Positions 1 to 64,000 of a stretch of DNA of 64,000 nucleotides are shown here, piece after piece. Below the pieces are notes generated by a model, which had not been told where the DNA came from, made no database searches, and saw only the letters and a list, made by a program, of their open reading frames with translations. The translations under genes were made by a program, and so were the position numbers. The stretch covers positions 1,974 through 65,973 of the forward strand of contig JBGPLZ010000002.1 in NCBI GenBank assembly GCA_041486695.1, written 5' to 3'. How positions within the stretch are numbered: the first letter of the stretch is position 1; every line of letters starts with the position of its first letter. Origin of the DNA: Acidobacteriota bacterium. GTDB taxonomy: Bacteria; Acidobacteriota; Polarisedimenticolia; Gp22-AA2.

Positions 1-1876
1 CTGGCACGGCGTCGGGGGCGGCGAGGCGGGGTTCACGGCTCCGGATCCTTCCGACCCGAACATCGTCTACGCCGGTGAATACTTCGGGATCGTCACCCGT
101 TACGACCAGCGGACCGGGACGACGCGCAACGTCTCGATCTACCCCGACAACATGTCCGGCCATGGCGCGCAGGACAACCGCGTCCGCTTCCAGTGGACCG
201 CGCCGATCCTGGTCTCGCCCCACGACCCGAAAGTGGTCTACCACGCCGGCAACATCCTGTTCCGCACGACCGATGGCGGCCAGAGCTGGACGGCCATCAG
301 CCCCGACCTGACCCGCAACGATCGTTCGAAGCAGAAGTGGTCGGGCGGGCCGATCACCGGCGACAACACCGGCGTCGAGTGGTACTGCACCATCTTCGCC
401 GTGGCCGAGTCGGTGCGGCAGAAGGGGCTCATCTGGGCGGGCACCGACGACGGCCTGGTGCATCTCACGCGCGATGCGGGGGAGCACTGGACGAACCTCA
501 CCTCGAACATCAAGGGGATCCCCGAGTGGGGCACCGTGAGCCTCATCGAGCCTTCGCCCTTCGACGCCGGCACGGCCTACGTCGTGGTGGATGCGCATCG
601 CCTGGACGACATGCGGCCGTACCTCTGGAAGACCAGCGACTACGGCAAGACATGGAAGAGCCTGGCGGCCGGCCTCCCCAAGGACGTGCCGCTGCACGCG
701 GTGCGCGAGGACCCGAAGCACCGCGGCCTGCTCTATCTCGGGACGGAGCGGGGAGTCTCGTTCTCGCATGACGACGGCGCGACCTGGCAGGTGCTCGGAC
801 TGAACCTCCCGACCGTCGCCGTGCATGATCTCGTCGTGAAGGATAACGACCTGGTGCTCGCCACCCACGGCCGCGGCCTCTGGATCCTCGACGACGTGAC
901 GCCGATCCGCGACGGGTCGAAGGAGATCGCGGATCGCCCCGTTCACCTTTTCCCGCCGCCGCCGGCGATTCGCTGGGAGTATTCCTCCTCGTTCGGCGAG
1001 GACGGCTTGAGCGAGAATCCGCCGGAGGGGGCGGTCATCCGCTACGCGCTGAAGAAAGCCGTGGAGGGCGAGATCACCATGGAGATCCTCGACGCCGGCG
1101 GGGCGGTGGTGCGGACCTTCACGAGCACGAAGGAGCCTGCCGAGTTCGACGAGGACGACGCCGACGCTCCGGCGAAGCCCCGCAAGAAGCCGGTCCTGTC
1201 GACGGAGGCGGGCCTCCAGCAGGTCGCCTGGAACCTGGCGTACGACAGCGCCACGAAAATCAACAAGGCGAGAGCCGAGGGGAACCCCGAGGCGGCGCCG
1301 AGGGCGCTTCCCGGGACCTACAGCGTGCGGCTCAAGGCGGCAGGGCAGACGCTGCAGGCGCCTCTCGAGGTGCGCCCCGACCCGCGCCTGTCGCTGTCGC
1401 CGGCCGATCTGGAGGCGCAGCTCCGCTTCGCCCGGCAGGTGCAGGATGCGGTGAGCCGGCTGGCGGGCCTCGTCGGGCAGATCCGCTCCGTGCGCGAGCA
1501 ACTCAAGGTGAAGGGCGAAGCGCTCGCAGGCAACGCGCGCGCCGCCGACTGGACGAAGGCCGCCGGGGCCCTGATGGCGAAATGCGATGCGCTCGAGGAA
1601 AAACTTCACAACCCCAAGGCCGAGGTGGAGTACGACGTTCTGGCCAAGGGTGCGCGGCTCTATTCCCGCCTGAACCCGATGCTCGTCTTCGCGACCCAAG
1701 GCAGCGGCGCGCCCACCCAGGGGATGCGCGAGGTCTTCGCGGAAGAGAAGAAGGAGCTCGACGGCCTCGAGGCGGAATGGAAGGGGCTGATCGGCGGGGA
1801 TCTCGCCGCTCTGGGACGTAAGTCCCGGGAGCTCGATCTCGCGGACCTCGTGGTGCCCTCCACGGCGGCCAAGTGA
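1..1876 (+). CDS. BNR/Asp-box repeat (sortilin/Vps10-like) glycoside-hydrolase-like protein, 5'-truncated at the window edge
   Basis: The frame of ORF 152..1876 stays open back to base 2, so the gene starts upstream of the window. Repeated Asp-box motifs of the S-x-D-x-G-x-T/S-W type are present: TTDGGQSW, TRDAGEHW, TSDYGKTW, SHDDGATW. GC3-rich codon usage. Confidence 0.7.
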   Translation, partial: WHGVGGGEAGFTAPDPSDPNIVYAGEYFGIVTRYDQRTGTTRNVSIYPDNMSGHGAQDNRVRFQWTAPILVSPHDPKVVYHAGNILFRTTDGGQSWTAISPDLTRNDRSKQKWSGGPITGDNTGVEWYCTIFAVAESVRQKGLIWAGTDDGLVHLTRDAGEHWTNLTSNIKGIPEWGTVSLIEPSPFDAGTAYVVVDAHRLDDMRPYLWKTSDYGKTWKSLAAGLPKDVPLHAVREDPKHRGLLYLGTERGVSFSHDDGATWQVLGLNLPTVAVHDLVVKDNDLVLATHGRGLWILDDVTPIRDGSKEIADRPVHLFPPPPAIRWEYSSSFGEDGLSENPPEGAVIRYALKKAVEGEITMEILDAGGAVVRTFTSTKEPAEFDEDDADAPAKPRKKPVLSTEAGLQQVAWNLAYDSATKINKARAEGNPEAAPRALPGTYSVRLKAAGQTLQAPLEVRPDPRLSLSPADLEAQLRFARQVQDAVSRLAGLVGQIRSVREQLKVKGEALAGNARAADWTKAAGALMAKCDALEEKLHNPKAEVEYDVLAKGARLYSRLNPMLVFATQGSGAPTQGMREVFAEEKKELDGLEAEWKGLIGGDLAALGRKSRELDLADLVVPSTAAK

Positions 1877-3606
1877 CCCAGGCTCGCAGGCTGCGGATCG
1901 CCGTCGCGCTGAGCCTGCCGGCTTTCGTCGCGGCCTGCGCGGGTGGCGGTCCTCCGGAAGCGTGGGTCGACCTGGTGATCCACAACGCCCGGGTCTACAC
2001 CGCCGACCCGGCGCTCCCCCGGGCCGAGGCGATCGCGGTCCGCGATGGCCGCATCCTCCGCGTCGGCACGGAGGCCGAAATCCTCCCCCTGGCCTCGCCG
2101 AAGACCCGGGTTCTCGATGCCGGCGGACGGTTGGTCCTCCCCGGGTTCATCGACAGTCACAATCACATCACCTTCGGCTCGGACCCGGACGTGCTGCAGC
2201 TCGGGGACGCCCGCGCTCCCCGGGATCTCTTCTCGAGTCTCCGCCAGTTCGCCGCCTCCCATCCCGATCTGAGGTGGATCGAAGGCGAAGGGTGGAACTA
2301 CTCCATCTTCCCCGGGGGGACGCTGCCGACCTGGCGCGACCTCGAGGGCCTCACGGGCGACCGCCCGGCCTTCCTCGTCTCCTATGATGTCCACACCGTC
2401 TGGCTGAACCGCGCCGGGCTCAAGAAACTCGGCATCCGTCGAGGAACCGCGCGCCTGCCCTTCGGCGAGGTCGACACCGACTCGCGCACCGGCGAGCCGA
2501 CCGGCATCCTGAGGTCGTTCGCGACCATGGGGCTGTCGACCGAGGGGGAGGCCGCCCTTAGGAGGATCCTCCCCTCCGCCTCGACCGAGCGCCGCTACGC
2601 GCGCCTGAAGCTGAATCTGCAGATCGCGTCGCGCTACGGGATCACGACCATCGTCGAGCCGCAGGCCTTCCTCGAGGATCTGCCGCTCTTCACCCGCGCC
2701 CGCCAGGAGGGTCTCCTCCGGCCCCGCCTGCAGCTCGCCCTGTTCCATCCGCGCGGCACGTCCGAGGCGGTACTCGCCCGCTTCGACGAGGCCCGGCGGC
2801 AGTGGAACGACGACCACCTCCGGGTCGCCGCGATCAAGCTCTATATCGACGACGTGGTGGAGCCCCACACCGCCGCCCTCCTGCAGCCTTACAGCGACGC
2901 GCCGACGCTCAAGGGGGAGACCCTCTACCGTCCCGAGGAGTTCAAGGCGGTCGCGGCCCGTCTCGACCGGATGAAGTTTCAGATGTTCATCCACGCCATC
3001 GGCGATCGGGGGATCCGGGTGGCGCTCGATGCGCTGCAGTTCGCCCGGGAGCAGAACGGCTCGCGCGACAGCCGGCACGAGCTGATCCACATCGAGTGCC
3101 TGTCCCCGGATGACCTCCCGCGCTTCAAGGCGCTGGGAGTGATCGCCTGCATGCAACCGCGGCACTGCGCCCCTGACATCACGGGGAAGTGGGCCATGAA
3201 CATCGGGCCCGAGCGCTCCCGTTACGCCTGGGCGTTTCGCAGCTTGAAGGACGCCGGCGCCACCCTTGCCTTCGCCAGCGACTGGAACGTCGCCGAGATG
3301 GATCCTCTCGTCGGGATCTACACGGCGCTCACCCGCCAGGGGCTCGATGGCCAGCCGCCGGGAGGCTGGATCCCCGAGCAGACGATTGACCTCGAGACCG
3401 CGCTGCGCGCCTATACGATTCAGGGGGCCTACGCCAACTTCGTGGAGGGGAACCGGGGGTCGGTCACGGCCGGAAAGTACGCCGATCTGATCGTGCTGTC
3501 GGACGACCTGTTCACGCTGCCCCCGGAGAAAATCAAGGACGCGCGGGTGCTCCTGACCCTGGTCGGCGGGGACGAGGTCTATCGTTCGCCCGGCGCGACG
3601 TTCTAG
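1873..3606 (+). CDS. Amidohydrolase-family (YtcJ-like, amidohydrolase 3) lipoprotein
   Basis: GTG start overlaps the upstream stop (GTGA). Signal peptide with lipobox (LPAFVAACAGG). Metal-binding HxH motif GFIDSHNHI. Length (577 aa) and C-terminal region are typical of the family. Confidence 0.8.
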   Translation: MTQARRLRIAVALSLPAFVAACAGGGPPEAWVDLVIHNARVYTADPALPRAEAIAVRDGRILRVGTEAEILPLASPKTRVLDAGGRLVLPGFIDSHNHITFGSDPDVLQLGDARAPRDLFSSLRQFAASHPDLRWIEGEGWNYSIFPGGTLPTWRDLEGLTGDRPAFLVSYDVHTVWLNRAGLKKLGIRRGTARLPFGEVDTDSRTGEPTGILRSFATMGLSTEGEAALRRILPSASTERRYARLKLNLQIASRYGITTIVEPQAFLEDLPLFTRARQEGLLRPRLQLALFHPRGTSEAVLARFDEARRQWNDDHLRVAAIKLYIDDVVEPHTAALLQPYSDAPTLKGETLYRPEEFKAVAARLDRMKFQMFIHAIGDRGIRVALDALQFAREQNGSRDSRHELIHIECLSPDDLPRFKALGVIACMQPRHCAPDITGKWAMNIGPERSRYAWAFRSLKDAGATLAFASDWNVAEMDPLVGIYTALTRQGLDGQPPGGWIPEQTIDLETALRAYTIQGAYANFVEGNRGSVTAGKYADLIVLSDDLFTLPPEKIKDARVLLTLVGGDEVYRSPGATF

Positions 3607-3630
3607 GCGTCCGGCTTACCGGGGCGGAAC

Positions 3631-5235
3631 GTGGGCGGACGATACGATGTCGTGATCGTGGGGGCGGGACACAACGGCCTCGTGGCCGCCGCCTATCTCG
3701 CAGGGGCGGGGCTTCGGACCCTGGTCCTCGAACGCCGGCCGCTCGTCGGCGGCGCCTGCGTCACCGAAGAACTGATCCCGGGTTATCGCTTTTCGACCGC
3801 CTCCTACGTCTGCTCGCTGCTCAGGCCCGAGATCATCGCCGATCTTGGTCTTCGCGAGCATGGCTTTGAGATGCTGCCCTGCCGGGCCTCGTTCACGGCC
3901 TTCCCGGACGGGCGCGCGCTTCTCCTCGGCCTCGACGCGGAGGAGGACGCGCGGCAGATCGCCCGCTTCTCTAATAAGGATGCGGAGGCCTACCCCCGCT
4001 TCAACGCCGCCCTGGCCCGCCTCGCCGATGTCATCCGGCCGACCCTCGCCATGACTCCGCCCGACCCTGCGGCGCCCGGCATGGGCGACCTGCTGCGGCT
4101 GCTGCGCCTGGGCAACCGATTCCGCCGGCTGCCGCGTCCCGATCAGACGCTCCTCATGAAGATGATGACGATGAGCTGCGCCGCGCTCCTGGACGAGTGG
4201 TTCGAGTCGAGCGAGCTCCGAGCCAGCCTGGGCCCCACCAGCACGATTGGAACCTACGGCAGCCCGAGGACCCCGGGGACCGCGTTCATCCTGCTGCATT
4301 ATTACCTCGGCGAGGCGAACGGCTCACCCGGCTCGTGGGGGTTCGTGCGGGGCGGCATGGGAGGGCTCGCCGAGGCGCTGGCCGCCGCGGCCCGCTCGCG
4401 CGGGACGGAGATCAGGGTCGGTGGAGCCGTCGAGCGGATCCTGGTGAAGGGCGGTTCGGCGCGCGGCGTCGTCCTCGAAGGCGGCGAGGAGATCGAGGGC
4501 CGCGTCATCGTTTCCAACGCCGACCCGAAGCGGACCTTCCTGCGCCTCGTCGACCGCGCCGATCTGCCCCCCGAGTTCGTACGCGGGATCGAGACGTTCC
4601 GCTGCGCCGGCAACTCGGCCAAGATCAACCTGGCCGTCTCGGAGCTCCCCGATTTCACCGCGCGGCCCGGAGACGGGCCCCATCTGCGCGGGTCGATCCA
4701 GATCTGCGGGGCGGACGAGAGTTACCTCGAGGCGGCCTTCGATGATTTCAAGGCCGGGCGCCCCTCGCGCAGGCCGTATCTGGAGGTCACGATCCCGTCC
4801 ACGGTCGACGATACGCTCGCTCCTCCCGGACATCACGTGATGTCGATCTCGATGAAGTTCGTGCCGTACCGTCCGGCCACGGGGGACTGGGAGTCGCGCC
4901 GGGAGGAGCTGGGAGATCTGGCGATCGACACGCTCGCCGCCTGCGCTTCGAACTTCCGTCGATCGATACTGTTCCGGCAGGTTCTGACGCCGCGCGATCT
5001 CGAGGCGAGGTTTGGCCTGACCGGCGGGAACATCGGCCATGGCGACATGGCGCTCGACCAACTCTTCGCCATGCGGCCGCTTCTGGGGTGGGCCCGTTAC
5101 CGCACGCCGATCGGCGGTCTCTATCTGTGCGGGGCGGGCACGCATCCCGGTGGAGGGGTGATGGGCGCCTGCGGCCGGAACGCGGCCCGCGAGATTCTCG
5201 TCGACCTGCGCCGCGGCCGGCTCGGGAATTTCTAG
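3631..5235 (+). CDS. Phytoene-desaturase-family NAD(P)/FAD-dependent oxidoreductase (CrtI-like)
   Basis: N-terminal Rossmann dinucleotide motif DVVIVGAGHNGLVAAAYLA. At 534 aa the length fits CrtI-like amine-oxidase-fold proteins. Confidence 0.75.
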   Translation: MGGRYDVVIVGAGHNGLVAAAYLAGAGLRTLVLERRPLVGGACVTEELIPGYRFSTASYVCSLLRPEIIADLGLREHGFEMLPCRASFTAFPDGRALLLGLDAEEDARQIARFSNKDAEAYPRFNAALARLADVIRPTLAMTPPDPAAPGMGDLLRLLRLGNRFRRLPRPDQTLLMKMMTMSCAALLDEWFESSELRASLGPTSTIGTYGSPRTPGTAFILLHYYLGEANGSPGSWGFVRGGMGGLAEALAAAARSRGTEIRVGGAVERILVKGGSARGVVLEGGEEIEGRVIVSNADPKRTFLRLVDRADLPPEFVRGIETFRCAGNSAKINLAVSELPDFTARPGDGPHLRGSIQICGADESYLEAAFDDFKAGRPSRRPYLEVTIPSTVDDTLAPPGHHVMSISMKFVPYRPATGDWESRREELGDLAIDTLAACASNFRRSILFRQVLTPRDLEARFGLTGGNIGHGDMALDQLFAMRPLLGWARYRTPIGGLYLCGAGTHPGGGVMGACGRNAAREILVDLRRGRLGNF

Positions 5236-5257
5236 ACCCGCGCCCCGATCAGCTCGG

Positions 5258-6229
5258 TCACGGTCGCGTCCGCCCCGCGGGCTTACCCCGCGCCGCGCGC
5301 AGGCAGAGGAATTCGAGGGCGATGGTCGCCCCGGCGAGGGCGGTGATCTCGCCGACGTCGTAGGCCGGCGCGACCTCGGTGACGTCGCCGCCGACGAAGT
5401 CCACGTCCAGCAGGCCGCGCACGATCTCCAGGGCGAGATGGGTCGGCAGCCCGCCGACCACCGGTGTGCCGGTGCCGGGCGCGGCGCTCGTGTCGAGACA
5501 GTCGATATCGAAGGTGAAATAGGCCTTGCTGGTCCCGACGATCGTCTTGATCTCGGAGATGATCGTCTCCGGTGGCGATTTGAGCACCTGCCGGGCGTCC
5601 AGGATCGTGAAGCCGCAGGTCTCGGGGTTGTGGGTGCGGATGCCGATCTGCACCGACCGGCGCGGGTCGACCAGTCCTTCCTGGACGGCGTGGAAGAACA
5701 TCGTCCCGTGGTCGATCCGGCCCGGCTCGTCACGCCAGGTGTCGGAGTGGGCGTCGAAATGTACCAGAGCGAGGGGGCCATGGACGCGGGCATGGGCGCG
5801 CAACAGCGGCAGCGAGATGAAGTGGTCGCCGCCGAGGCTCAGGAGGAAGACGCCGGCGTCGAGGATGGCCCTGGCGTGGGCTTCGATCGCCTCCGGGATC
5901 CGCTCGGGGCGCCCGGAGTCGAAATAGCAGTCGCCGTAGTCGATGACCGCGAGCCGATCGAACGGGTTGAAGGTCCACGGATACGGCTGGCCCCAGGCGA
6001 GCTGCGCCGAGGCCTTGCGGATCGCCGCCGGGCCGAAGCGCGCCCCGGGGCGGTTGCTGGTCGCGAGGTCGAGCGGCACACCGCAAACCGCGACGTCGAC
6101 GCCCGTCAGGTCGCGCGTATAGCGGCGCCGCATGAAGCTGAGCGCGCCCGAATAGGTCGGCTCCACCACGGTGCCGTAGGGGCCCGGCGCGGTGAAGGCG
6201 TGGTCGCCCGGAGTCTCGGACAAGCTCAT
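5258..6229 (-). CDS. Arginase-family ureohydrolase, most like agmatinase (possibly speB or a guanidino-acid hydrolase)
   Basis: Binuclear Mn-site motifs of the arginase/agmatinase family: GGDHFISLP, HFDAHSDTW, FDIDCLD. I placed the start at the internal ATG at 6229, which has a G-rich Shine-Dalgarno (GGGGGG) 6 nt upstream; the ORF track extends to 6298. Confidence 0.75.
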   Translation of the reverse strand: MSLSETPGDHAFTAPGPYGTVVEPTYSGALSFMRRRYTRDLTGVDVAVCGVPLDLATSNRPGARFGPAAIRKASAQLAWGQPYPWTFNPFDRLAVIDYGDCYFDSGRPERIPEAIEAHARAILDAGVFLLSLGGDHFISLPLLRAHARVHGPLALVHFDAHSDTWRDEPGRIDHGTMFFHAVQEGLVDPRRSVQIGIRTHNPETCGFTILDARQVLKSPPETIISEIKTIVGTSKAYFTFDIDCLDTSAAPGTGTPVVGGLPTHLALEIVRGLLDVDFVGGDVTEVAPAYDVGEITALAGATIALEFLCLRAARGKPAGRTRP

Positions 6230-6344
6230 CCCCCCGTTTCGACGAAATATACCATGCCGGTCCCCGCGCTCTGAAGGGCCTGGTGGAACGAAACGCATTG
6301 ACCGGATCCTTGCCGTCCCCCCGGCCGGCGCCTAGATTGAATGC

Positions 6345-6617
6345 ATGATCAATAAGAAGTCGGGTGGTGGTGTCGGTTTCGTCATCGTGGTCGTGGCGCT
6401 GGTGGTCGTCATGCTGCTCGCCGCCAAGGCTTGGAACGCGATGCTCCCGGCGGTTCAGGCGTTGAAGCCGGGCGTCCCGGGCAGCGTGCCGGACCACGGG
6501 CAGACTGAGGTGGGAGATGCGATTCGCTCCGGCACCCTCCCCAACCTCAAGCAGATGAACCAGAACACCGACCAGCATATCCAGCAGATGAAGGAAGGCT
6601 CCAAGGGGCAGGACTGA
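6345..6617 (+). CDS. Hypothetical small single-pass membrane protein
   Basis: 90-aa ORF with one strongly hydrophobic helix (GFVIVVVALVVVMLLAA) and GC3-biased codons. No recognisable family motif. Confidence 0.4.
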   Translation: MINKKSGGGVGFVIVVVALVVVMLLAAKAWNAMLPAVQALKPGVPGSVPDHGQTEVGDAIRSGTLPNLKQMNQNTDQHIQQMKEGSKGQD

Positions 6618-6683
6618 CGCTCTGCGGGTTTTTGTCAGGCCCGGAGAATCGGGATAAGCTCATCGTCCGGAGGTTCGAGCGAC

Positions 6684-8951
6684 ATGAGCGAAACCGATCG
6701 TCAGGACGCCGGTGGTGCCCCGCATAGAGCGTTTCTCATCCTGCTCGGCGCGATCCTGGTGGCCGGCATCGCCATCGGCCTCTACCTCACCCGCTTCCAT
6801 GAAATCGAGATGTACGGGGATCAGTCGGCGACCCTGAGCAACTGCCCCCGGACCGAGACCACCAACTGCGAGGTCGTCAACACCAGCGGCCCCTCCGAGA
6901 TCGCCGGAGTCCCGATCTCGGCGTTCGCCATCCCGACTTACCTAATGTTGCTCATCATGGTCGCGCGGGCCCGGCGCCGTCCGCGGCTGCTGGCGATCGT
7001 CCTCGCCATCGGGCTGCTGACGCTGCTCTACTCCGCCTATCTTCTTTATGTCTCCAAGATCGTCATCGGGTACCTCTGCGCCTGGTGCTTCCGCCTCTAC
7101 ATGATCAATGCCGGCATTCCGCTCCTCGCCGCTCTCGCGGCCCGGCGCAGCCCGGTTCGGATGCTGAAGGAGGCGTTCGAGGATCTCCGGCGGATGGTTC
7201 CCGAGGTGCGCCGCGCGTCTTTAATCTTCGGGTCTTTTCTGATCGCCACGGTGGCGATCGATCAGATCTACCGATCCGGCTTGACCCGGATCGCTCCGGG
7301 CTCCCGGTCTCTCGAGGCGCCGGCTCCCGGCACCGAGGGCGTCGTCGAACCGGAGGCCGGGGCCGTGGTCGAGCCGGGGAACGAGGCCGTCCCGGCGCAG
7401 GCCCCCGCGACCACCACCGCACCGACGAAACCGATCAAGCCAGCCACGCCGGTGGTGAAGACGAACCCGGCCGCGCCGGCCGGGCCACCGGTGCGGACCG
7501 GCGCCTTCGTCGTGCCGGGTCCGCTGAAACTGATCGAGGCGGGCCAGGGGCAGGTGCGGGAGTCGAGCTTCGATCTCAAGGGCCGGATCGGACGGGGAAG
7601 GCCGGTGGCGCTCCTGTTCTGGGCCCCCGGCTATCCACTTTCGGAGGAGGCGCTGGTCGCCATGACCCGATTCCTGGCGCAGCAGGCGCCGCAGTACGAG
7701 CTTTTCGCCGTCGCGGGGAAGCGGGATGATCAACGCCTCGAGATGATCTGGGAGGCCTTCTCGCTTCTGGAGGTTCCCCCCTCGCTGCCGCTTCTGATCG
7801 ACGAAGGGTTCGCCGTGTCGAAGCAGCTCGAGGTGACCGACGTGCCGGACCTCGTCCTGATCGACGACGCGGGGAATCTCGTCACCACCAAGGTCAAGGG
7901 GCTGAACCAGGTCGTGACGGCCGCGCCGGAGAACCTCGCTGCCGGTGAGCTGATCCGGCGGGTCGCGCGTGGCACGCCGGTGACCCCTCTCGCCGATCCG
8001 CCGCCGTACTATCCGGCGACCGGGCTGTACGGCCATTGCGCACCGGAGTTCTCCCTTCCGGACCTCTCCGGCGCGCGCGATGTCGCGTTCCACGATCGAA
8101 CGACGAACGGCAAGCCGACCCTGCTGATGTTCTGGTCGGCCACCTGCAAGCATTGCCAGAAGGAGATCCCGCAACTTCTGAATTACGTCCGGGCCCACCC
8201 CGGGGAGTTCAACGTCGTCTCGGTCGCTCTCATCAAGCCCGATCGCCCCGACGGCACATCACATCGCCGGATCACCGAGGCCTACGTCCGCAGCAACGGC
8301 ATTCCCTGGCCGGTCCTCGACGATTCGAGCGGCTTCGCGGCCGACCTGTACAAGGTCGTGTCGACCCCCACCACGTTCCTGCTGACGCCCGGAGGCGCGA
8401 TCGCCGGCGCGTGGTATCACCCGCACGAGGACATCGCCGCGGCGATCCGGGAAGCGATGTCCCGGCTGACGGCGATGCGCGCCGATTGCCTCCCGGCTCC
8501 TCCCGACCAGGTCTCCCAGGTGTCGTTCTCCACGCTCGACCCGGGCGGGCAGAAAGTGACGCTCGCGTCCCTCGCCGACCGTCCGGCGATCGTCCACTTC
8601 TGGGCGACCTGGTGCGTTCCGTGCCAGACGGAGCTCCCCGAGCTGCTGCGATTCCGTGACCGGTTCGAGAAGGAGGGGGGGCGGCTCGTTCTGGTCTCGG
8701 TCGAGGATGCGCCGGCCGGCTCGAAAATCCAGGAGTTCGGGTCGCGCTTCGACCCTCGGTTCTCGAGCCTCCGCGCTCCTCAGGGCGGTCTTGCCGACCG
8801 GCTGAACCTCGCCTATTCGGTTCCGCGCACCCTCCTCGTCGGCAAGGGCGGTCGGGTGCTGCGGACCTTCTACGGCGCCCAGAAGTGGGACGACTCCGTC
8901 TTCCGGGAGAACCTCAGGACGCTCCTCCAGCTGCCGCGCTCCACCGGCTGA
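6684..8951 (+). CDS. Vitamin K epoxide reductase (VKOR) domain fused to two TlpA/redoxin-like thioredoxin domains (disulfide-bond formation or periplasmic thiol-disulfide oxidoreductase)
   Basis: The N-terminal polytopic region carries the VKOR CXXC motif (YLCAWCFRLY). A Pro/Ala-rich linker follows. Two thioredoxin-fold redoxin active sites are present: WSATCKHCQKEIP and WATWCVPCQTELP. Confidence 0.7.
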   Translation: MSETDRQDAGGAPHRAFLILLGAILVAGIAIGLYLTRFHEIEMYGDQSATLSNCPRTETTNCEVVNTSGPSEIAGVPISAFAIPTYLMLLIMVARARRRPRLLAIVLAIGLLTLLYSAYLLYVSKIVIGYLCAWCFRLYMINAGIPLLAALAARRSPVRMLKEAFEDLRRMVPEVRRASLIFGSFLIATVAIDQIYRSGLTRIAPGSRSLEAPAPGTEGVVEPEAGAVVEPGNEAVPAQAPATTTAPTKPIKPATPVVKTNPAAPAGPPVRTGAFVVPGPLKLIEAGQGQVRESSFDLKGRIGRGRPVALLFWAPGYPLSEEALVAMTRFLAQQAPQYELFAVAGKRDDQRLEMIWEAFSLLEVPPSLPLLIDEGFAVSKQLEVTDVPDLVLIDDAGNLVTTKVKGLNQVVTAAPENLAAGELIRRVARGTPVTPLADPPPYYPATGLYGHCAPEFSLPDLSGARDVAFHDRTTNGKPTLLMFWSATCKHCQKEIPQLLNYVRAHPGEFNVVSVALIKPDRPDGTSHRRITEAYVRSNGIPWPVLDDSSGFAADLYKVVSTPTTFLLTPGGAIAGAWYHPHEDIAAAIREAMSRLTAMRADCLPAPPDQVSQVSFSTLDPGGQKVTLASLADRPAIVHFWATWCVPCQTELPELLRFRDRFEKEGGRLVLVSVEDAPAGSKIQEFGSRFDPRFSSLRAPQGGLADRLNLAYSVPRTLLVGKGGRVLRTFYGAQKWDDSVFRENLRTLLQLPRSTG

Positions 8952-9024
8952 CGCCGACAGTCGGCCGTCCGGTGTGCTATGATGCGCGGCGGTCAAGGGC
9001 GCTCGTTGCCCGCGGAGGCCGGCT

Positions 9025-9261
9025 TTGGCAAAAAACCCGGATGAATTCCAAGTCAACGAGCGCGTCCGCCACGAGATGTACGGCTTGGGAACGATCCTGG
9101 AGGTCGGCCCCCGGACGACGACCATCGAGTTCGATTCCCAGGGCCGCCGCAAGTTCGTGACCAGCATGCTGCGCCTCGAGCGCAGCACCGAGGCGGCCCC
9201 GGCCCCACCCCCCAGGAAGCCACGCGCCAAGAAGGCTCCCGCCAAAAAGGCCACGGCCTAG
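9025..9261 (+). CDS. Small DUF3553-like protein with a Lys/Ala/Pro-rich basic C-terminal tail
   Basis: TTG start in the track. The N-terminal ~45 aa (V.H..YG.GT.L.V......EFD..G..KF) resembles the small UvrD-C-like DUF3553 fold. The tail PRKPRAKKAPAKKATA is histone-H1-like. Confidence 0.4.
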   Translation: MAKNPDEFQVNERVRHEMYGLGTILEVGPRTTTIEFDSQGRRKFVTSMLRLERSTEAAPAPPPRKPRAKKAPAKKATA

Positions 9262-9314
9262 CCCGGTTAGAAATCCGGTCTGGTTCCAATGCCGGTTAGT
9301 TGAGGCCACGCTTC

Positions 9315-9390
9315 GCACGCATAAGGGCTTTTCCGTCAGCCTCGGGTTCGACATCGGGTGGGGGAACCGGGCGGGGGCCCCGGTTGCGGG
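9315..9390. repeat. Intergenic repeat copy A (short form) of a three-copy element
   Basis: GCACGCATAAGGGCTTTTCCGTCAGCCTCGGGTTCGACATCGGGTGGGGGAACCGGGCGGGGGCCCCGGTTGCGG. It shares the core ...CCGTCAGCCTCG(G/A)GT(T/G)CGACATCGGG(C/T)GGGGGA.CCGGG... with copies at ~19.5 kb and ~22.1 kb but lacks their ~33-bp internal insert. It contains an imperfect inverted repeat (AACCGGG..CCCGGTT). Confidence 0.6.
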
Positions 9391-9514
9391 TTCAGGTCCC
9401 AGCGGGCGACTTCCTGGTCGGCGGGCGGTTGGGGCGCGCAGCCCGTGATGAGCACCAGCCGGCGAGGGGCGATTGAATCCCCATACTTCCTCCAGTGTAT
9501 AGTTTGGCGCGATC

Positions 9515-10855
9515 ATGACCAATGCGCCTGTCACGTCCCGCCCCGCAGGGCCCACCGGCATCCGCTGGCGCATGCTGGCGCTGCTGTTCGCCTCGAGCTT
9601 CGTGGCCTACCTGCTGCGCACCAACATGTCCGTGGCCGGCGAGCAGATGATGGGCGATTTGGGGCTCACGCAAGTGCAGCTGGGCTTGGTGCTGGCGGCG
9701 TTTGCCTGGAGCTACGCGGCGTTTCAGTTTCCCGGCGGCATCTGGAACGAGCGGGTCGGAGGGCGCCGCGCCCTCACCATCATCGCGCTGCTCTGGGGCG
9801 CCTGCAATCTGCTCATCGGGCTGGTGCCCGGCCGCACTCTGGCAACACCTCTGATCATCATGAGTGCGCTCATCGCGCTGCGCGCGCTGATGGGCGCCGC
9901 GCAGGCGCCGCTCTTCCCGGTGACGGGCGCCGCGATGACCTGCGACTGGTTTCCGGTCTCGGGATGGGCGTTCCCCAACGGCTTGAGCAACGCCGGTCTC
10001 ACCCTGGGCGCGGCGGCAACCGGCCCGCTGATCGCCTGGCTCATGGTCAACTTCGGCTGGCGACAGTCGTTCGTGCTGACGGCGCCGCTGGCGTTCGTGC
10101 TGGCCGCGGTCTGGTGGTGGTACGTGCGCGACACGCCGGCGCAGCATCCGCACGTGAGTCACGCCGAGCTCGCGCTCATCGATCGCGATCGACCGGCGAT
10201 ATTCCTGGAGCCGACACCTCCTGGTATGTGGAAGCGCATGCTGAGCGATCCGCAGATTATCCTGCTCACGGCGAGCTACTTCTGCAGCAACTACGTCTTT
10301 TACTTCTTCTTCAACTGGCTGTTCATCTATCTGGTGGATAATCGCGGCTTCAAGGTTCTGGAGAGCGGCACCTACGCGGCGGCGCCGTGGGTCAGCGGCG
10401 CCATCGGCGCGCTGGTTGGCGGCATCGCCTGCGACCACATTTCCATGCGCCTGGGAAAGCGGCGCGGACATCGATGGGTGGCGATGGTCGGTCTCGGGCT
10501 CGGGGGCGTGCTGATCATGGCCGCCGCCGTGGCCACGGCGCCGCTCGTCGCCATCCTGCTGCTGTCGCTCTGTCTGGGGGCGCAGCAGATGACCGAGGCG
10601 GTGTTCTGGTCCGCGGCGATTTCGGTGTCCGGAAAGCATTCGTCGTCGGCATCCGGGGTGATGAACACCGGTGGGAATGTCGTCGGCGGGGTTGGCGCGT
10701 TGCTCGTGCCGTTGACGGTGCGCACGTGGGGATGGCCTGCGGCCCTGGCGACCGGCGCGGCCTTTGCCCTGGTGGGCGCACTGCTGTGGTGCTGGATTCG
10801 CGCCGACCGTGAATTCCCGCCCGCTCCCTCGCCCCTCTGGAGAGCGTCATCCTGA
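9515..10855 (+). CDS. MFS transporter (anion:cation symporter-like, e.g. hexuronate/glucarate type)
   Basis: 446 aa with ~12 predicted hydrophobic helices. The N-terminal region (LLFASSFVAYLLRTNMSVAG ... GGIWNERVGGRRAL) resembles the G-[RK]-x(3)-D-[RK]-x-G-[RK]-[RK] motif typical of MFS loop 2-3. Confidence 0.8.
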   Translation: MTNAPVTSRPAGPTGIRWRMLALLFASSFVAYLLRTNMSVAGEQMMGDLGLTQVQLGLVLAAFAWSYAAFQFPGGIWNERVGGRRALTIIALLWGACNLLIGLVPGRTLATPLIIMSALIALRALMGAAQAPLFPVTGAAMTCDWFPVSGWAFPNGLSNAGLTLGAAATGPLIAWLMVNFGWRQSFVLTAPLAFVLAAVWWWYVRDTPAQHPHVSHAELALIDRDRPAIFLEPTPPGMWKRMLSDPQIILLTASYFCSNYVFYFFFNWLFIYLVDNRGFKVLESGTYAAAPWVSGAIGALVGGIACDHISMRLGKRRGHRWVAMVGLGLGGVLIMAAAVATAPLVAILLLSLCLGAQQMTEAVFWSAAISVSGKHSSSASGVMNTGGNVVGGVGALLVPLTVRTWGWPAALATGAAFALVGALLWCWIRADREFPPAPSPLWRASS

Positions 10856-12024
10856 TGGAGAATCCTGTGGACCGGGCACGCCTGCGGATCGGCCGGCTGG
10901 AGCGGCTGCAAGCCACGATGCGCGCGCAGGGCCTCGAGGCCTGCCTGCTGTTCAATGAACCGAACGTCCGTTACGCGACCGGCGCCTCGGCGATGCCGAT
11001 CTGGAGCAACACGACGTTCGTCCGCTGCGCCCTGGTCCCCGCCGAGGGGCGGCCAATCCTCTTCGAGCACCCGAACTCGATGCACCTGTTCCGGGGCATC
11101 GAGGCCGAGGTGCGGCCGATGCACGCCTGGGAGTTCTACGACGACACGGCGGCGCACGCCGCGATCTTCGCCCGGCAGACAGTCGCCGCGCTGCGCGAGC
11201 TCGGCGTCTCCTCGAGCCGGCTCGCCGTCGACCGGCTGGGAACGCCCGGGTTCCTCGCCCTCCAGCGCGAAGGGATCGCGATCGTCGACTCGGCGCCGGT
11301 CACGACCGTGGCCCGCGAGATTAAGACCCCCGAGGAGGTCGCCCTGTTCGAGCTGAACGCCGCGATCCTGATGGAGATGCTGGCCAATCTCGAGCGCGCC
11401 ATCGCGCCCGGGGTCCGCGAGCGCGAGCTGCTGGCCATCCTGGCGGACACGCTGCTGCGGCACGGCGGCGAGCACCTCGCCACCAGCACCGTCTGCTCCG
11501 GCCCGAACACCAACCCGTGGCGCGCCGAGGCGACCGCGCGCGCCATCGAACCCGGCGACCTGGTCTACGTCGACACCGACACCATCGGCGTCGAGGGCTA
11601 CTTCTTCTGCGTGTCGCGCACCTTCCTGTGCGGCGATCGCCCTGCGACCCCCGCGCAACGCGACGCGTACCGCACCGCGCACGACTGGCTGCTCGGGTTG
11701 CGGGAGATGGTCCGGCCCGGCATCACCTGCCGCGAGCTCGCCGCCAAGGCGCCGCGACTTCCCCGCAGGTTCATGCCGCAGCGTTACGAGGTCATGATCC
11801 ACAGCGTCGGCCTTGAAGAGGAAAGCCCGAGCGTCGCCTACCCCGACGACCCGCAGCCGAACGGCGATCGCGTCCTGCAGGAGAACATGGCCCTCGTCGT
11901 GGAGCTCTACTGCGGCGAAGTCGGCGGCCGGGATGGCGTCAAGATCGGCGACCAGGTGCTGGTGACGTCCGAGGGCGTGAAGATGCTGGTGCCGTACCCC
12001 TACTGCGATACCCTGCTCCGATAA
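10855..12024 (+). CDS. M24-family metallopeptidase (Xaa-Pro aminopeptidase / creatinase-type)
   Basis: Start overlaps the upstream stop. A creatinase-like N-terminal domain is followed by a pita-bread fold region (YVDTDTIGVEGYFFCVSRTF ... HSVGLEEE). Confidence 0.7.
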   Translation: MENPVDRARLRIGRLERLQATMRAQGLEACLLFNEPNVRYATGASAMPIWSNTTFVRCALVPAEGRPILFEHPNSMHLFRGIEAEVRPMHAWEFYDDTAAHAAIFARQTVAALRELGVSSSRLAVDRLGTPGFLALQREGIAIVDSAPVTTVAREIKTPEEVALFELNAAILMEMLANLERAIAPGVRERELLAILADTLLRHGGEHLATSTVCSGPNTNPWRAEATARAIEPGDLVYVDTDTIGVEGYFFCVSRTFLCGDRPATPAQRDAYRTAHDWLLGLREMVRPGITCRELAAKAPRLPRRFMPQRYEVMIHSVGLEEESPSVAYPDDPQPNGDRVLQENMALVVELYCGEVGGRDGVKIGDQVLVTSEGVKMLVPYPYCDTLLR

Positions 12025-12050
12025 GCGTCCGCGGAGACGGCTCGGTAACG

Positions 12051-13322
12051 ATGAAAATCCTGGCGCTGAACTGCGGCTCCACCTCGGTCCGTTTTCGGCT
12101 CATCGAAACCGATCGAAGGCGCATGGCGCGGGACGCGGACCGGCACCTGGCTGGAGGGAAGCTCGAGGCGATCGGGGGCGACTCGTCGGTCGCGTTCCAG
12201 GTCGAAGGCCGTCCGGTTCCGCCGGCGAAGGTCCGCCTCCGCGACCACCGCGAGGCGATCGCGCTGATCCTGGACTGGCTGATCTCCGGGAGCCCAGCTG
12301 GAGGCCTGCTGCGCTCCCGCTCCGATCTTGACGCGGCCGGCCATCGCGTCGTGCACGGCGGCGCCGGCTTCAGCGATCCGGTGCGCATCGACCCCGCGGT
12401 GGTCGCGGCGATCGAAGCGTGCGCCGATCAGGCCCCGCTCCACAATCGCCCGACCCTTCTCGGCATCCGGGCCACGCTGCAACTCCTCGGCCCGGCGGTG
12501 CCTCAGGTCGCGGTGTTCGACACGGCGTTCCACCGCACCATGCCCGAGTCGTCCTATCTGTACGCTCTGCCTTACGAGATCTCCGCGAAGCATGGGATAA
12601 GACGCTACGGCTTCCACGGCACGTCACATCAGTACATCGCCCTGCGGTACCGGCGGCTCCGCCGGCTGCGGACCAGGGACGTGCGGATCATCTCCCTGCA
12701 TCTGGGCGGGGGAAGCTCAGCGTGCGCCATCCGGGAGGGCAAGTCGCTCGACACCTCGATGGGGTTCACGCCGCTCGAGGGTCTGGTCATGGCGACTCGC
12801 TGCGGCGATCTCGACCCGGCGATTCCCCTGTTCCTGGCGCGCCGCACCGGCGCCACGCCGGCCGAGATCGAGGCGATGCTGGTCAGCCGCTCCGGGCTCC
12901 TCGGCCTGTCCGGAACGAGCTCGGACATGCGGACCCTCCTCGAGCTGAAGCGGCACGATCCGCGCGCGCTCCTGGCGATCGAGATCTTCTGCAGGCGGGT
13001 CAGGAAATACATCGGCGCCTATTTCGCCGACATGGGAGGCGCCGACGCGATCGTCTTCACCGGGGGAATCGGAGAGAATGCGCCCGAGATCCGCCGACGG
13101 ACCTGTCGCGGCCTGGAAAGCCTGGGGTTGCGACTCGACCAGGGCCGGAACCGGCGGCTGGTCGCGGGCGCCGAGGGGGAAATCAGCCGCAGGGGCTCGA
13201 CCCTGAGGGCCTACGTGATCCCGACCGACGAGGAATTGATAATCGCGCGCCAGACGGCGCGCCTGCTCGACCGACCCCGACCGACCGGTCCGGGTCTGGC
13301 TGGAGGTTCACCATCGCCATGA
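12051..13322 (+). CDS. ackA: Acetate kinase (acetate/propionate kinase family)
   Basis: N-terminal signature MKILALNCGSTSVRFRL (compare canonical LVLNCGSSSIK). Length 423 aa. Sits directly upstream of phosphoketolase. Confidence 0.8.
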   Translation: MKILALNCGSTSVRFRLIETDRRRMARDADRHLAGGKLEAIGGDSSVAFQVEGRPVPPAKVRLRDHREAIALILDWLISGSPAGGLLRSRSDLDAAGHRVVHGGAGFSDPVRIDPAVVAAIEACADQAPLHNRPTLLGIRATLQLLGPAVPQVAVFDTAFHRTMPESSYLYALPYEISAKHGIRRYGFHGTSHQYIALRYRRLRRLRTRDVRIISLHLGGGSSACAIREGKSLDTSMGFTPLEGLVMATRCGDLDPAIPLFLARRTGATPAEIEAMLVSRSGLLGLSGTSSDMRTLLELKRHDPRALLAIEIFCRRVRKYIGAYFADMGGADAIVFTGGIGENAPEIRRRTCRGLESLGLRLDQGRNRRLVAGAEGEISRRGSTLRAYVIPTDEELIIARQTARLLDRPRPTGPGLAGGSPSP

Positions 13323-15676
13323 CACGCTCCGAGGCCGAAGCGATCGCCCTCTACCGCCGCGCCGTCAACTATCTGTCCGCCGCCCAGATCTATCTGAAGT
13401 CGAATCCGCTGCTTGAGGAGCCGCTGCGGCCCGAGCAGATCAAGGATCGCCTCCTCGGGCACTGGGGCACCGCGCCCGGCATCAACTTGATCTACGCCCA
13501 CCTCAACCGACTCATCCTGAAAACCGGCGCCAGCGTTCTACTCGTGACCGGCCCCGGCCACGGCGCGGCCGCGAATCTTGCGAACCTGTACCTCGAAGGG
13601 AGCCTGGGCGAGTTCTACCCTTCCATGACGCAGGATCGCGTTGGACTGCTGCGCTTCGTGCGGGCCTTCTCGTGGCCCGACGGCTTCCCGAGCCACCTCA
13701 GCCCCGCCCTGCCGGGCGTCATCCATGAGGGCGGCGAGCTGGGGTATGCGCTGGCGACCTCCTTCGGCGCCGCCCTCGACAACCCCGACCTGATCGTCGC
13801 CTGCATCGTCGGCGACGGCGAAGCCGAGACGGGGCCGACGGCGACCGCCTGGCACGGGACGAAGTTCCTCAATCCGGCGACCGATGGCGCGGTGCTCCCC
13901 TTCCTGCACCTGAACGGATTCAAGATCGCCTCGCCGACGCTGTTCGGGACGATGGATGACGGCGAGCTCGCCGCGCTCTTCTCGGGCTGCGGGTGGAACG
14001 TTCGCATCGTCGACTACGGCGAGGAGATCGACGGCGACCTGGCCTCTGCCGTGGAGAGCGCCCATGCCTCGATTCGCGCGCTGCAGGCGGAGGCGCGGGC
14101 CGGACGCTGCCCCAAGCGCCCGCGCTGGCCGCTGATCATCCTGCGCACGCCGAAGGGGATGAGCGGCCCGGTCGAGATCGATGGCAAGGCGATCGAGGGC
14201 TCGTTCCGCGCCCACCAGGTGCCGGCGAAAGATCTGAAGACCGACCCGCGGCATCTCGCGGTCGTGGAGCGGTGGCTACGCTCCTACCGCCCCGAGGAGC
14301 TGTTCGATCGGCAGGGCCGTCCGGTCGAAGCGATCCGCGCTCTCTGCCCGCGGGGAACGCAGCGGATGGCGATGAACCCGCACGCCAACGGAGGCCGCAT
14401 CCGGCGGCCTCTCGACCTCCCCGAGCTTCGGGATCACGCGGTCGACGTACCGGTGCGGGGCGCGCAGGCTTGCAGCAGCATGGAAGTGGCCGGCCGCTAT
14501 CTCGCGCAGGTGGTGGAGCGCAATCAGCGGACTCGGAATTTCCGCATCGTCTGCCCTGACGAGCTCGAATCGAACCGCCTCGGCGCCGTCCTCGACGTGA
14601 CGCTCCGCCAGTACCTCTGGCCCACCCCCGCGGTCGCCGAGAAGATCGGGCCCGACGGCCGCGTGCTCGAAGTCTTGAGCGAGCACAGCTGCCAGGGCTG
14701 GCTGCAGGGCTACCTCCTGACCGGACGGCACGGCCTCTTCCCCTGCTACGAGGCGTTCCTGCCGATCGTCGACGGCATGATGAACCAGTACGCCAAGTTC
14801 CTGAAGACATCCCTCGAGGTCCCGTGGCGGGCCCCCGTCTCTTCGCTGAACTATATCCTCACCTCCGAGGCCTGGAGACAGGACCACAATGGCTATTCTC
14901 ATCAGGGGCCCGGCTTCATCAACAACGTCCTGACGAAGAAGGGCCACACCTATCGCATTCTCCTGCCGCCCGACGCCAACTGCCTGCTGTCGACGCTTGA
15001 CACCTGTCTCCAATCGACGAACCACATCAACCTGATCATCGCCGGCAAGCAGCCGATGCCGCAGTGGCTGTCGATGGCGGAGGCGATCGAGCATTGCCGC
15101 GTCGGCGCCTCGGTCTGGCCGTGGGCCAGCACCAACGACGGCGAGGACCCGGAGCTGGTGCTGGCCGGATGCGGCGACACGCTGACCGTCGAGGTCCTGG
15201 CGGCGGCCCGGATCATCCGCACGGTGGCGCCCGAGTGGCGGGTGCGCGTGGTCAACGTTGTTGATCTGCAAATTCTGGGCGTCCCCGAGAAATACCCGCG
15301 CGGCCTGGAGGAAGAGCGCTTCCAGCGCCTCTTCCCGCTCGACGCACCCGTCCTCGTCAACTATCATGGCTACACTGCCGCCATCAAGCAGCTGGTCTGG
15401 GAACGGCCGGCAAACAGCCGGTTCGACATCAACGGATATCGCGAGGAGGGAACGACGACCACGCCGTTCGACATGCTGGTGCGCAACCGGACGAGCCGCT
15501 ACGACCTCGTCATCCAGGCGGCCCGCGTGATGGCGGCCCGGCACCACCAAGTGGCGGCCCGGGCCGAGGAGATGACTCGCCTCTGCGAAGCCAGGCTCGC
15601 CGCGCACCGCGACTTCATCCGCCTGCACGGGATCGACCTGCCCGAGATCGTCGACTGGACCTGGGCCGAACCGTAG
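13319..15676 (+). CDS. xfp: Xylulose-5-phosphate/fructose-6-phosphate phosphoketolase
   Basis: The ATG overlaps the ack stop (ATGA). Phosphoketolase signatures HEGGELGYAL and NPDLIVACIVGDGEAETG (thiamine-PP binding). 785 aa. The ORF-track frame runs in-frame upstream to 12419, but that extension overlaps ack and was rejected. Confidence 0.85.
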   Translation: MTRSEAEAIALYRRAVNYLSAAQIYLKSNPLLEEPLRPEQIKDRLLGHWGTAPGINLIYAHLNRLILKTGASVLLVTGPGHGAAANLANLYLEGSLGEFYPSMTQDRVGLLRFVRAFSWPDGFPSHLSPALPGVIHEGGELGYALATSFGAALDNPDLIVACIVGDGEAETGPTATAWHGTKFLNPATDGAVLPFLHLNGFKIASPTLFGTMDDGELAALFSGCGWNVRIVDYGEEIDGDLASAVESAHASIRALQAEARAGRCPKRPRWPLIILRTPKGMSGPVEIDGKAIEGSFRAHQVPAKDLKTDPRHLAVVERWLRSYRPEELFDRQGRPVEAIRALCPRGTQRMAMNPHANGGRIRRPLDLPELRDHAVDVPVRGAQACSSMEVAGRYLAQVVERNQRTRNFRIVCPDELESNRLGAVLDVTLRQYLWPTPAVAEKIGPDGRVLEVLSEHSCQGWLQGYLLTGRHGLFPCYEAFLPIVDGMMNQYAKFLKTSLEVPWRAPVSSLNYILTSEAWRQDHNGYSHQGPGFINNVLTKKGHTYRILLPPDANCLLSTLDTCLQSTNHINLIIAGKQPMPQWLSMAEAIEHCRVGASVWPWASTNDGEDPELVLAGCGDTLTVEVLAAARIIRTVAPEWRVRVVNVVDLQILGVPEKYPRGLEEERFQRLFPLDAPVLVNYHGYTAAIKQLVWERPANSRFDINGYREEGTTTTPFDMLVRNRTSRYDLVIQAARVMAARHHQVAARAEEMTRLCEARLAAHRDFIRLHGIDLPEIVDWTWAEP

Positions 15677-15760
15677 CCGAAGACCCGGTAGGTGCGGATC
15701 GGCGTTGAGGCTCGGCGGCAGGATCGCGATCCGGGCTCGCGGGTGCCCGTCTCGTGAGCT

Positions 15761-16051
15761 TCAGTGTTCCGTGTGCGACGTATGGGTCACCTCCGGCGAG
15801 GGGGACTCCTTCTCGAGCGACTTCACAAACGTCCCCCGCGCGGCCTCGGCGGCCCGGTCGTAGATCTCGCCCAGAGCGGATGGCATGCGTGACGCCTTCT
15901 CGCGGGCCTGCCGCAGGGCGGTTCCGAGCCGCTCGCGCGTCTCCTTGCCGGTGCGCGGAGCCGTGAGAAGCGCCGCCACCGCGCCGGTCGCGGCACCCGC
16001 CAGGAACGCCAGGAAAATCTGCACCCCTCGACCTTCTATGTTGTTACTCAT
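15761..16051 (-). CDS. YtxH-domain general-stress-like small membrane-associated protein
   Basis: Internal ATG start with a strong SD (GGAGGTG). Hydrophobic N-terminal helix (IFLAFLAGAATGAVAALLTAP), then a charged helical region (GKETRERLGTALRQAREKA) typical of YtxH/DUF883-like proteins. Confidence 0.5.
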   Translation of the reverse strand: MSNNIEGRGVQIFLAFLAGAATGAVAALLTAPRTGKETRERLGTALRQAREKASRMPSALGEIYDRAAEAARGTFVKSLEKESPSPEVTHTSHTEH

Positions 16052-16532
16052 GATGGTGTGCCACCTCCTTCGGTTGGAACTGGGCCAGGTCAGGCTGGAG
16101 GCTCCGCGGCCGATACGGCGCCGCTGCCTCCGGCTCTGCTCGGACGGACTCATTTCGATCTCCCGCTGCCCCGGCCGGGGGCGCAAAGATCGCGCGCACG
16201 GCCGCAACCATCGCCGGTCCTACGGCGCCGCCGAGGGTGGCGATCGGCCGGATCATGCCCTGGAGCCGCAGGGCCATCCGCCCGAGGTTGGCCGCCGCCT
16301 CGATGTGCGGCCGGAGACCCTCCAAATCCTGTTCGGCACGGGCGACGACCTGGTCGACACGGCCCGCGGCGTTGGTGACCTCGGCAAGCGCCCGTTCGAG
16401 GCGCTGGTCGGCGTTCGTAAGAATGGTTCGGGCGCTCCGCAACACCCTCTGGAGCTGGTAAAGAACCGGGAGCGCGGCGCCCACGAGGACCGCGATCAGG
16501 ACGACGATGGCGATCTGCGCTCCTTCCGTCAC
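16044..16532 (-). CDS. DUF948-like membrane/coiled-coil stress protein
   Basis: GTG start with a perfect SD (AAAGGAGGTG, 4-nt spacer). N-terminal TM helix (QIAIVVLIAVLVGAALPVLYQL) followed by a long helical region. Its stop overlaps the start of the downstream YtxH gene by 8 nt, suggesting translational coupling. Confidence 0.5.
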   Translation of the reverse strand: MTEGAQIAIVVLIAVLVGAALPVLYQLQRVLRSARTILTNADQRLERALAEVTNAAGRVDQVVARAEQDLEGLRPHIEAAANLGRMALRLQGMIRPIATLGGAVGPAMVAAVRAIFAPPAGAAGDRNESVRAEPEAAAPYRPRSLQPDLAQFQPKEVAHHHE

Positions 16533-16726
16533 GGGGCACCTCCTTTGGATGACCGGCCAGGCCACCCCCGGTCTCACGGGCAGCTCCCGGCAAACGGCCC
16601 CTGCCATTTATCTTTGCAAGAGCCCTGCCACGCGGGCGCTGCCTTGATGAGAGCGGCGCTTCGATGGCGAGGCGGCACTTCGCCGGCGAGGTGCAGATTC
16701 TACGTAGGGCGGCGGGAGGAGCGCCT

Positions 16727-18211
16727 CTACAGGCCGAACATTTGCCGGTTCTTGCGGAAGTGGTGGCCGTAGATGGCGAAGGTGACGGCCAGCGGGAAGA
16801 GATCGCGGCGGCGGAGCATCGTCCAGGAGAGCAGGCCCCAGTAGTGGAATCGTTCGCGGCCGATGACGCCGAGGCGCAGGCTGGCGTGGGTGAACGCCAT
16901 GACGTGCATGAAGCTCAGCGACTCGGCCGCCTTCCTCGGGCGATAGTCGCGCAGGAAAGTGCGGACCCGCCGGTAGTACGGGGCGGGGGCGTAGATGCCG
17001 CGCAGGATGCTCCGGTAGCCCTCGCGCACCGTGTCCATGCTCATGCGCGGGATCAGGTTCATCGTGCCGTCCACGTTGTTGCCGCTCGTCTGACCGAGCA
17101 GCCGGCCTTCGCGTTCCATCCGGGCGTGGAGCTTCGTGCCCGGGAGCGCATTCAGCAGTCCGACCATGGCGGTGACGATGCCGCTCTTCTGGATGAAATC
17201 CACCTGCCGCTGGAATGTCGTCGCCGTATCGCTGTCGAAGCCGACGATGAACCCCCCCTGAACCTGAAGCCCGGCGCGCTGCATCCGTTTCACGTCGGCG
17301 ACCAGGTCTCGGCCGCGGTTCTGGCGCTTGTTGCATTCCGCGAGACCTTCCTCGTCGGGCGTTTCGATGCCCACGAACACGGAGTCGAACCCCACCTCGA
17401 CCATCTGCCGCATCAATGTCTCGTCGTCGGCGAGGTTGATCGACGCTTCGGTGTAGAAGGTGATGCCGTGCTTGCCCCGCTGCCAGGCGATCAAGGCGGG
17501 CAGCAGCGCTGCCTGGAGATCCCGCTTGTTACCGATGAGATTGTCGTCCACGAAGAAGATCTGGCCGCGCCAGCCGAGCCCGTAGAGACGATCCAGCTCG
17601 GCGATGATCTGCGCCGGCGTCTTGGTGCGCGGGCGGTGTCCGAACATCGCAGTGACGTTGCAAAATTCGCAATCGAACGGGCAGCCGCGCGAATACTGGA
17701 TACTCATCGAGGCGTACTTGTTCAGATCGGCGAGCTCCCAGGACGGTGCGGGCGTCCGGTGAAGGTCGGGGAACTCCGCCGAGGCGTACAGTCGCCGCGC
17801 GCAGCCGCGATCGAGATCGCGCAGGAACGGGGCGAGCGTGACCTCGGCTTCGTTCAGGACGAAGTGGTCGACCTCGGGAAACTGCTCGTGCTCGGAGATG
17901 AACAGCGGCCCGCCCGCGACGATCCGCTTGCCCGCCGCCCGGCATCGCGCGATCAGCTGGCGCGCCGAGTCCCGCTGGGCGGCCGTGGCGCCGACGAGGA
18001 CGATGTCGGCCCACTTCAGATCGGCCCGGGTGAGTTTCCGCACGTTCGTGTCGACGAGCCGCAGCACCCAGTCCCCGGGCAGCATCGCGGCGACGGTCAG
18101 GAGCCCCAGCGGCGGCAGGGTCGCTCGCTTGTGGATGAACTTCAGCGCGTGCTTGAAGCTCCAGAACGTGTCCGGGAACTCGGGGTAAAGGAGCAGGGCC
18201 TTTGTCTTCAT
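16727..18211 (-). CDS. B12-binding domain-containing radical SAM protein (class-B radical SAM, DUF4070-type; HpnP/HpnR/BchE-like architecture)
   Basis: N-terminal cobalamin-binding-like domain (ADIVLVGATAAQR). Radical SAM cluster motif CPFDCEFCNV. Length 494 aa. Confidence 0.75.
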   Translation of the reverse strand: MKTKALLLYPEFPDTFWSFKHALKFIHKRATLPPLGLLTVAAMLPGDWVLRLVDTNVRKLTRADLKWADIVLVGATAAQRDSARQLIARCRAAGKRIVAGGPLFISEHEQFPEVDHFVLNEAEVTLAPFLRDLDRGCARRLYASAEFPDLHRTPAPSWELADLNKYASMSIQYSRGCPFDCEFCNVTAMFGHRPRTKTPAQIIAELDRLYGLGWRGQIFFVDDNLIGNKRDLQAALLPALIAWQRGKHGITFYTEASINLADDETLMRQMVEVGFDSVFVGIETPDEEGLAECNKRQNRGRDLVADVKRMQRAGLQVQGGFIVGFDSDTATTFQRQVDFIQKSGIVTAMVGLLNALPGTKLHARMEREGRLLGQTSGNNVDGTMNLIPRMSMDTVREGYRSILRGIYAPAPYYRRVRTFLRDYRPRKAAESLSFMHVMAFTHASLRLGVIGRERFHYWGLLSWTMLRRRDLFPLAVTFAIYGHHFRKNRQMFGL

Positions 18212-18483
18212 ATCAACAGGCTACGCCTCAGCGCGAGGAAATGGAAGCGGGCGCGCCAACCCTTCCGCACGGCGGGCCGGGGGGCACAGCCCGCCCGCCG
18301 CGCGGACCTTCCCGACCATACCTCGACTCGGAAGAGGCGCGCGGCCGGATGAAGATTCCGCCTGAGATTTAGACGAGCAGCACCGTGTCGCCGAGAAGGT
18401 CAAGGCGCGCGTCGAGGCCTCCGGGAAGTGGAAGCGCCCGATCACGACACTGATTCGCGGCATGGAGCGGCCGGCGCGCCTCC

Positions 18484-19305
18484 TCAGTGCAGCCCTCTGG
18501 GGAGGGTGACGGTGATCGCGGCGGAATTGTTCGAGTAGTCGGTCTCCTGGAAGAAATGTTCGGCGTTGACTTCGACCTCGAGGATGTAGTCACCCGCCGA
18601 CAGCCCGGTGACATCGATCCACTGGCCGTCGAACCACGCGGCGTAGAAATCGGCCTGGCAGACGCTCAGCCCCATGTCGTCGCAGGAGAAGTACCTGGGG
18701 CGATCCTTGCTGCCGGCGCAGACACCCTGCGTGTAGTGATAGACATCCACGACGCAGAACCCCTGCTTCCTGCCGGTGACGAGCTTCTTCGCCAGGTTCG
18801 GGTTGGCCACCAGGAGGTCGCGCGCGCATGAGGTCGGGTTCGTCTGGCGAAGGGCGAGCCATTGCGCGTAGTCCTTCGGAGTCCAGAGACGGTAATCGGA
18901 GTACTCCTTGAAGTGCGTGTGCCCGTGGCAGGTCACGAAGTCGAACCACTCGGGGTGATCCGTCGGCTTGCCGATGATCAAATCGCCCGGGCCGAGGTTA
19001 GGGGTAGCGGTGTCGAACCGTAGTAACCAGCGGTCGCCTGCGGTCACTTCCCCCTCGGCGACGGAGCAATCGGTCGAGGTCCAGGTCTCCTTGTTCAGTG
19101 CCAGGTTGGGGGGAATCTCCGAGCCGTCGACGATCAGGTCGGGACAGCCGTTCTTGTCGGAGCACGGGATGGCGGGCACGCAGGTCGTCTGGGTCTGAGC
19201 GGACGACGGGCGTGCAGCGGCGAAACCCCCGAACAGAACAAGCATCGAAACAAACACGACCCTGCAGAGAAGAGAGCGATCCAAGTCACACCTCCTGGGC
19301 GACAC
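18484..19305 (-). CDS. Secreted lysyl-oxidase-like (copper amine oxidase, LOX catalytic-domain family) protein
   Basis: His-rich copper-site-like segment FVTCHGHTHFKEY resembles the LOX WxWHxCHxHYH motif. Many conserved Cys, consistent with the LOX disulfide pattern. N-terminal signal-like region. The start is GTG at 19305; an alternative ATG lies at 19245 (MLVLFGG). Confidence 0.55.
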   Translation of the reverse strand: MSPRRCDLDRSLLCRVVFVSMLVLFGGFAAARPSSAQTQTTCVPAIPCSDKNGCPDLIVDGSEIPPNLALNKETWTSTDCSVAEGEVTAGDRWLLRFDTATPNLGPGDLIIGKPTDHPEWFDFVTCHGHTHFKEYSDYRLWTPKDYAQWLALRQTNPTSCARDLLVANPNLAKKLVTGRKQGFCVVDVYHYTQGVCAGSKDRPRYFSCDDMGLSVCQADFYAAWFDGQWIDVTGLSAGDYILEVEVNAEHFFQETDYSNNSAAITVTLPRGLH

Positions 19306-19520
19306 GCAATGGGTGTCAGTTGCGCCCGGACCCGTGTTCGACGGGACGATTCACTGCGCGCGGCGAGAGAGCTGAAAAAGATATACGGCCAAATGGCGCG
19401 CCGGTCAACGGCTTTCGCGCCGTTCCTCTCGGCGTTCGCCGTCGAAGGCTCGCGGGTCGGCAGCTTGCCGAAAGGCGGTCGCTGGCGCACCCGATTTCCA
19501 CCGGCGCGCCCACAGAGTAA

Positions 19521-19600
19521 GCGCATAGGAAGTTCAAGCTGAGATTTTAGGTCCGATAAGTTCTATTCCATCAGCCTCGGGTTCGACATCGGGCGGGAGA
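19521..19600. repeat. Intergenic repeat copy B (long form)
   Basis: GCGCATAGGAAGTTCAAGCTGAGATTTTAGGTCCGATAAGTTCTATTCCATCAGCCTCGGGTTCGACATCGGGCGGGAGA. It is about 93% identical to copy C over ~75 bp. It lies between the TonB-receptor stop and the lysyl-oxidase-like start. Confidence 0.65.
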
Positions 19601-19745
19601 GGCGCGCCCCGGCGTCAGCGCTCGTCACCGACTTCTCCCAGAGATCGGCAAACCGCTTCCGGCTCGACGAGAACGCGATGAGTCCGCAGCAGCAGGGTCG
19701 GGATCATGAGATAGGCGCCCTCGACGAGGTACCGTGCGGCCACGC

Positions 19746-22073
19746 TCAGTAATTCCACCGGATCCCCGTGCGTAAGCTCCGCGTCGGCGCTGGATAACTC
19801 ATGATGGTCGGCTCGAGAGAAGGCCCCGGCGAAATCGTCGTCCGGGGGGTGATGAAACCGCTCGTCGAGTACCTCCGATCCAGGAGGTTCGCCCCGGCCA
19901 CGAACAGTTCCAGCTGTCGCCACCGATATCCCATCTGTGCGTCGAGGGTCGCGTAGGACTCAATGGCATGCTCGTTGGTGTCGTCCATGAACTGGCGTCC
20001 CACCGCCCGGAACACCACGCTCCCGAGCCAGCCCTTGCCGACACCGAACCGGAGACCGAGGCTCCCCAGGTGACGGGGAACGAAGATGATCTGCTTTCCC
20101 GGGGCCTCACCGCTTTCGTGCGTCGCGTCCTGAAGCGTGTAGTTCAGGAACCCGTCCAGCCCCGGACGGAAGTGACCGGTGAGCGACAGTTCTGCACCCC
20201 GATGCTGACTCCGGCCGATGTTGTTGAACTGGAAAGCGACCGGATCGAACTCGATCTCGTTCCGGAGTCTCATAGAGTAGACGGAGACCTGGAGATCGGC
20301 GCGCTGAGCGAAAGCCTGCCGGATGCCGATCTCGTAGTCGGTGGACTTCTGGGGCTTCAGGTCGCTGTTGGACAGACTGGCGCCGAATGGACTCCGCTCG
20401 TCGAAGAGCTGCTCCAGGGTCGGTGCGCGGAAGCCTCCGCCCGCCTGGATGAACAGGTCGCCATCCGTGCGGTAGGACCACGTCATGCCGAGCTTCGGCG
20501 ATACGGCGTTGTTGTCCGAGGCGCGCCTTCCGCCCCCGGCGACCCGTTCCGTGAACTCGTCGTCGAAGCGGTCGTACCGGGCCCCGAGGGAGAAGCCGAG
20601 CGGTCCCACGTCGGAGATCTGGTCCTGGAAATAAAGCCCGTACACCCGGCGGGAGCCGCTCCCGTCGGCGACAACCGTCCCCGGGACGCCGTCGTTCACC
20701 GACTGGTAGCGGCTGTCGAGATGACCGGCGCTGGCCTCCGCCCCGGCAAGGAGTCGGTGCTTCGCACCGTTCCACTGCACGGGATGCTCGAACCGGCCCT
20801 GGAGCCCGGTGATCCGGCCCTCCAGGGCCTGTTTCTTCACGTCGAACAGCGGCACGAGAACCCCGCCGATCTGCATCTCCAGCGGCAGCGTCAGCACTTG
20901 GTCCGAGTCCTTGCGCCGGTGGAAAAGGTCGAGGAACCATCCGGTCCCTCCGTCCAGCTGATATTGATACTTAACGCCGAACAAGTTCCGGCGCTGATCC
21001 CATCCATCGAACGGGTAGCCGGCCTGGGCGCGGTCGGTCTCGAGCTGCTGCTGGGAGAGAGGTCCCGGGGTCTCGTTCTCCAGCCAGTGGTTGAGGGTCG
21101 ATACGGTGAGGCTCGAGCGGCGACCGAGTTCGACCCGAACACGTCCGGTCAAGGAGTCACTGGACCATGCGCTCCGCGCCCGGTACCCGTCCAGCTCGCG
21201 ATGAAAGCCAGAGACGGCGTAGGTCATCCTGGAGGAGCCACCGCGGTGATCGACGCCGACCTCCTGATCTCCGAAGGAGCCGCCAGCGGAGGAGAGGGAG
21301 GTGATCGAGCCGGCACGAAGAGGCTCCGTGAGCACGTTCACCACGCCTCCCAGGCTCATGTCGCCGTAAAGCGCCGAGCCGGGACCTCGCTGGACCTCCA
21401 CCTGCCAGATCTGATCGGTGGGCAGGAGGTTCCAGTCCACGAGGGCCGAGTCGATGTCGTTCACCGGCATCCCGTCCACGAGGACGAGCAGGTAGCTGGA
21501 GAATCCTCCTCCGGTGATCCCACGGGGGTCAAGCCCGAAATCGAGTGGGTTGCCCCACGCGGTGAAGCTGTTGAGGCCAGTCATCGTGGCCAGGGCATCG
21601 GCCAGGTTGGCCGTCGGGGTCGTCGACAGGTCCCGTCGATCCAAGACCGTGACGTTGCCCGGGACATCGGACAGCCGGGTCTCGGTGCGGGTCGCGGTCA
21701 CCACCACGTACTCCCTCAGGGTGAGTATGGCGGGACGCAGCTCGACCTCTGTCTGCGGGAGGGGGATCTCCGGGCCCGAGAGCTTCCGGGTCTCGTAGCC
21801 ATCCGCCCTCACCACGAGCACCTCTCCGGGTCGCGGGGCCCGCGGCAGACGGAAGCGGCCGTCGGCATCCGTGGTGGCGGCGACACCGCCTCCTTCGATT
21901 TCGACGCGGGCCCCGCCGATCGCGACGCCCGTGACTGCGTCCATCACTCGGCCCTCGATCCCCTCCTCCTGGGTCCAAGCAGGTGGCGCGCCCCCGAGCA
22001 GGTCCGACCCGGAGGCAGCCAGGAACAGGCCGCCCGTCAACAAGCGCGCACACAAGAATTTACCCATGCACAT
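19746..22073 (-). CDS. TonB-dependent receptor with an N-terminal carboxypeptidase-regulatory-like domain
   Basis: Signal peptide. CarbopepD_reg-like segment (GRVMDAVTGVAIGGARVEIEGGGVAATTDADGRFRL). Plug and beta-barrel with a C-terminal aromatic residue (...IRWNY). I placed the start at the ATG at 22073, which has a G-rich SD (AAGGGGGG) 7 nt upstream; the track ORF extends to the GTG at 22112. Confidence 0.8.
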   Translation of the reverse strand: MCMGKFLCARLLTGGLFLAASGSDLLGGAPPAWTQEEGIEGRVMDAVTGVAIGGARVEIEGGGVAATTDADGRFRLPRAPRPGEVLVVRADGYETRKLSGPEIPLPQTEVELRPAILTLREYVVVTATRTETRLSDVPGNVTVLDRRDLSTTPTANLADALATMTGLNSFTAWGNPLDFGLDPRGITGGGFSSYLLVLVDGMPVNDIDSALVDWNLLPTDQIWQVEVQRGPGSALYGDMSLGGVVNVLTEPLRAGSITSLSSAGGSFGDQEVGVDHRGGSSRMTYAVSGFHRELDGYRARSAWSSDSLTGRVRVELGRRSSLTVSTLNHWLENETPGPLSQQQLETDRAQAGYPFDGWDQRRNLFGVKYQYQLDGGTGWFLDLFHRRKDSDQVLTLPLEMQIGGVLVPLFDVKKQALEGRITGLQGRFEHPVQWNGAKHRLLAGAEASAGHLDSRYQSVNDGVPGTVVADGSGSRRVYGLYFQDQISDVGPLGFSLGARYDRFDDEFTERVAGGGRRASDNNAVSPKLGMTWSYRTDGDLFIQAGGGFRAPTLEQLFDERSPFGASLSNSDLKPQKSTDYEIGIRQAFAQRADLQVSVYSMRLRNEIEFDPVAFQFNNIGRSQHRGAELSLTGHFRPGLDGFLNYTLQDATHESGEAPGKQIIFVPRHLGSLGLRFGVGKGWLGSVVFRAVGRQFMDDTNEHAIESYATLDAQMGYRWRQLELFVAGANLLDRRYSTSGFITPRTTISPGPSLEPTIMSYPAPTRSLRTGIRWNY

Positions 22074-22128
22074 CAGCCTACCCCCCTTTCTTCCGCCGGC
22101 CCCTCGATCCACCCAGGGCTGACGCGCG

Positions 22129-22230
22129 GGCGCATAGGAAGTTCAAGCTGAGATTTTAGGTCCGATAAGGGCTATTCCGTCAGCCTCGAGTGCGACATCG
22201 GGCGGGGGACCGGGTTGCGGCCCGATGTAG
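22129..22230. repeat. Intergenic repeat copy C (long form) with an embedded stem-loop
   Basis: GCGCATAGGAAGTTCAAGCTGAGATTTTAGGTCCGATAAGGGCTATTCCGTCAGCCTCGAGTGCGACATCGGGCGGGGGACCGGGTTGCGGCCCGATG. The perfect inverted repeat CATCGGGC...GCCCGATG is a 8-9-bp stem around a 16-nt loop. It lies 56 nt upstream of the TonB-receptor start. Confidence 0.65.
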
Positions 22231-22305
22231 TACAGACCTGTGGGACCCGGATCAAAAAAATCGGGCACTTGGCCGCCATCCGACCCCTTAAACGCGCAAG
22301 TTCGG

Positions 22306-24597
22306 CTAATGGCTCGTCGGCGACTGCCCGGAGACGATCCAGAGCGCCGCGGGTAGCGCGGTCAGGCTCGCAACCATCGACAGCACGAAGGCGCTGGCGG
22401 CGACGATGCCGAACTGGCGCATCGGCGGCAGCCCCGACAGCGCCAGAGCCAGAAACCCGGCGGCGTTGATCAGCGTTGCGAACAGGATGCCGCGCCCGGC
22501 GATCTGCAAGGCGTGCCGGAGCGCCTGGGCGGTGTTGCCGCGGCCCCGCGCCTCCTGATAGTGATAGAAGAAATGGATCTGGTCGTTCTCGGAAGCTCCG
22601 AGGACGGTCGAGCCGATCAGGATCGTCGCCACGTTGAGCGGGATTCCGCACAGGCGCATCACCAGGAACATCACCAGGATCGCGAACACCGATGGGATCA
22701 TCGCCAGCAGGCGCGCCGCCCCGCTGCGGAAGACCAGGACGAAGGCGGTGAAGATGATCGCCACGGTGAGGGCGAAGCTCTCGGTCAAGGTCGGCACGAG
22801 ATACTCGGCGATCTTCGCCTGCAGCAACCCCTGGCCGACGATCTCCATCCGGCAGCGGCGAAGCGCCGGCACGCGGGCCGCCGCCTCGTCCCAGCGCTCG
22901 CGCAGGAACCGCCGCAGATCGGCGATCTCCGGGAAGGCGCCCCCGCGATGGATCACCGTGAGGCGGGCGTGCGCCAGCGTCCCCACGTCCACGTGGGCGC
23001 GGGCGGACGGCTCACTGAGCAGGATCTGCTCGAGCCGCGCCGCCAGAGCCGGCCAGGCCCCGGGCGCCTCGGGAAGGCGATCGCCCTCGCCCGCGAGGTA
23101 GCGCATGAAACGCAGGATCGTGGTGGGGCCCTGGACCGAGCCAACCCTGGGGTCGCGCTCGAGCAGTCCCGCGAATGTCTCGAGGCCGCGGAGCACCTCC
23201 GGGTCGAGCACCGCCCCCGCCGGCGTCTCCACGCTGACGTGTACGACGCTCAGCCCCGCGATGGCGCGCTCGAAGTGGCGCGTGTCCTTGTAGAGCGGCA
23301 GGTCCCGGTCGATGTAATCCAGCGTGTCGGTCAACAGGCTCATCGGCGCGAGTCGGCCGGGGACCCCCGTGAGCGCGACGAGGCCGGCGATCATAAGCAG
23401 GGCCGTGAGCGGCAGGATCACGAATCGAAAGCGGTACGAAAAGGATGGGAGCGCGTCGATCAGCCGGCGCAGGCTCGGCCCGGGGCCGTCCCGGGCGCCC
23501 CGCATCGGGGTCTTTAGTATGCGCTGGAGGGCCGGGAACAGGGTGAAGGTGACGACGAACGTCAACCCGAGCCCCGCCGCGACGCAGAGTCCCATCTCGC
23601 GGATCGGGCGGATCCCCGACACCGCGAGGGCGGCGAAGCCGGTGGCCGCCGCGAAGATCGACACAGCGGTGGCCACGAACTTGTTGGCCAGTGTGAACAG
23701 CTGATGCGCCTCGAAGGACGCCCCGTCGGGGTTCTCGGTGAAGCGCGACTGGATGTAGACGAGGGAGGCCGTGGCCGTGACCAGGATCGTGAGAGGGACG
23801 AGCGAGGAGACGATCGTGAAAGTGAAGCCCGCCGTAGACGCGAAGCCCACGGTGAGCGCGACGCAGACGGCGAGCGTCGCGAGGAAGGCGAGGAGAGTCC
23901 TGGCCGAGCGATAGAGCGCCAGATTGACCGCGATCACGAACAGAGCGAACAGGGGAAACGAGATCGCCGAAGCCCGGGCGGTCTCGCGCTCGAGATAGGC
24001 GTCGACGTACGGACCGCCGACGCGACGGATCGCCGTCAGGGGGGCCGGCGCCGCCTCGAAGGGAGCGAGCGCCAGGTCGATCGCCGCCAGGGTGTCGTTG
24101 CGGTCGTGAGAATTGTTCACCTGAAGCTCGAGGGCGATGCCGAGGAAGTCGGGGCCGACCAGGCCCTGCCGGCGGAGCAGATCGGTGCCGGAGGCGAAGC
24201 GGCGGAACGCCTCCGCCCGCGTTGCAGGGTCTCCTGCCTCCCGGCGCGCGCGGTCGAAGAGGGTCAGGGCCGTGAAGACCTGGAGCCGCGGCACCTTTCC
24301 CAGGCTCCGTTCGATGGCGGCGACTCGTTCGAGAACGGCGGGGGAGAACGGGTCGCTCACCTCGGCGAGCAGGATCGCCTGCGAACCCTCGGGGAACAGT
24401 TTCTGGAAGGCCCGCGTGTTCCGGGCGTCGGGGTCGCTCTCGACGATCAATCGGTCGATCGAGCTGTCGCTTTCGACCCGCAGCGCCAGGACGATCGCCA
24501 GCGGCAGCAGGAGCCCATACCCCGCGACGATCCACCATCGCCTCGCGAGGAGGGCGCGGAAGAACGCCTGCAGCCGGGGCGCCTCGGTACGGTCCAT
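22306..24597 (-). CDS. MMPL-family RND-superfamily membrane transporter (HpnN-like exporter)
   Basis: 763 aa. An N-terminal TM helix is followed by a periplasmic domain, then two blocks of ~5-6 TM helices, as in MMPL/HpnN proteins. Confidence 0.65.
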   Translation of the reverse strand: MDRTEAPRLQAFFRALLARRWWIVAGYGLLLPLAIVLALRVESDSSIDRLIVESDPDARNTRAFQKLFPEGSQAILLAEVSDPFSPAVLERVAAIERSLGKVPRLQVFTALTLFDRARREAGDPATRAEAFRRFASGTDLLRRQGLVGPDFLGIALELQVNNSHDRNDTLAAIDLALAPFEAAPAPLTAIRRVGGPYVDAYLERETARASAISFPLFALFVIAVNLALYRSARTLLAFLATLAVCVALTVGFASTAGFTFTIVSSLVPLTILVTATASLVYIQSRFTENPDGASFEAHQLFTLANKFVATAVSIFAAATGFAALAVSGIRPIREMGLCVAAGLGLTFVVTFTLFPALQRILKTPMRGARDGPGPSLRRLIDALPSFSYRFRFVILPLTALLMIAGLVALTGVPGRLAPMSLLTDTLDYIDRDLPLYKDTRHFERAIAGLSVVHVSVETPAGAVLDPEVLRGLETFAGLLERDPRVGSVQGPTTILRFMRYLAGEGDRLPEAPGAWPALAARLEQILLSEPSARAHVDVGTLAHARLTVIHRGGAFPEIADLRRFLRERWDEAAARVPALRRCRMEIVGQGLLQAKIAEYLVPTLTESFALTVAIIFTAFVLVFRSGAARLLAMIPSVFAILVMFLVMRLCGIPLNVATILIGSTVLGASENDQIHFFYHYQEARGRGNTAQALRHALQIAGRGILFATLINAAGFLALALSGLPPMRQFGIVAASAFVLSMVASLTALPAALWIVSGQSPTSH

Positions 24598-24706
24598 GAG
24601 GGCCCTAGATTACCGTAACTCGCACGAGAAGATGTCACGCCGCGGCCCGCGCGTCGGGATGACGCCGCGCCTTGCGCGTCCCGTCCGGTTCGGGCAAGAT
24701 GCGCCC

Positions 24707-25546
24707 ATGGACACCGACGTGCGTAGAGGCCCGGGCATCGGCATCCGCCTGCGCGCGGCCACATCCGAACAGCGGCCGATCGTCTTCCGCGAGGCGTACG
24801 AGTCCGCTCTGCGGGAGATCCTGGAGCGCAGCCCGCGCGATCCGCAGACCCTGCAGATGGGCACCAACGAGAAATTCGGCCGCTTCGTGCGCGGCACGAT
24901 CGGCCGCGGCAAGGAGGTGCTCGAGATCGGCTGCGGCTTCGGCGCCAACGCTCTTCAAGTAGCTTCGGCCGGCAACCGGGTGATCGGCATCGATGCGGCG
25001 CCGATCGCGGCAGAAGTCGCCAACGGCTTCGCGGCGGAGGTCGCCGGCAGTCGGGCGCCGGGACGGGGCGAGGCGCGCTTCGTCGCCATGGATGCGGCGC
25101 GGCTCGAGTTCCCCGATGCTGTTTTCGATGCCGCCTACAGCATCGACCTGCTCGAGCACCTGCATCCCGACGACGTTCCGTCCCATCTGCGCGAGGTCCA
25201 CAGGGTGCTCCGGCCACGCGGCATCTACATCATCAAGACCCCGAGCGAGCTGAGCGGACCGCACGGCGGCTCCGACCCGAACGACCCCGGCTGCGCCCAC
25301 CTGCGCGAATATTCGTACGGCTCGCTCCTGCCGCTTTTGCGTGACGCTGGGTTCCGCCGCCTCGCGGCGCCCTCCTTCAGCATGCGGATCGCCTCGCGGC
25401 TGCCGGGGCGATCCCGCCTGCCGGCCCGGATCAACCTGCTTCCGGAGGCGCTGGCGCGCCTGGCGGCGCCGCGCAGCCAGCTGCAAGTGAGGATCGCGCG
25501 CTCCCTCGGCGTCAAGCAGATCCTCGTGGTGGCGAAAAAGCGCTAG
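24707..25546 (+). CDS. Class I SAM-dependent methyltransferase
   Basis: SAM-binding motif I VLEIGCGFGANAL. Motif II/post-I region RFVAMDAARLEFPDAVFDAAYSIDLLEHL. Motif III LRPRGIYIIKTP. Start is the first in-frame ATG after the long spurious upstream extension of the ORF track. Confidence 0.7.
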   Translation: MDTDVRRGPGIGIRLRAATSEQRPIVFREAYESALREILERSPRDPQTLQMGTNEKFGRFVRGTIGRGKEVLEIGCGFGANALQVASAGNRVIGIDAAPIAAEVANGFAAEVAGSRAPGRGEARFVAMDAARLEFPDAVFDAAYSIDLLEHLHPDDVPSHLREVHRVLRPRGIYIIKTPSELSGPHGGSDPNDPGCAHLREYSYGSLLPLLRDAGFRRLAAPSFSMRIASRLPGRSRLPARINLLPEALARLAAPRSQLQVRIARSLGVKQILVVAKKR

Positions 25547-25557
25547 TCGGAGACAGA

Positions 25558-28269
25558 ATGGGACGGAACGGCCCGCCGGTGAACCTTCTGCCACATATCG
25601 ATCGTCTCCTCCGTTACGCCGGGCGCGACGCCTACCGCTGGAGGGACGGCGTCCGCTGGCGCTCCCGCACCTACGCCGAGCTGCACGCGCGCACTCTCGC
25701 CGCGGCCTCCCTCCTGGCGCGGTCGGGGCTGAAGCCCGGCGGCACCGTGCTCATCCAGGGGCCCGATCATCCCGACTGGGTCGAGGCGCTGCTCGGCACG
25801 CTGCGCGCCGGGGGCGTGGCGGTGCCGCTCGAGGCCGCGACCCCGCCGGAGCTCCGATCCAAGGTGGCGCGGCTGTCGGAGGCGCGCCTGCTCATCGCGC
25901 CGCCCGATCTGGAGCCGCCCGCCGGCTGCCGCCGGATCGACTTCGGAACGTGGGGGGAGACGGGCGCCGCGCCGCCGCGGGCCGAGATCGAGGCGGCTCC
26001 CGGCGATCGCGCCCTGGTGGTGTTCACTTCGGGCACGACGGGCGAGCCGAAGGGCGTGGTCCTGACCCACGATAATCTGGCTTCCGACTTCGCGCCGATC
26101 ATGCGTGGCTTCGACCGGCGCGAGGCGTTCATCCGGCCGCTCGGATCGTTGCCCATGATCTCGACCCTGCCGCTGTCGCACATGTTCGGCCAGGCCCTGA
26201 ACATCTTCCTCGGCCTGCACATGGGGGTGACGATCGTCCTCGTCCCGCCGCGGCCGCGGGAGATCCTGCAGGCGGCGCGGCGTCAGAAGGCCTGGGGGCT
26301 GTTCACCGTCCCCAGGGTGCTCGACCTTCTCATGGCGGAGGTCCGGCGGCTGCTCCGGGAACAGGGCGTCCTCGAGTCCCTCGAAAACCGGCAACGGCGA
26401 TTCGAGCGCTGGCCTTTCCCGCTCCAGGCGATCATCTTCTGGAGGGTGCAGCGCCTGCTCGGCTGGCGCTTCCGGTTCATCGTCTCGGGCGGCGCCGCGC
26501 TTCCGGAAGAGGTGCAGCAGTTCTGGCAGCGGCTCGGCACTCTGGTCACGCAGGGGTATGGCCTGACCGAAACCGCGCCGATCGTGACTCTCGCAAACCC
26601 GTTCGAGCGGCGGCTCGGCATCGTCGGCCGCGCGCTGGGCGGCCAGGAGGTGAAGCTCGGCCCGGACGGCGAGGTGCTGGTGCGCGGTCGGAACGTCACC
26701 CCTGGATACCTCGGCGCCGCGCAGCAGAGCGGGGACTGGCTGCACACCGGCGACGTGGGCGAGCTCGACGCGAAGGGGAGGCTGCGGATCCGCGGCCGCC
26801 TCAAGGATGTCATCGTCACGCCGGAAGGGGAGAACGTCCACCCGGCCGACGTCGAGGCTGCCTTTCAGGGGATCGCCGGAGTGCGCGAGGTCGCGGTCCT
26901 CGGGCTTCCCGGAGGCAACGGTGAGCGGGTGCACGCGGTTCTCCTCCTGGAGGGAGGGGCCGCGGCCGAGGAGGTCGTGCGCCGCGCCAACGAGAAGGTG
27001 CTGCCCCGGCAGCGCGTGCGCGACTTCACCGTCTGGCCCGGCCAGGACCTGCCGCGGACGCCGACCGGCAAAGTGCGCAAAGGGATCGTGCGCGATCGGA
27101 TTCTGGCGCTGCAGCAGGAGGCCGGCCCCGGAGCGCCGGCGCGCGCGGCCGAGGCGGGGAGCATGCGGCGCCTCCTGGCGCGCGTGGCGCGGGTGCGGCC
27201 CGACCGGCTGAAGGAGACGACCCTGCTCGTCGAGGGTCTCGGCATGGCGAGCCTCGACCTGGTCGAGCTGACCGTGGCGGTCGAGGAGGAGTTCGGCGTC
27301 AGCCTTCCCGAGGACCGCCTCGCCGACGCGACGGTCGGCGATTTGGAGCGGTTGGTGCGCGATCTGTCCTCGAGCGAGAGGGCCCCGGCGGCGAAGGCCG
27401 CGCCGGCTCCGGCCACGCCCGCCGCGGCCGCGGAGAGCGCGCCGCCGCCGGCCGCCGCCGGACCCGTGCCTGCCGTCGCCCCAATCGCGCCTGTCGATGA
27501 GCCCGGCCCGGCCCGCCCGACGGGGCGCGGCTCCCTGCGGATGCCGCGATGGGCGCAGCGGGTGCCGGTGAGGCTGCTCCGACGTTTGCTGGAGGAGATC
27601 CTCTATCGTCCCGTGGTGTTCCTCTACGGTCGGCCGGAGGTCGTCGGCCTCGAGCATCTCGGGACGATGCGGCCGCCCTTTCTCTTCGTCGCCAACCATC
27701 GCGGCTATTTCGACACCGGACTGTTCAAGGCGCTCCTCCCGCTGCCGCTGCGCGGCCGGATCGCGCCCGGGATGACGACGCGCTACCACCGCGTCTTCTT
27801 CGGGCAGACCGCGGGGAGCCTGGCGCGCTACGCCAAGGAATGGCTCCAGGTGCGGCTCGTCGAATTCCTGTTCGGCGCCTGGCCCCTTCCGGAGACCGCC
27901 GGGTTCCGTGACAGCCTCTCCTACGCCGGCGAGCTGGCGGACGCCGGGAATTCGCTGTTGATTTTCCCGGAGGGGCGGCACGTGCCGGAGGGGACGCTGC
28001 AGCCCTTCCGTCAGGGGATCGGAATCTTCGCGCGCGATCTGCGGGCGCCGGTGATCCCGGCCTACGTCGAAGGGACCGCCGAGGTCTTCCCCGACGACGC
28101 CTGGTGGGCCAGCTTCGGGAGGACGCGCCTGACGCTCGGGGCACCTCTCCTCATCGAGCCCTACGCCGACCCGGCCGAGGCGACGCGCCTCATCGAGGCC
28201 GCCGTGCGTGCGCTCGAGACCGCCTCGAGGCCACCCACCGGCCGGGGCGCACAGCGCGGCCGGGCATGA
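25558..28269 (+). CDS. Tri-domain fusion: AMP-dependent acyl-CoA/acyl-ACP synthetase, acyl-carrier-protein domain, and lysophospholipid (PlsC/LPLAT-type) acyltransferase
   Basis: AMP-binding motif I VVFTSGTTGEPKGVVLTHDN. ACP-like phosphopantetheine site region EGLGMASLDLVELTVAVEEEFG after a Pro/Ala linker. LPLAT HX4D motif FVANHRGYFD and FPEGRH motif. 903 aa. Confidence 0.75.
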   Translation: MGRNGPPVNLLPHIDRLLRYAGRDAYRWRDGVRWRSRTYAELHARTLAAASLLARSGLKPGGTVLIQGPDHPDWVEALLGTLRAGGVAVPLEAATPPELRSKVARLSEARLLIAPPDLEPPAGCRRIDFGTWGETGAAPPRAEIEAAPGDRALVVFTSGTTGEPKGVVLTHDNLASDFAPIMRGFDRREAFIRPLGSLPMISTLPLSHMFGQALNIFLGLHMGVTIVLVPPRPREILQAARRQKAWGLFTVPRVLDLLMAEVRRLLREQGVLESLENRQRRFERWPFPLQAIIFWRVQRLLGWRFRFIVSGGAALPEEVQQFWQRLGTLVTQGYGLTETAPIVTLANPFERRLGIVGRALGGQEVKLGPDGEVLVRGRNVTPGYLGAAQQSGDWLHTGDVGELDAKGRLRIRGRLKDVIVTPEGENVHPADVEAAFQGIAGVREVAVLGLPGGNGERVHAVLLLEGGAAAEEVVRRANEKVLPRQRVRDFTVWPGQDLPRTPTGKVRKGIVRDRILALQQEAGPGAPARAAEAGSMRRLLARVARVRPDRLKETTLLVEGLGMASLDLVELTVAVEEEFGVSLPEDRLADATVGDLERLVRDLSSSERAPAAKAAPAPATPAAAAESAPPPAAAGPVPAVAPIAPVDEPGPARPTGRGSLRMPRWAQRVPVRLLRRLLEEILYRPVVFLYGRPEVVGLEHLGTMRPPFLFVANHRGYFDTGLFKALLPLPLRGRIAPGMTTRYHRVFFGQTAGSLARYAKEWLQVRLVEFLFGAWPLPETAGFRDSLSYAGELADAGNSLLIFPEGRHVPEGTLQPFRQGIGIFARDLRAPVIPAYVEGTAEVFPDDAWWASFGRTRLTLGAPLLIEPYADPAEATRLIEAAVRALETASRPPTGRGAQRGRA

Positions 28270-29009
28270 GCGGGCGCTGGGGCGCGGGCGCGCCGCAGCC
28301 CGACGTCGTCCGGTTCCTGCAGGGGCCGCAGAAGCGCGGCTTCGAGCTGGCTCGGGCGCTGCGCATCTTCTGGGAGCTGATGCGCGGCTTCCGGGCGCTG
28401 CACTTCGTCGGCCCGTGCGTCACCGTCTTCGGCTCGGCCCGCTTTCAGGAGGATCATCCTCACTACGCGCTCGCCCGCGAGGTCGGGGCCCGCCTGGCCG
28501 GGGCGGGGTTCACCGTCATGACCGGCGGCGGCCCGGGCATCATGGAGGCCGCCAACCGCGGCGCCCGCGAGGCCGGCGGCCGCTCCATCGGCTGCAACAT
28601 CGAGCTGCCGCTGGAGCAGCAGCCCAACCCGTACCTCGACCGCTTCATCACCTTCCGCCACTTCTTCGTGCGCAAGGTGATGCTGGTGAAGTACTCCTAC
28701 GCCTTCATCGCCCTGCCCGGAGGGTTCGGCACGCTCGACGAGATCTTCGAGACCGCCACGCTGATCCAGACCGGGAAGATCAAAGAGTTCCCGCTCGTCC
28801 TGATCGGCCGCGACTTCTGGCGCCCGCTCCTCGAGTTCATGCGCGATCGTCTGGCCGCCGAGGGGACGATCGATCCGGTCGATCTCGACCGGTTTTTCGT
28901 GACTGATTCGGCCGAGCAGGCGGTCGCGGAGGTCACCCGCGTCGCGGTCGGCGCCTTCGGCCTGACCTATGGCCCGCGGGTGCGGCGGCGCTGGCTGCTG
29001 GGGGAGTGA
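28266..29009 (+). CDS. LOG-family protein (cytokinin riboside 5'-monophosphate phosphoribohydrolase / TIGR00730 Rossmann-fold nucleotide-binding)
   Basis: LOG signatures GGGPGIMEA and PGGFGTLDE. The ATG overlaps the stop of the upstream acyl-ligase gene (ATGA). Confidence 0.8.
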   Translation: MSGRWGAGAPQPDVVRFLQGPQKRGFELARALRIFWELMRGFRALHFVGPCVTVFGSARFQEDHPHYALAREVGARLAGAGFTVMTGGGPGIMEAANRGAREAGGRSIGCNIELPLEQQPNPYLDRFITFRHFFVRKVMLVKYSYAFIALPGGFGTLDEIFETATLIQTGKIKEFPLVLIGRDFWRPLLEFMRDRLAAEGTIDPVDLDRFFVTDSAEQAVAEVTRVAVGAFGLTYGPRVRRRWLLGE

Positions 29010-29280
29010 GGCCGCCGGACTCCGGTGGCGGCGTTGCGAATATTGCGTGGCGGTTTCCATCGTTCGGCAATTCTTGCGCCCGATGCATGATTTGCAGGAT
29101 GATAAGAGAGTTTCCGCCCGCTGCTTCGAGACAATTCGACCGCCTGCCAGAGAGGCTAATTGGGCCATAAATGCAGGGAAACGCCGTCCTCCGGTCGGCT
29201 GGAGTCGCCGAGGCCATCATTTTGGCGTGCGGTTTGCTCAGGGGGCAGTCGGGTCCACCTCCGGAGAAGGAGCGAGGAAT

Positions 29281-32200
29281 ATGAATCCAAGAAAATCAGG
29301 CCGCCTTCCCGTGAACTCCCGTTTCATGGCTGCGCTTGCCCTTGTCCTTCCCCTGTTGCTGGATTGGAGCACTGCCCGCGCGGCGGTCCAGTATCTGGGC
29401 AATGGCGCCCTGCAGAACGCCAATGGTGGCTGGGACCTGCCGGCGCAGGGCACCTGCCCGGCGGATCCCTCCAAGGTGACCCGTCCTGATTGTCTCGCGC
29501 TCAGGCTCAACATCGTGCAGGCGAGCTGCGTCGCTCCCAACCTCTCATGGACCACGGGCGGCGTCTGCAACGACCTGGTGAACACCACCCAGGGGGCCTG
29601 CCAAGCCGCGCCCGATCGCCTGTGGAACAGTGCTACCGGCGTCTGCGCGATCGTCATGAAGGACGACGACCGGAACAACGTCACCTGCGCGCTGCACGGC
29701 GGCACCTTCGTCGCGACGGGAACCTGCATCGGCGTCTGGATCATGCCCGCCCGTACCGCTTACACGCCCAACCTCCTCACCAGCAACAGCCCCGGAGATC
29801 AGTGTCTTCGGTGTCACAACGCCGAGACCCAGTACAACGGCACGCGGGTCCGGGACGTGGAGAACTTTCTGTACAGCGGGCACATGAACATGGCCAGGAA
29901 GGTGAAGGTCGGCATGCCATGGGGCGGTCCTCCTTTCAGCTGCAGCAGCGTTCTGTTCACCGACGAGCAGACGTGCGAGGAGAATGGCGCCCAGTGGAAC
30001 CCGACGGTCTATCCGTCCGACGATACCGGCAACACCTTCGACTGGATCAACGGCCGGATCAACGCCAGCGGTGGCCCGTACGATCTGGCCTGGATCTACG
30101 GTGACTGGCTGAGCCCGCTGCCGAGGGCGATCTACCGAGCTCCTGCCAGCTCGTCGCAGGTCTGCAGCGACCCGCGGTACTCCAACTCGACCTGCGTCGC
30201 GAACGGCGGGATCCTGATCAACAACGCCGGCGCCTCATATTCCTGCGCGCGGTGCCACACGACGGGCTGGACCAGCGATGCCACGATCAACACCGCGACG
30301 AACATCGATGGGAAGGACCCGGAGCTGTCGTTCCCCGGAATCACCTGGGACAGAAGCTCCAATGCCGGCTTCGGTGTGGTCAATCTTTCGGGCGGCGTGG
30401 CCAACGACCCCAACAAATATGCCTCCTGGGACCAGTACGGCATCGTGTGCACGAGGTGCCACAGCTCCGCGATCGACACGACCACCGGGACCGGCTCGCC
30501 GGCGCAGTACAGCGCGCCGGCCGGCATGTCGTCCCATCACAGCACCCTCACCGCCTCGGACGTCAGCAGCGGCGCCGGCTACTGCAGCGATTCACGCTTC
30601 ACCGCGCAGGCCCAGTGCGACGCCGCAGGCGCGGCTTGGTTGACGGCGTGCAGCATCGCCGGCGCGTGCAGCGCTCCGGCGTACACGACCTCCGGAAGCT
30701 GCCTGGCCAACGGCGGGAGTTGGACGAAGTACGACACCGCCGTGGCCTGCACGACGGCCGGCGGGACCTTCTATACCTCCTCCTGCAACCTCGCCGGTGT
30801 CTGCAATACTCTCAACCCCGCGCACTCGACCCAGGCGCTCTGCGAGGCGGCGGGCGGGCAGTGGGCCGCGGCCTCGGACATCGTCCGTTGCCTCGACATC
30901 CATGAGTACGGCAAGGAGAACGGCGTCGCGGCCTACACGGCCGCCGTCTGGACCGGTTCCAAAACGAACCGGGGCCCGATCATCACCCGCCTGTGCATGG
31001 ACTGCCACCGGCAGGAAACCTCCGGCATGCCCTACGCCAACGCCAGCGCCACCGCGGGGACCCTGGACACGGTCAACCCCGGTCTCTACCTCAAGGTCGG
31101 GCCGGCGCACAACACGGTCTCGTTCGTCAGCCATCCGCACGGCAACATGTTCCTGAACAGCCCGCACGGGAAATTCACCGGCACCTTCAATCAGATCGCG
31201 ACCGGGAAGTTCTCTTATGCCATGACCGGCGACTACAAGAGCTTCTTCCAGACCGATGGGGAGGCGGCCAACACCGGGAACGGCTGCACGGGATGTCATG
31301 ATGTCCACGAGAGCACGGTCCCCAAGACCAGCCCGTTCCCCGCCATTCGCGAAGAGTGCACGGAGTGCCACGCGAAGAACCTGAACGTGATCATGCATCC
31401 CCATGGCACCGGGACGCCGCTCGAGAACCTGGCGACCGATCCCGTCGAGTCCTGCGAAACGTGTCACATGCCCGGCGGACTGCACCTGTTCCGGGTCAAG
31501 GCGGATGCGGCCTACTCCACCTTCCCCAGCGGCGCTCTGACCGGCACGGTGAATGCCAACACCTCGCCGGACGGCACGTTCACCAACGCGGTCTGGGTCG
31601 ATATGGACCACTCGTGCGGCCAGTGCCACGGCGGCGGGACGGTGCAGGCCTCGACCACGGGCGGCATCCCGAACGGCAGCAAGGTGCTCACCGTCGCCGC
31701 CACGACCGGGTTCGCGGCCGGCGAACGGATTTCCGTCGCCGACGCCGGCAGCCTGAGCTATGACGACGTTGGTTCCGTCGTGAGTGGCGATTTCGAGACC
31801 TACATCGTCTCGGTGGTTCCGCCCGGCACTCTCAATCTGGCGGGCGCCGCGTCCGCCACCGTCAGCGGCAAAAGCGTTCTCCAGAACCCCACCAAGAACG
31901 GCGCGGGCTACATGACCAGGACGCAGCTGGCGAGCCTTGCGAAGGGCATCCACAACGACAAGCCGTACGTATCGTTCGGCGCCAAGCTGGGCAGCCCCAA
32001 CACGCTCACGGTCATGGTGGATGCGTCGGCCTCGACCTGCAGCGGCAGCAGCGCCAACTGCGACGCGTATGATTGGGACTGGAGCGACGGTTCGGCACAT
32101 GGTTCGGGCGTGACGGCGTCCCATACCTATGCAAGCGCGGGCGCAAAATCGATCACCCTGACCGTGGAGCAGTACGGGGTGAACGGGAATTCCCTCACCA

Positions 32201-32748
32201 GGACCGTCACGGTCTACGCTCCCGATGGCCCACCCGTTATCGGCAGCACCTGCACGTGGGATCCGAACACCTGGACCATGGCCCTGGCCGATACCTCGAC
32301 GGACACCGATGGCACGGGCGTGAAGCAGGTGACCGTCAACTGGGGCGATTACAGCCTACTCGCCAGTGACACGACGGCGCCTTTTGGGCCGTTCTCGCAT
32401 GCCTATCTCAATGTGGGCAGCTACGCGATCATCCACAAGGCGATCGACACCATAGGACAGCAGTCCACCGAGACGGCATGCACGGCGGCGCCGGCGTACT
32501 TTGCGATCGGCGGCACGGTGTTCGCGAGCGGTGGCATCACACCCGTGTCCTCGGCGGCCGTGACTCTGAGCAAGGGCGGCTCGGTCGTCAAGACGGTCTA
32601 TACCCTGGCCAACGGCACGTTCGCGGCTGGATTCCTGAAGCCGGGCACCTACACGCTCACGATCACCAAAGTCGGGTACACGTTCCCAGCGGTCGCGCCG
32701 ATCACCGTCGGACCGAGCAGTGCCGGAAACAACGTTTCGGCCATGTAG
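29281..32748 (+). CDS. Large secreted multiheme c-type cytochrome (8 CXXCH) with Cys-pair repeats, two PKD-like domains and a C-terminal CarbopepD_reg-like domain
   Basis: SD GGAGCGAGGAAT before the ATG. Signal peptide. Eight CXXCH sites: CLRCH, CARCH, CTRCH, CMDCH, CTGCH, CTECH, CETCH, CGQCH. Repeated C-x-A-x-GG-x-W/F...C modules. PKD-like segments (DWDWSDGSAHGSGVTASHTYASAGAKSITLTV; VNWGDYSLLASD...SHAY). C-terminal beta-sandwich-like region (GTYTLTITKVGYTF). 1155 aa. Confidence 0.75.
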   Translation: MNPRKSGRLPVNSRFMAALALVLPLLLDWSTARAAVQYLGNGALQNANGGWDLPAQGTCPADPSKVTRPDCLALRLNIVQASCVAPNLSWTTGGVCNDLVNTTQGACQAAPDRLWNSATGVCAIVMKDDDRNNVTCALHGGTFVATGTCIGVWIMPARTAYTPNLLTSNSPGDQCLRCHNAETQYNGTRVRDVENFLYSGHMNMARKVKVGMPWGGPPFSCSSVLFTDEQTCEENGAQWNPTVYPSDDTGNTFDWINGRINASGGPYDLAWIYGDWLSPLPRAIYRAPASSSQVCSDPRYSNSTCVANGGILINNAGASYSCARCHTTGWTSDATINTATNIDGKDPELSFPGITWDRSSNAGFGVVNLSGGVANDPNKYASWDQYGIVCTRCHSSAIDTTTGTGSPAQYSAPAGMSSHHSTLTASDVSSGAGYCSDSRFTAQAQCDAAGAAWLTACSIAGACSAPAYTTSGSCLANGGSWTKYDTAVACTTAGGTFYTSSCNLAGVCNTLNPAHSTQALCEAAGGQWAAASDIVRCLDIHEYGKENGVAAYTAAVWTGSKTNRGPIITRLCMDCHRQETSGMPYANASATAGTLDTVNPGLYLKVGPAHNTVSFVSHPHGNMFLNSPHGKFTGTFNQIATGKFSYAMTGDYKSFFQTDGEAANTGNGCTGCHDVHESTVPKTSPFPAIREECTECHAKNLNVIMHPHGTGTPLENLATDPVESCETCHMPGGLHLFRVKADAAYSTFPSGALTGTVNANTSPDGTFTNAVWVDMDHSCGQCHGGGTVQASTTGGIPNGSKVLTVAATTGFAAGERISVADAGSLSYDDVGSVVSGDFETYIVSVVPPGTLNLAGAASATVSGKSVLQNPTKNGAGYMTRTQLASLAKGIHNDKPYVSFGAKLGSPNTLTVMVDASASTCSGSSANCDAYDWDWSDGSAHGSGVTASHTYASAGAKSITLTVEQYGVNGNSLTRTVTVYAPDGPPVIGSTCTWDPNTWTMALADTSTDTDGTGVKQVTVNWGDYSLLASDTTAPFGPFSHAYLNVGSYAIIHKAIDTIGQQSTETACTAAPAYFAIGGTVFASGGITPVSSAAVTLSKGGSVVKTVYTLANGTFAAGFLKPGTYTLTITKVGYTFPAVAPITVGPSSAGNNVSAM

Positions 32749-32781
32749 GCGATGCGACACCAGGACATCATTGGAGGGACA

Positions 32782-33615
32782 ATGAACAGACTCGTGCGGG
32801 CTGGGCTGGTTGTGGCTGTCGGAGCATGCCTCGCGTCCTACGTCATGGCCTACACCGGCTCGTATACGCCGGGAGCGGGCCTCAACGACACGGTCCATGA
32901 TCTCGGAACGGCCAAGAACGGGATGAACTATGTGGCGATCCCGGCGGACCCTCAGCAGAGGACCTGCATCTTCTGCCACGCCCCGCACAACACCTACAAG
33001 CTGAGTCCGGCCAATGGCGGCCCCGGCGCGCCCGTCGGCGGCGGCCCGCAGGCTCCAGACGCCTTCGATTACCTGCCCCTGTGGAACCATGAGCTGACCG
33101 GCAACTATGCCTCCTACACCATGTACCAGAACGGACCGGGCGCGCCTCAGATCGGCGCGAAGGCCTCCCAGGCGATTCAGAGCGGCATGGTCCCGGGCAG
33201 CGTCTCCCTGCTCTGCCTCAGCTGTCACGACGGAAGCGTGGCCGTGAACTCGTACGGCAACGCCTCGCAGCTCACTGCGTCGCAGAGCAGCGGCGGCGGC
33301 ACGATCGGCGCCGCGTACCTGATCGGCAAGGACAACTATCTGGGGAACCACCATCCGATCGGCTTCAGCTACGACGCGGCGCAGTCGGTGGACCCCGAGA
33401 TCCGCGACGCCAATGTCGCCCAGCTGGGAGGCGCCGGGGCGGTGCGGGATCACCTGTACGGTGCGTCCAGCTCGATGATGGAGTGCGCGACGTGCCATTC
33501 GGTTCACAACAAGAGCAACACCGGTGAGACCCTCCTCTGGAGGAGCGATACGGCCAGCCGGCTCTGCCTGACCTGCCATGACAAGGGCACCGATCCGGGC
33601 GTGGTGACTCCGTAG
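32782..33615 (+). CDS. Tetraheme c-type cytochrome, doubled-CXXCH family
   Basis: SD GGAGGG 4 nt before the ATG. Signal peptide. CIFCHAPHN, CLSCHDGS, CATCHSVHN, CLTCHDKG. The N-terminus is homologous to the N-terminus of the cytochrome at 38710..40569. Confidence 0.7.
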   Translation: MNRLVRAGLVVAVGACLASYVMAYTGSYTPGAGLNDTVHDLGTAKNGMNYVAIPADPQQRTCIFCHAPHNTYKLSPANGGPGAPVGGGPQAPDAFDYLPLWNHELTGNYASYTMYQNGPGAPQIGAKASQAIQSGMVPGSVSLLCLSCHDGSVAVNSYGNASQLTASQSSGGGTIGAAYLIGKDNYLGNHHPIGFSYDAAQSVDPEIRDANVAQLGGAGAVRDHLYGASSSMMECATCHSVHNKSNTGETLLWRSDTASRLCLTCHDKGTDPGVVTP

Positions 33616-33830
33616 TTCGAGAACTGAGTGAACCCGGCGAGAAGGGAATGGCCTCCATCCCCTTCTCGCCTTTTGCGGCCATCCCTTCCTCCACCCTCCG
33701 CGCCATCGCGAGATGGTACAATTCCGCTTCTTGCGATCCTCCGCGCTGGCCGGGACTTTTGAGACGCAACTCCGGCCGCCCGGGCCATCCCACCTTCGAT
33801 CCATGGCTGAAACATGTGGCGGGCGGAATC

Positions 33831-35027
33831 ATGAGACTTCGCGAGGTGGAGGTGGCTGGAGCGCCGCAGATCGGGGAAAGACGAACGAGGCGAACGGGCG
33901 CCTTCGGAGCGATCGTCCCCGCGGTCCTGGCGCTCCTGGCGGCGGCCTGCGCCACGCCCCAGGTCAAGAAGGCGGCCTCCGTCTACTTCCCGCCCTCGCC
34001 GGAGCTCCCCCGTATCCAGTACCTGACATCATTCACCGGTCTGAAAGACGTCGAGGAACAGTCTGCGTTCGACAAGTTCGTCGTGGGCGAGAAACAGGAT
34101 GTGAAGCTGGACAAGCCCTATGGCGTCGCCATCTACGATGGGAAGATCTATGTCTGCGACACCAACGCCACGGTCATCGTTTTCGATCTGAAGGGCAGGA
34201 CCTTTGGCACGCTGAAGGGGGCGGCGGGCCCCGGACAGCTCCTCGGGCCCGTCAACATCAGCATCGAGCGGGATGGCACCAAGTACGTGGCCGACCCCGT
34301 TCGCGGCCAGGTCGTCGCCTTCGACCGGGATGACGGGTACCTCAAAGCCTATGGCGAGCCTGGAGCATGGAGACCGGTTGATGCCGTGCCGTTCCACGAC
34401 CGGCTCTATGTTGCCGACCCCTCGACCGGCCTGGTCAAGGTGTTTGACATCGCCAGCGGCGAGCTCCTCAAGGCGATAGGGGACAAGGGGGAACCCTCCG
34501 AGCGGCTCGACCGGCCCACCAACCTGGCCTTCGACTTCGAAGGGTACCTCTACGTGACCGATGTGGGGCGATTTCAGGTCGTCAAGTTCGACCGGGATGG
34601 TCATTTCAAGGCGACATTCGGAAGGCCCGGCGACAACCTTGGACACTTTGCCCGGCCCAAGGGCATCGCGCTTGATCGTGAAGGTCGTCTCTACGCGGTC
34701 GACGCGTCTTTCAACAATGTCCAGGTCTTCAGCGAGGGAGCGCGGCTGCTGATGTTCTTCGGAGGAGCGGGGGATCAGCCTGGAAGCTTCCTGCTGCCCG
34801 CCAAGGTCGTGATCGACTACGACAACCTGAAGTACTTCCAGAAATACGTCCAGCCCGATTTCGAGATTCAGTATCTGGTCCTGGTGACGAGTCAGTTCGG
34901 ACCCCGACTGGTGAATGTCCTGGCCTATGGGCGGCAGAAGGGGGCCAGGTACCCAAGCGATGAAGAGATCTTGAAGCTGATGGAACAGAAGCGGCAGAAG
35001 GAAATGGAGAAAACACCGAAGGAGTGA
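33831..35027 (+). CDS. NHL-repeat six-bladed beta-propeller (lipo)protein
   Basis: Signal peptide with a lipobox-like LLAAAC. Repeated NHL-type blades (YGVAIYDGKIYVCDT, YVADPVRGQVVAFD, LYVADPSTGLVKVFD, LYVTDVGRFQVVKFD, LYAVDASFNNVQVF). Confidence 0.65.
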   Translation: MRLREVEVAGAPQIGERRTRRTGAFGAIVPAVLALLAAACATPQVKKAASVYFPPSPELPRIQYLTSFTGLKDVEEQSAFDKFVVGEKQDVKLDKPYGVAIYDGKIYVCDTNATVIVFDLKGRTFGTLKGAAGPGQLLGPVNISIERDGTKYVADPVRGQVVAFDRDDGYLKAYGEPGAWRPVDAVPFHDRLYVADPSTGLVKVFDIASGELLKAIGDKGEPSERLDRPTNLAFDFEGYLYVTDVGRFQVVKFDRDGHFKATFGRPGDNLGHFARPKGIALDREGRLYAVDASFNNVQVFSEGARLLMFFGGAGDQPGSFLLPAKVVIDYDNLKYFQKYVQPDFEIQYLVLVTSQFGPRLVNVLAYGRQKGARYPSDEEILKLMEQKRQKEMEKTPKE

Positions 35028-35064
35028 TCCGAAAGATGCCCCGGAGTCTGCCCCTCGAGATCCC

Positions 35065-35601
35065 ATGAGAACCCGGACGGTGGCGATGTTGGTGTGCGTG
35101 GTGGCCGCGCTGACGGCCGGCTGTAACGCCACGACGCGCCACAAGGTTCTCGCGGCGCTGTTCGACGGCGTTCCACCACTCAGAGAGACCGTCCGGTCCG
35201 AGACGAACCAGGGCGCCGAAGGCACGGGGGCCGTGGGGCCGCGGCCGGCGACGCTCTACGAGCATGGACCCTACGCGGCGCGCTTGTGCAGCGCCTGTCA
35301 CGACGCGGCGGCCACCAATGCCCTCGTCGCGCCGAAAGAGACGCTGTGCTTACGCTGCCACGACCTGGGGCTGGTCAAGAGATACGTGCATGGTCCTCTC
35401 GCCTCGGGAGGCTGCCTCGTCTGCCACGATCCGCACAGCTCCCAGTATCAACACCTTCTGGTATCGGAATCCGCCGGCTTCTGCCTGCACTGCCACGACC
35501 GGCAGGACGTGGCGAGAATCGAAGCACACGGCGGCTCGGCGGACAGCTGCACGTCCTGCCATGATGCCCATATGTCGGACAGAAGGTACTTGTTGAAGTG
35601 A
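35065..35601 (+). CDS. Pentaheme c-type cytochrome (c7/c3-like), probable periplasmic lipoprotein
   Basis: Signal peptide and lipobox-like LTAGC. CSACHD, CLRCHD, CLVCHDPHSSQYQHLL, CLHCHD, CTSCHDAHMSD. Confidence 0.7.
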   Translation: MRTRTVAMLVCVVAALTAGCNATTRHKVLAALFDGVPPLRETVRSETNQGAEGTGAVGPRPATLYEHGPYAARLCSACHDAAATNALVAPKETLCLRCHDLGLVKRYVHGPLASGGCLVCHDPHSSQYQHLLVSESAGFCLHCHDRQDVARIEAHGGSADSCTSCHDAHMSDRRYLLK

Positions 35602-35611
35602 AGGCGGGACT

Positions 35612-37639
35612 TTGCGTATCAAGAATGGTCTCATCCTGATGGCAGTGATCGGCGTCGTGAGCGACGTCGCAGTCGCCGGGGGATCCGACTTCTTGCCCAG
35701 GCCGACGAGGAACGGGGCGTTCGTCGACCTGTTCACCTCCTACGAGCGCGACGACAATCCCGGCAGCGTACGGTCGTTCGGCTGGCACGACACCTTCTTC
35801 AAGGAAAAGCTGACCTTCTTTTCGAACGGATACTTTTATCATCCGCGGTTTCTCCAGTACCAGGTGTCCGTGGCCGGGGCCCTGAAGCAGGAGAGGTTCG
35901 AAGCCTCCTATCTCAACCCCCAGGACTGGCGGCATGGAGAGGGCGTGGAGTATGACGGCCGGTTGTTCTTCCTTCCCGAACACCCCTACAATCTCGAGCT
36001 CTACGCGCTTCGGTACGAGCCCCTCTTCAAGACTCAGGCCGCGACGGAGCACGACAGCCTTCAATCGGGATGGGGAGCGTTGTTCCAGTACCGACAAAGG
36101 CCGTGGTTCTCGCACGCGAAATTGAGCGACAGCACCACCCGATCGGGGATCCTGACCTCGAATGTCAGGAGGCTCGGTCTCGACGGCGAGTACGTCACTC
36201 GATTAGGGACCGCAGGCCAGTTCTCCCTGAATGCCTCCGTGAACCCCACGCACTTCTCGAACTCCCAGGGACTCGACGGGCGCTCGACGGAATTCCTGTT
36301 CGGAAACCTTATAAACCTGAAGCGCGTCCGGCTGAACTCGAGCCTCACCCGGAACACGTCGGACCAGGACAATGGTCTCAGCGGGCGGTTTGAGAACGAT
36401 CAGTTCACCTGGTACGAGCTTCTGAGCCTTTACTTCCCGTTGAACTTCCGCAGCGATCTTTCCTTTCGCCGGCAGGAGAATGAGAGCACGATCCCGGACA
36501 CCCTCACTTCGATCGATCGCACCTTGTCCGATACGAGTGAGCAGGTCCAGCTCGACATCGTGCACCGGTTGTTCCGGAGCCTCGACACCACCTACAGGTT
36601 CCTGGACATTTCGCGTGATTCCTCCGGCGGGGAATCGACCTTCCGGTCGAATTCACTCTTCGTCAACTACACCAAGATGATCCCGGACGGACGAGTCCTC
36701 GCGGGCGTGAACCTGGGAAGGAGCCGAAGCGACAATAAGGGCCGGGCGGATGTCGTGGATGAGCCCCATCCCGGAACCGCGGTGCCGGGAGTGTTCACCC
36801 TGGCGCAGCAGAATGCCGATCCGCGCAGCGTCGCCGTGTTCATCAAGTCGCCGCTGTCGCCATTTCAGGCGATTCTCCTGGTCGAAGGCCCGCACTACGT
36901 GGTGACGCCGGTGCTGAACACCCTGCAGATCACCATGCTGGACCTGCCACCGCAGTTCACCGTGCCGGGAACCTATGACTTGTTCGTCGATTACTCGCTG
37001 TCGACGGGCGAGTTCGGGCTGGGGACGGACAACGTCGGCTGCAACCTGAGCGTCGAGCTGCTGAATACCATGTTGACCCCGTACTACAGTTATGCGGCGA
37101 TCCGTTCGACGGTCGAGTCCGGGTCGTTTCCCGGGACTCCTCTTGATTCGACGACGCACACGGTCGGTCTGCGGTTTCACCAGGGACCGCTGCGGGCGAC
37201 CGGGGAATACCAGAACCTCGATTGGGACATCAGCCCTTATCAGGCCTGGAGAAGCGAGGTCCAGTACATCAGCTCGCTGAATCCGAGGACCAGGGTCTAC
37301 CTGAGCGGAGCCTACGTCAACAAGTACTACTCCCACGGCACCTCGGTGGCCTTCAGCGAGCCGTACACCGATGAGAACGCCACCGCCTTCGGAAGCATCC
37401 AGAGGCAGTTCGCTCCGCGCAGTCTGGTTCTGTCCGGGGGAGGGTCGTTCACGCGCCTGCGAGGCCGGGTGGACGGCAATGCGTACACGCTGAACGGCTC
37501 GCTGAGCTGGAAGATCGGCCGGTTGAGTCTGGCGGCCGGCGCGAGCGCGTACAAATCCGATACGCGCGGATTCAATGCCTTCTCGAGCGACCGTTTCCAC
37601 GAATACTATTACGTCTCTCTTCGGAGGGAGTTCTTTTGA
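35612..37639 (+). CDS. Outer-membrane beta-barrel (porin-like) protein, candidate porin partner of the adjacent cytochromes
   Basis: TTG start in the track with a plausible signal peptide (RIKNGLILMAVIGVVSDVAVA-GG). Alternating amphipathic beta-strand pattern throughout. C-terminal ...YYYVSLRREFF with a terminal Phe, typical of OM beta-barrels. The 675-aa size is comparable to MtrB/MtoB-class porins. Confidence 0.5.
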   Translation: MRIKNGLILMAVIGVVSDVAVAGGSDFLPRPTRNGAFVDLFTSYERDDNPGSVRSFGWHDTFFKEKLTFFSNGYFYHPRFLQYQVSVAGALKQERFEASYLNPQDWRHGEGVEYDGRLFFLPEHPYNLELYALRYEPLFKTQAATEHDSLQSGWGALFQYRQRPWFSHAKLSDSTTRSGILTSNVRRLGLDGEYVTRLGTAGQFSLNASVNPTHFSNSQGLDGRSTEFLFGNLINLKRVRLNSSLTRNTSDQDNGLSGRFENDQFTWYELLSLYFPLNFRSDLSFRRQENESTIPDTLTSIDRTLSDTSEQVQLDIVHRLFRSLDTTYRFLDISRDSSGGESTFRSNSLFVNYTKMIPDGRVLAGVNLGRSRSDNKGRADVVDEPHPGTAVPGVFTLAQQNADPRSVAVFIKSPLSPFQAILLVEGPHYVVTPVLNTLQITMLDLPPQFTVPGTYDLFVDYSLSTGEFGLGTDNVGCNLSVELLNTMLTPYYSYAAIRSTVESGSFPGTPLDSTTHTVGLRFHQGPLRATGEYQNLDWDISPYQAWRSEVQYISSLNPRTRVYLSGAYVNKYYSHGTSVAFSEPYTDENATAFGSIQRQFAPRSLVLSGGGSFTRLRGRVDGNAYTLNGSLSWKIGRLSLAAGASAYKSDTRGFNAFSSDRFHEYYYVSLRREFF

Positions 37640-37658
37640 TGCGCGCGCCAGGATCGCC

Positions 37659-38729
37659 ATGATGAGGACACGGCTCGAAAAAATATCCGCCAGAGGGTGG
37701 ATGGCGGCGTCGGGTGCGCTCCTCGGCCTCCTCTCGGGATGCGTGTCGGCCTGGACGCTGCGTACGGCGCAGCCGGGAGTTTCCCTGCAGTGGCCCTATC
37801 AACCGAATGCGGCCAAGATCACTTACGTCGAGTCCTTGACGGGCTTCTCGGAGCACCGGCGATCGGCCGCCGTCTTGAAGACCTTCGTCTATGGCAAGGA
37901 CAAAGAGGACGTGAACGGATTCATCCTGCCCGTAGCGGTCGCCACCGGACCCGATGGACGGATCGCAGTCGCAGACATGGGCCGGCGGTGCGTCCATCTG
38001 TTCGTGCCGGCCGGACAGACCTATCTGCGCCTCGACGGGTCCAAGAAGGAAAAGATCGGCTCGCCCGTGGGAGTGATCTTCGACGACGAAGACCGTCTCT
38101 ATGTCGCGGATTCGGCAGGCAAGGTGTTCGCGTTCGCCGGAGATGGTCGCCATCTTTTCACCCTGGAGAAGACTGAGGCCGGCCCGTTGCAGCGGCCGAC
38201 CGGCCTCGCCTACAGCCCCGTCACGAAGCTCGTGTATGTCGTCGACACCCTTGCCAACCGCGTGCATGCTATGAACACGAGGGGGGACGTCGTTTTCTCG
38301 TTCGGCGAGCGCGGGACGGGCGGCGGCGGGTTCAACTTCCCCACCCATATCTTCTGGTCGTCGGGGAAGCTGTACGTCGCCGATTCGCTCAATTTCAGGA
38401 TCAGCATCTTCGACGAGACGGGAAAGCCTCTGAGCGTCTTCGGCCGGCACGGCGACGGGTCGGGGGACCTGGCGCTGCCCAAAGGGATCGCCGTCGACAA
38501 GGACGGCATCATCTACGTCGCGGACAGCATGTTCGACAACGTTCAGTTGTTCGATGATCGCGGCGAGTTCCTCCTGACCCTCGGCAGGAGAGGGGTGGAC
38601 TTCGGCGAGATGTGGTTGCCCTCGGGCATTCATATCAGCGACAAGGACGAGCTCTATGTCTGTGACACCTACAACCGGCGCGTGCAGGTCTTTCACATCA
38701 CGGAGCGGTATGGACATGGCGGGTCCTGA
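37659..38729 (+). CDS. NHL-repeat beta-propeller lipoprotein (paralog of 33831..35027)
   Basis: SD AGGA 5 nt before the ATG. Canonical lipobox LLSGC. NHL blades (IAVADMGRRCVHLF, LYVADSAGKVFAF, VYVVDTLANRVHAM, LYVADSLNFRISIFD, IYVADSMFDNVQLFD, LYVCDTYNRRVQVF). Confidence 0.7.
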   Translation: MMRTRLEKISARGWMAASGALLGLLSGCVSAWTLRTAQPGVSLQWPYQPNAAKITYVESLTGFSEHRRSAAVLKTFVYGKDKEDVNGFILPVAVATGPDGRIAVADMGRRCVHLFVPAGQTYLRLDGSKKEKIGSPVGVIFDDEDRLYVADSAGKVFAFAGDGRHLFTLEKTEAGPLQRPTGLAYSPVTKLVYVVDTLANRVHAMNTRGDVVFSFGERGTGGGGFNFPTHIFWSSGKLYVADSLNFRISIFDETGKPLSVFGRHGDGSGDLALPKGIAVDKDGIIYVADSMFDNVQLFDDRGEFLLTLGRRGVDFGEMWLPSGIHISDKDELYVCDTYNRRVQVFHITERYGHGGS

Positions 38730-40569
38730 GTCCACGACAGCTCGTCGTCTGGTCGCGAGGCTTGTTCTAGGCCTGGCGTGCTCCTGCCTCGGAGCGGGAC
38801 TCCCGGCCCAGACGACCTCGGACATGGTGAACACGAAGCACAATCTGTCGGTCTCGGGCACGGGCTCGATCCGGGCCCTGACGGAGACGCGGATCTGCAT
38901 CTTCTGCCACACGCCGCACAACGCTGCGCCCCTGTCGCCGTTGTGGAACAAGGATCTCGGACCCGAGGTTTACATCGTCTACGCCAGTCCCACGCTGAAG
39001 GCCGGTCCGCTCCCGCAGCCCACGGGCCCGACGAAACTGTGCCTCAGTTGTCACGATGGCACGATCGCCATGGGCGGCGTCCTGAACCCGGCCGCGGGCA
39101 TCACGATGGCCGGCAGTGACCGGTTCGCCCCGGGCAGCCTCTCCGATTTCGGTCTCGATCTGTCCGGGCACCATCCCGTGTCGTTTCCGTATTCCAGCGC
39201 TCTTCCGAACGCGGAGCTGGCGCCGGTGCCTCCGCCCGATCTCGTGTTCGGAGGCGCCGACGAAGTGCACTGCATCACCTGCCACGATCCGCACAATGAT
39301 CAGTACGGACGATTCCTGGTCAAGGACAATCACTACTCGGCGCTATGCACCACCTGTCACCAGATGACCGGGTGGGTCGGCTCGGCCCATGCGACCTCGA
39401 CCGCGTCGATGGTGGGCATCCTCCCGAGGCCTCCCAAGACCTGGCCCACCTACAGCCAGCTGAACGAATGGGGATGTGAAGCGTGCCACACGCCCCACTT
39501 CGCCCCGACCGCGGAACAGCTGCTCAATTTCACCGCGGCGCCGCCGTCCCCGTTCTCGTGCACCACGGCCGGGTGCCACACATCCGATCCGGCCCCGGTG
39601 CACACCCCGGCCACTCCGGGCCCCTCGGGATCGGGCGTCTCCATGGTCTCCGGGAGGGCCGACATCGCGCACCAGATCGGCAAATATTCGGCGCACCGGG
39701 AGAATCCCGGCGGGATGCCGACGGCGTTTCGGAGCGCGGCAGGAGCCTACCGTTCGGGGCGGCTCGGCGTGGGTTGCGCCGACTGTCACAATCCGCATCT
39801 GGTCAATGACGTGAGGACCGAGGCACCCCATGCCTCAGGCATGCTCAAGGGCGTGAGCGGAGTCGACCGGAATGGCGGGAGGGTGGCCTCGGTCACCTAT
39901 GAATACGAGGTGTGCTTCAAGTGCCACGGCGATGACAGCCCGGATCTCGACTACGTGCCTCGCGTGCTCACCGTCACGAACACGCGCCTGGCCTTCGACC
40001 CGTCCAATCCTTCCTATCACCCGGTGGTCGCCATGGGAAGGACCCTGAATGTGCCGAGCATCCCGTCGCAGTTCGAGCCGACGATGAGCGCGTCGCAGCA
40101 GATCTATTGCACCGCCTGTCACGCCGACGATGAGGGCGGGTCGCGAGGACCGCATGGGTCCTCGTTCGCCCCGATTCTGAAGCAACGCTATGAGACGACG
40201 GACAATACGGCGGAAAGCTACGACAACTACGCCCTGTGCTACCGGTGCCACGACCGGGCCAGCATTCTCAGCGACGCAAGTTTCGGGAAGAAGATGATCC
40301 GGACCACGCCCTCCGGGGGCGGGCACAGCGGACATCTCGCGGCGGGCGCGCCGTGCTCGGCATGTCACGACCCGCACGGTGTGTACGAGGGCGGTGCGGC
40401 GGTCCCGTCGGGGACCGGTTCCCACACCCACCTGATCAACTTCGACAGCCGGATCGTCCTGCCGCTGCCGGGGAAGCAGCTCCCGGTCTTCCAGGATGCC
40501 GGTCTGTTCTCAGGCAACTGCACTCTCGTGTGCCACGGTGTGACCCACGACGCAACGTCCTACCCCTGA
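38710..40569 (+). CDS. Multiheme c-type cytochrome (10 CXXCH plus 2 variant CX3-4CH sites), doubled-CXXCH N-terminus
   Basis: Start overlaps the end of the upstream NHL gene. Signal peptide. CIFCH, CLSCH, CITCH, CTTCH, CEACH, CADCH, CFKCH, CTACH, CYRCH, CSACH, plus CTTAGCH and CTLVCH. Confidence 0.75.
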   Translation: MDMAGPESTTARRLVARLVLGLACSCLGAGLPAQTTSDMVNTKHNLSVSGTGSIRALTETRICIFCHTPHNAAPLSPLWNKDLGPEVYIVYASPTLKAGPLPQPTGPTKLCLSCHDGTIAMGGVLNPAAGITMAGSDRFAPGSLSDFGLDLSGHHPVSFPYSSALPNAELAPVPPPDLVFGGADEVHCITCHDPHNDQYGRFLVKDNHYSALCTTCHQMTGWVGSAHATSTASMVGILPRPPKTWPTYSQLNEWGCEACHTPHFAPTAEQLLNFTAAPPSPFSCTTAGCHTSDPAPVHTPATPGPSGSGVSMVSGRADIAHQIGKYSAHRENPGGMPTAFRSAAGAYRSGRLGVGCADCHNPHLVNDVRTEAPHASGMLKGVSGVDRNGGRVASVTYEYEVCFKCHGDDSPDLDYVPRVLTVTNTRLAFDPSNPSYHPVVAMGRTLNVPSIPSQFEPTMSASQQIYCTACHADDEGGSRGPHGSSFAPILKQRYETTDNTAESYDNYALCYRCHDRASILSDASFGKKMIRTTPSGGGHSGHLAAGAPCSACHDPHGVYEGGAAVPSGTGSHTHLINFDSRIVLPLPGKQLPVFQDAGLFSGNCTLVCHGVTHDATSYP

Positions 40570-40627
40570 TCCCCCTCCCAGGCTTGGGAACGGAAGTCGC
40601 CGTGGCGGGACCGGGAGAGGGCCGCCG

Positions 40628-41983
40628 TCAATGGGGTTTGACGGCGGGTTTCGGCGCGCCGGGCTTGCGGCCCTGGCTCTGCCGATCGTAGTTCTGCGGC
40701 CGGTGACAACCCGGCGTACACCCGCCTCCCGTATCGGTCTTGACGAACTTGATCGGGAGTTTCCATTTCCCGAATGACACGCTCTCCGCGACGAGCTTGG
40801 GGGCACTGCTGCCGTGAAGCTCGTGGCACAACGTGCAGCTGCGGCCTTTCTGTCTGTTGTTGACGTGCAGAAAGTGGAGGTTCCTCTCGCCGTCCCGGAA
40901 GCCGGTCGCGAACGAGGTGTCCGGGTACTGGACCATGTCGCGCTTATGACAGCTGAAACATAGCGCGAACTCCGTACCGGTGTACGGCACGTAGGCGGTC
41001 GTGGGGAATTCCTTGACGAGCAGCTTCGGGTACTGGCTGCCGTGCGGGTCGTGACAGGGAGTGCACCTCCCCTCGCTGATCGGGCGATGAAGCGTGGTCA
41101 TGGCATTGGTGATGACGGACGTGTGACAACCGAGACAGAGGACTCTTTCCTGCTTCAGCAGCAGCTTCGCGTTGTCGCTGGCATGTGGCGAATGGCACGC
41201 GATGCAGGCCTTGTCGTCCTGGACCGCGGCGTGGACGACGCTCGCCTTCTGGAGTTTGTCTGCGATCGCGTCGTGGCATTGGAAGCACAGCCGGGCCCCT
41301 TCGTCGGACAGCAGCTTGGGGTGCGCGGTGCCGTGCGGATTGTGGCAGGAGGTGCAGCCTCCGGCCAGAGCCGGGTGCACGTTCTTCTTCTTCACCGCGG
41401 CCTGGACATCGAGATGGCACCCGAAGCACAGCTCGTCGCCCGGTTTCACCAGCAGAGACTTGACGTCGGACTCGTGCGGGGTGTGGCACGCGGTGCAGTC
41501 TCCCGCCGCGACCGGGCCGTGAGGGTACTTTGAGCTCCCCTGCCCGGCGTGACAGGACTCGCAGAGATCCTTCATCGGCTGCACCAGCAGCTTGGGCTGA
41601 TCCGAGGCGTGCGGGTCGTGGCACGTGGTGCACATCCCTTCCTTGGCGGGGGGATGGACGTGACTCTTCTTCCCGAACGCGTCGTGGCAGGTGGTGCAGA
41701 GCTGCGGGGGCTCCTGAAGGAGCTTGAAGGTCTTGACGCCCTTCCTGGGGTGCGGCGTCGCGGTGGATTCATGACAGCTGTCGCAGGATTCCACCGGCGG
41801 GTGCACCGTCTTGCCGCGCACGAGCGTCGCGTGACACTGGGCAGCCACGCACCCGTTCTGCGCCACGGCGTCGGGCCCGGGAAGAAACAGGCTGCTCATC
41901 ACGAGGGTGGCGATCCGAAGACCGAAACGGAACCGCCGTCGATCGGCCGACCGGGAGTTGTCTCTCATCGTCGCAGGGTTCAC
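40628..41983 (-). CDS. Multiheme c-type cytochrome (13 CXXCH plus 2 variant sites), c7-like repeat polymer
   Basis: Signal peptide. Repeated units C-x-x-C-H-x-P-H-x-S/T-x(3)-K-L-L, for example CTTCHDPHASDQPKLL, CTACHTPHESDVKSLL, CIACHSPHASDNAKLL, CTPCHDPHGSQYPKLL. Variants CVAAQCH and CTPGCH. Convergent with the upstream cytochrome, 58-bp gap. Confidence 0.75.
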   Translation of the reverse strand: MNPATMRDNSRSADRRRFRFGLRIATLVMSSLFLPGPDAVAQNGCVAAQCHATLVRGKTVHPPVESCDSCHESTATPHPRKGVKTFKLLQEPPQLCTTCHDAFGKKSHVHPPAKEGMCTTCHDPHASDQPKLLVQPMKDLCESCHAGQGSSKYPHGPVAAGDCTACHTPHESDVKSLLVKPGDELCFGCHLDVQAAVKKKNVHPALAGGCTSCHNPHGTAHPKLLSDEGARLCFQCHDAIADKLQKASVVHAAVQDDKACIACHSPHASDNAKLLLKQERVLCLGCHTSVITNAMTTLHRPISEGRCTPCHDPHGSQYPKLLVKEFPTTAYVPYTGTEFALCFSCHKRDMVQYPDTSFATGFRDGERNLHFLHVNNRQKGRSCTLCHELHGSSAPKLVAESVSFGKWKLPIKFVKTDTGGGCTPGCHRPQNYDRQSQGRKPGAPKPAVKPH

Positions 41984-42188
41984 CGACCCCCGCAGGTTCC
42001 TCGCGACCTGGGGTCCTGACGAAGTTTATCCTGATGCGGGTCTCGACGATAGTCCGTTCCTGTCGATCGGACGTCGGAGATCATGTCGCACAGAGCATCG
42101 ATCCACCGCGACGAAGCCACCGAGTGTCGGTTGCTCTATCATGGGGCCGCATCGCGGTTCGTCGGAATGGGGAGCGCTTCACAGCGTC

Positions 42189-43778
42189 ATGATGGTCGAG
42201 CAATCGCAGGATGCCGGCAGCAGGCCCGCGGGCGGGAGGCTTCGCGGCCTCCTGGGATCGCCGCGCTCGTACTGGCTCACGCGCTTCGTGATCCTCCGGC
42301 TGCTCGGTCTCGTCTACTTCGTCGCCTTCCTGTCGCTGGCGCAGCAAGTGCTGCCGCTCATCGGACGCGACGGTTTGCTGCCGGCCCACCTGTTCCTCGA
42401 TCGCGTCGCGGCGCACTTCGGGTCGCGCCTCGGCGGCTTCGAGCAGATCCCGAGCCTCTTCTGGCTCGGGCTTCCGGATCGCTGGCTCGCCGGCCTCGCC
42501 TGGGCCGGCGCGGGCTTGTCACTCCTCGTGCTCCTCGGGTTCGCCAACGCGCTCCTCATGCTGCTGCTCTGGGCGCTCTACTTCTCCTTCGTCCAGATCG
42601 GTCAGGACTGGTACGGCTACGGCTGGGAGATCCAGCTGCTCGAGACCGGCTTTCTCGCCATCTTTCTCTGCCCGCTGCTCGATGGCCGGCCCTTCCCGCG
42701 CCGAGCGCCGCCGGCCGCGGTCGTCTGGCTGTTTCGCTGGCTCATCGTCCGGATCATGCTGGGAGCGGGGCTCATCAAGCTGCGGGGCGATTCCTGCTGG
42801 CGCGATTTGACCTGTCTCGATTTCCACTACGAGACGCAGCCGATCCCGAATCCTTTGAGCCGGACCCTCCACTTCATGCCGCGCTGGTTCGGGAAGCTCG
42901 GGGTGCTCACCAACCACCTGAGCGAGCTGGTCGCGCCCTGGTTCGCCTTCGGACCACGCGCGGCCCGGCACGTCGCCGGCCTCCTGATGCTGTCATTCCA
43001 GGTCGTCCTGATCGCCAGCGGCAACCTGTCGTTCCTGAACTGGCTGACGATCGTGCCGATCCTCGCCTGCTTCGACGATTCGCTGCTGCGCCGCGTGCTT
43101 CCAAGGCGGCTGGTCGCGGCGGCTGACCGCGCCGCCGGGCGGGCCCGGCCGTCCCGCGCGCAGAATGTCGCCGTCATGGCGCTGGTCGCGGTCGTGATGG
43201 TGCTCAGCATTGATCCGGCGATGAACCTGTTGTCGCGCCACCAGGCGATGAACACCTCGTTCAACCGTCTCGCTCTCGTGAACACCTATGGCGCTTTCGG
43301 CAGCGTCGGGCGGGAGCGGCCGCAGATCATTTTCGAGGGGACCGACGACCCGACGCCGACGGAGCAAAGCGTCTGGAAGCCGTATGACTACAAGTGCCAG
43401 CCCTCCGATCCAAACCGGAGGCCGTGCGTCATCTCGCCCTACCACTATCGTCTCGACTGGCAGATCTGGTTCGCCGCGATGTCGAGCCCCACGCGCTACC
43501 CCTGGACGCTGCACCTCGTCTGGAAGCTGCTGCACAACGATCCGGGCGCCCTGGGGCTCCTGGCCGGCAATCCGTTCCCCGACGCGCCGCCGCGATTCGT
43601 GCGGGCGCAGCTCTACCGCTACGAGTTCGCGCCGCCCGGCGATCCGCGCGGCGCCTGGTGGCGGCGGACGCTGGTCGGAAGCTGGCTCCCGCCGCTGTCA
43701 GCCGACGATCCGCGGCTGCGGCGCTGGCTCGCCGCCTATGGCTGGCTCACCTCCGACCCGGACCTCAGGCCTCTTTGA
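42189..43778 (+). CDS. Lipase maturation factor (LMF1/DUF1222)-family polytopic membrane protein
   Basis: Multiple TM helices. Conserved LMF-like segments (WLTRFVILRLLGLVYFVAFLSL; QDWYGYGWEIQLLETGFLAIFLCP; FHYETQPIPN). The start is uncertain: ATG at 42189/42192 or 42141. Confidence 0.55.
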   Translation: MMVEQSQDAGSRPAGGRLRGLLGSPRSYWLTRFVILRLLGLVYFVAFLSLAQQVLPLIGRDGLLPAHLFLDRVAAHFGSRLGGFEQIPSLFWLGLPDRWLAGLAWAGAGLSLLVLLGFANALLMLLLWALYFSFVQIGQDWYGYGWEIQLLETGFLAIFLCPLLDGRPFPRRAPPAAVVWLFRWLIVRIMLGAGLIKLRGDSCWRDLTCLDFHYETQPIPNPLSRTLHFMPRWFGKLGVLTNHLSELVAPWFAFGPRAARHVAGLLMLSFQVVLIASGNLSFLNWLTIVPILACFDDSLLRRVLPRRLVAAADRAAGRARPSRAQNVAVMALVAVVMVLSIDPAMNLLSRHQAMNTSFNRLALVNTYGAFGSVGRERPQIIFEGTDDPTPTEQSVWKPYDYKCQPSDPNRRPCVISPYHYRLDWQIWFAAMSSPTRYPWTLHLVWKLLHNDPGALGLLAGNPFPDAPPRFVRAQLYRYEFAPPGDPRGAWWRRTLVGSWLPPLSADDPRLRRWLAAYGWLTSDPDLRPL

Positions 43779-44424
43779 TCGTGGTCGGTTCCTTTGGAGC
43801 GGCGGCGCGGTACGAGGGGCGCGCCTTGATCCGCCCGATCCAGGCAGCCAGGCCCGGGTATTTGGGGTCGGGCAGGATGCCCAGGAGCTGCAGCGAACCG
43901 GCGATCGGGGCCGCGAGGGCGGCGTCGGCGAGGGAGAAGAGGTCGCCTCCGAACCAGGTCTTGCCCTGGATCTCCTTCTCCAGGCGAGCCAGATGCTCGT
44001 GCACCTTGAGGCGCGATTCCTCGAGCTGCTTGTGGTCTACCTTGTCGGCCTTCTTGCGGGTCAGAAAGGGCGGCGTGTACTCGAACTGCGACATCGTCAT
44101 GCTGCGGATCGCCGGACCGAAATACTGGTCGGCGGTGTCCTCGAGCAGCCGGATCCGCGCCCGCTCGTAGGGATCGCGCGGCAGCATCGGCGGCTCGGGG
44201 TAGGCGTCCTCGAGGTACTCGTTGATCACGGTCGATTCGTACAGGGTCCGGCCGTCGTCGAACTCCAGGACCGGCGTCAGGCGGAACGGATTCAGGCGGG
44301 CGAAGGCCGGGCTCTCGTTCTTGTTCTCCGGGACGATCGTTTCGTAGGGGACTTTCTTCTCGGCCAGGGCGATGCGGACCTTCCAGCCGTAGGGTGAACG
44401 TTCGAAGTTGTGCAACTTCAGCAT
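43765..44424 (-). CDS. Glutathione S-transferase family protein
   Basis: N-terminal thioredoxin-like GST domain (MLKLHNFERSPYGWKVRIALAEKKVPYE). C-terminal helical GST_C region. Its 3' end overlaps the convergent LMF gene end by 14 nt. Confidence 0.8.
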   Translation of the reverse strand: MLKLHNFERSPYGWKVRIALAEKKVPYETIVPENKNESPAFARLNPFRLTPVLEFDDGRTLYESTVINEYLEDAYPEPPMLPRDPYERARIRLLEDTADQYFGPAIRSMTMSQFEYTPPFLTRKKADKVDHKQLEESRLKVHEHLARLEKEIQGKTWFGGDLFSLADAALAAPIAGSLQLLGILPDPKYPGLAAWIGRIKARPSYRAAAPKEPTTIKEA

Positions 44425-44478
44425 GGGGAATACCTCCGAGGCATCGTACCCTTGGTCGGCCGGGGCGTCAAACCAAAC

Positions 44479-45717
44479 CTAATGGTGCATGCCGGCATGC
44501 CCCGCCCCTCCATGCGCGCCGAAGCGGACTCTGAGGAACACCTGAAGCGAGACCGGGCCGCCGCCGTAGGTCGGGGTGAGCGCCTGGTCGAAGCGGTAGA
44601 CGGTCACCCCGGCCCCGGCGCCGCACTCAGTTTCCTGAAGACGCGGCAGGTCGCGGACATAGCCGATCGTTCCGGCCTGCACCGTGGTCCGGGCGGGTGG
44701 GACGTTGGCCGGCCTCTGCGTCTTGTTCACCAGCTCGTACCGGTCGCGGTCGACGCTCTCGATCCGGCCGTAGAGGAAGTTGCGTTCGCGGAATTTCCAG
44801 GTTGCCTCGAGGCCGTTTCCCCATTCAATTTGATCTCCGGGGAGCAGGTTGCGGCCGAGGATCAGGGAGGCCGCGAGGAACCCCCCGGTCGTCGTCTTCA
44901 TATATTCGATCGAGCCAGTCTGCCGGGTCTGATCGCCTTCCTCGATCGCCTCAGGGTCCTTCCGCCGGGCGGCGGAGAGCTGCATCGTCAGGCCCCCGCC
45001 CGGCCGTACGGTCAGCCGGCCGGCATAGGAATCGATCGACCCTTGCTCGAGATCCCAGCGGTTCTCGTCCGGCTCCCGTCCGTGGAAGGCCGAGCCCTCG
45101 AGGGTCGCCTTGAAGGCCCGGATCCCGACGGTGACGACGTCGGCCGAGATGTGGGTCGAGTCCTGATTGTGGTGCGCCAGCGGCGCCGTCGGGTTCTCGG
45201 AAGCCGATGACCGGTGCGGGTAGGCGGTCGGGCCGACGGCCGGCTCGCCCCGCGGCGCGGCGTACAGCAGGAGGCCGGTATGCTTCGAGAGGCTGCGCTC
45301 CCAGCGGGCCGCGAGCTCGACGAAGAGATCGTGGGGATGCTGCCGATCGACCAGCAGCTTCCCGCCGTAGGTCTCGCCGCGCTGGAACAGCTCTCCGGAG
45401 CCCTCGGGTGGAACCGTCGCCGGCTCGATGGTGAAGGTGCCGAGGAAGCTCAGCGTTCCGCCCCGCAGGGGGCGCGAGGCTCCGGTCATGAAATGGTTGG
45501 CCGACTCGAAGCCGCGCGAGGAGAGTCGCCCGCCCTGACGGTTCGTGGTGAGAAAGGCGTAACCGTGGAAGAATTTCGACCAGCGTTCGCCTTGGGCGCT
45601 GGCGGCGGCTCCCGGCGCTTCTCCGGCCGCGCTCGTCGCGGCCGGCGCCTCATCGGCGCGCGCCGGGGCCGCCAGTTGGGCGATCGTCGCCAGGAGTACA
45701 ATGCCGTGGCGCATCAT
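44479..45717 (-). CDS. Secreted hypothetical protein, possibly an outer-membrane beta-barrel, with a His-rich C-terminal tail
   Basis: Signal peptide (MMRHGIVLLATIAQLAAPARA-DE). Alternating hydrophobic pattern. C-terminus ...LQVFLRVRFGAHGGAGHAGMHH. No family motif recognised. Confidence 0.4.
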   Translation of the reverse strand: MMRHGIVLLATIAQLAAPARADEAPAATSAAGEAPGAAASAQGERWSKFFHGYAFLTTNRQGGRLSSRGFESANHFMTGASRPLRGGTLSFLGTFTIEPATVPPEGSGELFQRGETYGGKLLVDRQHPHDLFVELAARWERSLSKHTGLLLYAAPRGEPAVGPTAYPHRSSASENPTAPLAHHNQDSTHISADVVTVGIRAFKATLEGSAFHGREPDENRWDLEQGSIDSYAGRLTVRPGGGLTMQLSAARRKDPEAIEEGDQTRQTGSIEYMKTTTGGFLAASLILGRNLLPGDQIEWGNGLEATWKFRERNFLYGRIESVDRDRYELVNKTQRPANVPPARTTVQAGTIGYVRDLPRLQETECGAGAGVTVYRFDQALTPTYGGGPVSLQVFLRVRFGAHGGAGHAGMHH

Positions 45718-45755
45718 TCGAGCGGCGCGAGGCCGGGGTCGCGCGAGGGAGCACC

Positions 45756-46706
45756 ATGCAGATGAGGGTCGAGGTGGAGGCCGCGGAGCGGCGTATCCGG
45801 GAGCATGTCCGCGAGACTCCCGTCGAGGAGTCGCTCGCCCTCGGACGCGCCGGCTCCGGCCCGGCGCACCTCAAGCTGGAGAATCTGCAGGCGACGGGCT
45901 CCTTCAAGCTGCGGGGTGCGATGAACCGGCTTTTGTCGCTGACGCCGGAGGAGCGCGCGCGCGGCATCGTGACCGCGTCGTCCGGCAATCACGGGGCCGC
46001 GATGGCGCGCGGCCTCAAGGTGCTGGGCGCGCCCGGCATCATCTTCGTTCCCGAGAACGCCTCGCCCGCCAAGGTCGCGAACATCCGGGCTTATGGCACC
46101 GAGGTCCGGATGCACGGGCTCGACAGCGGCCTGACCGAAGTCTTCGCGCGCCGCTTCGCGGGCGAGCGGGGCGTGCCGTACATCTCCCCCTACAACGATC
46201 CGATCGTCGTCGCCGGCCAGGGAACGGTCGGCGCGGAGCTCCACCGGCAGCTCGCCTCGATCGAGACGCTGTACGTCGCGCTCGGGGGCGGCGGTTTGAT
46301 CGCCGGCATCGCCGGCTTCCTGAAGGAGAGCGGGCGCCGGGTCGACGTGGTCGCCTGCTCGCCGGAGAACTCGGCGGTGATGCACCACTCGCTGGCGGCC
46401 GGCCGGATCCTGACCATGGAGTCGAAGCCGACGCTCTCCGACGGCACGGCGGGAGCGGTCGACGAGGACACCATCACCTTCGATCTCTGCCGCCGCTACG
46501 TGGATCGCGCCCTGCTCGTGACCGAGGATGAGATCCGGGAGGCGATGCGGCTGGTGATCGATCATCATCACACTCTCATCGAAGGCGCGGCGGGGGTGGC
46601 GGTCGCCGCCTACCTCAAGGATCGCGATCGAGCGGCCGGCCGCGGCGCCGTGATCGTCCTGTGCGGCGCCAACATCGCACGCGAGCGGCTCAAAGAGGTG
46701 CTCTGA
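45756..46706 (+). CDS. Threonine/serine dehydratase (PLP-dependent, fold type II; catabolic-type threonine ammonia-lyase)
   Basis: PLP-lysine motif GSFKLRGA. Glycine-rich loop region. At 316 aa there is no C-terminal ACT regulatory domain. Confidence 0.8.
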   Translation: MQMRVEVEAAERRIREHVRETPVEESLALGRAGSGPAHLKLENLQATGSFKLRGAMNRLLSLTPEERARGIVTASSGNHGAAMARGLKVLGAPGIIFVPENASPAKVANIRAYGTEVRMHGLDSGLTEVFARRFAGERGVPYISPYNDPIVVAGQGTVGAELHRQLASIETLYVALGGGGLIAGIAGFLKESGRRVDVVACSPENSAVMHHSLAAGRILTMESKPTLSDGTAGAVDEDTITFDLCRRYVDRALLVTEDEIREAMRLVIDHHHTLIEGAAGVAVAAYLKDRDRAAGRGAVIVLCGANIARERLKEVL

Positions 46707-46766
46707 CGACCGCCCGGCGCTGCCCCGTGCAAAGGCCGCCATTCTAGCGTATCCTAATCGGCGCCG

Positions 46767-47711
46767 ATGCCTGAAACGCCCCGCTCCGGCCCCGAATTGT
46801 CCCTCGTCGTGCCGGTCTACAACGAGGCAGACAACCTCCGTCCACTCCATCAGCGGATCGCCGCCGCCCTGGCGCCGCCTGGCCGGACCTGGGAGTTGAT
46901 CCTGGTCGACGATGGCAGCCGCGACGGCTCGCTGCGGCTGCTCGAGGCGCTCCAGAAGGAGGACCCGGAGCATGTCCGCGTCGTTGAGCTGCTGCGCAAC
47001 TTCGGACAGCACGCGGCGGTCTTCGCCGGCCTCTCCCGGGCGCGGGGCGAGGTGGTGGTGACGCTCGACGCCGATCTGCAGAATCCCCCCGAGGAGATCC
47101 AGGTCCTGCTGCGGAAGATCGACGAGGGATACGACGTCGTCGGCGGGTACCGCCGGGAGCGGGAAGACTCCTGGTTCCGCAAGACCGCCTCGCGCATCGT
47201 CAACAGGCTCACGGCTCGGGCGACCGGCGTCAGGATGCGCGACTACGGCTGCATGCTGCGCGCCTATCGCCGGCCGATCGTCGACGCGATGGTCGCGACC
47301 ACCGAGATCGCCACCTTCATCCCGGCTCTGGCCAACGCCTTCGCGCGCGACGTCGCCGAGGTCGAGGTGGCGCACGCGCCGCGCCTCAAGGGAGCCTCCA
47401 AGTATTCGCTCTGGCGCCTGCTGCGGCTCAACTTCGATCTGATGACCGGTTTTTCCAACCTGCCGCTGCAGTTCATCTCCTGGACGGGAGCGATCCTGGC
47501 GGTCGCCGGCTTCTCGTTCGGCCTGTTCCTGTTCATTCGCCGGTTGATCGTGGGGCCGGAGGTCGGAGGGGTCTTCACGCTGTTCGCGATCCTGTTCGCC
47601 TTCCTCGGCGTGCAGCTCTTCTGCCTCGGCCTGATGGGAGAGTACGTCGGCCGGATCTATTCCGAGGTCCGTCATCGCCCGCGCTACCTCATCCGCCGGG
47701 TGCTCGGATGA
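46767..47711 (+). CDS. arnC: Undecaprenyl-phosphate 4-deoxy-4-formamido-L-arabinose transferase (GT2)
   Basis: GT2 motifs LSLVVPVYNE and DADLQNPPEEI (the ArnC-characteristic DADLQ(H/N)PP). Two C-terminal TM helices. Confidence 0.8.
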   Translation: MPETPRSGPELSLVVPVYNEADNLRPLHQRIAAALAPPGRTWELILVDDGSRDGSLRLLEALQKEDPEHVRVVELLRNFGQHAAVFAGLSRARGEVVVTLDADLQNPPEEIQVLLRKIDEGYDVVGGYRREREDSWFRKTASRIVNRLTARATGVRMRDYGCMLRAYRRPIVDAMVATTEIATFIPALANAFARDVAEVEVAHAPRLKGASKYSLWRLLRLNFDLMTGFSNLPLQFISWTGAILAVAGFSFGLFLFIRRLIVGPEVGGVFTLFAILFAFLGVQLFCLGLMGEYVGRIYSEVRHRPRYLIRRVLG

Positions 47712-48655
47712 AGACGGGGGGACCCCGGGCCGTCGTCTGCGGCTACGGCGAGATCGCCACCATCGGGCTGCAGTGTCTCCAGGAAGCCGGCTACGACACG
47801 GTGCTCTTGGTCACCCACCAGGATTCCCCGGGCGAGACGATCTGGTGGGAGTCGCCGGCGGCTTGGGCGCGGGCGAACGCAGTGCCGGTGGTGACGCCGG
47901 AGGACGTCAATCGTCCCGAGGAGATCGAGCGGATCCGGTCGCTCAAGCCGGACTTCCTGTTCTCCCTCTATTACCGTTCGATGATCGGTTGGGAGCTTCT
48001 GGCCGCGCCGCGGCGCGGCGCCCTGAACCTGCACGGGTCGCTCCTGCCGCGCTATCGGGGACGGGCGCCGATCAACTGGGTCCTGGTGAATGGAGAGACC
48101 GAAACCGGGGTGACGCTGCACTATATGGATGAGAAGCCGGACCACGGCGATATCGTCCTGCAGCGCCCGGTGCCGATCGATCCGCGCGACACCGGCGAGA
48201 CCTTGTTCCGGAAAATCACCGCGCAGGCCCGGCTGCTGCTGCGGGACGCGCTGCCGTTGCTGGCGGCGGGCACGGCGCCGCGCCAGCCTCAGGATCATGC
48301 GCTGGCGTCGTATTTCGGCCGGCGCCGGCCGGAGGACGGCCGAATCGACTGGTCCTGGCCGGCGACGAAGGTCTACAATCTCATCCGCGCCGTCACCCGG
48401 CCCTTCCCGGGGGCCTTCACGATGCTCGGGGGCCGCAGGCTGTTCGTCTGGTGGGGCGTTCCGGACGAGCGCCGGGCGGACGAAGCGGGCGCCGCGGCCG
48501 GCGTCGTCCTCGCTCCGCGACCGGAGGGCGTCGCGATCGCGGCCGGGACCGGCGCGATCGTCGTCACCAAGGCGCAGCTCGAAGGGCAAGGCGAAATCAC
48601 CGATGTGACGGGGCTCGGAGCGGTTCTTCATAAAGGCTCCCGGCTGCCGTCCTGA
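47708..48655 (+). CDS. UDP-4-amino-4-deoxy-L-arabinose formyltransferase (stand-alone ArnA N-terminal-domain homolog)
   Basis: Start overlaps the arnC stop (ATGA). Formyltransferase motif NLHGSLLPRYRGRAPINW. This is the Fmt-like N- and C-subdomain only. Confidence 0.75.
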   Translation: MKTGGPRAVVCGYGEIATIGLQCLQEAGYDTVLLVTHQDSPGETIWWESPAAWARANAVPVVTPEDVNRPEEIERIRSLKPDFLFSLYYRSMIGWELLAAPRRGALNLHGSLLPRYRGRAPINWVLVNGETETGVTLHYMDEKPDHGDIVLQRPVPIDPRDTGETLFRKITAQARLLLRDALPLLAAGTAPRQPQDHALASYFGRRRPEDGRIDWSWPATKVYNLIRAVTRPFPGAFTMLGGRRLFVWWGVPDERRADEAGAAAGVVLAPRPEGVAIAAGTGAIVVTKAQLEGQGEITDVTGLGAVLHKGSRLPS

Positions 48656-48691
48656 ACGAATTGCGGCGCAGCGTCGCCGGCGGAGAGAACG

Positions 48692-49654
48692 ATGAAGATT
48701 CTGGTGACGGGCGGCGCGGGGTTCCTGGGGTCGCACCTGTGCGAAACGCTCCTCGATCGCGGGCACGAGGTCTGGGCGATCGATGCCAAGGGCGAATCGA
48801 AGATCCTGCACCTCCTGAACCGCGACCACTTCCACTTCGTGCGCGAGACGATCTTCAACGAGGCGATGCTCGAGGACCTGGTGCGGCGCGCCGAGTTGAT
48901 CTTCCACCTGGCGGGCGTCGTCGGCGTCGAGCATTACGTCGGCGACCCGTACGCCGTCCTGAACGTCAACATCAACGGCACGCAGAAGGTCCTGCAGGTG
49001 GCGCACAAGTACGACCGCAAGGTGGTGTTCGCGTCGACGTCGGAAGTCTACGGGCGCAACACCAAGGTCCCCTTCGAGGAGGACGACGACCGCGTCCTCG
49101 GCTCGACGCGGGTCGACCGCTGGTGCTACTCGACCTCGAAGGCGGCGGCCGAGCACTTCTGCTTCGCCTACGGAAAGATCGGCCTGCCGTTCGTGATCCT
49201 GCGCTACTTCAACGTCTACGGCCCGCGCCTCGACAAGGTCGACGTCGGCCGCGTGCTCACCATCTTCATGGGGCAGATCCTGAAAAACAAGCCGCTCACC
49301 GTCATCGGCGACGGCTCGCAGACCCGCTGCTTCACCTACGTCTCGGATGCCATCGAGGGGACGATCGCCGCCGGCCTGCGGCCCCAGGCGGTCGGCAACA
49401 TCTTCAACATCGGCACCGACACCGAGATCTCGATCCGCACCCTGGCCGAGACGATGCTCGAGATCGCCGGCAAGCCGAAGTCGATGATCGAGTACGTGCC
49501 GCAGGAGAAGATCTACGGAACGTCGTACGAAGACATCCCGCGGCGCGTGCCCAACGCCACCCGGATGCACAAGATCCTCGAGGTGACCCCCAGGGTCGGC
49601 CTGCGCGAAGGGCTCGAGCGGACCATGAGCTGGTTCGTGAAGGAGGCGCAGTAG
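48692..49654 (+). CDS. NAD-dependent UDP-glucuronate decarboxylase / epimerase-dehydratase (stand-alone ArnA C-terminal-domain homolog)
   Basis: Rossmann motif ILVTGGAGFLGSHL. Catalytic STSEVYG and YSTSKAAAE (S...YxxxK). Confidence 0.75.
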   Translation: MKILVTGGAGFLGSHLCETLLDRGHEVWAIDAKGESKILHLLNRDHFHFVRETIFNEAMLEDLVRRAELIFHLAGVVGVEHYVGDPYAVLNVNINGTQKVLQVAHKYDRKVVFASTSEVYGRNTKVPFEEDDDRVLGSTRVDRWCYSTSKAAAEHFCFAYGKIGLPFVILRYFNVYGPRLDKVDVGRVLTIFMGQILKNKPLTVIGDGSQTRCFTYVSDAIEGTIAAGLRPQAVGNIFNIGTDTEISIRTLAETMLEIAGKPKSMIEYVPQEKIYGTSYEDIPRRVPNATRMHKILEVTPRVGLREGLERTMSWFVKEAQ

Positions 49655-49655
49655 C

Positions 49656-50609
49656 GTGCCGGAGCTCCCCGCGCCGGCGCCCGCCGGCGGGGAGGCGCCG
49701 GCACGGCGCATCTCGATCCGGGTCGACGTCGACACCCACACCGGCCTGCGCGACGGCGTCCCCGCCCTCCTCGATCTCTTCCGCCGCCTAGGAGTGCGCG
49801 CCTCGTTCTTCGTGACCATGGGGCCCGACAACTCGGGCCGCGCCATCCGCCGCCTGTTCACCCGCAAGGGGTTCGCGCGCAAGATGGCGCGCACCAACGC
49901 CCTCAAGATCTATGGACTGCGCACGGTGCTGTCGGGGACGCTCCTGCCGTCGCGCCCGGTCGGCCACGGTTTCCCCAATCTCCTGAAAGCCATCGAATCC
50001 GATGGGCACGAGTGCGGCATCCATGGCTGGGATCATGTCTTCTGGCACGACCGTCTCGAGCGGCTGGACGAGGCAGCGATCGCGCTCGAGCTTCGGCGCG
50101 CCGCGGAGGCGTTCCGCGCCGCCACGGGACACGACCCCGCGGGGACCGTCGCCCCCGCCTGGCGCGCCACACCCGCCAGCCTCGAGGTGCAGGATCGGAT
50201 GCCGTTCCGCTATGCCAGCGACTCGCGCGGCCACGGTCCCTTCCGGGTCGCCCGCCCGGACGGCACGGCCTACCGGCTCATCCAGATCCCGACCACGCTG
50301 CCGACCTTCGACGAGATGCTCGGCGCCCCCGGCATGACCGAGGCGCGCATCATCGAGACCCTGACCGCCGGCCTCGAGCCGGCCGGCCTCAATGTTTTCG
50401 CCATCCATACCGAGGTCGAGGGGCGGCATGCCGCGCCGCTCTTCGAGACGGTTCTGCGCTGCCGGCTCGAGGATGGCTGGCGCTTCGAGACGGTCGCCGC
50501 GGCCGCGGAGCGCGCCGCCGCCGACCCCTCGACTCCGCTCTGCCGGCTCGTTCCGGGCGAGCTCCCCGGCCGCGCGGGGTGGATGTCGCTGCAAGAGATC
50601 ACGACCTGA
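49656..50609 (+). CDS. arnD: 4-deoxy-4-formamido-L-arabinose-phosphoundecaprenol deformylase (NodB-type polysaccharide deacetylase)
   Basis: The GTG start abuts the upstream stop. NodB-like motifs VDVDTHTG and HECGIHGWDH. Confidence 0.75.
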   Translation: MPELPAPAPAGGEAPARRISIRVDVDTHTGLRDGVPALLDLFRRLGVRASFFVTMGPDNSGRAIRRLFTRKGFARKMARTNALKIYGLRTVLSGTLLPSRPVGHGFPNLLKAIESDGHECGIHGWDHVFWHDRLERLDEAAIALELRRAAEAFRAATGHDPAGTVAPAWRATPASLEVQDRMPFRYASDSRGHGPFRVARPDGTAYRLIQIPTTLPTFDEMLGAPGMTEARIIETLTAGLEPAGLNVFAIHTEVEGRHAAPLFETVLRCRLEDGWRFETVAAAAERAAADPSTPLCRLVPGELPGRAGWMSLQEITT

Positions 50610-50648
50610 AGATGACTCACCTGGCTGATTCGCAAGAATCAACGTAGA

Positions 50649-51728
50649 GTGTGGCAAGATTCGACGATCACCTCACCGCGAGTCGGAGACCTGACTGTGG
50701 CACATCGACAGTGGCTGCTCGTCGCGATGACTTTGCTTGGTCTCCCCTCCTGGCGACGGAGGACGACGTCACCGCCGCCTCGTCATGATGGCGCCGGGCC
50801 AGACGAAGCAGTTCTGATGGGACGATCGTTGACCGCGTCCGTGCGTGGAGGGGTTGGGGTCGATCGGTCCTCCACCGGGCACATCCTAGGCGCTCACCGG
50901 CGCCCGGCTCTCCTCGCCGCTCTGCTGACCGCTCTCGCCGCGGCGCTCTGCGGAGACCCCCCGGGGGCCTCTCCGTCCGCACCCCTGCCTTTCATCGGGC
51001 AATGGGTCTGGACGCCACAGGATGCGGCGATCTTCCTCCAAAGCCGCATTGAACTCCCCGACATCGAGCCTGCCGTCTGGGTGAGCACGCTGTCGTTTTC
51101 GAACGGAGATCTGCTCCAGAGGCTTGCCCTCTCCCCGGCTCTCGAGCCCGGGGCTCGCGTGGCGATCGTCATACGTTTCGACAGGAGCGTCGATGGAATC
51201 TGGTCGCCGATGGACGACGCGGGCGTGGCGGCTTCGATCGACGCGCGTCTCCGGAAGCTCATGGATCCGGTCTTAAGGACCGGGGTCGATGTGACCGAAG
51301 TGCAGCTCGATTACGATTGTCCGGTGCGGCTCCTGCGACGCTGGGCGTCCGTGGTCGGGATCCTGTCGGGCGGGGCCTTGGCGGGTCGGACTCTTTGGAT
51401 CACCAGCCTGGTCGATCATGTCCGGCAACCGGACTACGGCGACCTGTTCAGGGGTCGCGTCGCCGGCCACATCCTTCAGGTCTTCGACACCGGAGACCAG
51501 GTTCTCTCTGACTCTCCGGCCCGCGTCGGGCTCCTCGCCGACCAGCAGCGGATGCCGTTCCGGCTCGGTCTCGGTGCGTTTGAGCGGCGGCTCCCCGGAG
51601 GCCGGAGGACGGATCACAGGGCATGGTTTGACGCCGTGCGGCCGATGGCGCGCAGCCCCTGGTTCCGAGGCGTCTGGGTGTTTCCCGCCGGCCAGCCGTG
51701 GGTCCCTCTGGTGAGGGCATCGCTGTGA
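50649..51728 (+). CDS. Hypothetical protein (possibly exported; start uncertain)
   Basis: Long ORF with GC3 bias. Internal signal-like segment RRPALLAALLTALAAALCG. No family motif recognised. Confidence 0.35.
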   Translation: MWQDSTITSPRVGDLTVAHRQWLLVAMTLLGLPSWRRRTTSPPPRHDGAGPDEAVLMGRSLTASVRGGVGVDRSSTGHILGAHRRPALLAALLTALAAALCGDPPGASPSAPLPFIGQWVWTPQDAAIFLQSRIELPDIEPAVWVSTLSFSNGDLLQRLALSPALEPGARVAIVIRFDRSVDGIWSPMDDAGVAASIDARLRKLMDPVLRTGVDVTEVQLDYDCPVRLLRRWASVVGILSGGALAGRTLWITSLVDHVRQPDYGDLFRGRVAGHILQVFDTGDQVLSDSPARVGLLADQQRMPFRLGLGAFERRLPGGRRTDHRAWFDAVRPMARSPWFRGVWVFPAGQPWVPLVRASL

Positions 51729-53719
51729 GGCGGCGCGCGCGGGCGTTTCTCCTTCTGGCTCTGATGTCACGCGCTGCGCCCTGCTTCCCTTGCGGAGGAG
51801 GGGAGTTCTACCCGATCGATGCGGCTCTCTACTCGACCGAAACCCTCTTTTCGCGGATTATCGCGCCGGAGAGCGTGCTGGGCGGTCCGCAGATTCCAAA
51901 GGAGCTCTGGTTCCTCTACCCCTTCAAGCTGACGAAGCCGGACGAGATCGCGGAGCTCTGGAGAGAATGCTACGAGGGCGGGGCAAGCTCTCCGGCCGTC
52001 GATGGCCCCGACCGGCTGAACAGCATGATGAATATCCTCCGTGACCGGGCCCCCATCGCCGCCGTCGGCGAGGCCCGGGCGATCGTCGATCACGTGCTCG
52101 ACATGCCGGTCGGGCAGGCCAACGTGAACCAGGAGGAGGTGCGGCGCGCGGTCGAGCTGGTCGAGCTGCAGCCGTACCTCAAGGGGGTCGACCGCGACCT
52201 GGTCACCAGGTTTTTCAGCAGGGATGAGGCGATCGAATCGTCGGCCGCTCTCCCACCGGAGCTGAAGGAGGCGCTCGAGATCCGCCGCATGGCCAGAGCC
52301 GACATGGGGGAGTACGCGAAACAGCATCCGGCGAGCCCGCGGATCGCCTCGCTCCGGTTCGTCGCCGTGCAGGAAGCGATGCATCACGACATCCCCGACG
52401 GCTGGCAATTCGAGATCGCCCGGGCGATGACACCGGACGACTGGAAGAGGCTGGAGGCGCTCCACGATTCCTGGCTCGCCGACTTTCCCGATCACCCGCT
52501 CGCCGATCTGGTCCGCTTGTCGAAGGTCCGGATCTACTGGTACCAGGGCGACGCCCGCGCCTGGAGCACTCTCTTCGATCTCTATCCCCGCCACCTGCCC
52601 CGATTGCTCGCGGAGATGCGCTACTTGAAGGGGGGGATTCTGCCCCGCGAATTCCTGAATCACCCACACGTCGACCCGCTGCTCCAGACGGCCCTTCTTC
52701 TCGACGCCGGGGCCGATCAGAGCATGTGGTCGAGCCTCTGGAAGCTCTCGGAGGCGCGGGCGACGGAGCCCTGGGCGATCAATCTCCAGGAAAGGCTCCT
52801 CAAGGTCGCGGGCGACCGAGTCGCCTCCTGGAAGTCGCTCCCGCAGGGGTTTCCGGAGAAGCCGTCCAATCCGACCAGGCTCTGGGGGCGTCTCCGACTC
52901 GTCGCACTCTACAAGGCGGGGCGCCTGGACAAGTTCGAGGAGCAGGACAGGACTCTCGGCGCCGACGCGGATCTCGCCGCCTTCCGGGCGCGGATCCTGC
53001 TGATGCACGGCGAGCCGCTGCGGGCGGCGCAGGTCGAGAAACTGGATCCGCTGGCGCGCAGTTACCTCGTGCGCGTGATGCTGGACGAGAAATCCCTCGT
53101 CGCCGCGGCACAGACTCCCGACGCGGCGCTCCGCGCGGAGGCGACCCTGACAAGGGCGGTGCGCCGGGCCGCGCAGGGTGACTGGAAGGGGGGCGCCGAC
53201 CTTTTGCGCGACACCGACCCGGAAAAGGCGGCCCTCTGGACCGAAGTGGCGGGAAAGGCGGCCGATCGCAGCTCCCGCGGACGGTTGGCGTGGGCGCGCT
53301 TCCTCCGGGACAACGACGGGAAACTGCTGTTCGGCGTGGACAAAGTCTGGGACCGGTCGGTCTGCGGCAGGGCCCGCGTCCTGGCGCTGCCCGAAGATCC
53401 ACGGAATAACGTGACACTTTATGAGCGATACAACAGCCCCGATCTCCCCTGGACGAAGGAGGAGGAGATCACCGCGATCCGCCGCCACCTCGACGGCTCC
53501 TCGGAGACGTTCCTGGCCCTCCAGGCTTATGCCGCCTGGCTGAGCAGCGTCAACCTGAAAGACAGAGACGTCGGGGAGGCGCTCAAGGAAGCCGACACTG
53601 TCTACAACCGATTGATCAACTGGCCTTACGTCACCGAGTCCTGCTTCAACGACGCTCTCAAGGGCAGCGACGCCGCGGCGACGCTACGTCGGGTGGGGCG
53701 GCAGATTCGCGGGTCGTGA
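51725..53719 (+). CDS. Hypothetical secreted all-helical protein (~664 aa)
   Basis: GTG start overlaps the upstream stop (GTGA). Signal peptide (RRRARAFLLLALMSRAAPCFPCGGG). Predicted alpha-helical repeats throughout. No recognisable catalytic motif. Confidence 0.4.
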   Translation: MRRRARAFLLLALMSRAAPCFPCGGGEFYPIDAALYSTETLFSRIIAPESVLGGPQIPKELWFLYPFKLTKPDEIAELWRECYEGGASSPAVDGPDRLNSMMNILRDRAPIAAVGEARAIVDHVLDMPVGQANVNQEEVRRAVELVELQPYLKGVDRDLVTRFFSRDEAIESSAALPPELKEALEIRRMARADMGEYAKQHPASPRIASLRFVAVQEAMHHDIPDGWQFEIARAMTPDDWKRLEALHDSWLADFPDHPLADLVRLSKVRIYWYQGDARAWSTLFDLYPRHLPRLLAEMRYLKGGILPREFLNHPHVDPLLQTALLLDAGADQSMWSSLWKLSEARATEPWAINLQERLLKVAGDRVASWKSLPQGFPEKPSNPTRLWGRLRLVALYKAGRLDKFEEQDRTLGADADLAAFRARILLMHGEPLRAAQVEKLDPLARSYLVRVMLDEKSLVAAAQTPDAALRAEATLTRAVRRAAQGDWKGGADLLRDTDPEKAALWTEVAGKAADRSSRGRLAWARFLRDNDGKLLFGVDKVWDRSVCGRARVLALPEDPRNNVTLYERYNSPDLPWTKEEEITAIRRHLDGSSETFLALQAYAAWLSSVNLKDRDVGEALKEADTVYNRLINWPYVTESCFNDALKGSDAAATLRRVGRQIRGS

Positions 53720-53735
53720 CAGGCCCACGCGGACA

Positions 53736-55475
53736 CTACAGCGTCGGCGAGTCGTCCCCCAGCATGGCGCGGCGGACCTGCTTGAGCGGCGGGTAGCCCA
53801 TCGCCAGCAGGCGGTCGTGGAACTCCATCAGGGTGAAGCGGTCGCCGCGCGCCTTCTTGTAGTCGTCGCGCAGCTTGAGGATCTGCAGCTTGCCGAGCGT
53901 GTAGTAAAGATAGGTCGGGTCAGAGGTGCCGCGCTTCGTCTCCATAAGGGCGATCGACCGGGTCTGGTGCCCCTCCTTGACGAAGAAGTCGACCCCCTGG
54001 TCGAAGGTCATCTTTCCGGTGTGCATTTCGATGCCGACGATGTAGCGGGCATTCCGCAGTAACGCATCCTGGATCTGACCCAGGCGGAGCTTCGGGTCGC
54101 CGTCGCCGTAACCTTCGTCGAGCATCATCTGCTCGCAGTAGTGCGCCCAACCTTCCGCGTTCGAGTTCGAGCCGAACAGCTTGCGCACCTTTGAAGGAGC
54201 CTTCTGCACCCAGAGGAACTGGGTGTAGTGGCCCGGGTAGGCCTCGTGGATCGCGGTGCTGAGGATGGTGCCGCGGTTGAAGGCGGCCATGTGCTCCTCG
54301 ACTCTTTCGGGGCTCCAGGTCGGCTCCGGCAGGGTGACGTTGAAGTAGGCCTCCCTGGCGACGTTCTCGTAGGCCCCCGGTGTGTCCATCGAGGCGGTGG
54401 TGAGAGCGCGCTCGAACGGGGGAGTCTCCTGCAGGATCGGCGGCACCTGCGAGGGCAGGGTCACGATCTTCTTCGCGGCGATGAAATCGCGCAGGCCACC
54501 AAGCGTGTCGCGGAAGGCGTCGAGGAGCTTGTCGGGGGCCGGGTGATCGCGCTGCAGCTCGGCCAGGATCGCCTGCGGTGTCCGCTTCGGATCGATCATC
54601 GCGGCGGTCTGCTTCAGACGCTCCTGGTTCCGGTGCAGGTCCGCGTAGCCGACCGTCAGCAGCTTGTCGAGCGGCAGATCGACCATCTCCTCGTACTGGA
54701 GCTTTTTCACGAAGCTGTCGCGGCCAATTCGGAAATCACCCTTCGAGCGTGGCAGGATCTTCTCCTGCAGGAACGTCTGGTAGTCGGTGAGGGCGGCGAT
54801 CACCTCGGCGTTGCTCCTGGCGAAGTCGGCGCGCAGCTCGGGGTCGGTGACCGCCTCGAACGCCTTCGGGACGTCGTTCTGGAAAAACCCGATGGTCCCG
54901 GGGAGCTGCTCCAGGGCGACCTCGGTATAGATCTTCGGAGGGTTGTCCAGATTGACCCGCGCCACCTCGAACAGGCGCGACACCCGGCGCTCGCGGGCGA
55001 TGACCGAGCGCAGGCGGTCGGCCGGCGGAGCGAAGTTGCGGCTCATGATCACGAAGACGCCGCCGGCCGCCGTCGAGGCATACAGGTCGGGGTTGCGCTG
55101 CCACATCCGCACCGTCTCGAGCTCGAGCAGGGCGGCCTTGATCGTCCCGAGCACCAGCTCGCGGTCGGCGGCCTCCTCCGGGCCGAGCGGCTTCGGGTCG
55201 AGCTTTTCAAAACGGGCCCGGAATGAATTGAGGCAGGTGACCTGGGCGGTGACGGCGAAGCGGGAAAAGTCCTCGAGGCTGGTGTCGTACTGATGGAACC
55301 CCGCGGCGGTCGCCGACGTTGGATGGTGGGGGAACCAGCAGTCATCGAAGAACTGATCGACGAGTTTGTCAAAGTTGTCACCGGCCGGCGGATTTTCACC
55401 GGCCGGCGGGCGGGGGGCGGCGCTCATGAGGGCCGCCCCCAGGATGATCGCAGCGATCGGTGCCACATGGCGCAT
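53736..55475 (-). CDS. DUF885-family secreted protein (putative metallopeptidase-like, HExxGH)
   Basis: ATG with SD GGAGGAA. Signal peptide (MRHVAPIAAIILGAALMSAAP). Motif HEAYPGHYTQF, characteristic of DUF885. Confidence 0.7.
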   Translation of the reverse strand: MRHVAPIAAIILGAALMSAAPRPPAGENPPAGDNFDKLVDQFFDDCWFPHHPTSATAAGFHQYDTSLEDFSRFAVTAQVTCLNSFRARFEKLDPKPLGPEEAADRELVLGTIKAALLELETVRMWQRNPDLYASTAAGGVFVIMSRNFAPPADRLRSVIARERRVSRLFEVARVNLDNPPKIYTEVALEQLPGTIGFFQNDVPKAFEAVTDPELRADFARSNAEVIAALTDYQTFLQEKILPRSKGDFRIGRDSFVKKLQYEEMVDLPLDKLLTVGYADLHRNQERLKQTAAMIDPKRTPQAILAELQRDHPAPDKLLDAFRDTLGGLRDFIAAKKIVTLPSQVPPILQETPPFERALTTASMDTPGAYENVAREAYFNVTLPEPTWSPERVEEHMAAFNRGTILSTAIHEAYPGHYTQFLWVQKAPSKVRKLFGSNSNAEGWAHYCEQMMLDEGYGDGDPKLRLGQIQDALLRNARYIVGIEMHTGKMTFDQGVDFFVKEGHQTRSIALMETKRGTSDPTYLYYTLGKLQILKLRDDYKKARGDRFTLMEFHDRLLAMGYPPLKQVRRAMLGDDSPTL

Positions 55476-55717
55476 GGTTCCTCCGGATGGTCGGGCCTCC
55501 GGGTCGCGGGATGACCCGCGACCCGGAAGCGTTAGAATAGCGCGTTTCAGACGGCCGGGAAAGGACGTCCGAGGCATCAGCCTCGAGGAGGTTTCGCGCC
55601 GATGTCACGCCTTGCCTCTCTCTCCGCCGTCGTTCTACTCGTCGTGGCCCTCGGAAGTTCCCCCGTTTCACCGGCCGCGGCGACGCCTTCCCCTATTACT
55701 TCCGGATGGCCGGCCTT

Positions 55718-55749
<32 letters not shown>

Positions 55750-55939
55750 TCTGGTCGGCATCAGCCACAATCTGCCGCTGGTCGATGGCGGGGTTGTTAC
55801 GTCCTCGAGCAGCTGAAGACCACGCCGCCCGTCCGACCCAAACGGCCCGGGTACAAAGTGCGCTAGGAGCTTCTTCGATCGACGATTCCAAGGCGTGGTA
55901 TTATCCGCGACCTCTAAACCCCCTTACGAGGATGAACCG

Positions 55940-58900
55940 ATGACACGCTCCCTCCCTGCGCGGCGCTGCGGCGCCCTCCTGGCGATCACGATCGGCACCT
56001 GTTTCCCCGGCGCCGCCGGCGGTTTGCGCGCCGAACCGGCCGCCCGCCTGCGCGCCGAGCCGGCGGCAGACGCCGCGGTCGCCGATTCTTCCGAGGCCGG
56101 CAAGAAAGGGAAGCCGGCGAAGCTCGACGTCAACGCCGTGCCGGAGGAGGCCCGCCAGGTGCAGTTCACCACCAGCGAGGGAACCTGGATGTCGATCGAC
56201 GTCGCCCCTGACGGCAAGACGATCCTCTTCGATCTGCTCGGGGATATTTACCGCCTGCCGATCGAGGGCGGGGCGGCGACGCGGGTGACCTCGGGACCGG
56301 CGTACGACTATGCGCCGCGCTATTCTCCCGACGGCCGGACGATCGTCTTCTGCAGCGATCGTGGCGGCAACATGAACCTCTGGCTGATGGCCGTCGACGG
56401 CAGCGGTCCGCGCGCCTTGACCGACGAGACGAACGCCGTTTTCTCGTCGCCGTCCTGGACTCCCGACGGCCTCTACATTCTGGCCCGCAAGGAGGACACC
56501 TCGAAGGCGGGGATTCCGCCGGTCGAGACCTGGATGTTCCACCGCGACGGCGGCGGCGGCATCAAGGTCATCGGGAAGGCCAAGCTGCACAACTCGTCCG
56601 GTCCCGTGGCGAGCCGCGACGGGCGCTACATCTATCTCTCCGGCCGGCAGCGCCCCTTCTCCTACCTGCCGCAGATGCAGGACGGGCTCTGGAACCTGTT
56701 CCGCTACGACCGCAAGACGGGCGATCTCCTCAAGTTGACCGCCCCGCCGGCGGGCGGGCTGCGCCCGACGCTTTCGCCCGACGGACGGCGCCTGATCTAC
56801 GAGCGCCGCGACGATGCGGAGACGATCCTGGTGCAGCGCGACCTGCCGAGCGGCGGCGAAACCGTCCTGGCGCGCGGTCTGTCGCGCGACGAGCAGGAGG
56901 GGTTCGCCCAGATGGATCTCGCGCCGGGGGCCGCCTTCACGCCGGACGGCAAGGCGTTTCTCTACTGGAGCGGCGGCGCGATCCATCGTCTCGATCTCGA
57001 CGCCCGGAAGGATGACACGGTGCCGTTTCGCGCCGACGTCTCCCTGGCGCTGCGGCCGCTGCTGCGCACCGACACGAAGGTCGGCGAGCCGGTCTTGACG
57101 GTGCGCATCCTGCGCTGGCCGACGCTGTCGCCGGACGGGACGCTTCTGGCCTTCGATGCCCTGGGCTCGATCTGGCTCTGCGATCTGAAAGACGGCAAGG
57201 CAGGGGTGCCGCGCCGGCTGACGCGCCGCGCCGAGCGCGAATATGCGCCGGAGTTCTCGCCCGACGGCAAATCTCTCGTCTACGTCACCTGGTCGGACCG
57301 CGACCTCGGCCACGTCGTCAAGGCGCGCCTCGGCGGCAAGGGCCCGGCCGAGCCGGTCCGCCTCACCCGCAGCGCGGGGCATTACATCAATCCCACCTGG
57401 TCTCCCAAGGGGGATCGGATCGCCGTCATCGTCGGCTCGGGGGCCGAGCTGCGGGGTCAGCAGCCCGAGTTCGAGGCGTATTACGAGATCCGCTGGCTGC
57501 CGTCCGAGCCGGGACCGGGGGGCGCCGACCCTCGCCCGATCGTGACGGTGCTGCCGGGCGAGACGATCCGTTACCACCCGACGGTCGCCTGGAGCCCCGA
57601 TGGCGAGCGGGTCTTCTTCGTCGAGAAGACGCCGGCGACGGGCGACGGCGGAGAAGAGGGGGATGACACGCCGAAAGTCGATCTCGTCTCTGTCCGTCTC
57701 GACGGGACCGACAAGCAGCACCACCTGCGCTTCGTGCAGGTCGAGGACGCGGTCCTTTTGCCGGACGGAGCCTGGGTCGCCTACGTCCGCGCCGACGACG
57801 TCTACGTCACGGCGATGCCCCGGGCCGGATCCGAGCCGGTCGAGATCGGTGGTGAGAAGAGTCCCGTGCCGGTTTACCGGCTGAGTATCGAAGGCGGGGG
57901 GTTCATCGGCTGGGCCTCGGGCGGACGGACGATCGTCTGGGGCATGGCGAACACCATCTACCGCCAGAGTCTCGACAAGGTCCGCGAAGCGGCCGCGAAG
58001 AAATCGGCGACCGACGCCAAAGAATCCGCGGCCAAAGGGGGCGCGGCCAAGGAAGAAGCGGCGAAACAGCCGGAGATGCCGAAGCCCGAGGCGATCCCGG
58101 TCTCGCTCGTGGTGCCGCGCCCGCGGCCGACCGGCTCGGTCGTGCTCAGGAACGCGCGCGCCATCACCATGAAGGGGGACGAGGTCCTGGATCGCGCCGA
58201 CATCGTGGTCAACGGCGACCGGATCGCCGCGATCGGCCCCTCCGGCAAGGTCGCCCTTCCCGCGGGGGCACCCGCCTTCGATCTCAACGGGAAGACGGTC
58301 ATCCCCGGGCTCGTCGACGTGCACGCCCACCTGCATTACTCCGCCATGGAGATCTTTCCGGAGACCAAGTGGGAGTACATCACCAACCTCGCCTATGGGG
58401 TCACCACGACCCATGACCCGTCGGCCCACAGCCTCGACGTCTTCGCGCAGGGAGAGATGGTCGAGGCGGGGTTGATGACCGGGCCGCGCATCTACAGCAG
58501 CGGCGACGTCCTCTACGGCGGGGTGCCGGCCTCCGTCTATGCGAAGGTCGACAGCCTCGAGGATGCCCAGCACGTCGTCCGTCGAATGAAAGCGTACGGC
58601 GCTCACTGGCTGAAGATCTACCAGCAGCCGCGGCGCGACCAGCGCCTGTGGTTCCTGGAGGCGGCGCGGCAGGAAGGGATCGGCGCCACGATGGAAGGGG
58701 CCGGCGAGCTGCATACAGACTTGACCAATATCTTCGACGGCTTCACCGGCCTGGAGCACTCGCTTCCGGTCCGTCTCTACAACGATGTCATCACCACCGT
58801 CGCCCGCTCCGGCACCGCCTACACCCCGACCCTCATCGTGTCGTACGGTGGACCGGCGGCGGAGATTTACTGGTATCAGCACGCCAACCCGCACGACGAC

Positions 58901-59368
58901 GCCCGGCTGCGCCGCTTCACGCCGCACGAGATGCTCGACGGGCTCGGCCGGCGCCGCCCCTGGTACCCCGAGGACGAGTTCCACTTCCCGACGGTCGCCG
59001 CGGGGGCGGCGGAGATCGCCCGGGCCGGCGGGCGCGTCTGCCTCGGCGCGCACGGCCAGCTCCAGGGGCTCGGGGCTCACTGGGAGATGTGGTCGTTCAC
59101 CGTCGGCAAAGGGATGACCCCGATGGAGGCGCTGCGGACCGCCACCTGGAGCGGCGCCGAGGCGCTCGGCTTCGGGAAGGATCTCGGCTCGCTTGAGACC
59201 GGGAAGCTGGCCGACCTCGTCGTGATCGACGGCGACCCGCTCAAGGATATCCACGACAGCGCGAAGGTCGCCTACACCATGAAGAACGGCATCCTCTACG
59301 ACGCCGCGACGATGGACGAGGTCTGGCCGGAGAAGCGGCCGCTGCCGCCGTTCTTCTGGAAGAAATAG
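55940..59368 (+). CDS. TolB-like (PD40/WD40-like beta-propeller) and amidohydrolase fusion protein, secreted
   Basis: SD GAGGA 7 nt before the ATG. Signal peptide. Repeated PD40 blades (SPDGRTIVF, WTPDG, SPDGRRLIY, SPDGTLLAF, SPDGKSLVY, WSPKGDRIAV, WSPDGERVFF). C-terminal metal-dependent amidohydrolase (PGLVDVHAHLHYS ... VVIDGDPL). Confidence 0.75.
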   Translation: MTRSLPARRCGALLAITIGTCFPGAAGGLRAEPAARLRAEPAADAAVADSSEAGKKGKPAKLDVNAVPEEARQVQFTTSEGTWMSIDVAPDGKTILFDLLGDIYRLPIEGGAATRVTSGPAYDYAPRYSPDGRTIVFCSDRGGNMNLWLMAVDGSGPRALTDETNAVFSSPSWTPDGLYILARKEDTSKAGIPPVETWMFHRDGGGGIKVIGKAKLHNSSGPVASRDGRYIYLSGRQRPFSYLPQMQDGLWNLFRYDRKTGDLLKLTAPPAGGLRPTLSPDGRRLIYERRDDAETILVQRDLPSGGETVLARGLSRDEQEGFAQMDLAPGAAFTPDGKAFLYWSGGAIHRLDLDARKDDTVPFRADVSLALRPLLRTDTKVGEPVLTVRILRWPTLSPDGTLLAFDALGSIWLCDLKDGKAGVPRRLTRRAEREYAPEFSPDGKSLVYVTWSDRDLGHVVKARLGGKGPAEPVRLTRSAGHYINPTWSPKGDRIAVIVGSGAELRGQQPEFEAYYEIRWLPSEPGPGGADPRPIVTVLPGETIRYHPTVAWSPDGERVFFVEKTPATGDGGEEGDDTPKVDLVSVRLDGTDKQHHLRFVQVEDAVLLPDGAWVAYVRADDVYVTAMPRAGSEPVEIGGEKSPVPVYRLSIEGGGFIGWASGGRTIVWGMANTIYRQSLDKVREAAAKKSATDAKESAAKGGAAKEEAAKQPEMPKPEAIPVSLVVPRPRPTGSVVLRNARAITMKGDEVLDRADIVVNGDRIAAIGPSGKVALPAGAPAFDLNGKTVIPGLVDVHAHLHYSAMEIFPETKWEYITNLAYGVTTTHDPSAHSLDVFAQGEMVEAGLMTGPRIYSSGDVLYGGVPASVYAKVDSLEDAQHVVRRMKAYGAHWLKIYQQPRRDQRLWFLEAARQEGIGATMEGAGELHTDLTNIFDGFTGLEHSLPVRLYNDVITTVARSGTAYTPTLIVSYGGPAAEIYWYQHANPHDDARLRRFTPHEMLDGLGRRRPWYPEDEFHFPTVAAGAAEIARAGGRVCLGAHGQLQGLGAHWEMWSFTVGKGMTPMEALRTATWSGAEALGFGKDLGSLETGKLADLVVIDGDPLKDIHDSAKVAYTMKNGILYDAATMDEVWPEKRPLPPFFWKK

Positions 59369-59377
59369 CCGCCGCGG

Positions 59378-60151
59378 CTACTTCGGCGGCAGCTTCGGGG
59401 CGATGATGATCTGCCCGCCGTCGACCACCAGCGTCGTGCCGGTCAGGAAGTCGCAGGCGCCCGAGGCGAGAAAGACGATCGCCGTGGCGATCTCCGACGG
59501 CTCGGCTGCGCGCGGCAGGACCCCGACCCCTTCGAGCGGCACGCCGCGCGGCGGCAGGTCGATCATGCCCATGTCGGTGTAGACCCAGCCGGGCGCGACG
59601 GCGTTGACCCGGATCCCCCATGGGGCGAAATCGATCGCCATCGAGCGTGTCAGACCGCCGATCCCCGCTTTGGCGGCGTTGTAATGGCCGCCGCCCGGAT
59701 CGCACTCGTACGCCGAGGTCGAGGCGAGCGTGACGATCCGCCCCGGGGTCTTGGCCGCCCGCATGGCGCGCGCCGCCTCGCGGCCGCACAGGAAGGTGCC
59801 GCGCATATGGACGGCGATCATCCGATCCCAGTCGGCGACCGACATCTCGGCGAGGTTGACGTAGGCTGAGGCGATGCCGGCGTTCGCCACCATGACGTCG
59901 AGCCGGCCGAACCGGCGCTGCGTCTCGGCCACCAGGCGCACGACGTCCACCTCGATCGACACATCGCACGGGGTGCCGGCCACCGTCCCCAGGGACCCGA
60001 GCTCCTTCACCGCCGCCTGGACCGACTCCGGCCGCAGCGACGACACCATCACGGAAGCCCCCTCTTTCAGAAGCGCGGCCACCGCGGCCCGGCCGATACC
60101 GCGCGCTCCGCCCGTCACGATCGCAACTTTCCCCTTGAGTCCCAGATCCAT
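59378..60151 (-). CDS. SDR-family oxidoreductase (3-oxoacyl-ACP reductase-like)
   Basis: Rossmann motif AIVTGGARGIGRA. NAG motif MVANAG. Catalytic YNAAKAG (YxxxK). Confidence 0.8.
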   Translation of the reverse strand: MDLGLKGKVAIVTGGARGIGRAAVAALLKEGASVMVSSLRPESVQAAVKELGSLGTVAGTPCDVSIEVDVVRLVAETQRRFGRLDVMVANAGIASAYVNLAEMSVADWDRMIAVHMRGTFLCGREAARAMRAAKTPGRIVTLASTSAYECDPGGGHYNAAKAGIGGLTRSMAIDFAPWGIRVNAVAPGWVYTDMGMIDLPPRGVPLEGVGVLPRAAEPSEIATAIVFLASGACDFLTGTTLVVDGGQIIIAPKLPPK

Positions 60152-60206
60152 AGGAAGCCTCCTCCGTTCGAGCGGTGAGGGAACAAGGTAGCACGAACGG
60201 CGGCTT

Positions 60207-61451
60207 CTAGGCCGCGGCGGCGATCCGACGTTTGATCTCCGCCGCCAGCCACTCCGCCTCGCGCTTGTCGCGGATGTACCGGCCGGCGGAATATGAAGTG
60301 TCGAAGCGATCGAGCAGAGTGAGCGTGTAGTAAGGGGTGCCGTTGCGGTCGCCCGACTGCATGCCGATCGTCAGCCGGATGTCCTTGAGATCGGCGCAGC
60401 GGAATACCCTGACCGGTCCGACTCCCAGGAAGCCCCGCGTCAGCCGCGCCTCTCCCGCTTCGATCACCAGGCGCGTCGTGCCGAGGGTGACATCGAGGGC
60501 GAAATAGATCAGCAGCAGCTCGAAGCCGCCGAAGACGATCGGGAAGAGAAGGGGAGCATGCATCCGTATCAGGAACACGACGGCGCAGCTCCAGAGGGCC
60601 AGAAAGGCGAAGAGACCGATCGAGGCGCTGGGGTTGCGCAACGGGCGGAGGAAGAACTCCACGCCGCCGCCGGAGCTCGGGCCGACGCGGATGCCGCGGT
60701 CGCGCTCCGGGCGAAACGGCTCCTCCGTCGCTTCGTACTCGCGCATCGGATCGTCGTCGGGCGACGCCGCGACGGGAGCCGGGGTGACGCCGGCACCGAA
60801 CACCGGCACCTCGAACTCGGCGCGGTAGTCGAGGCCCGGGATGGCAGCGTCGGCGTCCAGCACCCAGAGGATCCGGTCATCCGGATCGCCGAGGGTCGTC
60901 TCGAGCGCCTCGGCCGGGATGGCGAACGAGACGGGGATCTCCGTGCGCCCCGGATCGTCGGCCGGCAGGGCGCGCTCCATGGTTCGCTCTTCTCTCCAGA
61001 GGATCGCCTCGTGCGTCGTGCGGTTCTTGCCGCTGCCGGAGGTGGTGTGCCGCGCGCAGGTCAGGCGCAGGCGGTAACCCCCCGCGGGCCGCGGCATGAA
61101 GCGGGCGCGGATCGCTCCGAGCAGGCGTCCGCCCGGGACGATCGGGGTGGTGCGCAGCACCAGCGTCGAGACTCCGAACTTCCGCCAGAGGAGAGTGCGA
61201 CGGATCGCGGCTGCCAAGAGCAGCAGGCCGGCCGCCGGGAAGGCGAGACCGATCGCCGCCGCGCGATGGCCGCGCTCGAGCTCCCGCCGCAAGAGATATA
61301 GGATCGGCGACGAGATCAAGATCCAGACCAGCGCGACGATCCAGGCTCCAACGACGATCCACCCGCGGCCGCTCGATTCGGCCCGCCCCTGCGCCCAATC
61401 GTCCCGCGAGCGCCACGGTTGGCCCTGACTCGAAGTCGCGGTTCGCTCCAT
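60207..61451 (-). CDS. Hypothetical polytopic membrane protein (DUF3592-like C-terminal region)
   Basis: I placed the start at an internal ATG with SD GGGAG; the track's upstream extension is Arg/Gly/Pro-rich and was rejected. TM helices (IVVGAWIVALVWILISSPILYLL; AAAIGLAFPAAGLLLLAAAI; IGLFAFLALWSCAVVFLI; LLFPIVFGGFELLLIYFAL). Confidence 0.45.
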   Translation of the reverse strand: MERTATSSQGQPWRSRDDWAQGRAESSGRGWIVVGAWIVALVWILISSPILYLLRRELERGHRAAAIGLAFPAAGLLLLAAAIRRTLLWRKFGVSTLVLRTTPIVPGGRLLGAIRARFMPRPAGGYRLRLTCARHTTSGSGKNRTTHEAILWREERTMERALPADDPGRTEIPVSFAIPAEALETTLGDPDDRILWVLDADAAIPGLDYRAEFEVPVFGAGVTPAPVAASPDDDPMREYEATEEPFRPERDRGIRVGPSSGGGVEFFLRPLRNPSASIGLFAFLALWSCAVVFLIRMHAPLLFPIVFGGFELLLIYFALDVTLGTTRLVIEAGEARLTRGFLGVGPVRVFRCADLKDIRLTIGMQSGDRNGTPYYTLTLLDRFDTSYSAGRYIRDKREAEWLAAEIKRRIAAAA

Positions 61452-61552
61452 GCCGCTCCCCGGGATGGCGGTCGCCGAGGGTGGGGAGAACCCCACGCAC
61501 GGCGGCGCGGTACCAGGGAAACTTAGGTCGCGAGGCCCCAAGAGGCGAGGTT

Positions 61553-62926
61553 CTAGGTCGCGAGACCCAGCGAGGAAAGAATTTCTGCCGCCGCCCGCCG
61601 GCCGCTCATATAGGCCCCATGGACGGTCTGATAGTGGGGCGCCGCCTGCGTCGCCTCGCCGGCGAAGTAGAGAGTGTTCTGGAGCGGGGTCGCGAGCGCG
61701 GCACGTTGCGCGCCGCCACCCGGCTTGGTGTAGGAATAAGAACCGCGCGCGTATGGGTCGCGGATCCAGTCGCGCAAGACCGAGAACTGAACCCGCCGGC
61801 GGGCGCCGGAGGTCGGGAAGGCCGCCTCGACCCAGCCGAGGGCCCGCGCGGTGCCCTCCTTCTCGCCGAGGTCGCTCAATTCCTGGGCGGCGCGCCCGGT
61901 GACCCATCCCTCCAGGGCCGGCATTCCCTTCCCGCCGGGGTGGGGATCGTAGAAGGAGACCCGGCCCTGATGCGACACCCAGCCCCGCAATCCCTCGGGA
62001 CCGCGCCAGAACCAGTCGTCGAACAGGAAATGAACCACGACGACCCGGCCCATCTCCAGCCCGGCGAGGGCGTGCCGCTTCGAGGCCGGCAGCGCCGGGT
62101 CGAAGACCGGCCGGCCGCTCTTGAGGATGCCAACCGGCAGAGTGACCAGGGCGCGGCGGGCCTGCAACCGCTCCTCATGCCCCTGCCGCGAGCAGATGAC
62201 GCGTACCTTCCCCGGGCGCCACTCGATCATCGTCACCGGAGACGAGAGGTGAATCCGCCCCACGAGCGTCTCCGCCAGCTTGCCGGCGAGCGACGAGTAG
62301 CCGCCCACCACCTGATAGTTCTGGTCGAGGTAAGCGTCCCAGGCGGCCGAGTCCTCCATCGCCGCCTGCAGGCTCACTTCGTCCGGCTCGGCCGACCAGG
62401 AGAAGGCGTTCTCGTTCACGCTCGGAAGGTCGTCCTCGGAAAATGCCAGCGGCCGGAGGAATGTCTGGTAGTCGACGTCCGGGCCGCGGTAGGCGTGATA
62501 CGCCTCATCGAGCCGGCGGCGAATCTCTTCCTCGTGCTCGGGGGAGGGAGTGCGGAAGCCGCCCTGGGGAGTGCGCCGCGCGCGCGACCAGCCCGCCAGG
62601 GGCCGGGTCTCGATGCCGAACTCCTTGATCAATTCCCAGGTGGGCGCGCGTGAGCCGTGCACCATCTGCGCTCCGACCTCGAGCCCGTGGGGCGCCTCAC
62701 CGTAGCGCGTCTCCATCCGGCCGCCGACCCGGTCGCGCGCCTCGAGGACCGCGACGTCGAGACCCGCGCGCAGCAGATCGCGCGCCGCCGACATTCCGGA
62801 CATCCCCGCTCCCAGGACCAGGACATCGTAGGGTGGACGGGCGTGGAAGGCGCAGCCGTGCAGCGCGGCCCCGGCCGAAGCAAGGGCGGTCGCCTTCACG
62901 AAGCCGCGACGGCTGATGCGGTTCAT
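61553..62926 (-). CDS. Flavin-containing amine oxidase (monoamine/polyamine oxidase family), TAT-exported
   Basis: Twin-arginine signal (SRRGFVKATALASAGAAL). FAD motif DVLVLGAGMSGMSAARDL. C-terminal FAD-binding segment LYFAGEAT. Confidence 0.75.
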   Translation of the reverse strand: MNRISRRGFVKATALASAGAALHGCAFHARPPYDVLVLGAGMSGMSAARDLLRAGLDVAVLEARDRVGGRMETRYGEAPHGLEVGAQMVHGSRAPTWELIKEFGIETRPLAGWSRARRTPQGGFRTPSPEHEEEIRRRLDEAYHAYRGPDVDYQTFLRPLAFSEDDLPSVNENAFSWSAEPDEVSLQAAMEDSAAWDAYLDQNYQVVGGYSSLAGKLAETLVGRIHLSSPVTMIEWRPGKVRVICSRQGHEERLQARRALVTLPVGILKSGRPVFDPALPASKRHALAGLEMGRVVVVHFLFDDWFWRGPEGLRGWVSHQGRVSFYDPHPGGKGMPALEGWVTGRAAQELSDLGEKEGTARALGWVEAAFPTSGARRRVQFSVLRDWIRDPYARGSYSYTKPGGGAQRAALATPLQNTLYFAGEATQAAPHYQTVHGAYMSGRRAAAEILSSLGLAT

Positions 62927-63060
62927 GGATGCGCGGCGCCGATCCGGGGCAGGCGATCCTCCGTTTTCACCCGCATGACCTCGATCATTCGCGTAGAATT
63001 GCGCCGGCGCTCCGGGGTACTTACGTTTAAGATGTGCGCCGACCTTCGGGGGAGCCTACC

Positions 63061-64000
63061 ATGAAGCGACGCCCTGCAGTATCGATCATCCCGGCCGTCC
63101 CGCTCGCGGTTCTCGTCGCGGCCGCCGGGCTCGTGTCGGTAGCCGTGGCGCGCCCGGGGGCCCCGGGTCGAGCAGTGCGCAACCCGATCTGGGGCGTCGA
63201 GGTGCGGGTGCCGGGGTTCGAGCCGGTCGATCATCCTCTCAAGGATCAGGTGAACTTCGTCCTGGCCGGCCGCGGCGGTTCGGGGGCCTGCCGGATGAAT
63301 CTCAGCCTGTTCGTCGCCCCGATCAAGGAAGGGGGCGCGCCGGAGGAGTGCCGGCGCGGCGACATCGGCGATCCCGATGCGATCGCGCTGCGTCAGGACG
63401 CCGACCTGCTGGATCAGGAGGCCGGGGCCGTCGCCTGGTCGCTCTTCGATCAGGTCTTCGAGAGCCGGAGCGGGGCCCGCACCGTCTACCATCAGCTCTA
63501 TGGTTACAGGACGCGCGGTGATCTCTGCTTCCAGCTTCACCTGTCGAGCGGCGACGCCTGCCGGGAGTTCCCGAAGCGAGCCAAGGCGGTGCTCGGCTCG
63601 CTGCGTCTGGAGCACGACCCCGGGGCGACCCTGGAGACCGCCGAGCTGGCGCGGCGGGGCGGCGGCGATCCGCGCGACTGGCGGCTGCACCTGAGGGTCG
63701 CCGACACTTATCTGCATGACGAGGCCCGGCCCGGTCCGGCGCGCGCCCGGCGCTTCTACGAGTCGGCGCTGCGACTGGGAGCGACGCGTCTTCTGCCGAC
63801 GGATCGCTTCACAATCGAGACGGGGATCGGGCTTGCATGGCTGCAGGAGGAGAATGGCCGGGCGGCGATCCCGCCCCTGAAGCGAGCCCTGCAGGCGGCG
63901 CAGCGCGCGGGTGGCCGGGTGTCGCAGGACTCGGTGCGCGACGCGGTCTACGCCCTCGCCTCGGCCCAGGCCCTCGCCGGGGATGTCGAGGCATCGTGCG
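63061..64000 (+). CDS. Hypothetical secreted protein, 3'-truncated at the window edge
   Basis: SD GGGGGAG 7 nt before the ATG. Signal peptide (MKRRPAVSIIPAVPLAVLVAAAGLVSVAVA). Strong GC3 bias. No stop within the window, so it is absent from the ORF track. Confidence 0.45.
   Translation, partial: MKRRPAVSIIPAVPLAVLVAAAGLVSVAVARPGAPGRAVRNPIWGVEVRVPGFEPVDHPLKDQVNFVLAGRGGSGACRMNLSLFVAPIKEGGAPEECRRGDIGDPDAIALRQDADLLDQEAGAVAWSLFDQVFESRSGARTVYHQLYGYRTRGDLCFQLHLSSGDACREFPKRAKAVLGSLRLEHDPGATLETAELARRGGGDPRDWRLHLRVADTYLHDEARPGPARARRFYESALRLGATRLLPTDRFTIETGIGLAWLQEENGRAAIPPLKRALQAAQRAGGRVSQDSVRDAVYALASAQALAGDVEASC

Follow-up and report, generated by a model that had tools for sequence, protein, structure and literature searches.

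A rare, low-copy intergenic repeat in an acidobacterial lineage that may carry a promoter

Introduction

A 64-kb stretch of acidobacterial DNA (hereafter the window) holds a short non-coding sequence that recurs in several intergenic gaps, and this raises the question of what kind of element it is and whether it acts on the genes beside it. An earlier note on this DNA proposed a REP/MITE-like element, a small RNA, or a shared regulator-binding or leader element. After weighing these options and others, we tentatively favor a duplicated or captured promoter segment, a so-called putative mobile promoter read on the minus strand, to which we would assign a probability of roughly two in five.

Results and Discussion

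The three-copy repeat is confirmed. Copies of roughly 80-120 bases lie on the plus strand at 9317-9390 (copy A), 19521-19612 (copy B) and 22130-22220 (copy C), where none is expected by chance, in agreement with the places and the strand given in the earlier note. The 23-nt core TCAGCCTCGRGTKCGACATCGGG occurs three times in the window and not once in 100 shuffles, and a 33-nt AT-rich stretch occurs twice against zero expected. In the copy alignments pairwise identity reaches 92.5% over 80 nt between B and C, matching the ~93% over ~75 bp first reported for the long forms, 86.7% over 60 nt between A and C, and 82.7% over 52 nt between A and B. B and C show six differences, all within the 40 nt on the right, and are identical in the 40 nt on the left. 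An nhmmer profile built from the copies detected no further diverged copy within the window, and the three copies fall within 13 kb, with none in the remaining 50 kb.

B and C represent a long form and A a short one, the difference being an internal 31-nt block, GGAAGTTCAAGCTGAGATTTTAGGTCCGATA, flanked by ATA at both ends, which is the additional long-form sequence described before and is present in B and C and absent from A. The short copy retains the left terminal ACGCATA, the core and the G-rich 3' part, and copy C carries a 12-nt deletion in the G-rich part. According to a motif search, the G-rich part of A contains a motif of G-quadruplex type, GGGTGGGGGAACCGGGCGGGGG (9356-9377, plus strand); it is shared by a copy found outside the window and lost in B and C. 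The AT-rich module, read on the minus strand at 19528-19558 in B and 22137-22167 in C, is the most conserved part of the repeat, and substitutions avoid it, which suggests constraint.

Gene calls by GC3, together with Pfam, place all three copies between genes, as had been claimed. Copy A is located between two plus-strand genes, a 92-aa gene and an MFS transporter gene (9515-10855), for which a separate TTGAAT-N19-TATAGT site lies at 9473-9503, beyond the copy. Copy B lies between two minus-strand genes, in the gap between the stop of a TonB-dependent receptor gene (19746) and the start (~19283) of a lysyl-oxidase-like gene (18484-19283). Copy C also lies between two minus-strand genes, in the gap between the stop of an MMPL gene (22306) and the start of the same TonB-receptor gene (19746-22073), which has B and C on either side. 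The gaps of 232 and 462 nt are long, given that the window is ~92% coding. The single plus-strand orientation irrespective of gene direction, also pointed out before, was seen in all three copies.

A single soil-metagenome contig (L059/L060) provided a fourth copy, 88-94% identical, which precedes a malate synthase-isocitrate lyase operon. This copy shares 88% identity with C over 100 nt and 94.3% with A over 70 nt, and the similarity with A may extend to ~9410; no DNA similarity past the ends of the element was seen between the window and this contig. The metagenome that yielded it contains one intact core in total, while no true copies were detected in 185,579 species-representative genomes and none were found in viral contigs, plasmids or phages. 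Likewise, no copy turned up in ~200 kb of sequence from close relatives with orthologous genes at 84-93% identity, and the element is absent from both the malate synthase and the MFS loci of relatives. Judging from the source names of homologues, the relatives of this lineage belong to Candidatus Polarisedimenticolia. The refuting condition set in the earlier note, an element confined to its three places in the window, is borne out in part: exactly one copy lies outside the window, and relatives and species-representative genomes have none. On the sequences searched, the repeat is rare, low-copy and restricted to one lineage.

At the malate synthase locus of the metagenome contig the gene itself is ~93-95% identical in DNA to that of relatives, and homology ends ~72 nt upstream of the ATG. 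The element starts ~15 nt beyond this point and occupies the place of a motif, CGTTGTAGACT, which is present upstream of this gene in 11 related loci. The gap between this copy and the gene upstream of it contains a terminator-like hairpin. In every relative examined, synteny is broken in the regions around the element. The metagenome contig also harbors a second, unrelated private repeat family, likewise local and same-strand.

An action as RNA could take two forms, either a small RNA or cis element built on a plus-strand core hairpin, UUCCGUCAGCCUCGG...UCGGGUGGGGGAA, or an element inside an MMPL-TonB receptor-lysyl oxidase transcript. The stems reported earlier exist as described in C, where CATCGGGC (22196-22203) pairs with GCCCGATG (22220-22227), and in A (AACCGGG/CCCGGTT), but they differ from copy to copy and are not shared; that of C (22196-22227) is absent from the other copies and arose beside the 12-nt deletion. 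RNAalifold does propose an irregular 12-pair hairpin in the plus-strand core, and two substitutions fit G-U pairing (G-U to A-U and G-U to G-C). Nevertheless, no pair of this hairpin changed on both sides and all shuffle controls equaled the observed value, in a comparison of four sequences with no statistical power. One of its pairs is broken in B, the hairpins downstream vary among copies, and the AT-rich module, conserved above all other parts, is unstructured. Single-sequence folds of every copy on both strands were no better than those of shuffled sequences (z -0.9 to +0.9). The search of Rfam suggested in the earlier note gave no match over the window at gathering scores, and permissive thresholds brought chance-level matches only, elsewhere than in the element. 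A promoter and terminator pair was not found on either strand of the element, nor was a credible plus-strand promoter or a terminator. Both forms of RNA action, taken together, are very improbable.

The copies were also inspected for the marks of mobile elements. The two ends, CATAGGAAGTTC on the left and ...CCGGGTTGCGGG on the right, lack complementarity, and no inverted-repeat pair involves the copies. No target duplication was seen at the aligned boundaries, although the right boundary is fuzzy and leaves room for a duplication of 2-3 nt. No palindrome of 20-40 nt is shared by the copies, their stems being copy-specific, and no transposase, integrase, recombinase or RAYT domains were detected among the window genes scanned against Pfam. 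In the light of these absences and of few, locally clustered copies, the REP/MITE-like option finds no support. Thus the REP, MITE and small-RNA readings are unsupported, because there is no Rfam match, folding is at shuffle level, and compensatory changes, terminal repeats, target duplications and, among the scanned window genes, a transposase were all not found.

Comparison with known families points the same way. REPs are imperfect palindromes of 20-40 nt, present in high copy number and mobilized by RAYT transposases; the element resembles REP, REPIN and BIME sequences in being short, repeated and intergenic, but has no shared palindrome, four known copies and no RAYT found in the window. 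Correia elements of Neisseria number in the hundreds, end in inverted repeats and duplicate a TA target, and the ERIC sequences of enterobacteria, with tens to hundreds of copies, are built around a large inverted repeat in the center. Their size (~100-150 nt), intergenic location, long and short forms produced by internal indels and possible promoter activity recall the present repeat, whereas terminal or central inverted repeats, the TA duplication and a high copy number were not seen here. In the miniature elements derived from IS200/IS605 (PATEs) neither terminal inverted repeats nor target duplications are expected, nor were any seen here, and a strand-biased orientation like that of our copies is expected; however, each end of a PATE must have a conserved subterminal hairpin, and the left end must in addition have a conserved target of four or five nucleotides, while here the hairpins are copy-specific, the left boundary shares only CATA, and neither TnpA nor TnpB was found in the window.

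A broader possibility is a neutral or selfish low-copy repeat, either a decaying small non-autonomous element or the end of a larger one, without a role for the host. Unrelated genes adjoin the sequence in two different contigs, and its size variants result from the loss of inner parts at short direct repeats, namely of the 31-nt module in A and of 12 nt in C. All window copies occupy one strand, as single-strand transposition of the IS200/IS605 kind would predict, and the metagenome copy lies ~15 nt from a homology breakpoint with relatives, whose malate synthase and MFS loci do without the element; the similarly arranged second repeat family of that contig fits as well. Against this explanation stand the terminal inverted repeats, target-site duplication and conserved terminal hairpins that were looked for and not seen, the missing transposase, integrase or RAYT among the Pfam-scanned window genes, and the scarcity of copies (four in all, one intact core in the metagenome, none in the species-representative genomes). 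The confinement of the window copies to 13 kb and the sparing of the AT-rich module by substitutions, which argues for constraint, also count against it. We consider a neutral repeat, in which any promoter-like hexamer would be incidental, possible though rather unlikely.

The copies might also be recombination scars or att-like sites, at which segments inserted into a pre-existing copy and left flanking direct repeats, with B and C around the TonB-receptor gene or A and B around a 10-kb block. B and C are direct repeats of the same orientation enclosing that single gene, its nearest homologue is just 63% identical and found in another gene context, and synteny breaks around the element in every relative examined. 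On the other hand, the GC3 of the TonB-receptor gene (0.82) is within the range of the window, B and C share just 92.5% identity, the Pfam scan of window genes gave no recombinase or integrase, neither a tRNA nor a typical att core is present, and the metagenome contig has a single copy. Such an origin is quite improbable.

The minus strand of the module provides a different clue. It reads TAAAAT in B (19549-19544) and C (22158-22153), and TATAAT in the metagenome copy, this being the one base of the module at which that copy differs from B and C. The hexamers of B and C are the only TAWAAT sequences in the 64-kb window on both strands. Each of the three long copies has its hexamer on the coding strand of the next gene and upstream of it, with ~80 nt (C), ~110 nt (metagenome copy) and ~260 nt (B) between the downstream end of the hexamer and the start codon. 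The best -35 candidate, CTGACG (22183-22178 in C), agrees at 4 of 6 positions with a spacing of 19 nt, and in B it is degraded to CTGATG (19574-19569). A relaxed scan for sigma-70-like sites, with spacers of 15-20 nt, returned 10 sites in the window; four of these are intergenic and just upstream of a correctly oriented gene, and copy C is among the four. A standard scan (16-18 nt) detected nothing in any copy.

Based on these features, we hypothesize that an upstream DNA segment was copied to a few intergenic sites, carrying a sigma-70-type core promoter on the minus strand of the window. From the 5' end of that strand, the segment would consist of a variable G/C-rich stretch (about -95 to -55), a 45-nt core including the weak -35-like CTGACG, a 19-nt spacer, the -10 box TA(A/T)AAT within the AT-rich module and, last, ~25 conserved bases of the initial transcript (CTCAGCTTGAACTTCCTATG); we infer that transcription starts within the element, whereas the repeat, its anatomy, rarity and orientation to genes, and the exchange of the upstream motif in the metagenome contig are observed. 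Copy C would drive the TonB-receptor gene and the metagenome copy the malate synthase-isocitrate lyase operon, while copy B, which precedes the lysyl-oxidase-like gene, is possibly a promoter that has been weakened or is secondary. Copy A may be a decayed version, inert as a promoter, whose -10 module would have been lost by deletion between the ATA repeats. The regulator-binding or leader option of the earlier note may therefore survive in a sharper form, that of a promoter-bearing upstream segment on the minus strand.

Several observations favor a promoter. Copy A alone opposes its neighboring genes in orientation, and it is this copy, which lacks the module, from which a promoter would direct antisense transcription into the 3' end of the gene upstream. 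The hexamers found nowhere else in the window and the displacement of the native motif at the malate synthase locus likewise count in favor. The left 40 nt that are identical in B and C include the -10 box and the predicted transcript start, and both the terminator-like hairpin upstream of the metagenome copy and the long gaps of 232 and 462 nt are in accordance with a promoter. Against it, the -35-like hexamer is poor, worse in B, and missed by the standard scan; the native promoter-like boxes of the lineage differ (TGTAnAnT, 9-13 nt from the ATG); the lysyl-oxidase-like gene has a nearer and better-placed site of its own (19408-19378); and there are four copies only. Moreover, the conservation of ~110 nt, including ~25 nt past the predicted start, exceeds the need of a promoter and is equally expected from recent copying.

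The same arrangement could reflect a shared operator, at which one transcription factor binds the module or core and co-regulates the TonB receptor, the lysyl-oxidase-like gene and the glyoxylate shunt. The orientation of the long copies to the genes that follow them is consistent, and the module is invariant between B and C. Promoters activated by MerR-type regulators have long spacers between -35 and -10, which the 19-nt spacing may recall by analogy, and the spacer contains an imperfect dyad, GATAAG-GG-CTATTC. Yet this dyad is weak (4 of 6 positions) and disrupted in B, an identity of ~90% over 80-110 nt goes far beyond what an operator needs, no regulator gene was found nearby among the Pfam-scanned window genes, and the module is, by eye, unlike the Fur box of E. 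coli. In addition, relatives with orthologous malate synthase or MFS genes entirely lack the sequence, and consequently the element does not mark a conserved regulon. A shared operator is accordingly improbable.

A promoter-bearing segment has a counterpart in the putative mobile promoters of Matus-Garcia, Nijveen and van Passel (2012), defined operationally as non-coding DNA that is at least 80% identical over 50 nt or more, at -150 to -50 of the translation start of non-paralogous downstream genes (summarized in PMC3575422). Their families are mostly very small (pairs) with a mean identity of ~92%, some are common to several genomes, no known mobile element is associated with them, and their mechanism of spread is unknown (PMC3575422). 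Our repeat is alike in being similar upstream non-coding DNA in a tiny family, before non-homologous genes and with no known mobile element. Its identities (B-C 92.5% over 80 nt, C-metagenome copy 88% over 100 nt, A-metagenome copy 94.3% over 70 nt) lie within that definition, and the downstream genes are four unrelated ones (TonB receptor, lysyl-oxidase-like, malate synthase and MFS transporter). As to position, copy C (22130-22220) falls within its -50 to -150 region of 22123-22223, and the metagenome copy (12467-12534) lies inside its own; in contrast, B is further upstream, from about -238 to -330, and A is mostly outside the region and inverted relative to its gene. Putative mobile promoters are an operational class and not a mechanism, whereas here a specific -10 box can be identified and in one documented case, at the malate synthase locus, the native upstream motif appears to have been replaced.

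Conclusions

Thousands of low-copy repeated upstream segments have been catalogued already, and the present repeat requires no new mechanism and opens no long-standing question. The element could, with low probability, be an undescribed small promoter cassette of this acidobacterial lineage, one that needs neither inverted repeats nor target duplications to move between intergenic sites and genomes, inserts where rearrangements have joined DNA, and rewires the expression of genes, the glyoxylate-shunt operon among them; in that event, the second repeat family of the metagenome contig would hint at a general mechanism of the lineage for copying intergenic DNA. If the repeat is indeed a captured promoter segment, it would show cleanly how promoters are reused or captured in nature, here by an acidobacterial lineage that is uncultured. 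A segment of ~110 nt would supply transcription signals to unrelated genes, and in one genome it has apparently taken the place of the conserved motif native to the region upstream of the malate synthase-isocitrate lyase operon, so that regulation would be rewired without gene transfer.

Copies of the element and their genomic context

The three copies placed in the window by the earlier note, A (9317-9390, a short form) and the long forms B (19521-19612) and C (22130-22220), were confirmed by sequence inspection and by a repeat finder, which reports the element as family D2, with three copies, and the long pair B-C as family D4, with 93% identity over 80 nt. Shuffled sequences are expected to hold none of the 23-nt core common to all copies, found three times in the window, and none of a 33-nt AT-rich stretch found twice. 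Every copy lies on the + strand, in agreement with the single orientation already described.

Gene calls were based on third-position GC plus Pfam. A VKOR/thioredoxin protein is encoded at 6684-8951 (+), and copy A is located between a 92-aa gene (+, ending at 9261), the next gene to its left, and an MFS transporter gene to its right (9515-10855, +). The latter is followed by genes for an M24 peptidase, acetate kinase and phosphoketolase, and two small minus-strand genes separate phosphoketolase from a radical-SAM gene (16727-18211, -). Copy B lies between a lysyl-oxidase-like gene (18484-19283, -) and a TonB-dependent receptor gene (19746-22073, -), which is flanked by copies B and C, and copy C lies between the receptor gene and an MMPL gene (22306-24597, -). 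Since A is found between + genes and B and C between - genes, the orientation of A relative to its neighbors is opposite to that of B and C.

Other features of the window were also recorded. The acetate kinase gene is directly followed by that of phosphoketolase (XFP; 12051-15676). The relatives L075, L077 and L078 do not have these two genes downstream of MFS-M24, and to either side of the conserved MFS-M24 pair their gene order is different. A large multihaem c-type cytochrome cluster (28966-42025), with Paired_CXXCH and MtrC/MtrF-like domains and one gene carrying PKD and CarboxypepD_reg domains, explains the internal repeats D1, D9 and D12 reported by the repeat finder. Positions 16509-18323 are matched at 99.9% identity by L001, a Logan contig of 1.8 kb from SRA run SRR35962390, which indicates that the organism of the window was also sequenced in that run. 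Further parts of its genome, or transcripts, may be accessible there.

Anatomy of the element

A metagenome scan found a fourth copy in L059 and L060, two independent assemblies of one soil-metagenome population (99.86% identical), upstream of a malate synthase-isocitrate lyase operon. This copy shows the full-length element, CATAGGAAGTTCAAGCTGAGATT(A/T)TAGGTCCGATAAGGGCTATTCCGTCAGCCTCGGGTTCGACATCGGGTGGGGGAACCGGGCAGGGGACCGGGTTGCGGG, of about 105-125 nt. In copy A the left terminal ACGCATA is retained, as is all sequence from AGGGC on; missing are precisely the 31 nt flanked by two ATA triplets, the AT-rich module, and this copy is therefore regarded as an internal-deletion derivative. In the G-rich part of copy C, 12 nt between ACCGGG repeats have been deleted; the perfect stem formerly attributed to this copy is present, but is formed with sequence adjoining the deletion. 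The G-rich part of copy B has diverged. Pairwise identities are 94.3% over 70 nt (A-L060), 92.5% over 80 nt (B-C), 89.3% over 84 nt (B-L060), 88% over 100 nt (C-L060), 86.7% over 60 nt (A-C) and 82.7% over 52 nt (A-B). B and C are identical over their left 40 nt, all six differences being confined to the right half, and the module of L060 differs from that of B and C by one base.

A canonical G-quadruplex motif (four G-runs, short loops) is found in the G-rich part of copy A (9356-9377) and of the L060 copy (12541-12562), and only three such motifs per strand exist in the whole window. A protein-coding role was rejected: by eye, every frame of the + strand is interrupted by stops within the module, and the ORFs that start on the minus strand from the ATG of the left boundary, of 8, 20, 20 and 130 codons, are not conserved. 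In copy C this ATG begins a 20-codon ORF, MRPRVSPGWIEGPAEERGVG (22073-22135, minus strand), whose TGA overlaps the ATG of the TonB receptor as TGATG; as the equivalent ORFs of the other copies are not conserved, it is probably due to chance.

That the element acts as an RNA, the small-RNA option of the earlier note, drew no support from Rfam, folding or covariation and is very improbable. Rfam gave no match at gathering scores in the whole window, and a permissive search around the copies (E up to 10) returned nothing relevant. Each copy, on both strands, folds no better than dinucleotide shuffles (z -0.9 to +0.9). On the + strand, RNAalifold does propose an irregular hairpin of 12 pairs within the core, in which no pair is changed on both sides, shuffle controls giving the observed values.

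Distribution

A scan of 185,579 species-representative genomes with CAGCCTCGNGTNCGACATCGG returned 55 exact core matches; we estimate that 19 specified bases would match about 70 times by chance. All 55 lack flanking similarity to the element and look fortuitous, and most lie in coding DNA. In Gemmatimonadota and others, 21-25-nt core matches fall in Kbl/BioF-like aminotransferase genes, where they code for SLGFDIG (L002:360-380, L005, L007, L017, L037, L062:1814-1838); lacking flanking similarity, they were judged chance. Other apparently fortuitous matches encode an NWDSLVFDIG stretch in actinobacterial genes. The metagenome scan gave four matches, two being the true L059/L060 copy and two coding. 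Viral contigs yielded none with two patterns, nor did plasmids and phages.

Relatives' loci were retrieved through protein homologues, and the element is absent from those of malate synthase (L063-L074, 84-93% protein identity, one named Candidatus Polarisedimenticolia by NCBI) and of the MFS transporter (L075-L078, 86-88% DNA identity). The search of relatives proposed in the earlier note thus produced no carrier among them, the single outside copy being metagenomic. Apart from the element, L060 and the window have nothing in common; tetranucleotide signatures group the window with all acidobacterial loci (r = 0.97-0.99), a measure blind to the species identity of L060. The family is thus very small: four copies are known, in two genomic backgrounds, and three of them are located within 13 kb of each other. 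Scanning of the entire metagenome behind L060 turned up one intact core, so the L060 genome is expected to contain few copies.

The mobile-element option

The hallmarks expected of the REP/MITE-like element suggested earlier were not found. Neither terminal inverted repeats nor visible target duplications were detected by the repeat finder or in the copy alignments, no transposase, integrase or RAYT domain was found in the window genes scanned against Pfam, and an unfiltered nhmmer profile found no further diverged copies in the window or any fetched locus. Likewise, the testable defining features of MITE, REP/REPIN, ERIC, Correia elements and Rfam families are missing. Among loci compared as filled-versus-empty sites, TonB-receptor relatives (63% identity) are not syntenic, and since upstream neighbors differ in every malate synthase and MFS relative, no clean empty site can be defined.

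A neutral remnant of an uncharacterized small mobile element would account for the indel variants, the same-strand orientation, the relatives without the element and the proximity of the L060 copy to a homology breakpoint; nevertheless, the lack of hallmarks, the very small number of copies and a module under constraint speak against it, and we regard it as unlikely. Recombination scars bracketing inserted genes, as the receptor gene is bracketed by B and C, are a highly unlikely origin.

L060 contains a second low-copy intergenic repeat family (1271-1390, 4346-4466, 7841-7919), with two copies 84% identical over 123 nt and a partial third without the middle part. The local layout matches that of the window element: all copies share one strand and flank single genes, one encoding a Ser/Thr kinase-PD40 protein and another a Kelch-repeat protein. 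No other locus gave a match. Kinship between the families was rejected (alignment z below 1.5), and the GTTCGA-type words common to both are frequent in coding DNA (56 in the window).

A promoter-like box in the module

On the minus strand the module reads CTGACG-N19-TAAAAT-CTCAGCTTGAACTTCCTATG, the hexamer being a perfect TATAAT in L060. Only two TAWAAT hexamers occur in the 64-kb window on both strands, one each in copies B and C, and each of the three long copies has its hexamer upstream of the next gene, on that gene's strand. Copy A, devoid of the module, is precisely the copy that would fire antisense into its neighbor. A standard scan with a 16-18-nt spacer reported no promoter; with the spacer relaxed to 15-20 nt, only ten sigma-70-like sites were found in the window, four of them intergenic and immediately upstream of a gene, namely the 92-aa gene, the MFS gene, the lysyl-oxidase-like gene and, via copy C, the TonB receptor. 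Among other candidates, TCCGATAA resembles the sigma-28-type GCCGATAA, but its -35 spacing is 5 nt off (by eye), and resemblances to sigma-54, ECF-type, Fur-box, IHF and tRNA T-arm sequences were also rejected by eye.

In L060, DNA homology to the relatives (malate synthase DNA about 93-95% identical) breaks off about 72 nt before the ATG, at L060:12456. Just beyond this point, 11 related loci carry CGTTGTAGACT, with the -10-like motif TAGACT (L063:4022-4032, L065:9980-9990, L071:9981-9991, L073:9977-9987, L074:5683-5693, also L066-L070 and L072), and L064 a variant. The motif is kept in the 11 loci despite different upstream genes, only 9-13 nt from the malate synthase ATG in several of them. 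L060 lacks it and instead has about 15 nt of other sequence followed by the TATAAT-bearing element. A terminator-like hairpin is found between the upstream gene and the element.

Discussion

The rare TAWAAT in gene-wise orientation, the motif comparison at L060 and the loss of the module in the antisense copy A lead us to hypothesize that the element may be a reused or captured promoter segment, to which we assign a probability of about 0.4 on these sequence grounds. Against it, the -35 element is weak, the lysyl-oxidase-like gene has a nearer promoter-like site, and the native promoter-like boxes of the lineage differ (TGTAnAnT, 9-13 nt from the ATG). Accommodation as a shared operator, the copies binding a common regulator, is improbable. 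Hence, of the options first raised, the regulatory one survives, the mobile-element and RNA ones being unsupported. Of the known classes, the "putative mobile promoter", defined operationally by Matus-Garcia, Nijveen and van Passel, comes nearest; going by its definition as summarized in PMC3575422, the element shows the identity and the non-paralogous downstream genes of that class, and only copy C and the L060 copy have the position.

Upstream of MFS genes, a similar TGTATAGT is found 9-11 nt from the ATG (window 9496-9503; L077). Taken as sequence patterns, these native motifs suggest that the lineage may use a TGTAnAnT -10-type box and near-leaderless mRNAs.

Follow-up and report, generated by a model that had tools for sequence, protein, structure and literature searches.

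The enzyme Aas from Escherichia coli (b2836) combines an acyltransferase of the PlsC superfamily with an acyl-ACP synthetase of the ANL type, and it re-acylates lysophospholipids from free fatty acids by way of an enzyme-bound acyl-ACP. Its acyltransferase precedes the synthetase, and, having no carrier domain of its own, it borrows AcpP. It is paired with the flippase LplT. A similar logic is followed by the AlmEFG system of Vibrio cholerae, in which a carrier protein of its own is charged by an adenylating enzyme before an acyltransferase of the LPLAT superfamily delivers the cargo to a membrane lipid. Unlike the fusion described below, however, AlmEFG consists of three separate proteins, its substrate is glycine or diglycine, and its acceptor is lipid A.

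The closest architecture is that of ElbD from Myxococcus xanthus (MXAN_1528; Q1DC43 / ABF88003.1), an ether-lipid enzyme that is compared here on the basis of its described domain content (PMC9131029). In ElbD, a FAR-like reductase at the N-terminus is followed by ACS, ACP, and AGPAT-like domains, and the gene resides in the elbA-E operon together with HAD and epimerase genes. Assays of ElbD in vitro did not detect any acyltransferase activity (PMC9131029). Reductase-less ElbD-like homologs have already been reported in other phyla (PMC9131029), and split forms occur in Acidobacteria (PMC9131029; bioRxiv 10.64898/2026.06.23.733905).

Domain organization of the tri-domain protein

The window analyzed here is a 64,000-nucleotide stretch of DNA from an Acidobacteriota bacterium. 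The locus of interest contains a gene for a tri-domain protein flanked by the genes for a methyltransferase (MT), a LOG-family protein, and an MMPL-type transporter, the coordinates of which are provided in Table 1.

Table 1. Features of the locus, numbered by position in the window.
Feature	Coordinates	Strand	Basis
MMPL/HAE3-type RND transporter	22306..24597	-	Pfam MMPL 2.8e-20; TIGR00921 HAE3 1.1e-40, below cut-off
Class I SAM-dependent methyltransferase (MT), 279 aa	24707..25546	+	Pfam Methyltransf_11/25/23
Tri-domain gene (adenylation, acyl carrier, Aas/PlsC-type acyltransferase), 903 aa	25558..28269	+	ORF and translation, Pfam, homologs
Adenylation (ANL) domain, aa 19-505	25612..27072	+	Pfam AMP-binding and AMP-binding_C; PDB match; motifs
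AcpP-like acyl carrier domain, aa 537-600	27166..27357	+	Pfam PP-binding, NCBIfam, AcpP alignment
Ala/Pro-rich flexible linker, aa 606-660	27373..27537	+	Composition; gapped alignment
Acyltransferase (AT) domain, aa 662-890	27541..28227	+	Pfam PF01553, PlsC profile match, AF2/Foldseek, hhalign
LOG-family (TIGR00730) gene, 247 aa	28266..29009	+	Sequence, Pfam, NCBIfam

The tri-domain gene begins with an ATG codon that is preceded, at a distance of 7 nt, by a GGAGA Shine-Dalgarno sequence. Four Pfam matches, all above the curated cut-offs, lie within the polypeptide: AMP-binding (residues 19-385, 1.3e-65), AMP-binding_C (432-505, 3e-5), PP-binding (537-600, 1e-8), and Acyltransferase PF01553 (694-837, 5.8e-11). 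The single-chain fusion of ligase, carrier, and PlsC-type acyltransferase described in the first-pass annotation is thus borne out by the ORF and by the domain search that it proposed, and the motifs quoted there are present, namely SGTTGEPKG at residues 158-166, GMASLDLVEL around Ser 565, NHRGYFD from His 714 to Asp 719, and FPEGRH at residues 803-808. A transmembrane segment is not predicted in the protein, and ElbD, likewise, was purified in soluble form. Whereas ElbD starts with its reductase, the protein encoded here begins at the adenylation domain; Pfam detects no NAD_binding_4/FAR reductase domain in it, and the AMP-binding match already starts at residue 19. The overall architecture is that of the ACS-ACP-AT core of ElbD minus the reductase.

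The adenylation domain displays the fatty-acyl-type features of the ANL superfamily (PF00501, 222 bits) with motifs A3 (TSGTTGEPKG, 157-166), A5 (YGLTE, 334-338), A7 (TGD, 397-399), A8 (GR, 413-414), and A10 (Lys 505). Its best match in the PDB is the fatty-acyl-CoA synthetase FadD13 (3r44, 1.3e-35). The substrate would be a free, probably long-chain, fatty acid.

The carrier domain contains a conserved serine, Ser 565 (codon 27250-27252), in the LGxxS(L/I)D helix-II motif of PF00550, and this residue is the predicted site of phosphopantetheine attachment. NCBIfam models for acyl carrier proteins match the domain (TIGR00517, for example, at 3.7e-8), and it is 33% identical to E. coli AcpP around the signature LGxxSLDxVEL (E 4e-10). 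It resembles AcpP of the FAS type, from which PlsC and Aas naturally receive their acyl groups. The linker that follows has 19 alanines and 14 prolines among its 55 residues, and it is unconserved, its length and sequence varying such that the alignment of homologs is gapped there.

Conservation was assessed with an alignment of 39 homologs that are 36-89% identical to the protein. All five adenylation motifs are unchanged throughout. The first-pass annotation had listed three weak points to look for, namely a carrier serine that is not conserved in orthologs, a degenerate HX4D motif, and homologs that are plain acyl-CoA ligases without the C-terminal domain. Ser 565 is, in fact, invariant (39/39), as are His 714, Asp 719, and the FPEG motif, which are also invariant in a set of 25 AT domains, and the homologs share the full architecture. 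More than 100 full-length homologs with an identical arrangement of domains are found among the matches listed, and the AT profile hits 839 clusters, formed at 50% identity, with E<=1e-30. The family extends over Acidobacteriota, Chloroflexota, Nitrospirota, and other phyla, and is abundant in Acidobacteriota. In view of these counts and of the prior publication of the ElbD core, the architecture is neither unusual nor new; the protein is a typical member of a widespread and already noticed family.

The acyltransferase domain

The AT domain includes a conserved MPRW motif and an arginine-rich amphipathic helix (residues 662-692). The HX4D motif (His 714, codon 27697-27699, and Asp 719) is followed by an Aas-like motif II, WPLPETAGFR, that includes Pro 776 and Arg 784, and by the FPEG motif (Phe 803 to Gly 806, positions 27964-27975). 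The domain belongs to the LPLAT/PlsC superfamily by these motifs, by its PF01553 score (42.8 bits versus a cut-off of 23), and by its fold. The AF2 model (pLDDT 90.7) adopts a PlsC/GPAT fold, and in Foldseek its top match is PlsC from T. maritima (5KYM, 1.8e-9, TM about 0.6). The same protein is the only PDB entry matched by sequence in a search with the AT profile (hmmsearch, 1.5e-21). It shares with the AT domain the HX4D and FPEG motifs, a helix N-terminal to the core, and an acyl-ACP donor, but it stands alone as a polypeptide of about 245 residues, it is only 18-19% identical, and its central region, motif II included, is left unaligned.

Within this superfamily, the AT domain seems to be nearest to the acyltransferase of Aas among the curated families, a preference that derives from hhalign and NCBIfam only, as Aas has no PDB entry. 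The hhalign comparison with the E. coli Aas acyltransferase (E 8.6e-12) covers 134 columns contiguously over motifs I-IV, whereas that with E. coli PlsC (2.5e-6) is confined to 73 columns and motifs III-IV. The sequence FVPLDPTQP of Aas aligns with AWPLPETAG of the tri-domain family at the position where PlsC carries the IDR of its motif II. For all 25 AT domains, the best curated matches are the Aas-type models PRK08633 and PRK06814 (2.6e-16), followed by AGP_acyltrn (1.4e-13).

The direct comparison with Aas that had been suggested in the first-pass annotation revealed a reversed order of domains, an adenylation domain that is 25% identical (9e-27), and an AT domain that is 26% identical (BLASTP, 5e-6) with the PL(D/P) form of motif II in common. 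In contrast to Aas, the tri-domain protein embeds a PP-binding domain, and its gene has no LplT-type neighbor. Membership in the Aas family proper was considered and rejected, the scores of the whole protein being 127.5 versus 1349 bits and 118.7 versus 1221 bits relative to the PRK08043/PRK06814/PRK08633 cut-offs, and that of the AT domain alone 29 versus 1221 bits. All matches to curated models of Aas or PlsC fall well short of the respective cut-offs, and thus family membership does not disclose the acceptor. Additionally, the arginine of PlsC motif III (FPEGTR) has no fixed position among the 39 homologs. Given this and the altered motif II, an acceptor other than a glycerophospholipid is possible.

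Proposed function and alternatives

The tri-domain gene may well encode a self-contained, ATP-dependent, and CoA-independent acyl-lipid acyltransferase for which a lysophospholipid-type acceptor is the most likely, and we regard the chances of this reading as about even. In the proposed mechanism, the N-terminal ANL domain would adenylate a free, probably long-chain, fatty acid, and the acyl group would then move onto the 4'-phosphopantetheine of Ser 565 in the built-in carrier. The tether of ~55 residues would allow the acyl-ACP to reach the C-terminal domain, where the His 714/Asp 719 dyad would deliver the acyl chain to the hydroxyl group of a membrane lipid, most likely a lysophospholipid. 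Docking to the membrane probably occurs via the arginine-rich amphipathic helix ahead of the AT core. Note that we infer the fatty-acid substrate, the channeling in cis, and the identity of the acceptor. By analogy, the protein could be viewed as a salvage or re-acylation enzyme of the Aas type with its carrier in cis and its domain order inverted. Of the Aas-like lipid-remodeling enzyme envisaged in the first-pass annotation, the domains, the built-in ACP, and the reversed order are confirmed by Pfam and by the comparison with Aas, and the lysolipid acceptor keeps the status of a probable assignment.

A role in ether-lipid synthesis similar to that of ElbD is unlikely. The adenylation and carrier domains would load a fatty acid, a separate FAR-type reductase would act in trans, and the AT domain would acylate DHAP or 1-O-alkyl-glycerol-phosphate. 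If true, this would be relevant to the ether and membrane-spanning lipids of acidobacteria. The domain series is that of ElbD from ACS through ACP to AT, homologs with a missing or split-off reductase have been reported from other phyla, including Acidobacteria (PMC9131029; bioRxiv 10.64898/2026.06.23.733905; PMC11868695), and the family is abundant in Acidobacteriota. However, a reductase is neither fused to the protein nor encoded just upstream, where the MT gene lies, and the reductase domain PF07993 is absent from all of the 120 closest proteins listed. The best 150 AT-domain representatives of the 839 clusters are all 932 residues or shorter. An elb context (elbB HAD-like, elbC, and elbE NAD epimerase/dehydratase) was likewise not found: a reductase, HAD (elbB), or elbE-like gene is not adjacent in the window or in Pyrinomonadaceae loci, and none is a conserved neighbor across 71 more distant loci. 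Furthermore, carriage of elbD homologs is no predictor of ether lipids, Pontiella being an example (PMC11868695).

The neighboring genes bear on another alternative, namely that of a specialized pathway limited to one clade, in which the MT, the tri-domain protein, and the LOG protein (with nearby glycosyltransferases in relatives) together make an acyl lipid or glycolipid in modified form for export by the MMPL/HAE3 transporter. We consider it improbable. The three genes are tightly packed, with a gap of 11 nt between the MT stop codon and the tri-domain gene and, as the first-pass annotation had noted, an overlap of 4 nt between the latter and the LOG gene (gcATGAgc at 28266-28269). The order MMPL(-)/MT/tri-domain/LOG is kept in two relatives, L004 (89% identity) and L088 (81% identity), despite rearrangement of the surrounding GT2/GT4 genes, and the 4-nt overlap is repeated in both. 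The MT, which most likely starts at the ATG at 24707 given its sequence and orthologs of 276-279 residues in these two relatives, weakly matches lipid methyltransferases such as CMAS, Mtf2, and PmtA. Yet it is generic, and no NCBIfam model comes near its cut-off. The LOG protein (Lysine_decarbox, 8e-35; TIGR00730, 2.8e-44, 151 bits versus a cut-off of 96.35) carries PGGFGTLDE, which fits the PGGxGTxxE motif, and has no known role in lipid metabolism. A cytokinin-specific assignment for it (NF058542) was rejected at 61 bits versus a cut-off of 300.

The three genomes that share this order are closely related, and it may reflect mere inheritance. The linkage to MT, MMPL, and LOG genes is absent beside homologs of 38-65% identity and at all 71 of the more distant loci. 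Within the window, the neighbors are the MT, LOG, and MMPL genes and cytochromes, and glycosyltransferase genes are absent beside the MMPL gene. The latter is transcribed divergently from the other three, and therefore it is not upstream within the same transcript. A module for lipid modification and export had been suggested previously; the adjacency of the MT gene and the LOG overlap stand, but given the strand of the MMPL gene and a linkage seen only at 81-89% identity, the case for a conserved module is weak. The operon belongs to a single narrow clade as a local feature, outside of the conserved mechanism. No conserved partner gene of the tri-domain homologs was found in the 71 loci or in eight further contexts, which fits a stand-alone enzyme that requires only common metabolites.

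It is quite improbable that the protein uses exogenous fatty acids to make phospholipids de novo instead of repairing lysophospholipids, its AT domain then acylating either glycerol-3-phosphate or lysophosphatidic acid in the manner of PlsB/PlsC, or a lyso-aminolipid in the manner of OlsA. The LPA acyltransferase PlsC is, as noted, the only sequence match in the PDB and the best fold match, and TIGR00530 matches all 25 AT domains, but the arginine of the PlsC motif II is replaced in the Aas-like PLPE, and the alignment with E. coli PlsC is short. OlsA models match just 3 of the 25 domains, marginally (7e-5), and an olsB-like neighbor was not found; the ornithine- or aminolipid-type acceptor offered in the first-pass annotation thus finds little favor. 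Finally, there is only a slim chance that the family provides a dedicated CoA-independent route in Acidobacteriota, Chloroflexota, and relatives for installing special fatty acids (for example, iso-diabolic and other long or dicarboxylic acids) on glycerolipid backbones, as a missing acylation step when bacterial membrane-spanning lipids and brGDGT precursors are built or remodeled, coupled in this clade also to an MT and an RND exporter.

Implications for the family

Metagenomic surveys now count the tri-domain family as "ElbD homologs" and read them as a capacity for ether lipids. That these are stand-alone proteins without the reductase and the elb context calls for caution in drawing that conclusion. 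The locus in the window combines a typical family member with a lineage-specific operon that includes the MT and LOG genes, and one biochemical study of the family would annotate thousands of genes. If the acyl-lipid acyltransferase mechanism proposed here is correct, many bacteria of soils and sediments, including Acidobacteriota, Chloroflexota, Nitrospirota, and others, would recycle free fatty acids into membrane lipids with one protein, bypassing CoA and the soluble ACP pool in what would be a more compact form of repair by Aas.

Domain architecture and conservation of the tri-domain protein

The coordinates of the tri-domain gene, its domains and other genes of the window (62-72% GC, thus high) are provided in the table. 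The four motifs from which the first-pass annotation had described a fusion of adenylation, carrier and PlsC-type acyltransferase domains are located in the translation at residues 158-166, 560-569, 713-719 and 803-808. The protein as a whole reaches the cut-off of no NCBIfam model, the top matches being long-chain fatty-acid-CoA ligases. It was rejected as an integral-membrane protein, given that TM-like segments are absent outside the adenylation domain core.

Features of the tri-domain gene and protein, and other genes of the window
Feature	Position	Strand	Remarks
Tri-domain gene	25558..28269	+	903-aa ORF; GGAGA Shine-Dalgarno upstream
AMP-binding	aa 19-385		Pfam 1.3e-65, above cut-off
AMP-binding_C	aa 432-505		Pfam, above cut-off
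PP-binding	aa 537-600		Pfam 1e-8, above cut-off
Ala/Pro linker	aa 606-660		55 residues, between carrier and acyltransferase
Arg-rich amphipathic helix	aa 662-692		Ahead of acyltransferase core
Acyltransferase PF01553	aa 694-837		Pfam 5.8e-11, above cut-off
Methyltransferase gene	start most likely 24707		279 aa; ends 11 nt before tri-domain gene
MMPL/HAE3 gene	22306..24597	-	Divergent
VKOR, AhpC/TSA and redoxin/thioredoxin-like fusion	6684-8951	+	755 aa
Phosphoketolase (XFP) ORF	12419-15676	+	Apparent N-terminal extension of about 300 aa; true start probably further downstream
B12-binding radical SAM protein with DUF4070	16727-18211	-	494 aa; 7 kb upstream of tri-domain gene
Lysyl-oxidase-like protein	18484-19305	-	PF01186 5.6e-20; family uncommon in bacteria
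Multihaem c-type cytochrome cluster	~29170-41983		Large; Paired_CXXCH, MtrC/MtrF-like domains
LMF1 homolog	41907-43778	+	PF06762 4.9e-62; LMF1_C 9.9e-44
PALP enzyme, then Arn-like set	45756-50609	+	GT2, formyltransferase, NAD epimerase/dehydratase, polysaccharide deacetylase

The closest solved relative of the adenylation domain is the fatty-acyl-CoA synthetase FadD13 (1.3e-35). A FAAL-type assignment was rejected on the basis of the top matches, which are FACS-like (FadD13), with the FAAL FadD23 at only 8e-17. The carrier region matches models of FAS-type acyl carrier proteins (TIGR00517, 3.7e-8) and displays 33% identity to E. coli AcpP over the LG(A)DSLDTVEL helix (4e-10).

Among the closest matches listed in a homology search, more than 100 full-length proteins contain the same three Pfam domains, with identities of 36-89%. 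All derive from metagenomes or MAGs and carry no label other than "AMP-binding protein" or "long-chain acyl-CoA synthetase". Where a taxon is named, it mostly belongs to the Acidobacteriota, Candidatus Polarisedimenticolia being among those represented. Across an alignment of 39 full-length homologs from this set, the adenylation motifs A3, A5, A7, A8 and A10 (Lys 505), the carrier Ser 565 in its LGxxSLD context, the HX4D dyad (Asn 713-His 714...Asp 719) and the Phe 803-Pro-Glu-Gly 806 segment are all invariant, as is an MPRW motif (Pro 663, Trp 665, Arg 675) just before the acyltransferase core. The proposed fusion therefore holds: the serine is conserved, the HX4D motif is intact and the homologs possess the C-terminal domain.

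At E<=1e-30, a profile of the C-terminal domain retrieved 839 clusters (50% identity) from 1.84 billion representatives, and the best 150 of these are either proteins of 800-932 residues with a C-terminal match or fragments, none being longer. A scan of species-representative genomes revealed full-length homologs, at 28-40% identity, in many groups: Terriglobia, Vicinamibacteria, Pyrinomonadaceae, Bryobacteraceae, Thermoanaerobaculia, Dehalococcoidia, Anaerolineae, Limnocylindria, TA06, Nitrospirota, Methylomirabilota, a Geobacter MAG and Acidimicrobiaceae. The window protein typifies a widespread multidomain family that has been noticed before and is biochemically uncharacterised.

Comparison with ElbD

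Searching the literature for a characterised fusion of the stand-alone AMP-binding/PP-binding/PlsC kind turned up only ElbD. The Myxococcus xanthus enzyme, which is required for alkyl ether lipids, is composed of a FAR-like reductase, an ACS, an ACP and an AGPAT-like acyltransferase; its ACS and ACP activities were demonstrated in vitro, whereas acyltransferase activity was undetected (PMC9131029). In almost all ElbD-like homologs of other phyla the FAR domain is missing (PMC9131029), and both split acidobacterial elbD forms and stand-alone "elbD hits" are on record (bioRxiv 10.64898/2026.06.23.733905). By architecture the window protein falls into this reductase-less ElbD-like group. An ether-lipid role of the ElbD type, with a reductase acting in trans, would accord with that architecture, but the protein differs from ElbD proper in having neither the reductase nor an elb operon context, and we consider such a role improbable, if the most credible of the alternatives. 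In the Pyrinomonadaceae (subdivision 4) loci, an elb-type reductase, a HAD protein and an epimerase are absent beside the homolog.

Gene order in the window and in relatives

The stop codon of the tri-domain gene and the ATG of the following gene overlap in an ATGA at 28266-28269, as had been read initially. The following gene indeed belongs to the LOG/TIGR00730 family; its 247-residue product, at 151 bits, exceeds the cut-off of 96 and contains a PGGFGTLDE motif. The MMPL gene, which had been read as lying upstream, is on the minus strand. Beyond the LOG gene is an intergenic stretch of about 160 nt with lower GC. Given the divergent MMPL gene, the closely abutting methyltransferase gene and this lower-GC gap, the local transcription unit appears to be methyltransferase - tri-domain - LOG. 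A promoter scan returned no promoter-like site. A terminator-like GC hairpin with a T-run at 28875-28892 (+) was dismissed because it lies within the LOG coding sequence and such hairpins occur at chance level (one found versus 2.0 by chance).

This order, together with a divergent MMPL gene, recurs beside the homologs that are 89% (L004) and 81% (L088) identical to the window protein, with glycosyltransferase genes placed differently in the two loci. The window methyltransferase, LOG, MMPL, radical SAM, PALP, TonB receptor and lysyl-oxidase proteins were used as tblastn queries against 89 loci, and the methyltransferase and MMPL matched only in these same two. Homologs at 56-65% identity have unrelated neighbours (PALP, CDO, Lon, Lhr helicase, his genes, B12-radical SAM/AurF), and so does a homolog at 38%. 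When all ORFs lying up to 6 kb to either side at 71 genome loci were clustered all against all and the top clusters searched with Pfam, no family-wide partner emerged, as no neighbour family occurs in more than nine of the 71. The recurring neighbours are lineage-local only (DEAD helicase, TPR, metallo-beta-lactamase, SDR), and none is a lipid gene. The tri-domain gene, with its unrelated neighbours and no family-wide partner, thus behaves as a unit of its own, and its coupling to LOG is a trait of one narrow clade.

Two candidate partners were set aside. PALP adjoins the gene in two relatives (L001 and L005) but was rejected because it is 17 kb away in the window. In six related MAGs of the Acidobacteriaceae (L015, L016, L019, L021, L036, L077), LOG genes 44-48% identical to that of the window lie on the opposite strand, 5-9 kb upstream of the homolog; this was judged coincidental and probably reflects lineage synteny, not functional linkage.

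In the first-pass interpretation the adenylation-ACP-acyltransferase fusion, its domain order reversed relative to Aas and the LOG overlap stand, but the lipid modification and export module is doubtful. A clade-specific pathway for a modified lipid and its export, involving the methyltransferase, LOG and MMPL genes, is unlikely, the evidence for it being synteny in only three close relatives.

Several other genes may be recorded here. The window PALP is 76% identical to that of L001, where it is the divergent neighbour of the tri-domain gene. A radical SAM protein 30% identical to that of the window is encoded just downstream of the homolog in L005, with AurF-like and 2-oxoacid_dh genes. Of more than 75 loci examined, two that are unrelated have a gene for an AurF-like di-iron oxygenase (L005, 12845-13753; L026, 11708-12637) no more than a few kb from the tri-domain homolog. 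The cytochrome cluster of the window, in which NHL beta-propeller proteins and a roughly 1200-residue PKD/CarboxypepD_reg protein are interspersed, suggests an extracellular electron-transfer apparatus. The gene at 41907-43778 encodes a bacterial counterpart of LMF1, the lipase maturation factor of eukaryotes.

The acyltransferase domain and a proposed reaction

A profile of the acyltransferase domain matched a single PDB entry, Thermotoga maritima PlsC (1.5e-21), in two stretches with the central part skipped. The AlphaFold model of residues 652-903 is confident (pLDDT 90.7), and its best structural matches are, in order, PlsC (5KYM; 1.8e-9, TM about 0.6), GPAT1, plastid GPAT, PatA and LpxM. 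Among curated families, the Aas-type "acyl-[ACP]-phospholipid O-acyltransferase" models (2.6e-16, 1.3e-15) were best for all 25 acyltransferase domains searched, followed by AGP_acyltrn (1.4e-13). With hhalign, the family domain aligns contiguously with that of E. coli Aas over 134 columns (E 8.6e-12), the Aas segment FVPLDPTQP lying opposite AWPLPETAG at the site of the PlsC "IDR" motif II, whereas E. coli PlsC, by the same procedure, aligns over only 73 columns covering motifs III-IV (2.5e-6). The family ranking, the contiguous Aas alignment and the shorter PlsC alignment put Aas ahead of PlsC as the closer sequence relative of the domain. A role in acylating G3P, LPA or a lyso-aminolipid seems the least probable alternative, OlsA models matching just three of the 25 domains in the case of the last.

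According to BLASTP, the domain order of Aas is inverted in the window protein, and Aas lacks a carrier region whereas the window protein has one. It is also set apart from Aas by scores below the cut-offs and by the ACP, which in Aas acts in trans. There is an even chance, in our estimation, that the tri-domain protein is an Aas-like salvage enzyme with a built-in carrier. The adenylation domain would adenylate a free fatty acid, and the acyl group would then be loaded onto the AcpP-like domain in cis. The flexible tether could deliver it to the Aas/PlsC-fold acyltransferase, which would esterify a lipid of the membrane, a lysophospholipid being the most probable acceptor. The domain identities, together with the invariance of the catalytic residues, an Aas-like motif II and the lack of a conserved partner, are our grounds for favoring these three steps.

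The main value of these results is a caution for ElbD-based surveys of ether lipids, in which elbD homologs are called by loose BLAST criteria and whose authors warn that presence does not equal ether lipids (PMC11868695). Secondly, the window protein provides a tractable target for the first characterisation of the reductase-less adenylation-ACP-acyltransferase family.

Follow-up and report, generated by a model that had tools for sequence, protein, structure and literature searches.

What is a run of five multiheme cytochromes, two beta-propeller lipoproteins and a large barrel doing in this Acidobacteriota genome? A first-pass annotation had taken it for a porin-cytochrome conduit. We consider it reasonably probable that the block is a self-contained cassette which makes, exports and electrically feeds an extracellular filament of the OmcE type, with the Geobacter omcE cluster as a divergent relative.

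Eight genes and five multiheme cytochromes

The block spans positions 29281-41983 of the window, i.e. the whole stretch of 64,000 nucleotides that was analysed, and contains eight adjacent genes, here called A to H; the first seven lie on the forward strand and H on the reverse strand. All eight ORFs were confirmed at their annotated coordinates, as were the heme motif counts of the five c-type cytochromes: 8 in A, 4 in B, 5 in D, 12 in G (10 CXXCH, one CX3CH and one CX4CH) and 15 in H (13 CXXCH, one CX3CH and one CX4CH). Each motif is kept in 22-36 orthologs, and Pfam detects Paired_CXXCH_1 in every cytochrome of the block. Among six-frame ORFs of at least 80 aa in the whole 64-kb window, only A, B, D, G and H contain at least two CXXCH, so that their clustering is not due to chance. 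The ORFs of B, C, F and G are present as annotated but, according to gene calls in the closest relative, their true starts are probably later than those of the longest ORFs, at 32782, ~33831, ~37659 and ~38710, respectively.

By Pfam, no gene beyond A-H, such as an OscH-like folding factor, was found inside the block, and the 64-kb window contains no hexaheme ORF. The flanking genes have no relation to electron transfer; no glycosyltransferase block is adjacent, the nearest sugar genes being 4.8 kb away. As the annotation presupposed, the cytochromes carry signal-like N-termini. Judging from the N-termini, Sec signal peptides would export all eight products to the periplasm, where the hemes would be attached.

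The same inventory could be read as a periplasmic redox system in which multiheme proteins act on nitrogen or sulfur compounds and which has nothing to do with extracellular electron transfer. We regard this as extremely remote: its one hint is a sub-threshold NCBIfam similarity of the NrfB/NrfH type (15-26 bits against cut-offs of 134-184), but a motif scan of the block cytochromes detected neither CXXCK nor another catalytic-heme signature, and NrfA- and HAO-type matches were absent from the Pfam and NCBIfam searches. The outer-membrane barrel, the three lipoproteins and the PKD/Ig domains point to the cell surface, and the genes conserved next to the cassette in other genomes encode a histidine kinase and MtrB/PioB rather than functions of the nitrogen or sulfur cycle. 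Neither the window nor 37 related loci showed a nitrite- or hydroxylamine-type enzyme or a nitrogen-cycle context, which the annotation had named as arguments against itself. The enzyme reading is effectively refuted.

An OmcE-family tetraheme and a larger relative

B (32782-33615, longest ORF from 32752; 277 aa, the length also called in its orthologs) is a tetraheme cytochrome of the OmcE family, a homology which the annotation had overlooked for both B and G. Over its full length it matches the OmcE filament of Geobacter sulfurreducens (PDB 7tfs, E=1.8e-14) and the OmcE bundle of Desulfuromonas soudanensis (PDB 9yuq, E=2.9e-15; bioRxiv 10.1101/2025.10.22.684050), and BLASTP aligns it with G. 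sulfurreducens OmcE at 25% identity (9e-21). The eight heme ligands show no variation in 62 B-type and Geobacter-type sequences: both the four CXXCH and the four distal His are retained throughout. In comparison with OmcE, B is ~45 aa longer, with a ~23-residue insert before the PLWN motif plus a C-terminal tail. An AF2 model of B was of too low a quality (pLDDT 52.6) to judge its fold and gave no Foldseek match. B has 2087 homologs at E<=1e-3 and is the most conserved component across loci (60-79% identity). Its sequence makes it a candidate polymerising filament subunit, which would polymerise head to tail, its N-terminal His (TVHDL motif) ligating the heme of a neighbour as in OmcE. For this step, the homology and the ligands are what we observed; polymerisation, that is filament formation by B, is what we infer from them. 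No filament of the B-type family has been seen. OmcE-like tetrahemes are widespread and not all of them need polymerise (bioRxiv 10.1101/2025.10.22.684050).

The non-coding gap of 271 nt that follows a LOG-like gene (29010-29280, forward strand) is likely the promoter and leader of an A-B transcription unit. A Shine-Dalgarno-like GGAGAAGGAG lies ~10 nt upstream of the ATG of A at 29281; neither an Rfam riboswitch nor a match to the sigma-70 consensus was found in this region. Directly 3' of B, we observed a terminator-like hairpin (33636-33674, forward strand) made of an 11-bp G+C-rich stem and an inner helix extension, followed by TTTT; its dG is -28.3 kcal/mol (z=-2.9) and none of 200 shuffles was as stable. 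Since its T run is just 4 T long, it escaped a simple terminator-consensus scan. Almost all of the 26 loci that were folded have an equivalent hairpin and T run downstream of the B ortholog, with two different stem sequences, and the hairpin also accompanies B into inverted A-B units, for example in L024 and L027. A canonical terminator also directly follows G. sulfurreducens omcE, and a terminator at this place in both is what would be expected for a major-subunit gene. The hairpin is probably a leaky terminator which sets a high subunit:machinery ratio: A and B would form one transcription unit, and partial termination after B would leave the subunit in excess over the machinery.

G (38710-40569, ORF opening at 38656) is a 12-heme cytochrome of ~619 aa. 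Residues ~36-236 of its 637-aa ORF form a complete OmcE-like tetraheme module, to which is fused a C-terminal extension of ~400 aa with 8 hemes and without a solved relative. As a single sequence G matches PDB 7tfs with E=5e-23, the profile of its orthologs matches OmcE with E=1.6e-35 over residues 9-231 of 232, and the module is 31% identical to OmcE (1.5e-27) and keeps all eight ligands. A set of 31 orthologs preserves the 12 heme motifs as well as 28 His, and G was found in each locus having enough sequence. The Geobacter omcE locus has no equivalent of G, and OmcE operons are stated to encode no tip-like OmcE relative (bioRxiv 10.1101/2025.10.22.684050).

It could be G, rather than B, that polymerises, with an insulated OmcE-like core and an 8-heme extension exposing its hemes along a "leaky" wire; B would in that case serve as a minor subunit, a cap or a periplasmic partner. 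By both identity and E-value, OmcE is nearer to the module of G than to B, the profile match and complete set of ligands of this module speak for the same reading, and a new family of wires has been proposed for OmcE-like proteins whose additional hemes are exposed. However, G stands at the distal end of the machinery operon, a 400-aa appendage on each subunit would need to fit the OmcE helical packing, and it is B that compares with OmcE in size and heme count, is best conserved and is followed by the terminator typical of a major subunit. We hold polymerisation of G to be highly improbable. If B is the polymer, G is a candidate adaptor at the base or tip of the filament: its OmcE-like module would join the B polymer via the same heme-His contact, and its 8-heme extension would tie the wire, as a base, to the barrel and the periplasmic side or, as a tip, to the substrate.

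Propellers, barrel and the other cytochromes

C (33831-35027; ORF opening at 33648, start candidates ATG 33831 or GTGs 33846/33852, ortholog called at 378 aa) and F (37659-38729; ORF opening at 37575) are six-bladed NHL beta-propeller lipoproteins and, as had been proposed, paralogs (31% identity over 323 aa, E=1e-28). Pfam detects NHL and DUF5128 in C (5e-10 and 2.5e-10; lipobox LLAAAC) as well as in F (9e-25 and 1e-14; lipobox LLSGC). Both match the NHL lipoprotein encoded in the omcE cluster of G. sulfurreducens. For C the alignment covers 321 aa at 29% identity (E=3e-37) and takes in the N-terminal PPxPExPRI motif; for F it covers 317 aa at 31% (E=1e-39). The annotation had set the propellers apart as non-canonical, but they are a stated hallmark of omcE clusters (bioRxiv 10.1101/2025.10.22.684050). 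As outer-membrane lipoproteins, C and F might dock or chaperone subunits at the barrel.

Structure prediction for E (35612-37639, 675 aa) yielded a confident large outer-membrane barrel of ~30 strands, in agreement with the annotation, with a ~60-residue beta-rich insert at residues ~392-452; of the solved structures, MtrB aligns with E over the largest number of residues. By sequence, E has no MtrB_PioB match in Pfam, hhalign against a real MtrB/PioB was negative, and no similarity to the barrel of the Geobacter omcE cluster was detected (675 vs 752 aa). Since these last two barrels show no sequence relationship, their equivalence is only positional and architectural. The model makes E a candidate secretion pore, anchor or socket for cytochromes. 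In the filament cassette it would supply a very wide pore, required because the subunits would already be heme-loaded and folded. The roles of barrel and propellers are hypotheses even in Geobacter (bioRxiv 10.1101/2025.10.22.684050).

D (35065-35601, 178 aa) is a pentaheme lipoprotein cytochrome (Paired_CXXCH_1 4.7e-22) with the lipobox LTAGC. Its 5 CXXCH, 5 further His and lipobox Cys20 are conserved in 36/36 orthologs, and it is 35% identical (E=2e-18) to a 330-aa 8-heme cytochrome of the Geobacter omcE cluster. D probably sits anchored in the outer membrane, facing the periplasm, and feeds in electrons. H (40628-41983, reverse strand; 451 aa), a periplasmic cytochrome, has 30 conserved His alongside its 15 heme motifs and shares 43% identity over 299 aa (E=1e-81) with the 11-heme cytochrome of 370 aa that starts the G. 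sulfurreducens omcE cluster, with which it has a C-terminal GGxCxxGCH motif in common. H is convergent with G in this window and on the strand of G in ~15 of 36 other loci. By homology with the omcE cluster, H and D would carry electrons between the inner-membrane/periplasmic pool and the filament base.

In A (29281-32748, 1155 aa), 8 CXXCH are combined with Cys-rich repeats, two PKD-like Ig domains (Pfam PKD_4, 5e-9), the PKD having been recognized by the annotation, and a C-terminal CarboxypepD_reg domain (3e-8). All 8 CXXCH and the Cys pairs are conserved in 22 orthologs, A is the most variable component across loci (31-60% identity), and a search for a solved structural relative of its heme part returned none. 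A is probably a cell-surface or extracellular cytochrome, and its hemes, PKD/Ig domains and disulfide-rich repeats would suit a surface cytochrome or adhesin.

With these parts one could also build a classical porin-cytochrome conduit and no filament: E would sheathe D, H or the C-terminal part of G, electrons would reach G and A at the surface, and B would merely be a small soluble or peripheral tetraheme shuttle. The architecture of lipoprotein cytochrome, barrel and large cytochromes fits, and to this extent the extracellular electron transfer module proposed by the annotation stands; in addition, H resembles DmsE/MtrA-type decahemes, and similar Thermoanaerobaculia clusters were interpreted as conduits (PMC8528874). 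However, the DmsE/MtrA decaheme model gives H 162 bits, under its cut-off of 192, and E is not MtrB/PioB by sequence, which argues against the MtrAB/MtoAB type suggested by the annotation; some genomes have a true MtrB/PioB porin besides E. Such a conduit also leaves unexplained the top conservation of B, the conserved terminator after it and the five component types matching the omcE nanowire cluster. We consider it unlikely. Were the conduit through E to end in a wire, it would be compatible with the classical conduit and with the filament cassette alike.

Occurrence and relation to known systems

The order A-B-C-D-E-F-G-H recurs in 36 MAG loci and in one farmland-soil contig, i.e. the same cassette is found in uncultured soil and sediment bacteria of at least four lineages. 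Among the MAG hosts, the Binatia, Acidobacteriota and Myxococcales lie outside the five phyla of the OmcE preprint and the Nitrospirota within them (bioRxiv 10.1101/2025.10.22.684050). A genuine MtrB/PioB porin adjoins the cassette in five Thermoanaerobaculia loci and none is present in the window; electron passage and subunit export may therefore be separate jobs in those loci.

The hosts also bear on the direction of electron flow. The same hardware could take up electrons instead of disposing of them, with Fe(II), reduced minerals, cathodes or partner cells as the source, a reading which concerns direction only and is compatible with a filament. Binatia, Acidobacteriota and soil hosts are not known iron reducers, and no obvious anaerobic-respiration genes were found in the window. 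Moreover, Desulfovibrio ferrophilus IS5 has clusters (DFE_448-451 and DFE_461-465) of 12-14-heme cytochromes co-expressed with NHL propellers, proposed to form an outer-membrane cytochrome complex and induced under electron-donor starvation (PMC5815863). On the other hand, OmcE has in Geobacter been connected with the reduction of Fe(III) oxides (PMC12307469), and nothing in the sequence sets heme potentials or electron direction; uptake seems to us possible, if somewhat unlikely. What cytochrome filaments do physiologically is under dispute (PMC11077965).

When compared by description, the D. ferrophilus clusters share with the block multiheme cytochromes and NHL-repeat beta-propellers; they differ in that electron uptake by a sulfate reducer was proposed, and a barrel or OmcE-like subunit does not figure in that description. 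MtrCAB/MtoAB/PioAB and Pcc (OmaB-OmbB-OmcB) likewise combine a barrel with periplasmic and surface multiheme cytochromes but have no NHL propellers or OmcE-family subunit. The MtrB barrel has 26 strands, whereas E is predicted to have ~30. In G. sulfurreducens, the osc (omcS-companion) cluster (Shen et al. 2025, Cell Chem Biol 32:239, as described in PMC13194489) resembles the block in associating a filament-subunit gene with periplasmic cytochromes and with dedicated genes of proposed folding, secretion and morphology functions; its OmcS-like subunit has 6 hemes, whereas that of the block is OmcE-like with 4. By analogy only, chaperone-usher pili (pap, fim) also combine a major-subunit gene, an attenuating terminator, a barrel with helpers and a distal subunit-like protein, a parallel raised in bioRxiv 10.1101/2025.10.22.684050 too.

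The block differs from the Geobacter omcE cluster by two extra cytochromes, G and A, by its gene order and location, not between purHDE/resB-ccsB and ffh, and by having no adjacent glycosyltransferase genes. In common with it, the block has a tetraheme OmcE-family subunit with eight conserved heme ligands, an 11- to 15-heme periplasmic cytochrome, a D-related cytochrome, NHL lipoproteins, a barrel of ~700 aa that ends in FF and is encoded beside the subunit gene, and a terminator immediately 3' of that gene.

Gene content and conservation of the cassette

The first-pass annotation had described a block of eight genes at 29281-41983 with five c-type cytochromes and two NHL propellers. We found the eight open reading frames and their heme motifs, and the Pfam assignments agree with this description. 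The reading frames themselves stand as annotated but some of the start codons do not, and belong further downstream according to the gene calls of the closest relative. On the forward strand, gene A (29281-32748) encodes a 1155-aa cytochrome with 8 CXXCH motifs and with PKD and CarboxypepD_reg domains (Pfam), followed by the cytochrome gene B (32752/32782-33615; 287/277 aa, 4 CXXCH), the NHL propeller gene C (33648/~33831-35027; NHL/DUF5128 in Pfam) and the cytochrome gene D (35065-35601; 178 aa, 5 CXXCH). Gene E (35612-37639, forward strand) encodes the barrel, a protein of 675 aa without heme motif whose C-terminal end is RREFF. It is followed on the same strand by the second NHL propeller gene, F (37575/~37659-38729; NHL/DUF5128 in Pfam), and by G (38656/~38710-40569), a cytochrome with 10 CXXCH motifs plus CX3CH and CX4CH. 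The last gene, H (40628-41983), lies on the reverse strand and encodes a cytochrome with 13 CXXCH plus CX3CH and CX4CH.

Pfam also detects Paired_CXXCH_1 in the cytochromes of the block, and a six-frame search of the 64-kb window gave no further open reading frame of at least 80 aa with two or more CXXCH motifs. All eight products have signal-like N-termini, and lipoboxes are present in C, D and F; C and F are paralogous to each other, at 31% identity (E=1e-28). When A was compared with the PDB sequences, we obtained PKD-domain matches from collagenases only. In alignments with 22-36 orthologs all the heme motifs are kept. There are 10 conserved histidines in D, 30 in H and 8 in B, in each case twice the number of hemes, implying bis-His coordination in these three proteins. 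A periplasmic enzyme of the nitrogen or sulfur cycle was also considered and rejected; heme motifs, family models and neighbours exclude it for practical purposes.

A scan of the GTDB species representatives with a profile of the barrel recovered 36 loci, all from MAGs or uncultured organisms, labelled as Candidatus Binatia, Acidobacteriota/Thermoanaerobaculia/Terriglobia, Myxococcales and Nitrospirota (Thermodesulfovibrionales, Dissulfurispiraceae), with a few unclassified. By phmmer against the six-frame open reading frames of these loci, the order A-B-C-D-E-F-G-H was recovered wherever the contig was long enough. H is found on either strand; L024 and L027 have the A-B pair in inverted orientation; L018, L019 and L029 carry duplicates of A or B in their upstream regions; and L016 has no B between A and C. 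Identity to the window is highest for B (60-79%) and C (57-79%), followed by G, H, F and D, and lowest for E (40-52%) and A (31-60%). The closest relative is a farmland-soil metagenome contig with the same gene order and a barrel that is 73% identical, and the family of B gives about 2000 matches in public metagenomes. We also observed a second B-like gene together with F-like and G-like genes past H in L002 (16658-22053), and an extra copy of part of the cassette in L034 (16616-17410, reverse strand).

In at least 10 loci (L001, L002, L005, L011, L014, L021, L023, L026, L028 and L034) a histidine kinase gene (HisKA and HATPase_c) lies immediately upstream of the cassette, on the side of the A ortholog, for example at 3-2198 on the reverse strand of L001. 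This suggests two-component control of the cassette in the loci that bear the kinase. The window lacks this histidine kinase and has a LOG-like gene in the upstream place.

The genes flanking the cassette in the window are outside the system. Those upstream encode a TonB-dependent receptor, an MMPL protein, a methyltransferase, an AMP-binding/acyltransferase protein and the LOG-like protein, and those downstream an LMF1 homolog, a GST, a product without assignment and a PLP enzyme; elsewhere the window carries general metabolism. In none of the 36 loci does a homolog of a flank gene of the window stand beside the cassette. The G+C content is 0.615-0.665 in the block (28000-42000) against 0.67-0.72 in the flanks, the whole window being at about 68%. 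Taken together, the lower G+C and the non-recurring flanks suggest that the cassette may move between genomes by horizontal transfer. As to signs of a mobile element, we detected no tRNA and no flanking direct or inverted repeats beyond the paralogy of heme motifs. Two other genes of the window deserve mention. A 288-aa reading frame at 18484-19350 (reverse strand) matches the lysyl oxidase family (PF01186, E=7e-20), which is more familiar from animals, and adjoins a B12-binding radical SAM gene (16727-18220). Another, of 777 aa (6618-8951, forward strand), joins a VKOR (vitamin K epoxide reductase) membrane domain with two domains of thioredoxin fold, AhpC/TSA and Redoxin. Its product may form or reduce disulfide bonds in the periplasm, and as such could matter for the Cys-rich A.

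B and G as members of the OmcE family

With 4 CXXCH motifs in 277 aa and a signal-like N-terminus, B falls within the range expected of a secreted filament subunit of the OmcE family (four CXXCH in ~220-280 aa). Searched against all PDB sequences, B gave significant multiheme matches only with 9yuq (E=2.9e-15) and 7tfs (E=1.8e-14), the latter being the OmcE filament of G. sulfurreducens (PMC12954529). The match to 7tfs extends over residues 5-232 of 232, hence over the full length. Going by its 16 chains and its molecule name, 9yuq is probably the D. soudanensis OmcE bundle of a recent preprint (bioRxiv 10.1101/2025.10.22.684050). Compared directly with G. sulfurreducens OmcE, B is 25% identical (BLASTP, 9e-21).

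In an alignment of 62 B-type and Geobacter-type OmcE sequences, H39, H69, H191 and H242 of B are invariant together with the histidines of the four CXXCH motifs, and the invariant residues include the N-terminal histidine of the T-x-H-D/N-L motif. OmcE homologs are reported to keep four distal histidine ligands, among them an N-terminal one (bioRxiv 10.1101/2025.10.22.684050), and filaments of OmcE and of OmcS have one heme with a histidine ligand from the adjacent subunit (PMC9473688; PMC12954529). The same preprint uses as operational filter the presence, near the subunit gene, of genes for a large outer-membrane barrel and a beta-propeller lipoprotein (bioRxiv 10.1101/2025.10.22.684050); in the window E, C and F are all found within 5 kb, and likewise in the 36 loci. 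A heme-free AF2 model of B built from the 62-sequence alignment was poor, as expected for a multiheme protein (pLDDT 52.6), and had no Foldseek match in the PDB.

The N-terminal ~200 residues of mature G give stronger matches than B does to these two PDB entries (5e-23). A profile of 22 G orthologs aligns with residues 9-231 of the 232 of OmcE (1.6e-35), and residues 32-236 of G are 31% identical to G. sulfurreducens OmcE (BLASTP, 1.5e-27). The other ~400 residues of G, with 8 hemes, have no solved relative in the PDB. At the first heme motif (RxCIFCHxPHN), the DNA of B (32936-32991) and that of G (38867-38922) are 75% identical over 56 nt, which is a nucleotide-level trace of the paralogy of the two genes.

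Both proteins carry an OmcE module, and G could be imagined as the polymerising unit. The transcription signals bear on this point. A G+C-rich hairpin followed by TTTT lies at 33636-33674, 20 nt past the stop codon of B, with a folding energy of -28.3 kcal/mol (z=-2.9; none of 200 shuffled sequences equally stable). Almost all of the 26 loci that were folded have a strong hairpin and a T run 3' of the B ortholog (z from -1.2 to -6.5, at or below -2 in 23), with two unrelated stem sequences, and the hairpin stays with B also in loci that carry A-B in the opposite orientation to C-H. Likewise, omcE of G. sulfurreducens precedes a textbook terminator. In pilin and fimbrial operons the major subunit is transcribed in excess over the assembly genes, so the terminator pattern lends independent support to B, and not G, as the bulk subunit; polymerisation of G appears to us quite improbable. 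A consensus scan, in which promoters and terminators were no commoner than in shuffled sequence, missed the hairpin after B because its T run has only four T. At the other end of the block, A is preceded by an intergenic region of 271 nt with a good Shine-Dalgarno sequence, and Rfam gave no significant match upstream of A or inside the block.

The barrel E and the proposed assembly

The AF2 model of E, obtained with a 34-sequence alignment, has a pLDDT of 84.3 and, by DSSP, 30 long strands. A conserved beta-rich insert of ~60 residues (residues ~392-452) separates predicted strands 18 and 19 and may act as a plug or docking domain. From simple barrel geometry, a barrel of 30 strands would have a lumen of ~40 Å, through which a tetraheme subunit already folded around its hemes, or a thin filament, could pass. 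The width is relevant since the periplasm is where hemes are attached to c-type cytochromes. In sequence, E represents an unnamed family. It had no match in Pfam, NCBIfam or PADLOC, and the family comprises 267 word-index matches and 1123 representatives at 50% identity (E<=1e-3), 216 of which are below 1e-30.

Of the conduit types proposed by the first-pass annotation (Pcc/Ext or MtrAB/MtoAB), the MtrAB/MtoAB type is not borne out for the barrel: E has no PF11854 match in Pfam, and hhalign against the PF11854 protein of L028 gave a probability of 0.3%. Nor did an MtrA-type decaheme emerge, since H, with 15 heme motifs in place of 10, scores 162.3 bits with the DmsE/MtrA model (TIGR03508), whose cut-off is 192.2. 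As to the Pcc/Ext conduits of Geobacter, the GSU2203-family decaheme model of NCBIfam gives H 127 bits, far short of its cut-off of 325. In comparison with the osc (omcS-companion) nanowire machinery, which comprises an OmcS-like hexaheme subunit and the components OscD-H, the window has no six-heme reading frame, and inside the block there is no additional gene, for instance for an OscH-like folding factor. Five Thermoanaerobaculia MAG loci (L014, L016, L028, L029 and L031) have an MtrB/PioB porin gene just past the cassette, downstream of the H ortholog; in L028 it lies at 17571-20162 on the forward strand (PF11854, E=7e-100). These five genomes have both the OmcE-like cassette and a classical Mtr-type conduit, and the window has no MtrB/PioB gene.

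Beyond homology and synteny, we infer the following roles. B would polymerise into an OmcE-type wire, E would be a wide outer-membrane pore or socket with C and F as its lipoprotein helpers, and H and D would feed electrons in the periplasm. G would serve as a built-in adaptor, its OmcE module joining the B polymer and its 8-heme extension bridging to the barrel at the base or to the substrate at the tip, and A would be a surface cytochrome or adhesin. We propose, tentatively and with considerable doubt, a heteromeric wire in which G nucleates or caps the B polymer and plugs it into the ~30-strand barrel with the assistance of the two propeller lipoproteins. A plain porin-cytochrome conduit, ending without a wire, seems to us unlikely. 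It would not account for the homology to OmcE, for the rank of B in conservation or for the terminator. The wire model takes in the conduit idea, since both allow a conduit through E with a wire at its end. Electron uptake in place of export is a question of direction; clusters with NHL propellers and multiheme cytochromes were proposed to serve uptake in D. ferrophilus IS5 (PMC5815863).

If the heteromeric wire is true, it would give a first genetic handle on the initiation, anchoring and electron feeding of nanowires, with an assembly logic similar to that of chaperone-usher systems, in Binatia, Acidobacteriota, Myxococcales and Nitrospirota. These lineages are abundant and uncultured in soil and sediment and are not known for long-range electron transfer. 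Were the cassette functional, the known range of wire-based extracellular electron transfer would come to include soil phyla that are abundant and uncultured.

Comparison with the Geobacter omcE cluster

An OmcE query reconstructed from PDB alignments matched the G. sulfurreducens protein at 98% identity and led to its locus (L037). There, purHDE is followed by a triheme cytochrome and ResB/CcsB, then by two multiheme cytochromes (370 aa with 11 hemes, 330 aa with 8 hemes), an NHL lipoprotein of 361 aa and omcE itself; next come a protein of 752 aa without Pfam match and with a C-terminal FF, and then glycosyltransferases. The two multiheme cytochromes that accompany omcE are homologous to H and D: H is 43% identical to the 11-heme protein over 299 aa (BLASTP, 1e-81), and D is 35% identical to the 8-heme protein (2e-18), of which it covers only the C-terminal half. 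The Geobacter NHL lipoprotein is homologous to C (29%, 3e-37) and to F (31%, 1e-39), in both cases over ~320 aa. H and its 11-heme counterpart have in common an unusual C-terminal GGxCxxGCH motif, and C, F and the Geobacter lipoprotein an N-terminal PPxPExPRI outside the NHL repeats.

The two systems differ in that the window adds A and G to the inventory and swaps the barrel family. No relation between E and the barrel of the Geobacter cluster was found by hhalign (probability 0.8%), BLASTP or HMM, an HMM of 240 members of the E family scoring -2.3 bits with the latter; as the sequences have no detectable relation, their equivalence is only positional and architectural. Clusters of the Geobacter/Desulfuromonas type have purHDE/resB-ccsB on one side and ffh on the other, and a glycosylation block often comes after them. 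In L037 purHDE/ResB and glycosyltransferases are indeed present, whereas the flanks in the window are lipid-metabolism, LOG, LMF1 and GST genes. A group of sugar genes (GT2 glycosyltransferase, NAD-dependent epimerase/dehydratase and polysaccharide deacetylase; 46767-50609) lies 4.8 kb downstream of the block with unrelated genes between. Geobacter-type omcE clusters often precede glycosylation genes, and a tie to this group is only a candidate.

OmcE-type clusters with barrel and propeller neighbours have been described before, and homologs are reported from Thermodesulfobacteriota, Pseudomonadota, Aquificota, Campylobacterota and Nitrospirota (bioRxiv 10.1101/2025.10.22.684050), and clusters of multiheme cytochromes and barrels were noted in Thermoanaerobaculia without an OmcE assignment (PMC8528874). 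A full-text search of one literature collection found no paper in which OmcE is connected with Binatia, Binatota, Thermoanaerobaculia or Acidobacteriota. New here are the eight-gene cassette, its distinct barrel family, the cytochromes G (an OmcE fusion) and A (with PKD), the conserved terminator after the subunit gene and the host range.

The secretion, anchoring, start and stop of nanowires are an acknowledged problem, and the conservation of the Geobacter machinery in other taxa is unclear (PMC12307469; bioRxiv 10.1101/2025.10.22.684050). An OmcE-like protein with extra hemes, as a candidate for the tip, is reported to be absent from the Geobacter operons (bioRxiv 10.1101/2025.10.22.684050), and G is a protein of this kind. 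The cassette is a compact and strongly syntenic second example beside Geobacter, which keeps the subunit, the propellers and the two putative feeder cytochromes. Its comparison with the Geobacter system shows which parts are indispensable and points to the complexes B-B, G-B and E-G.
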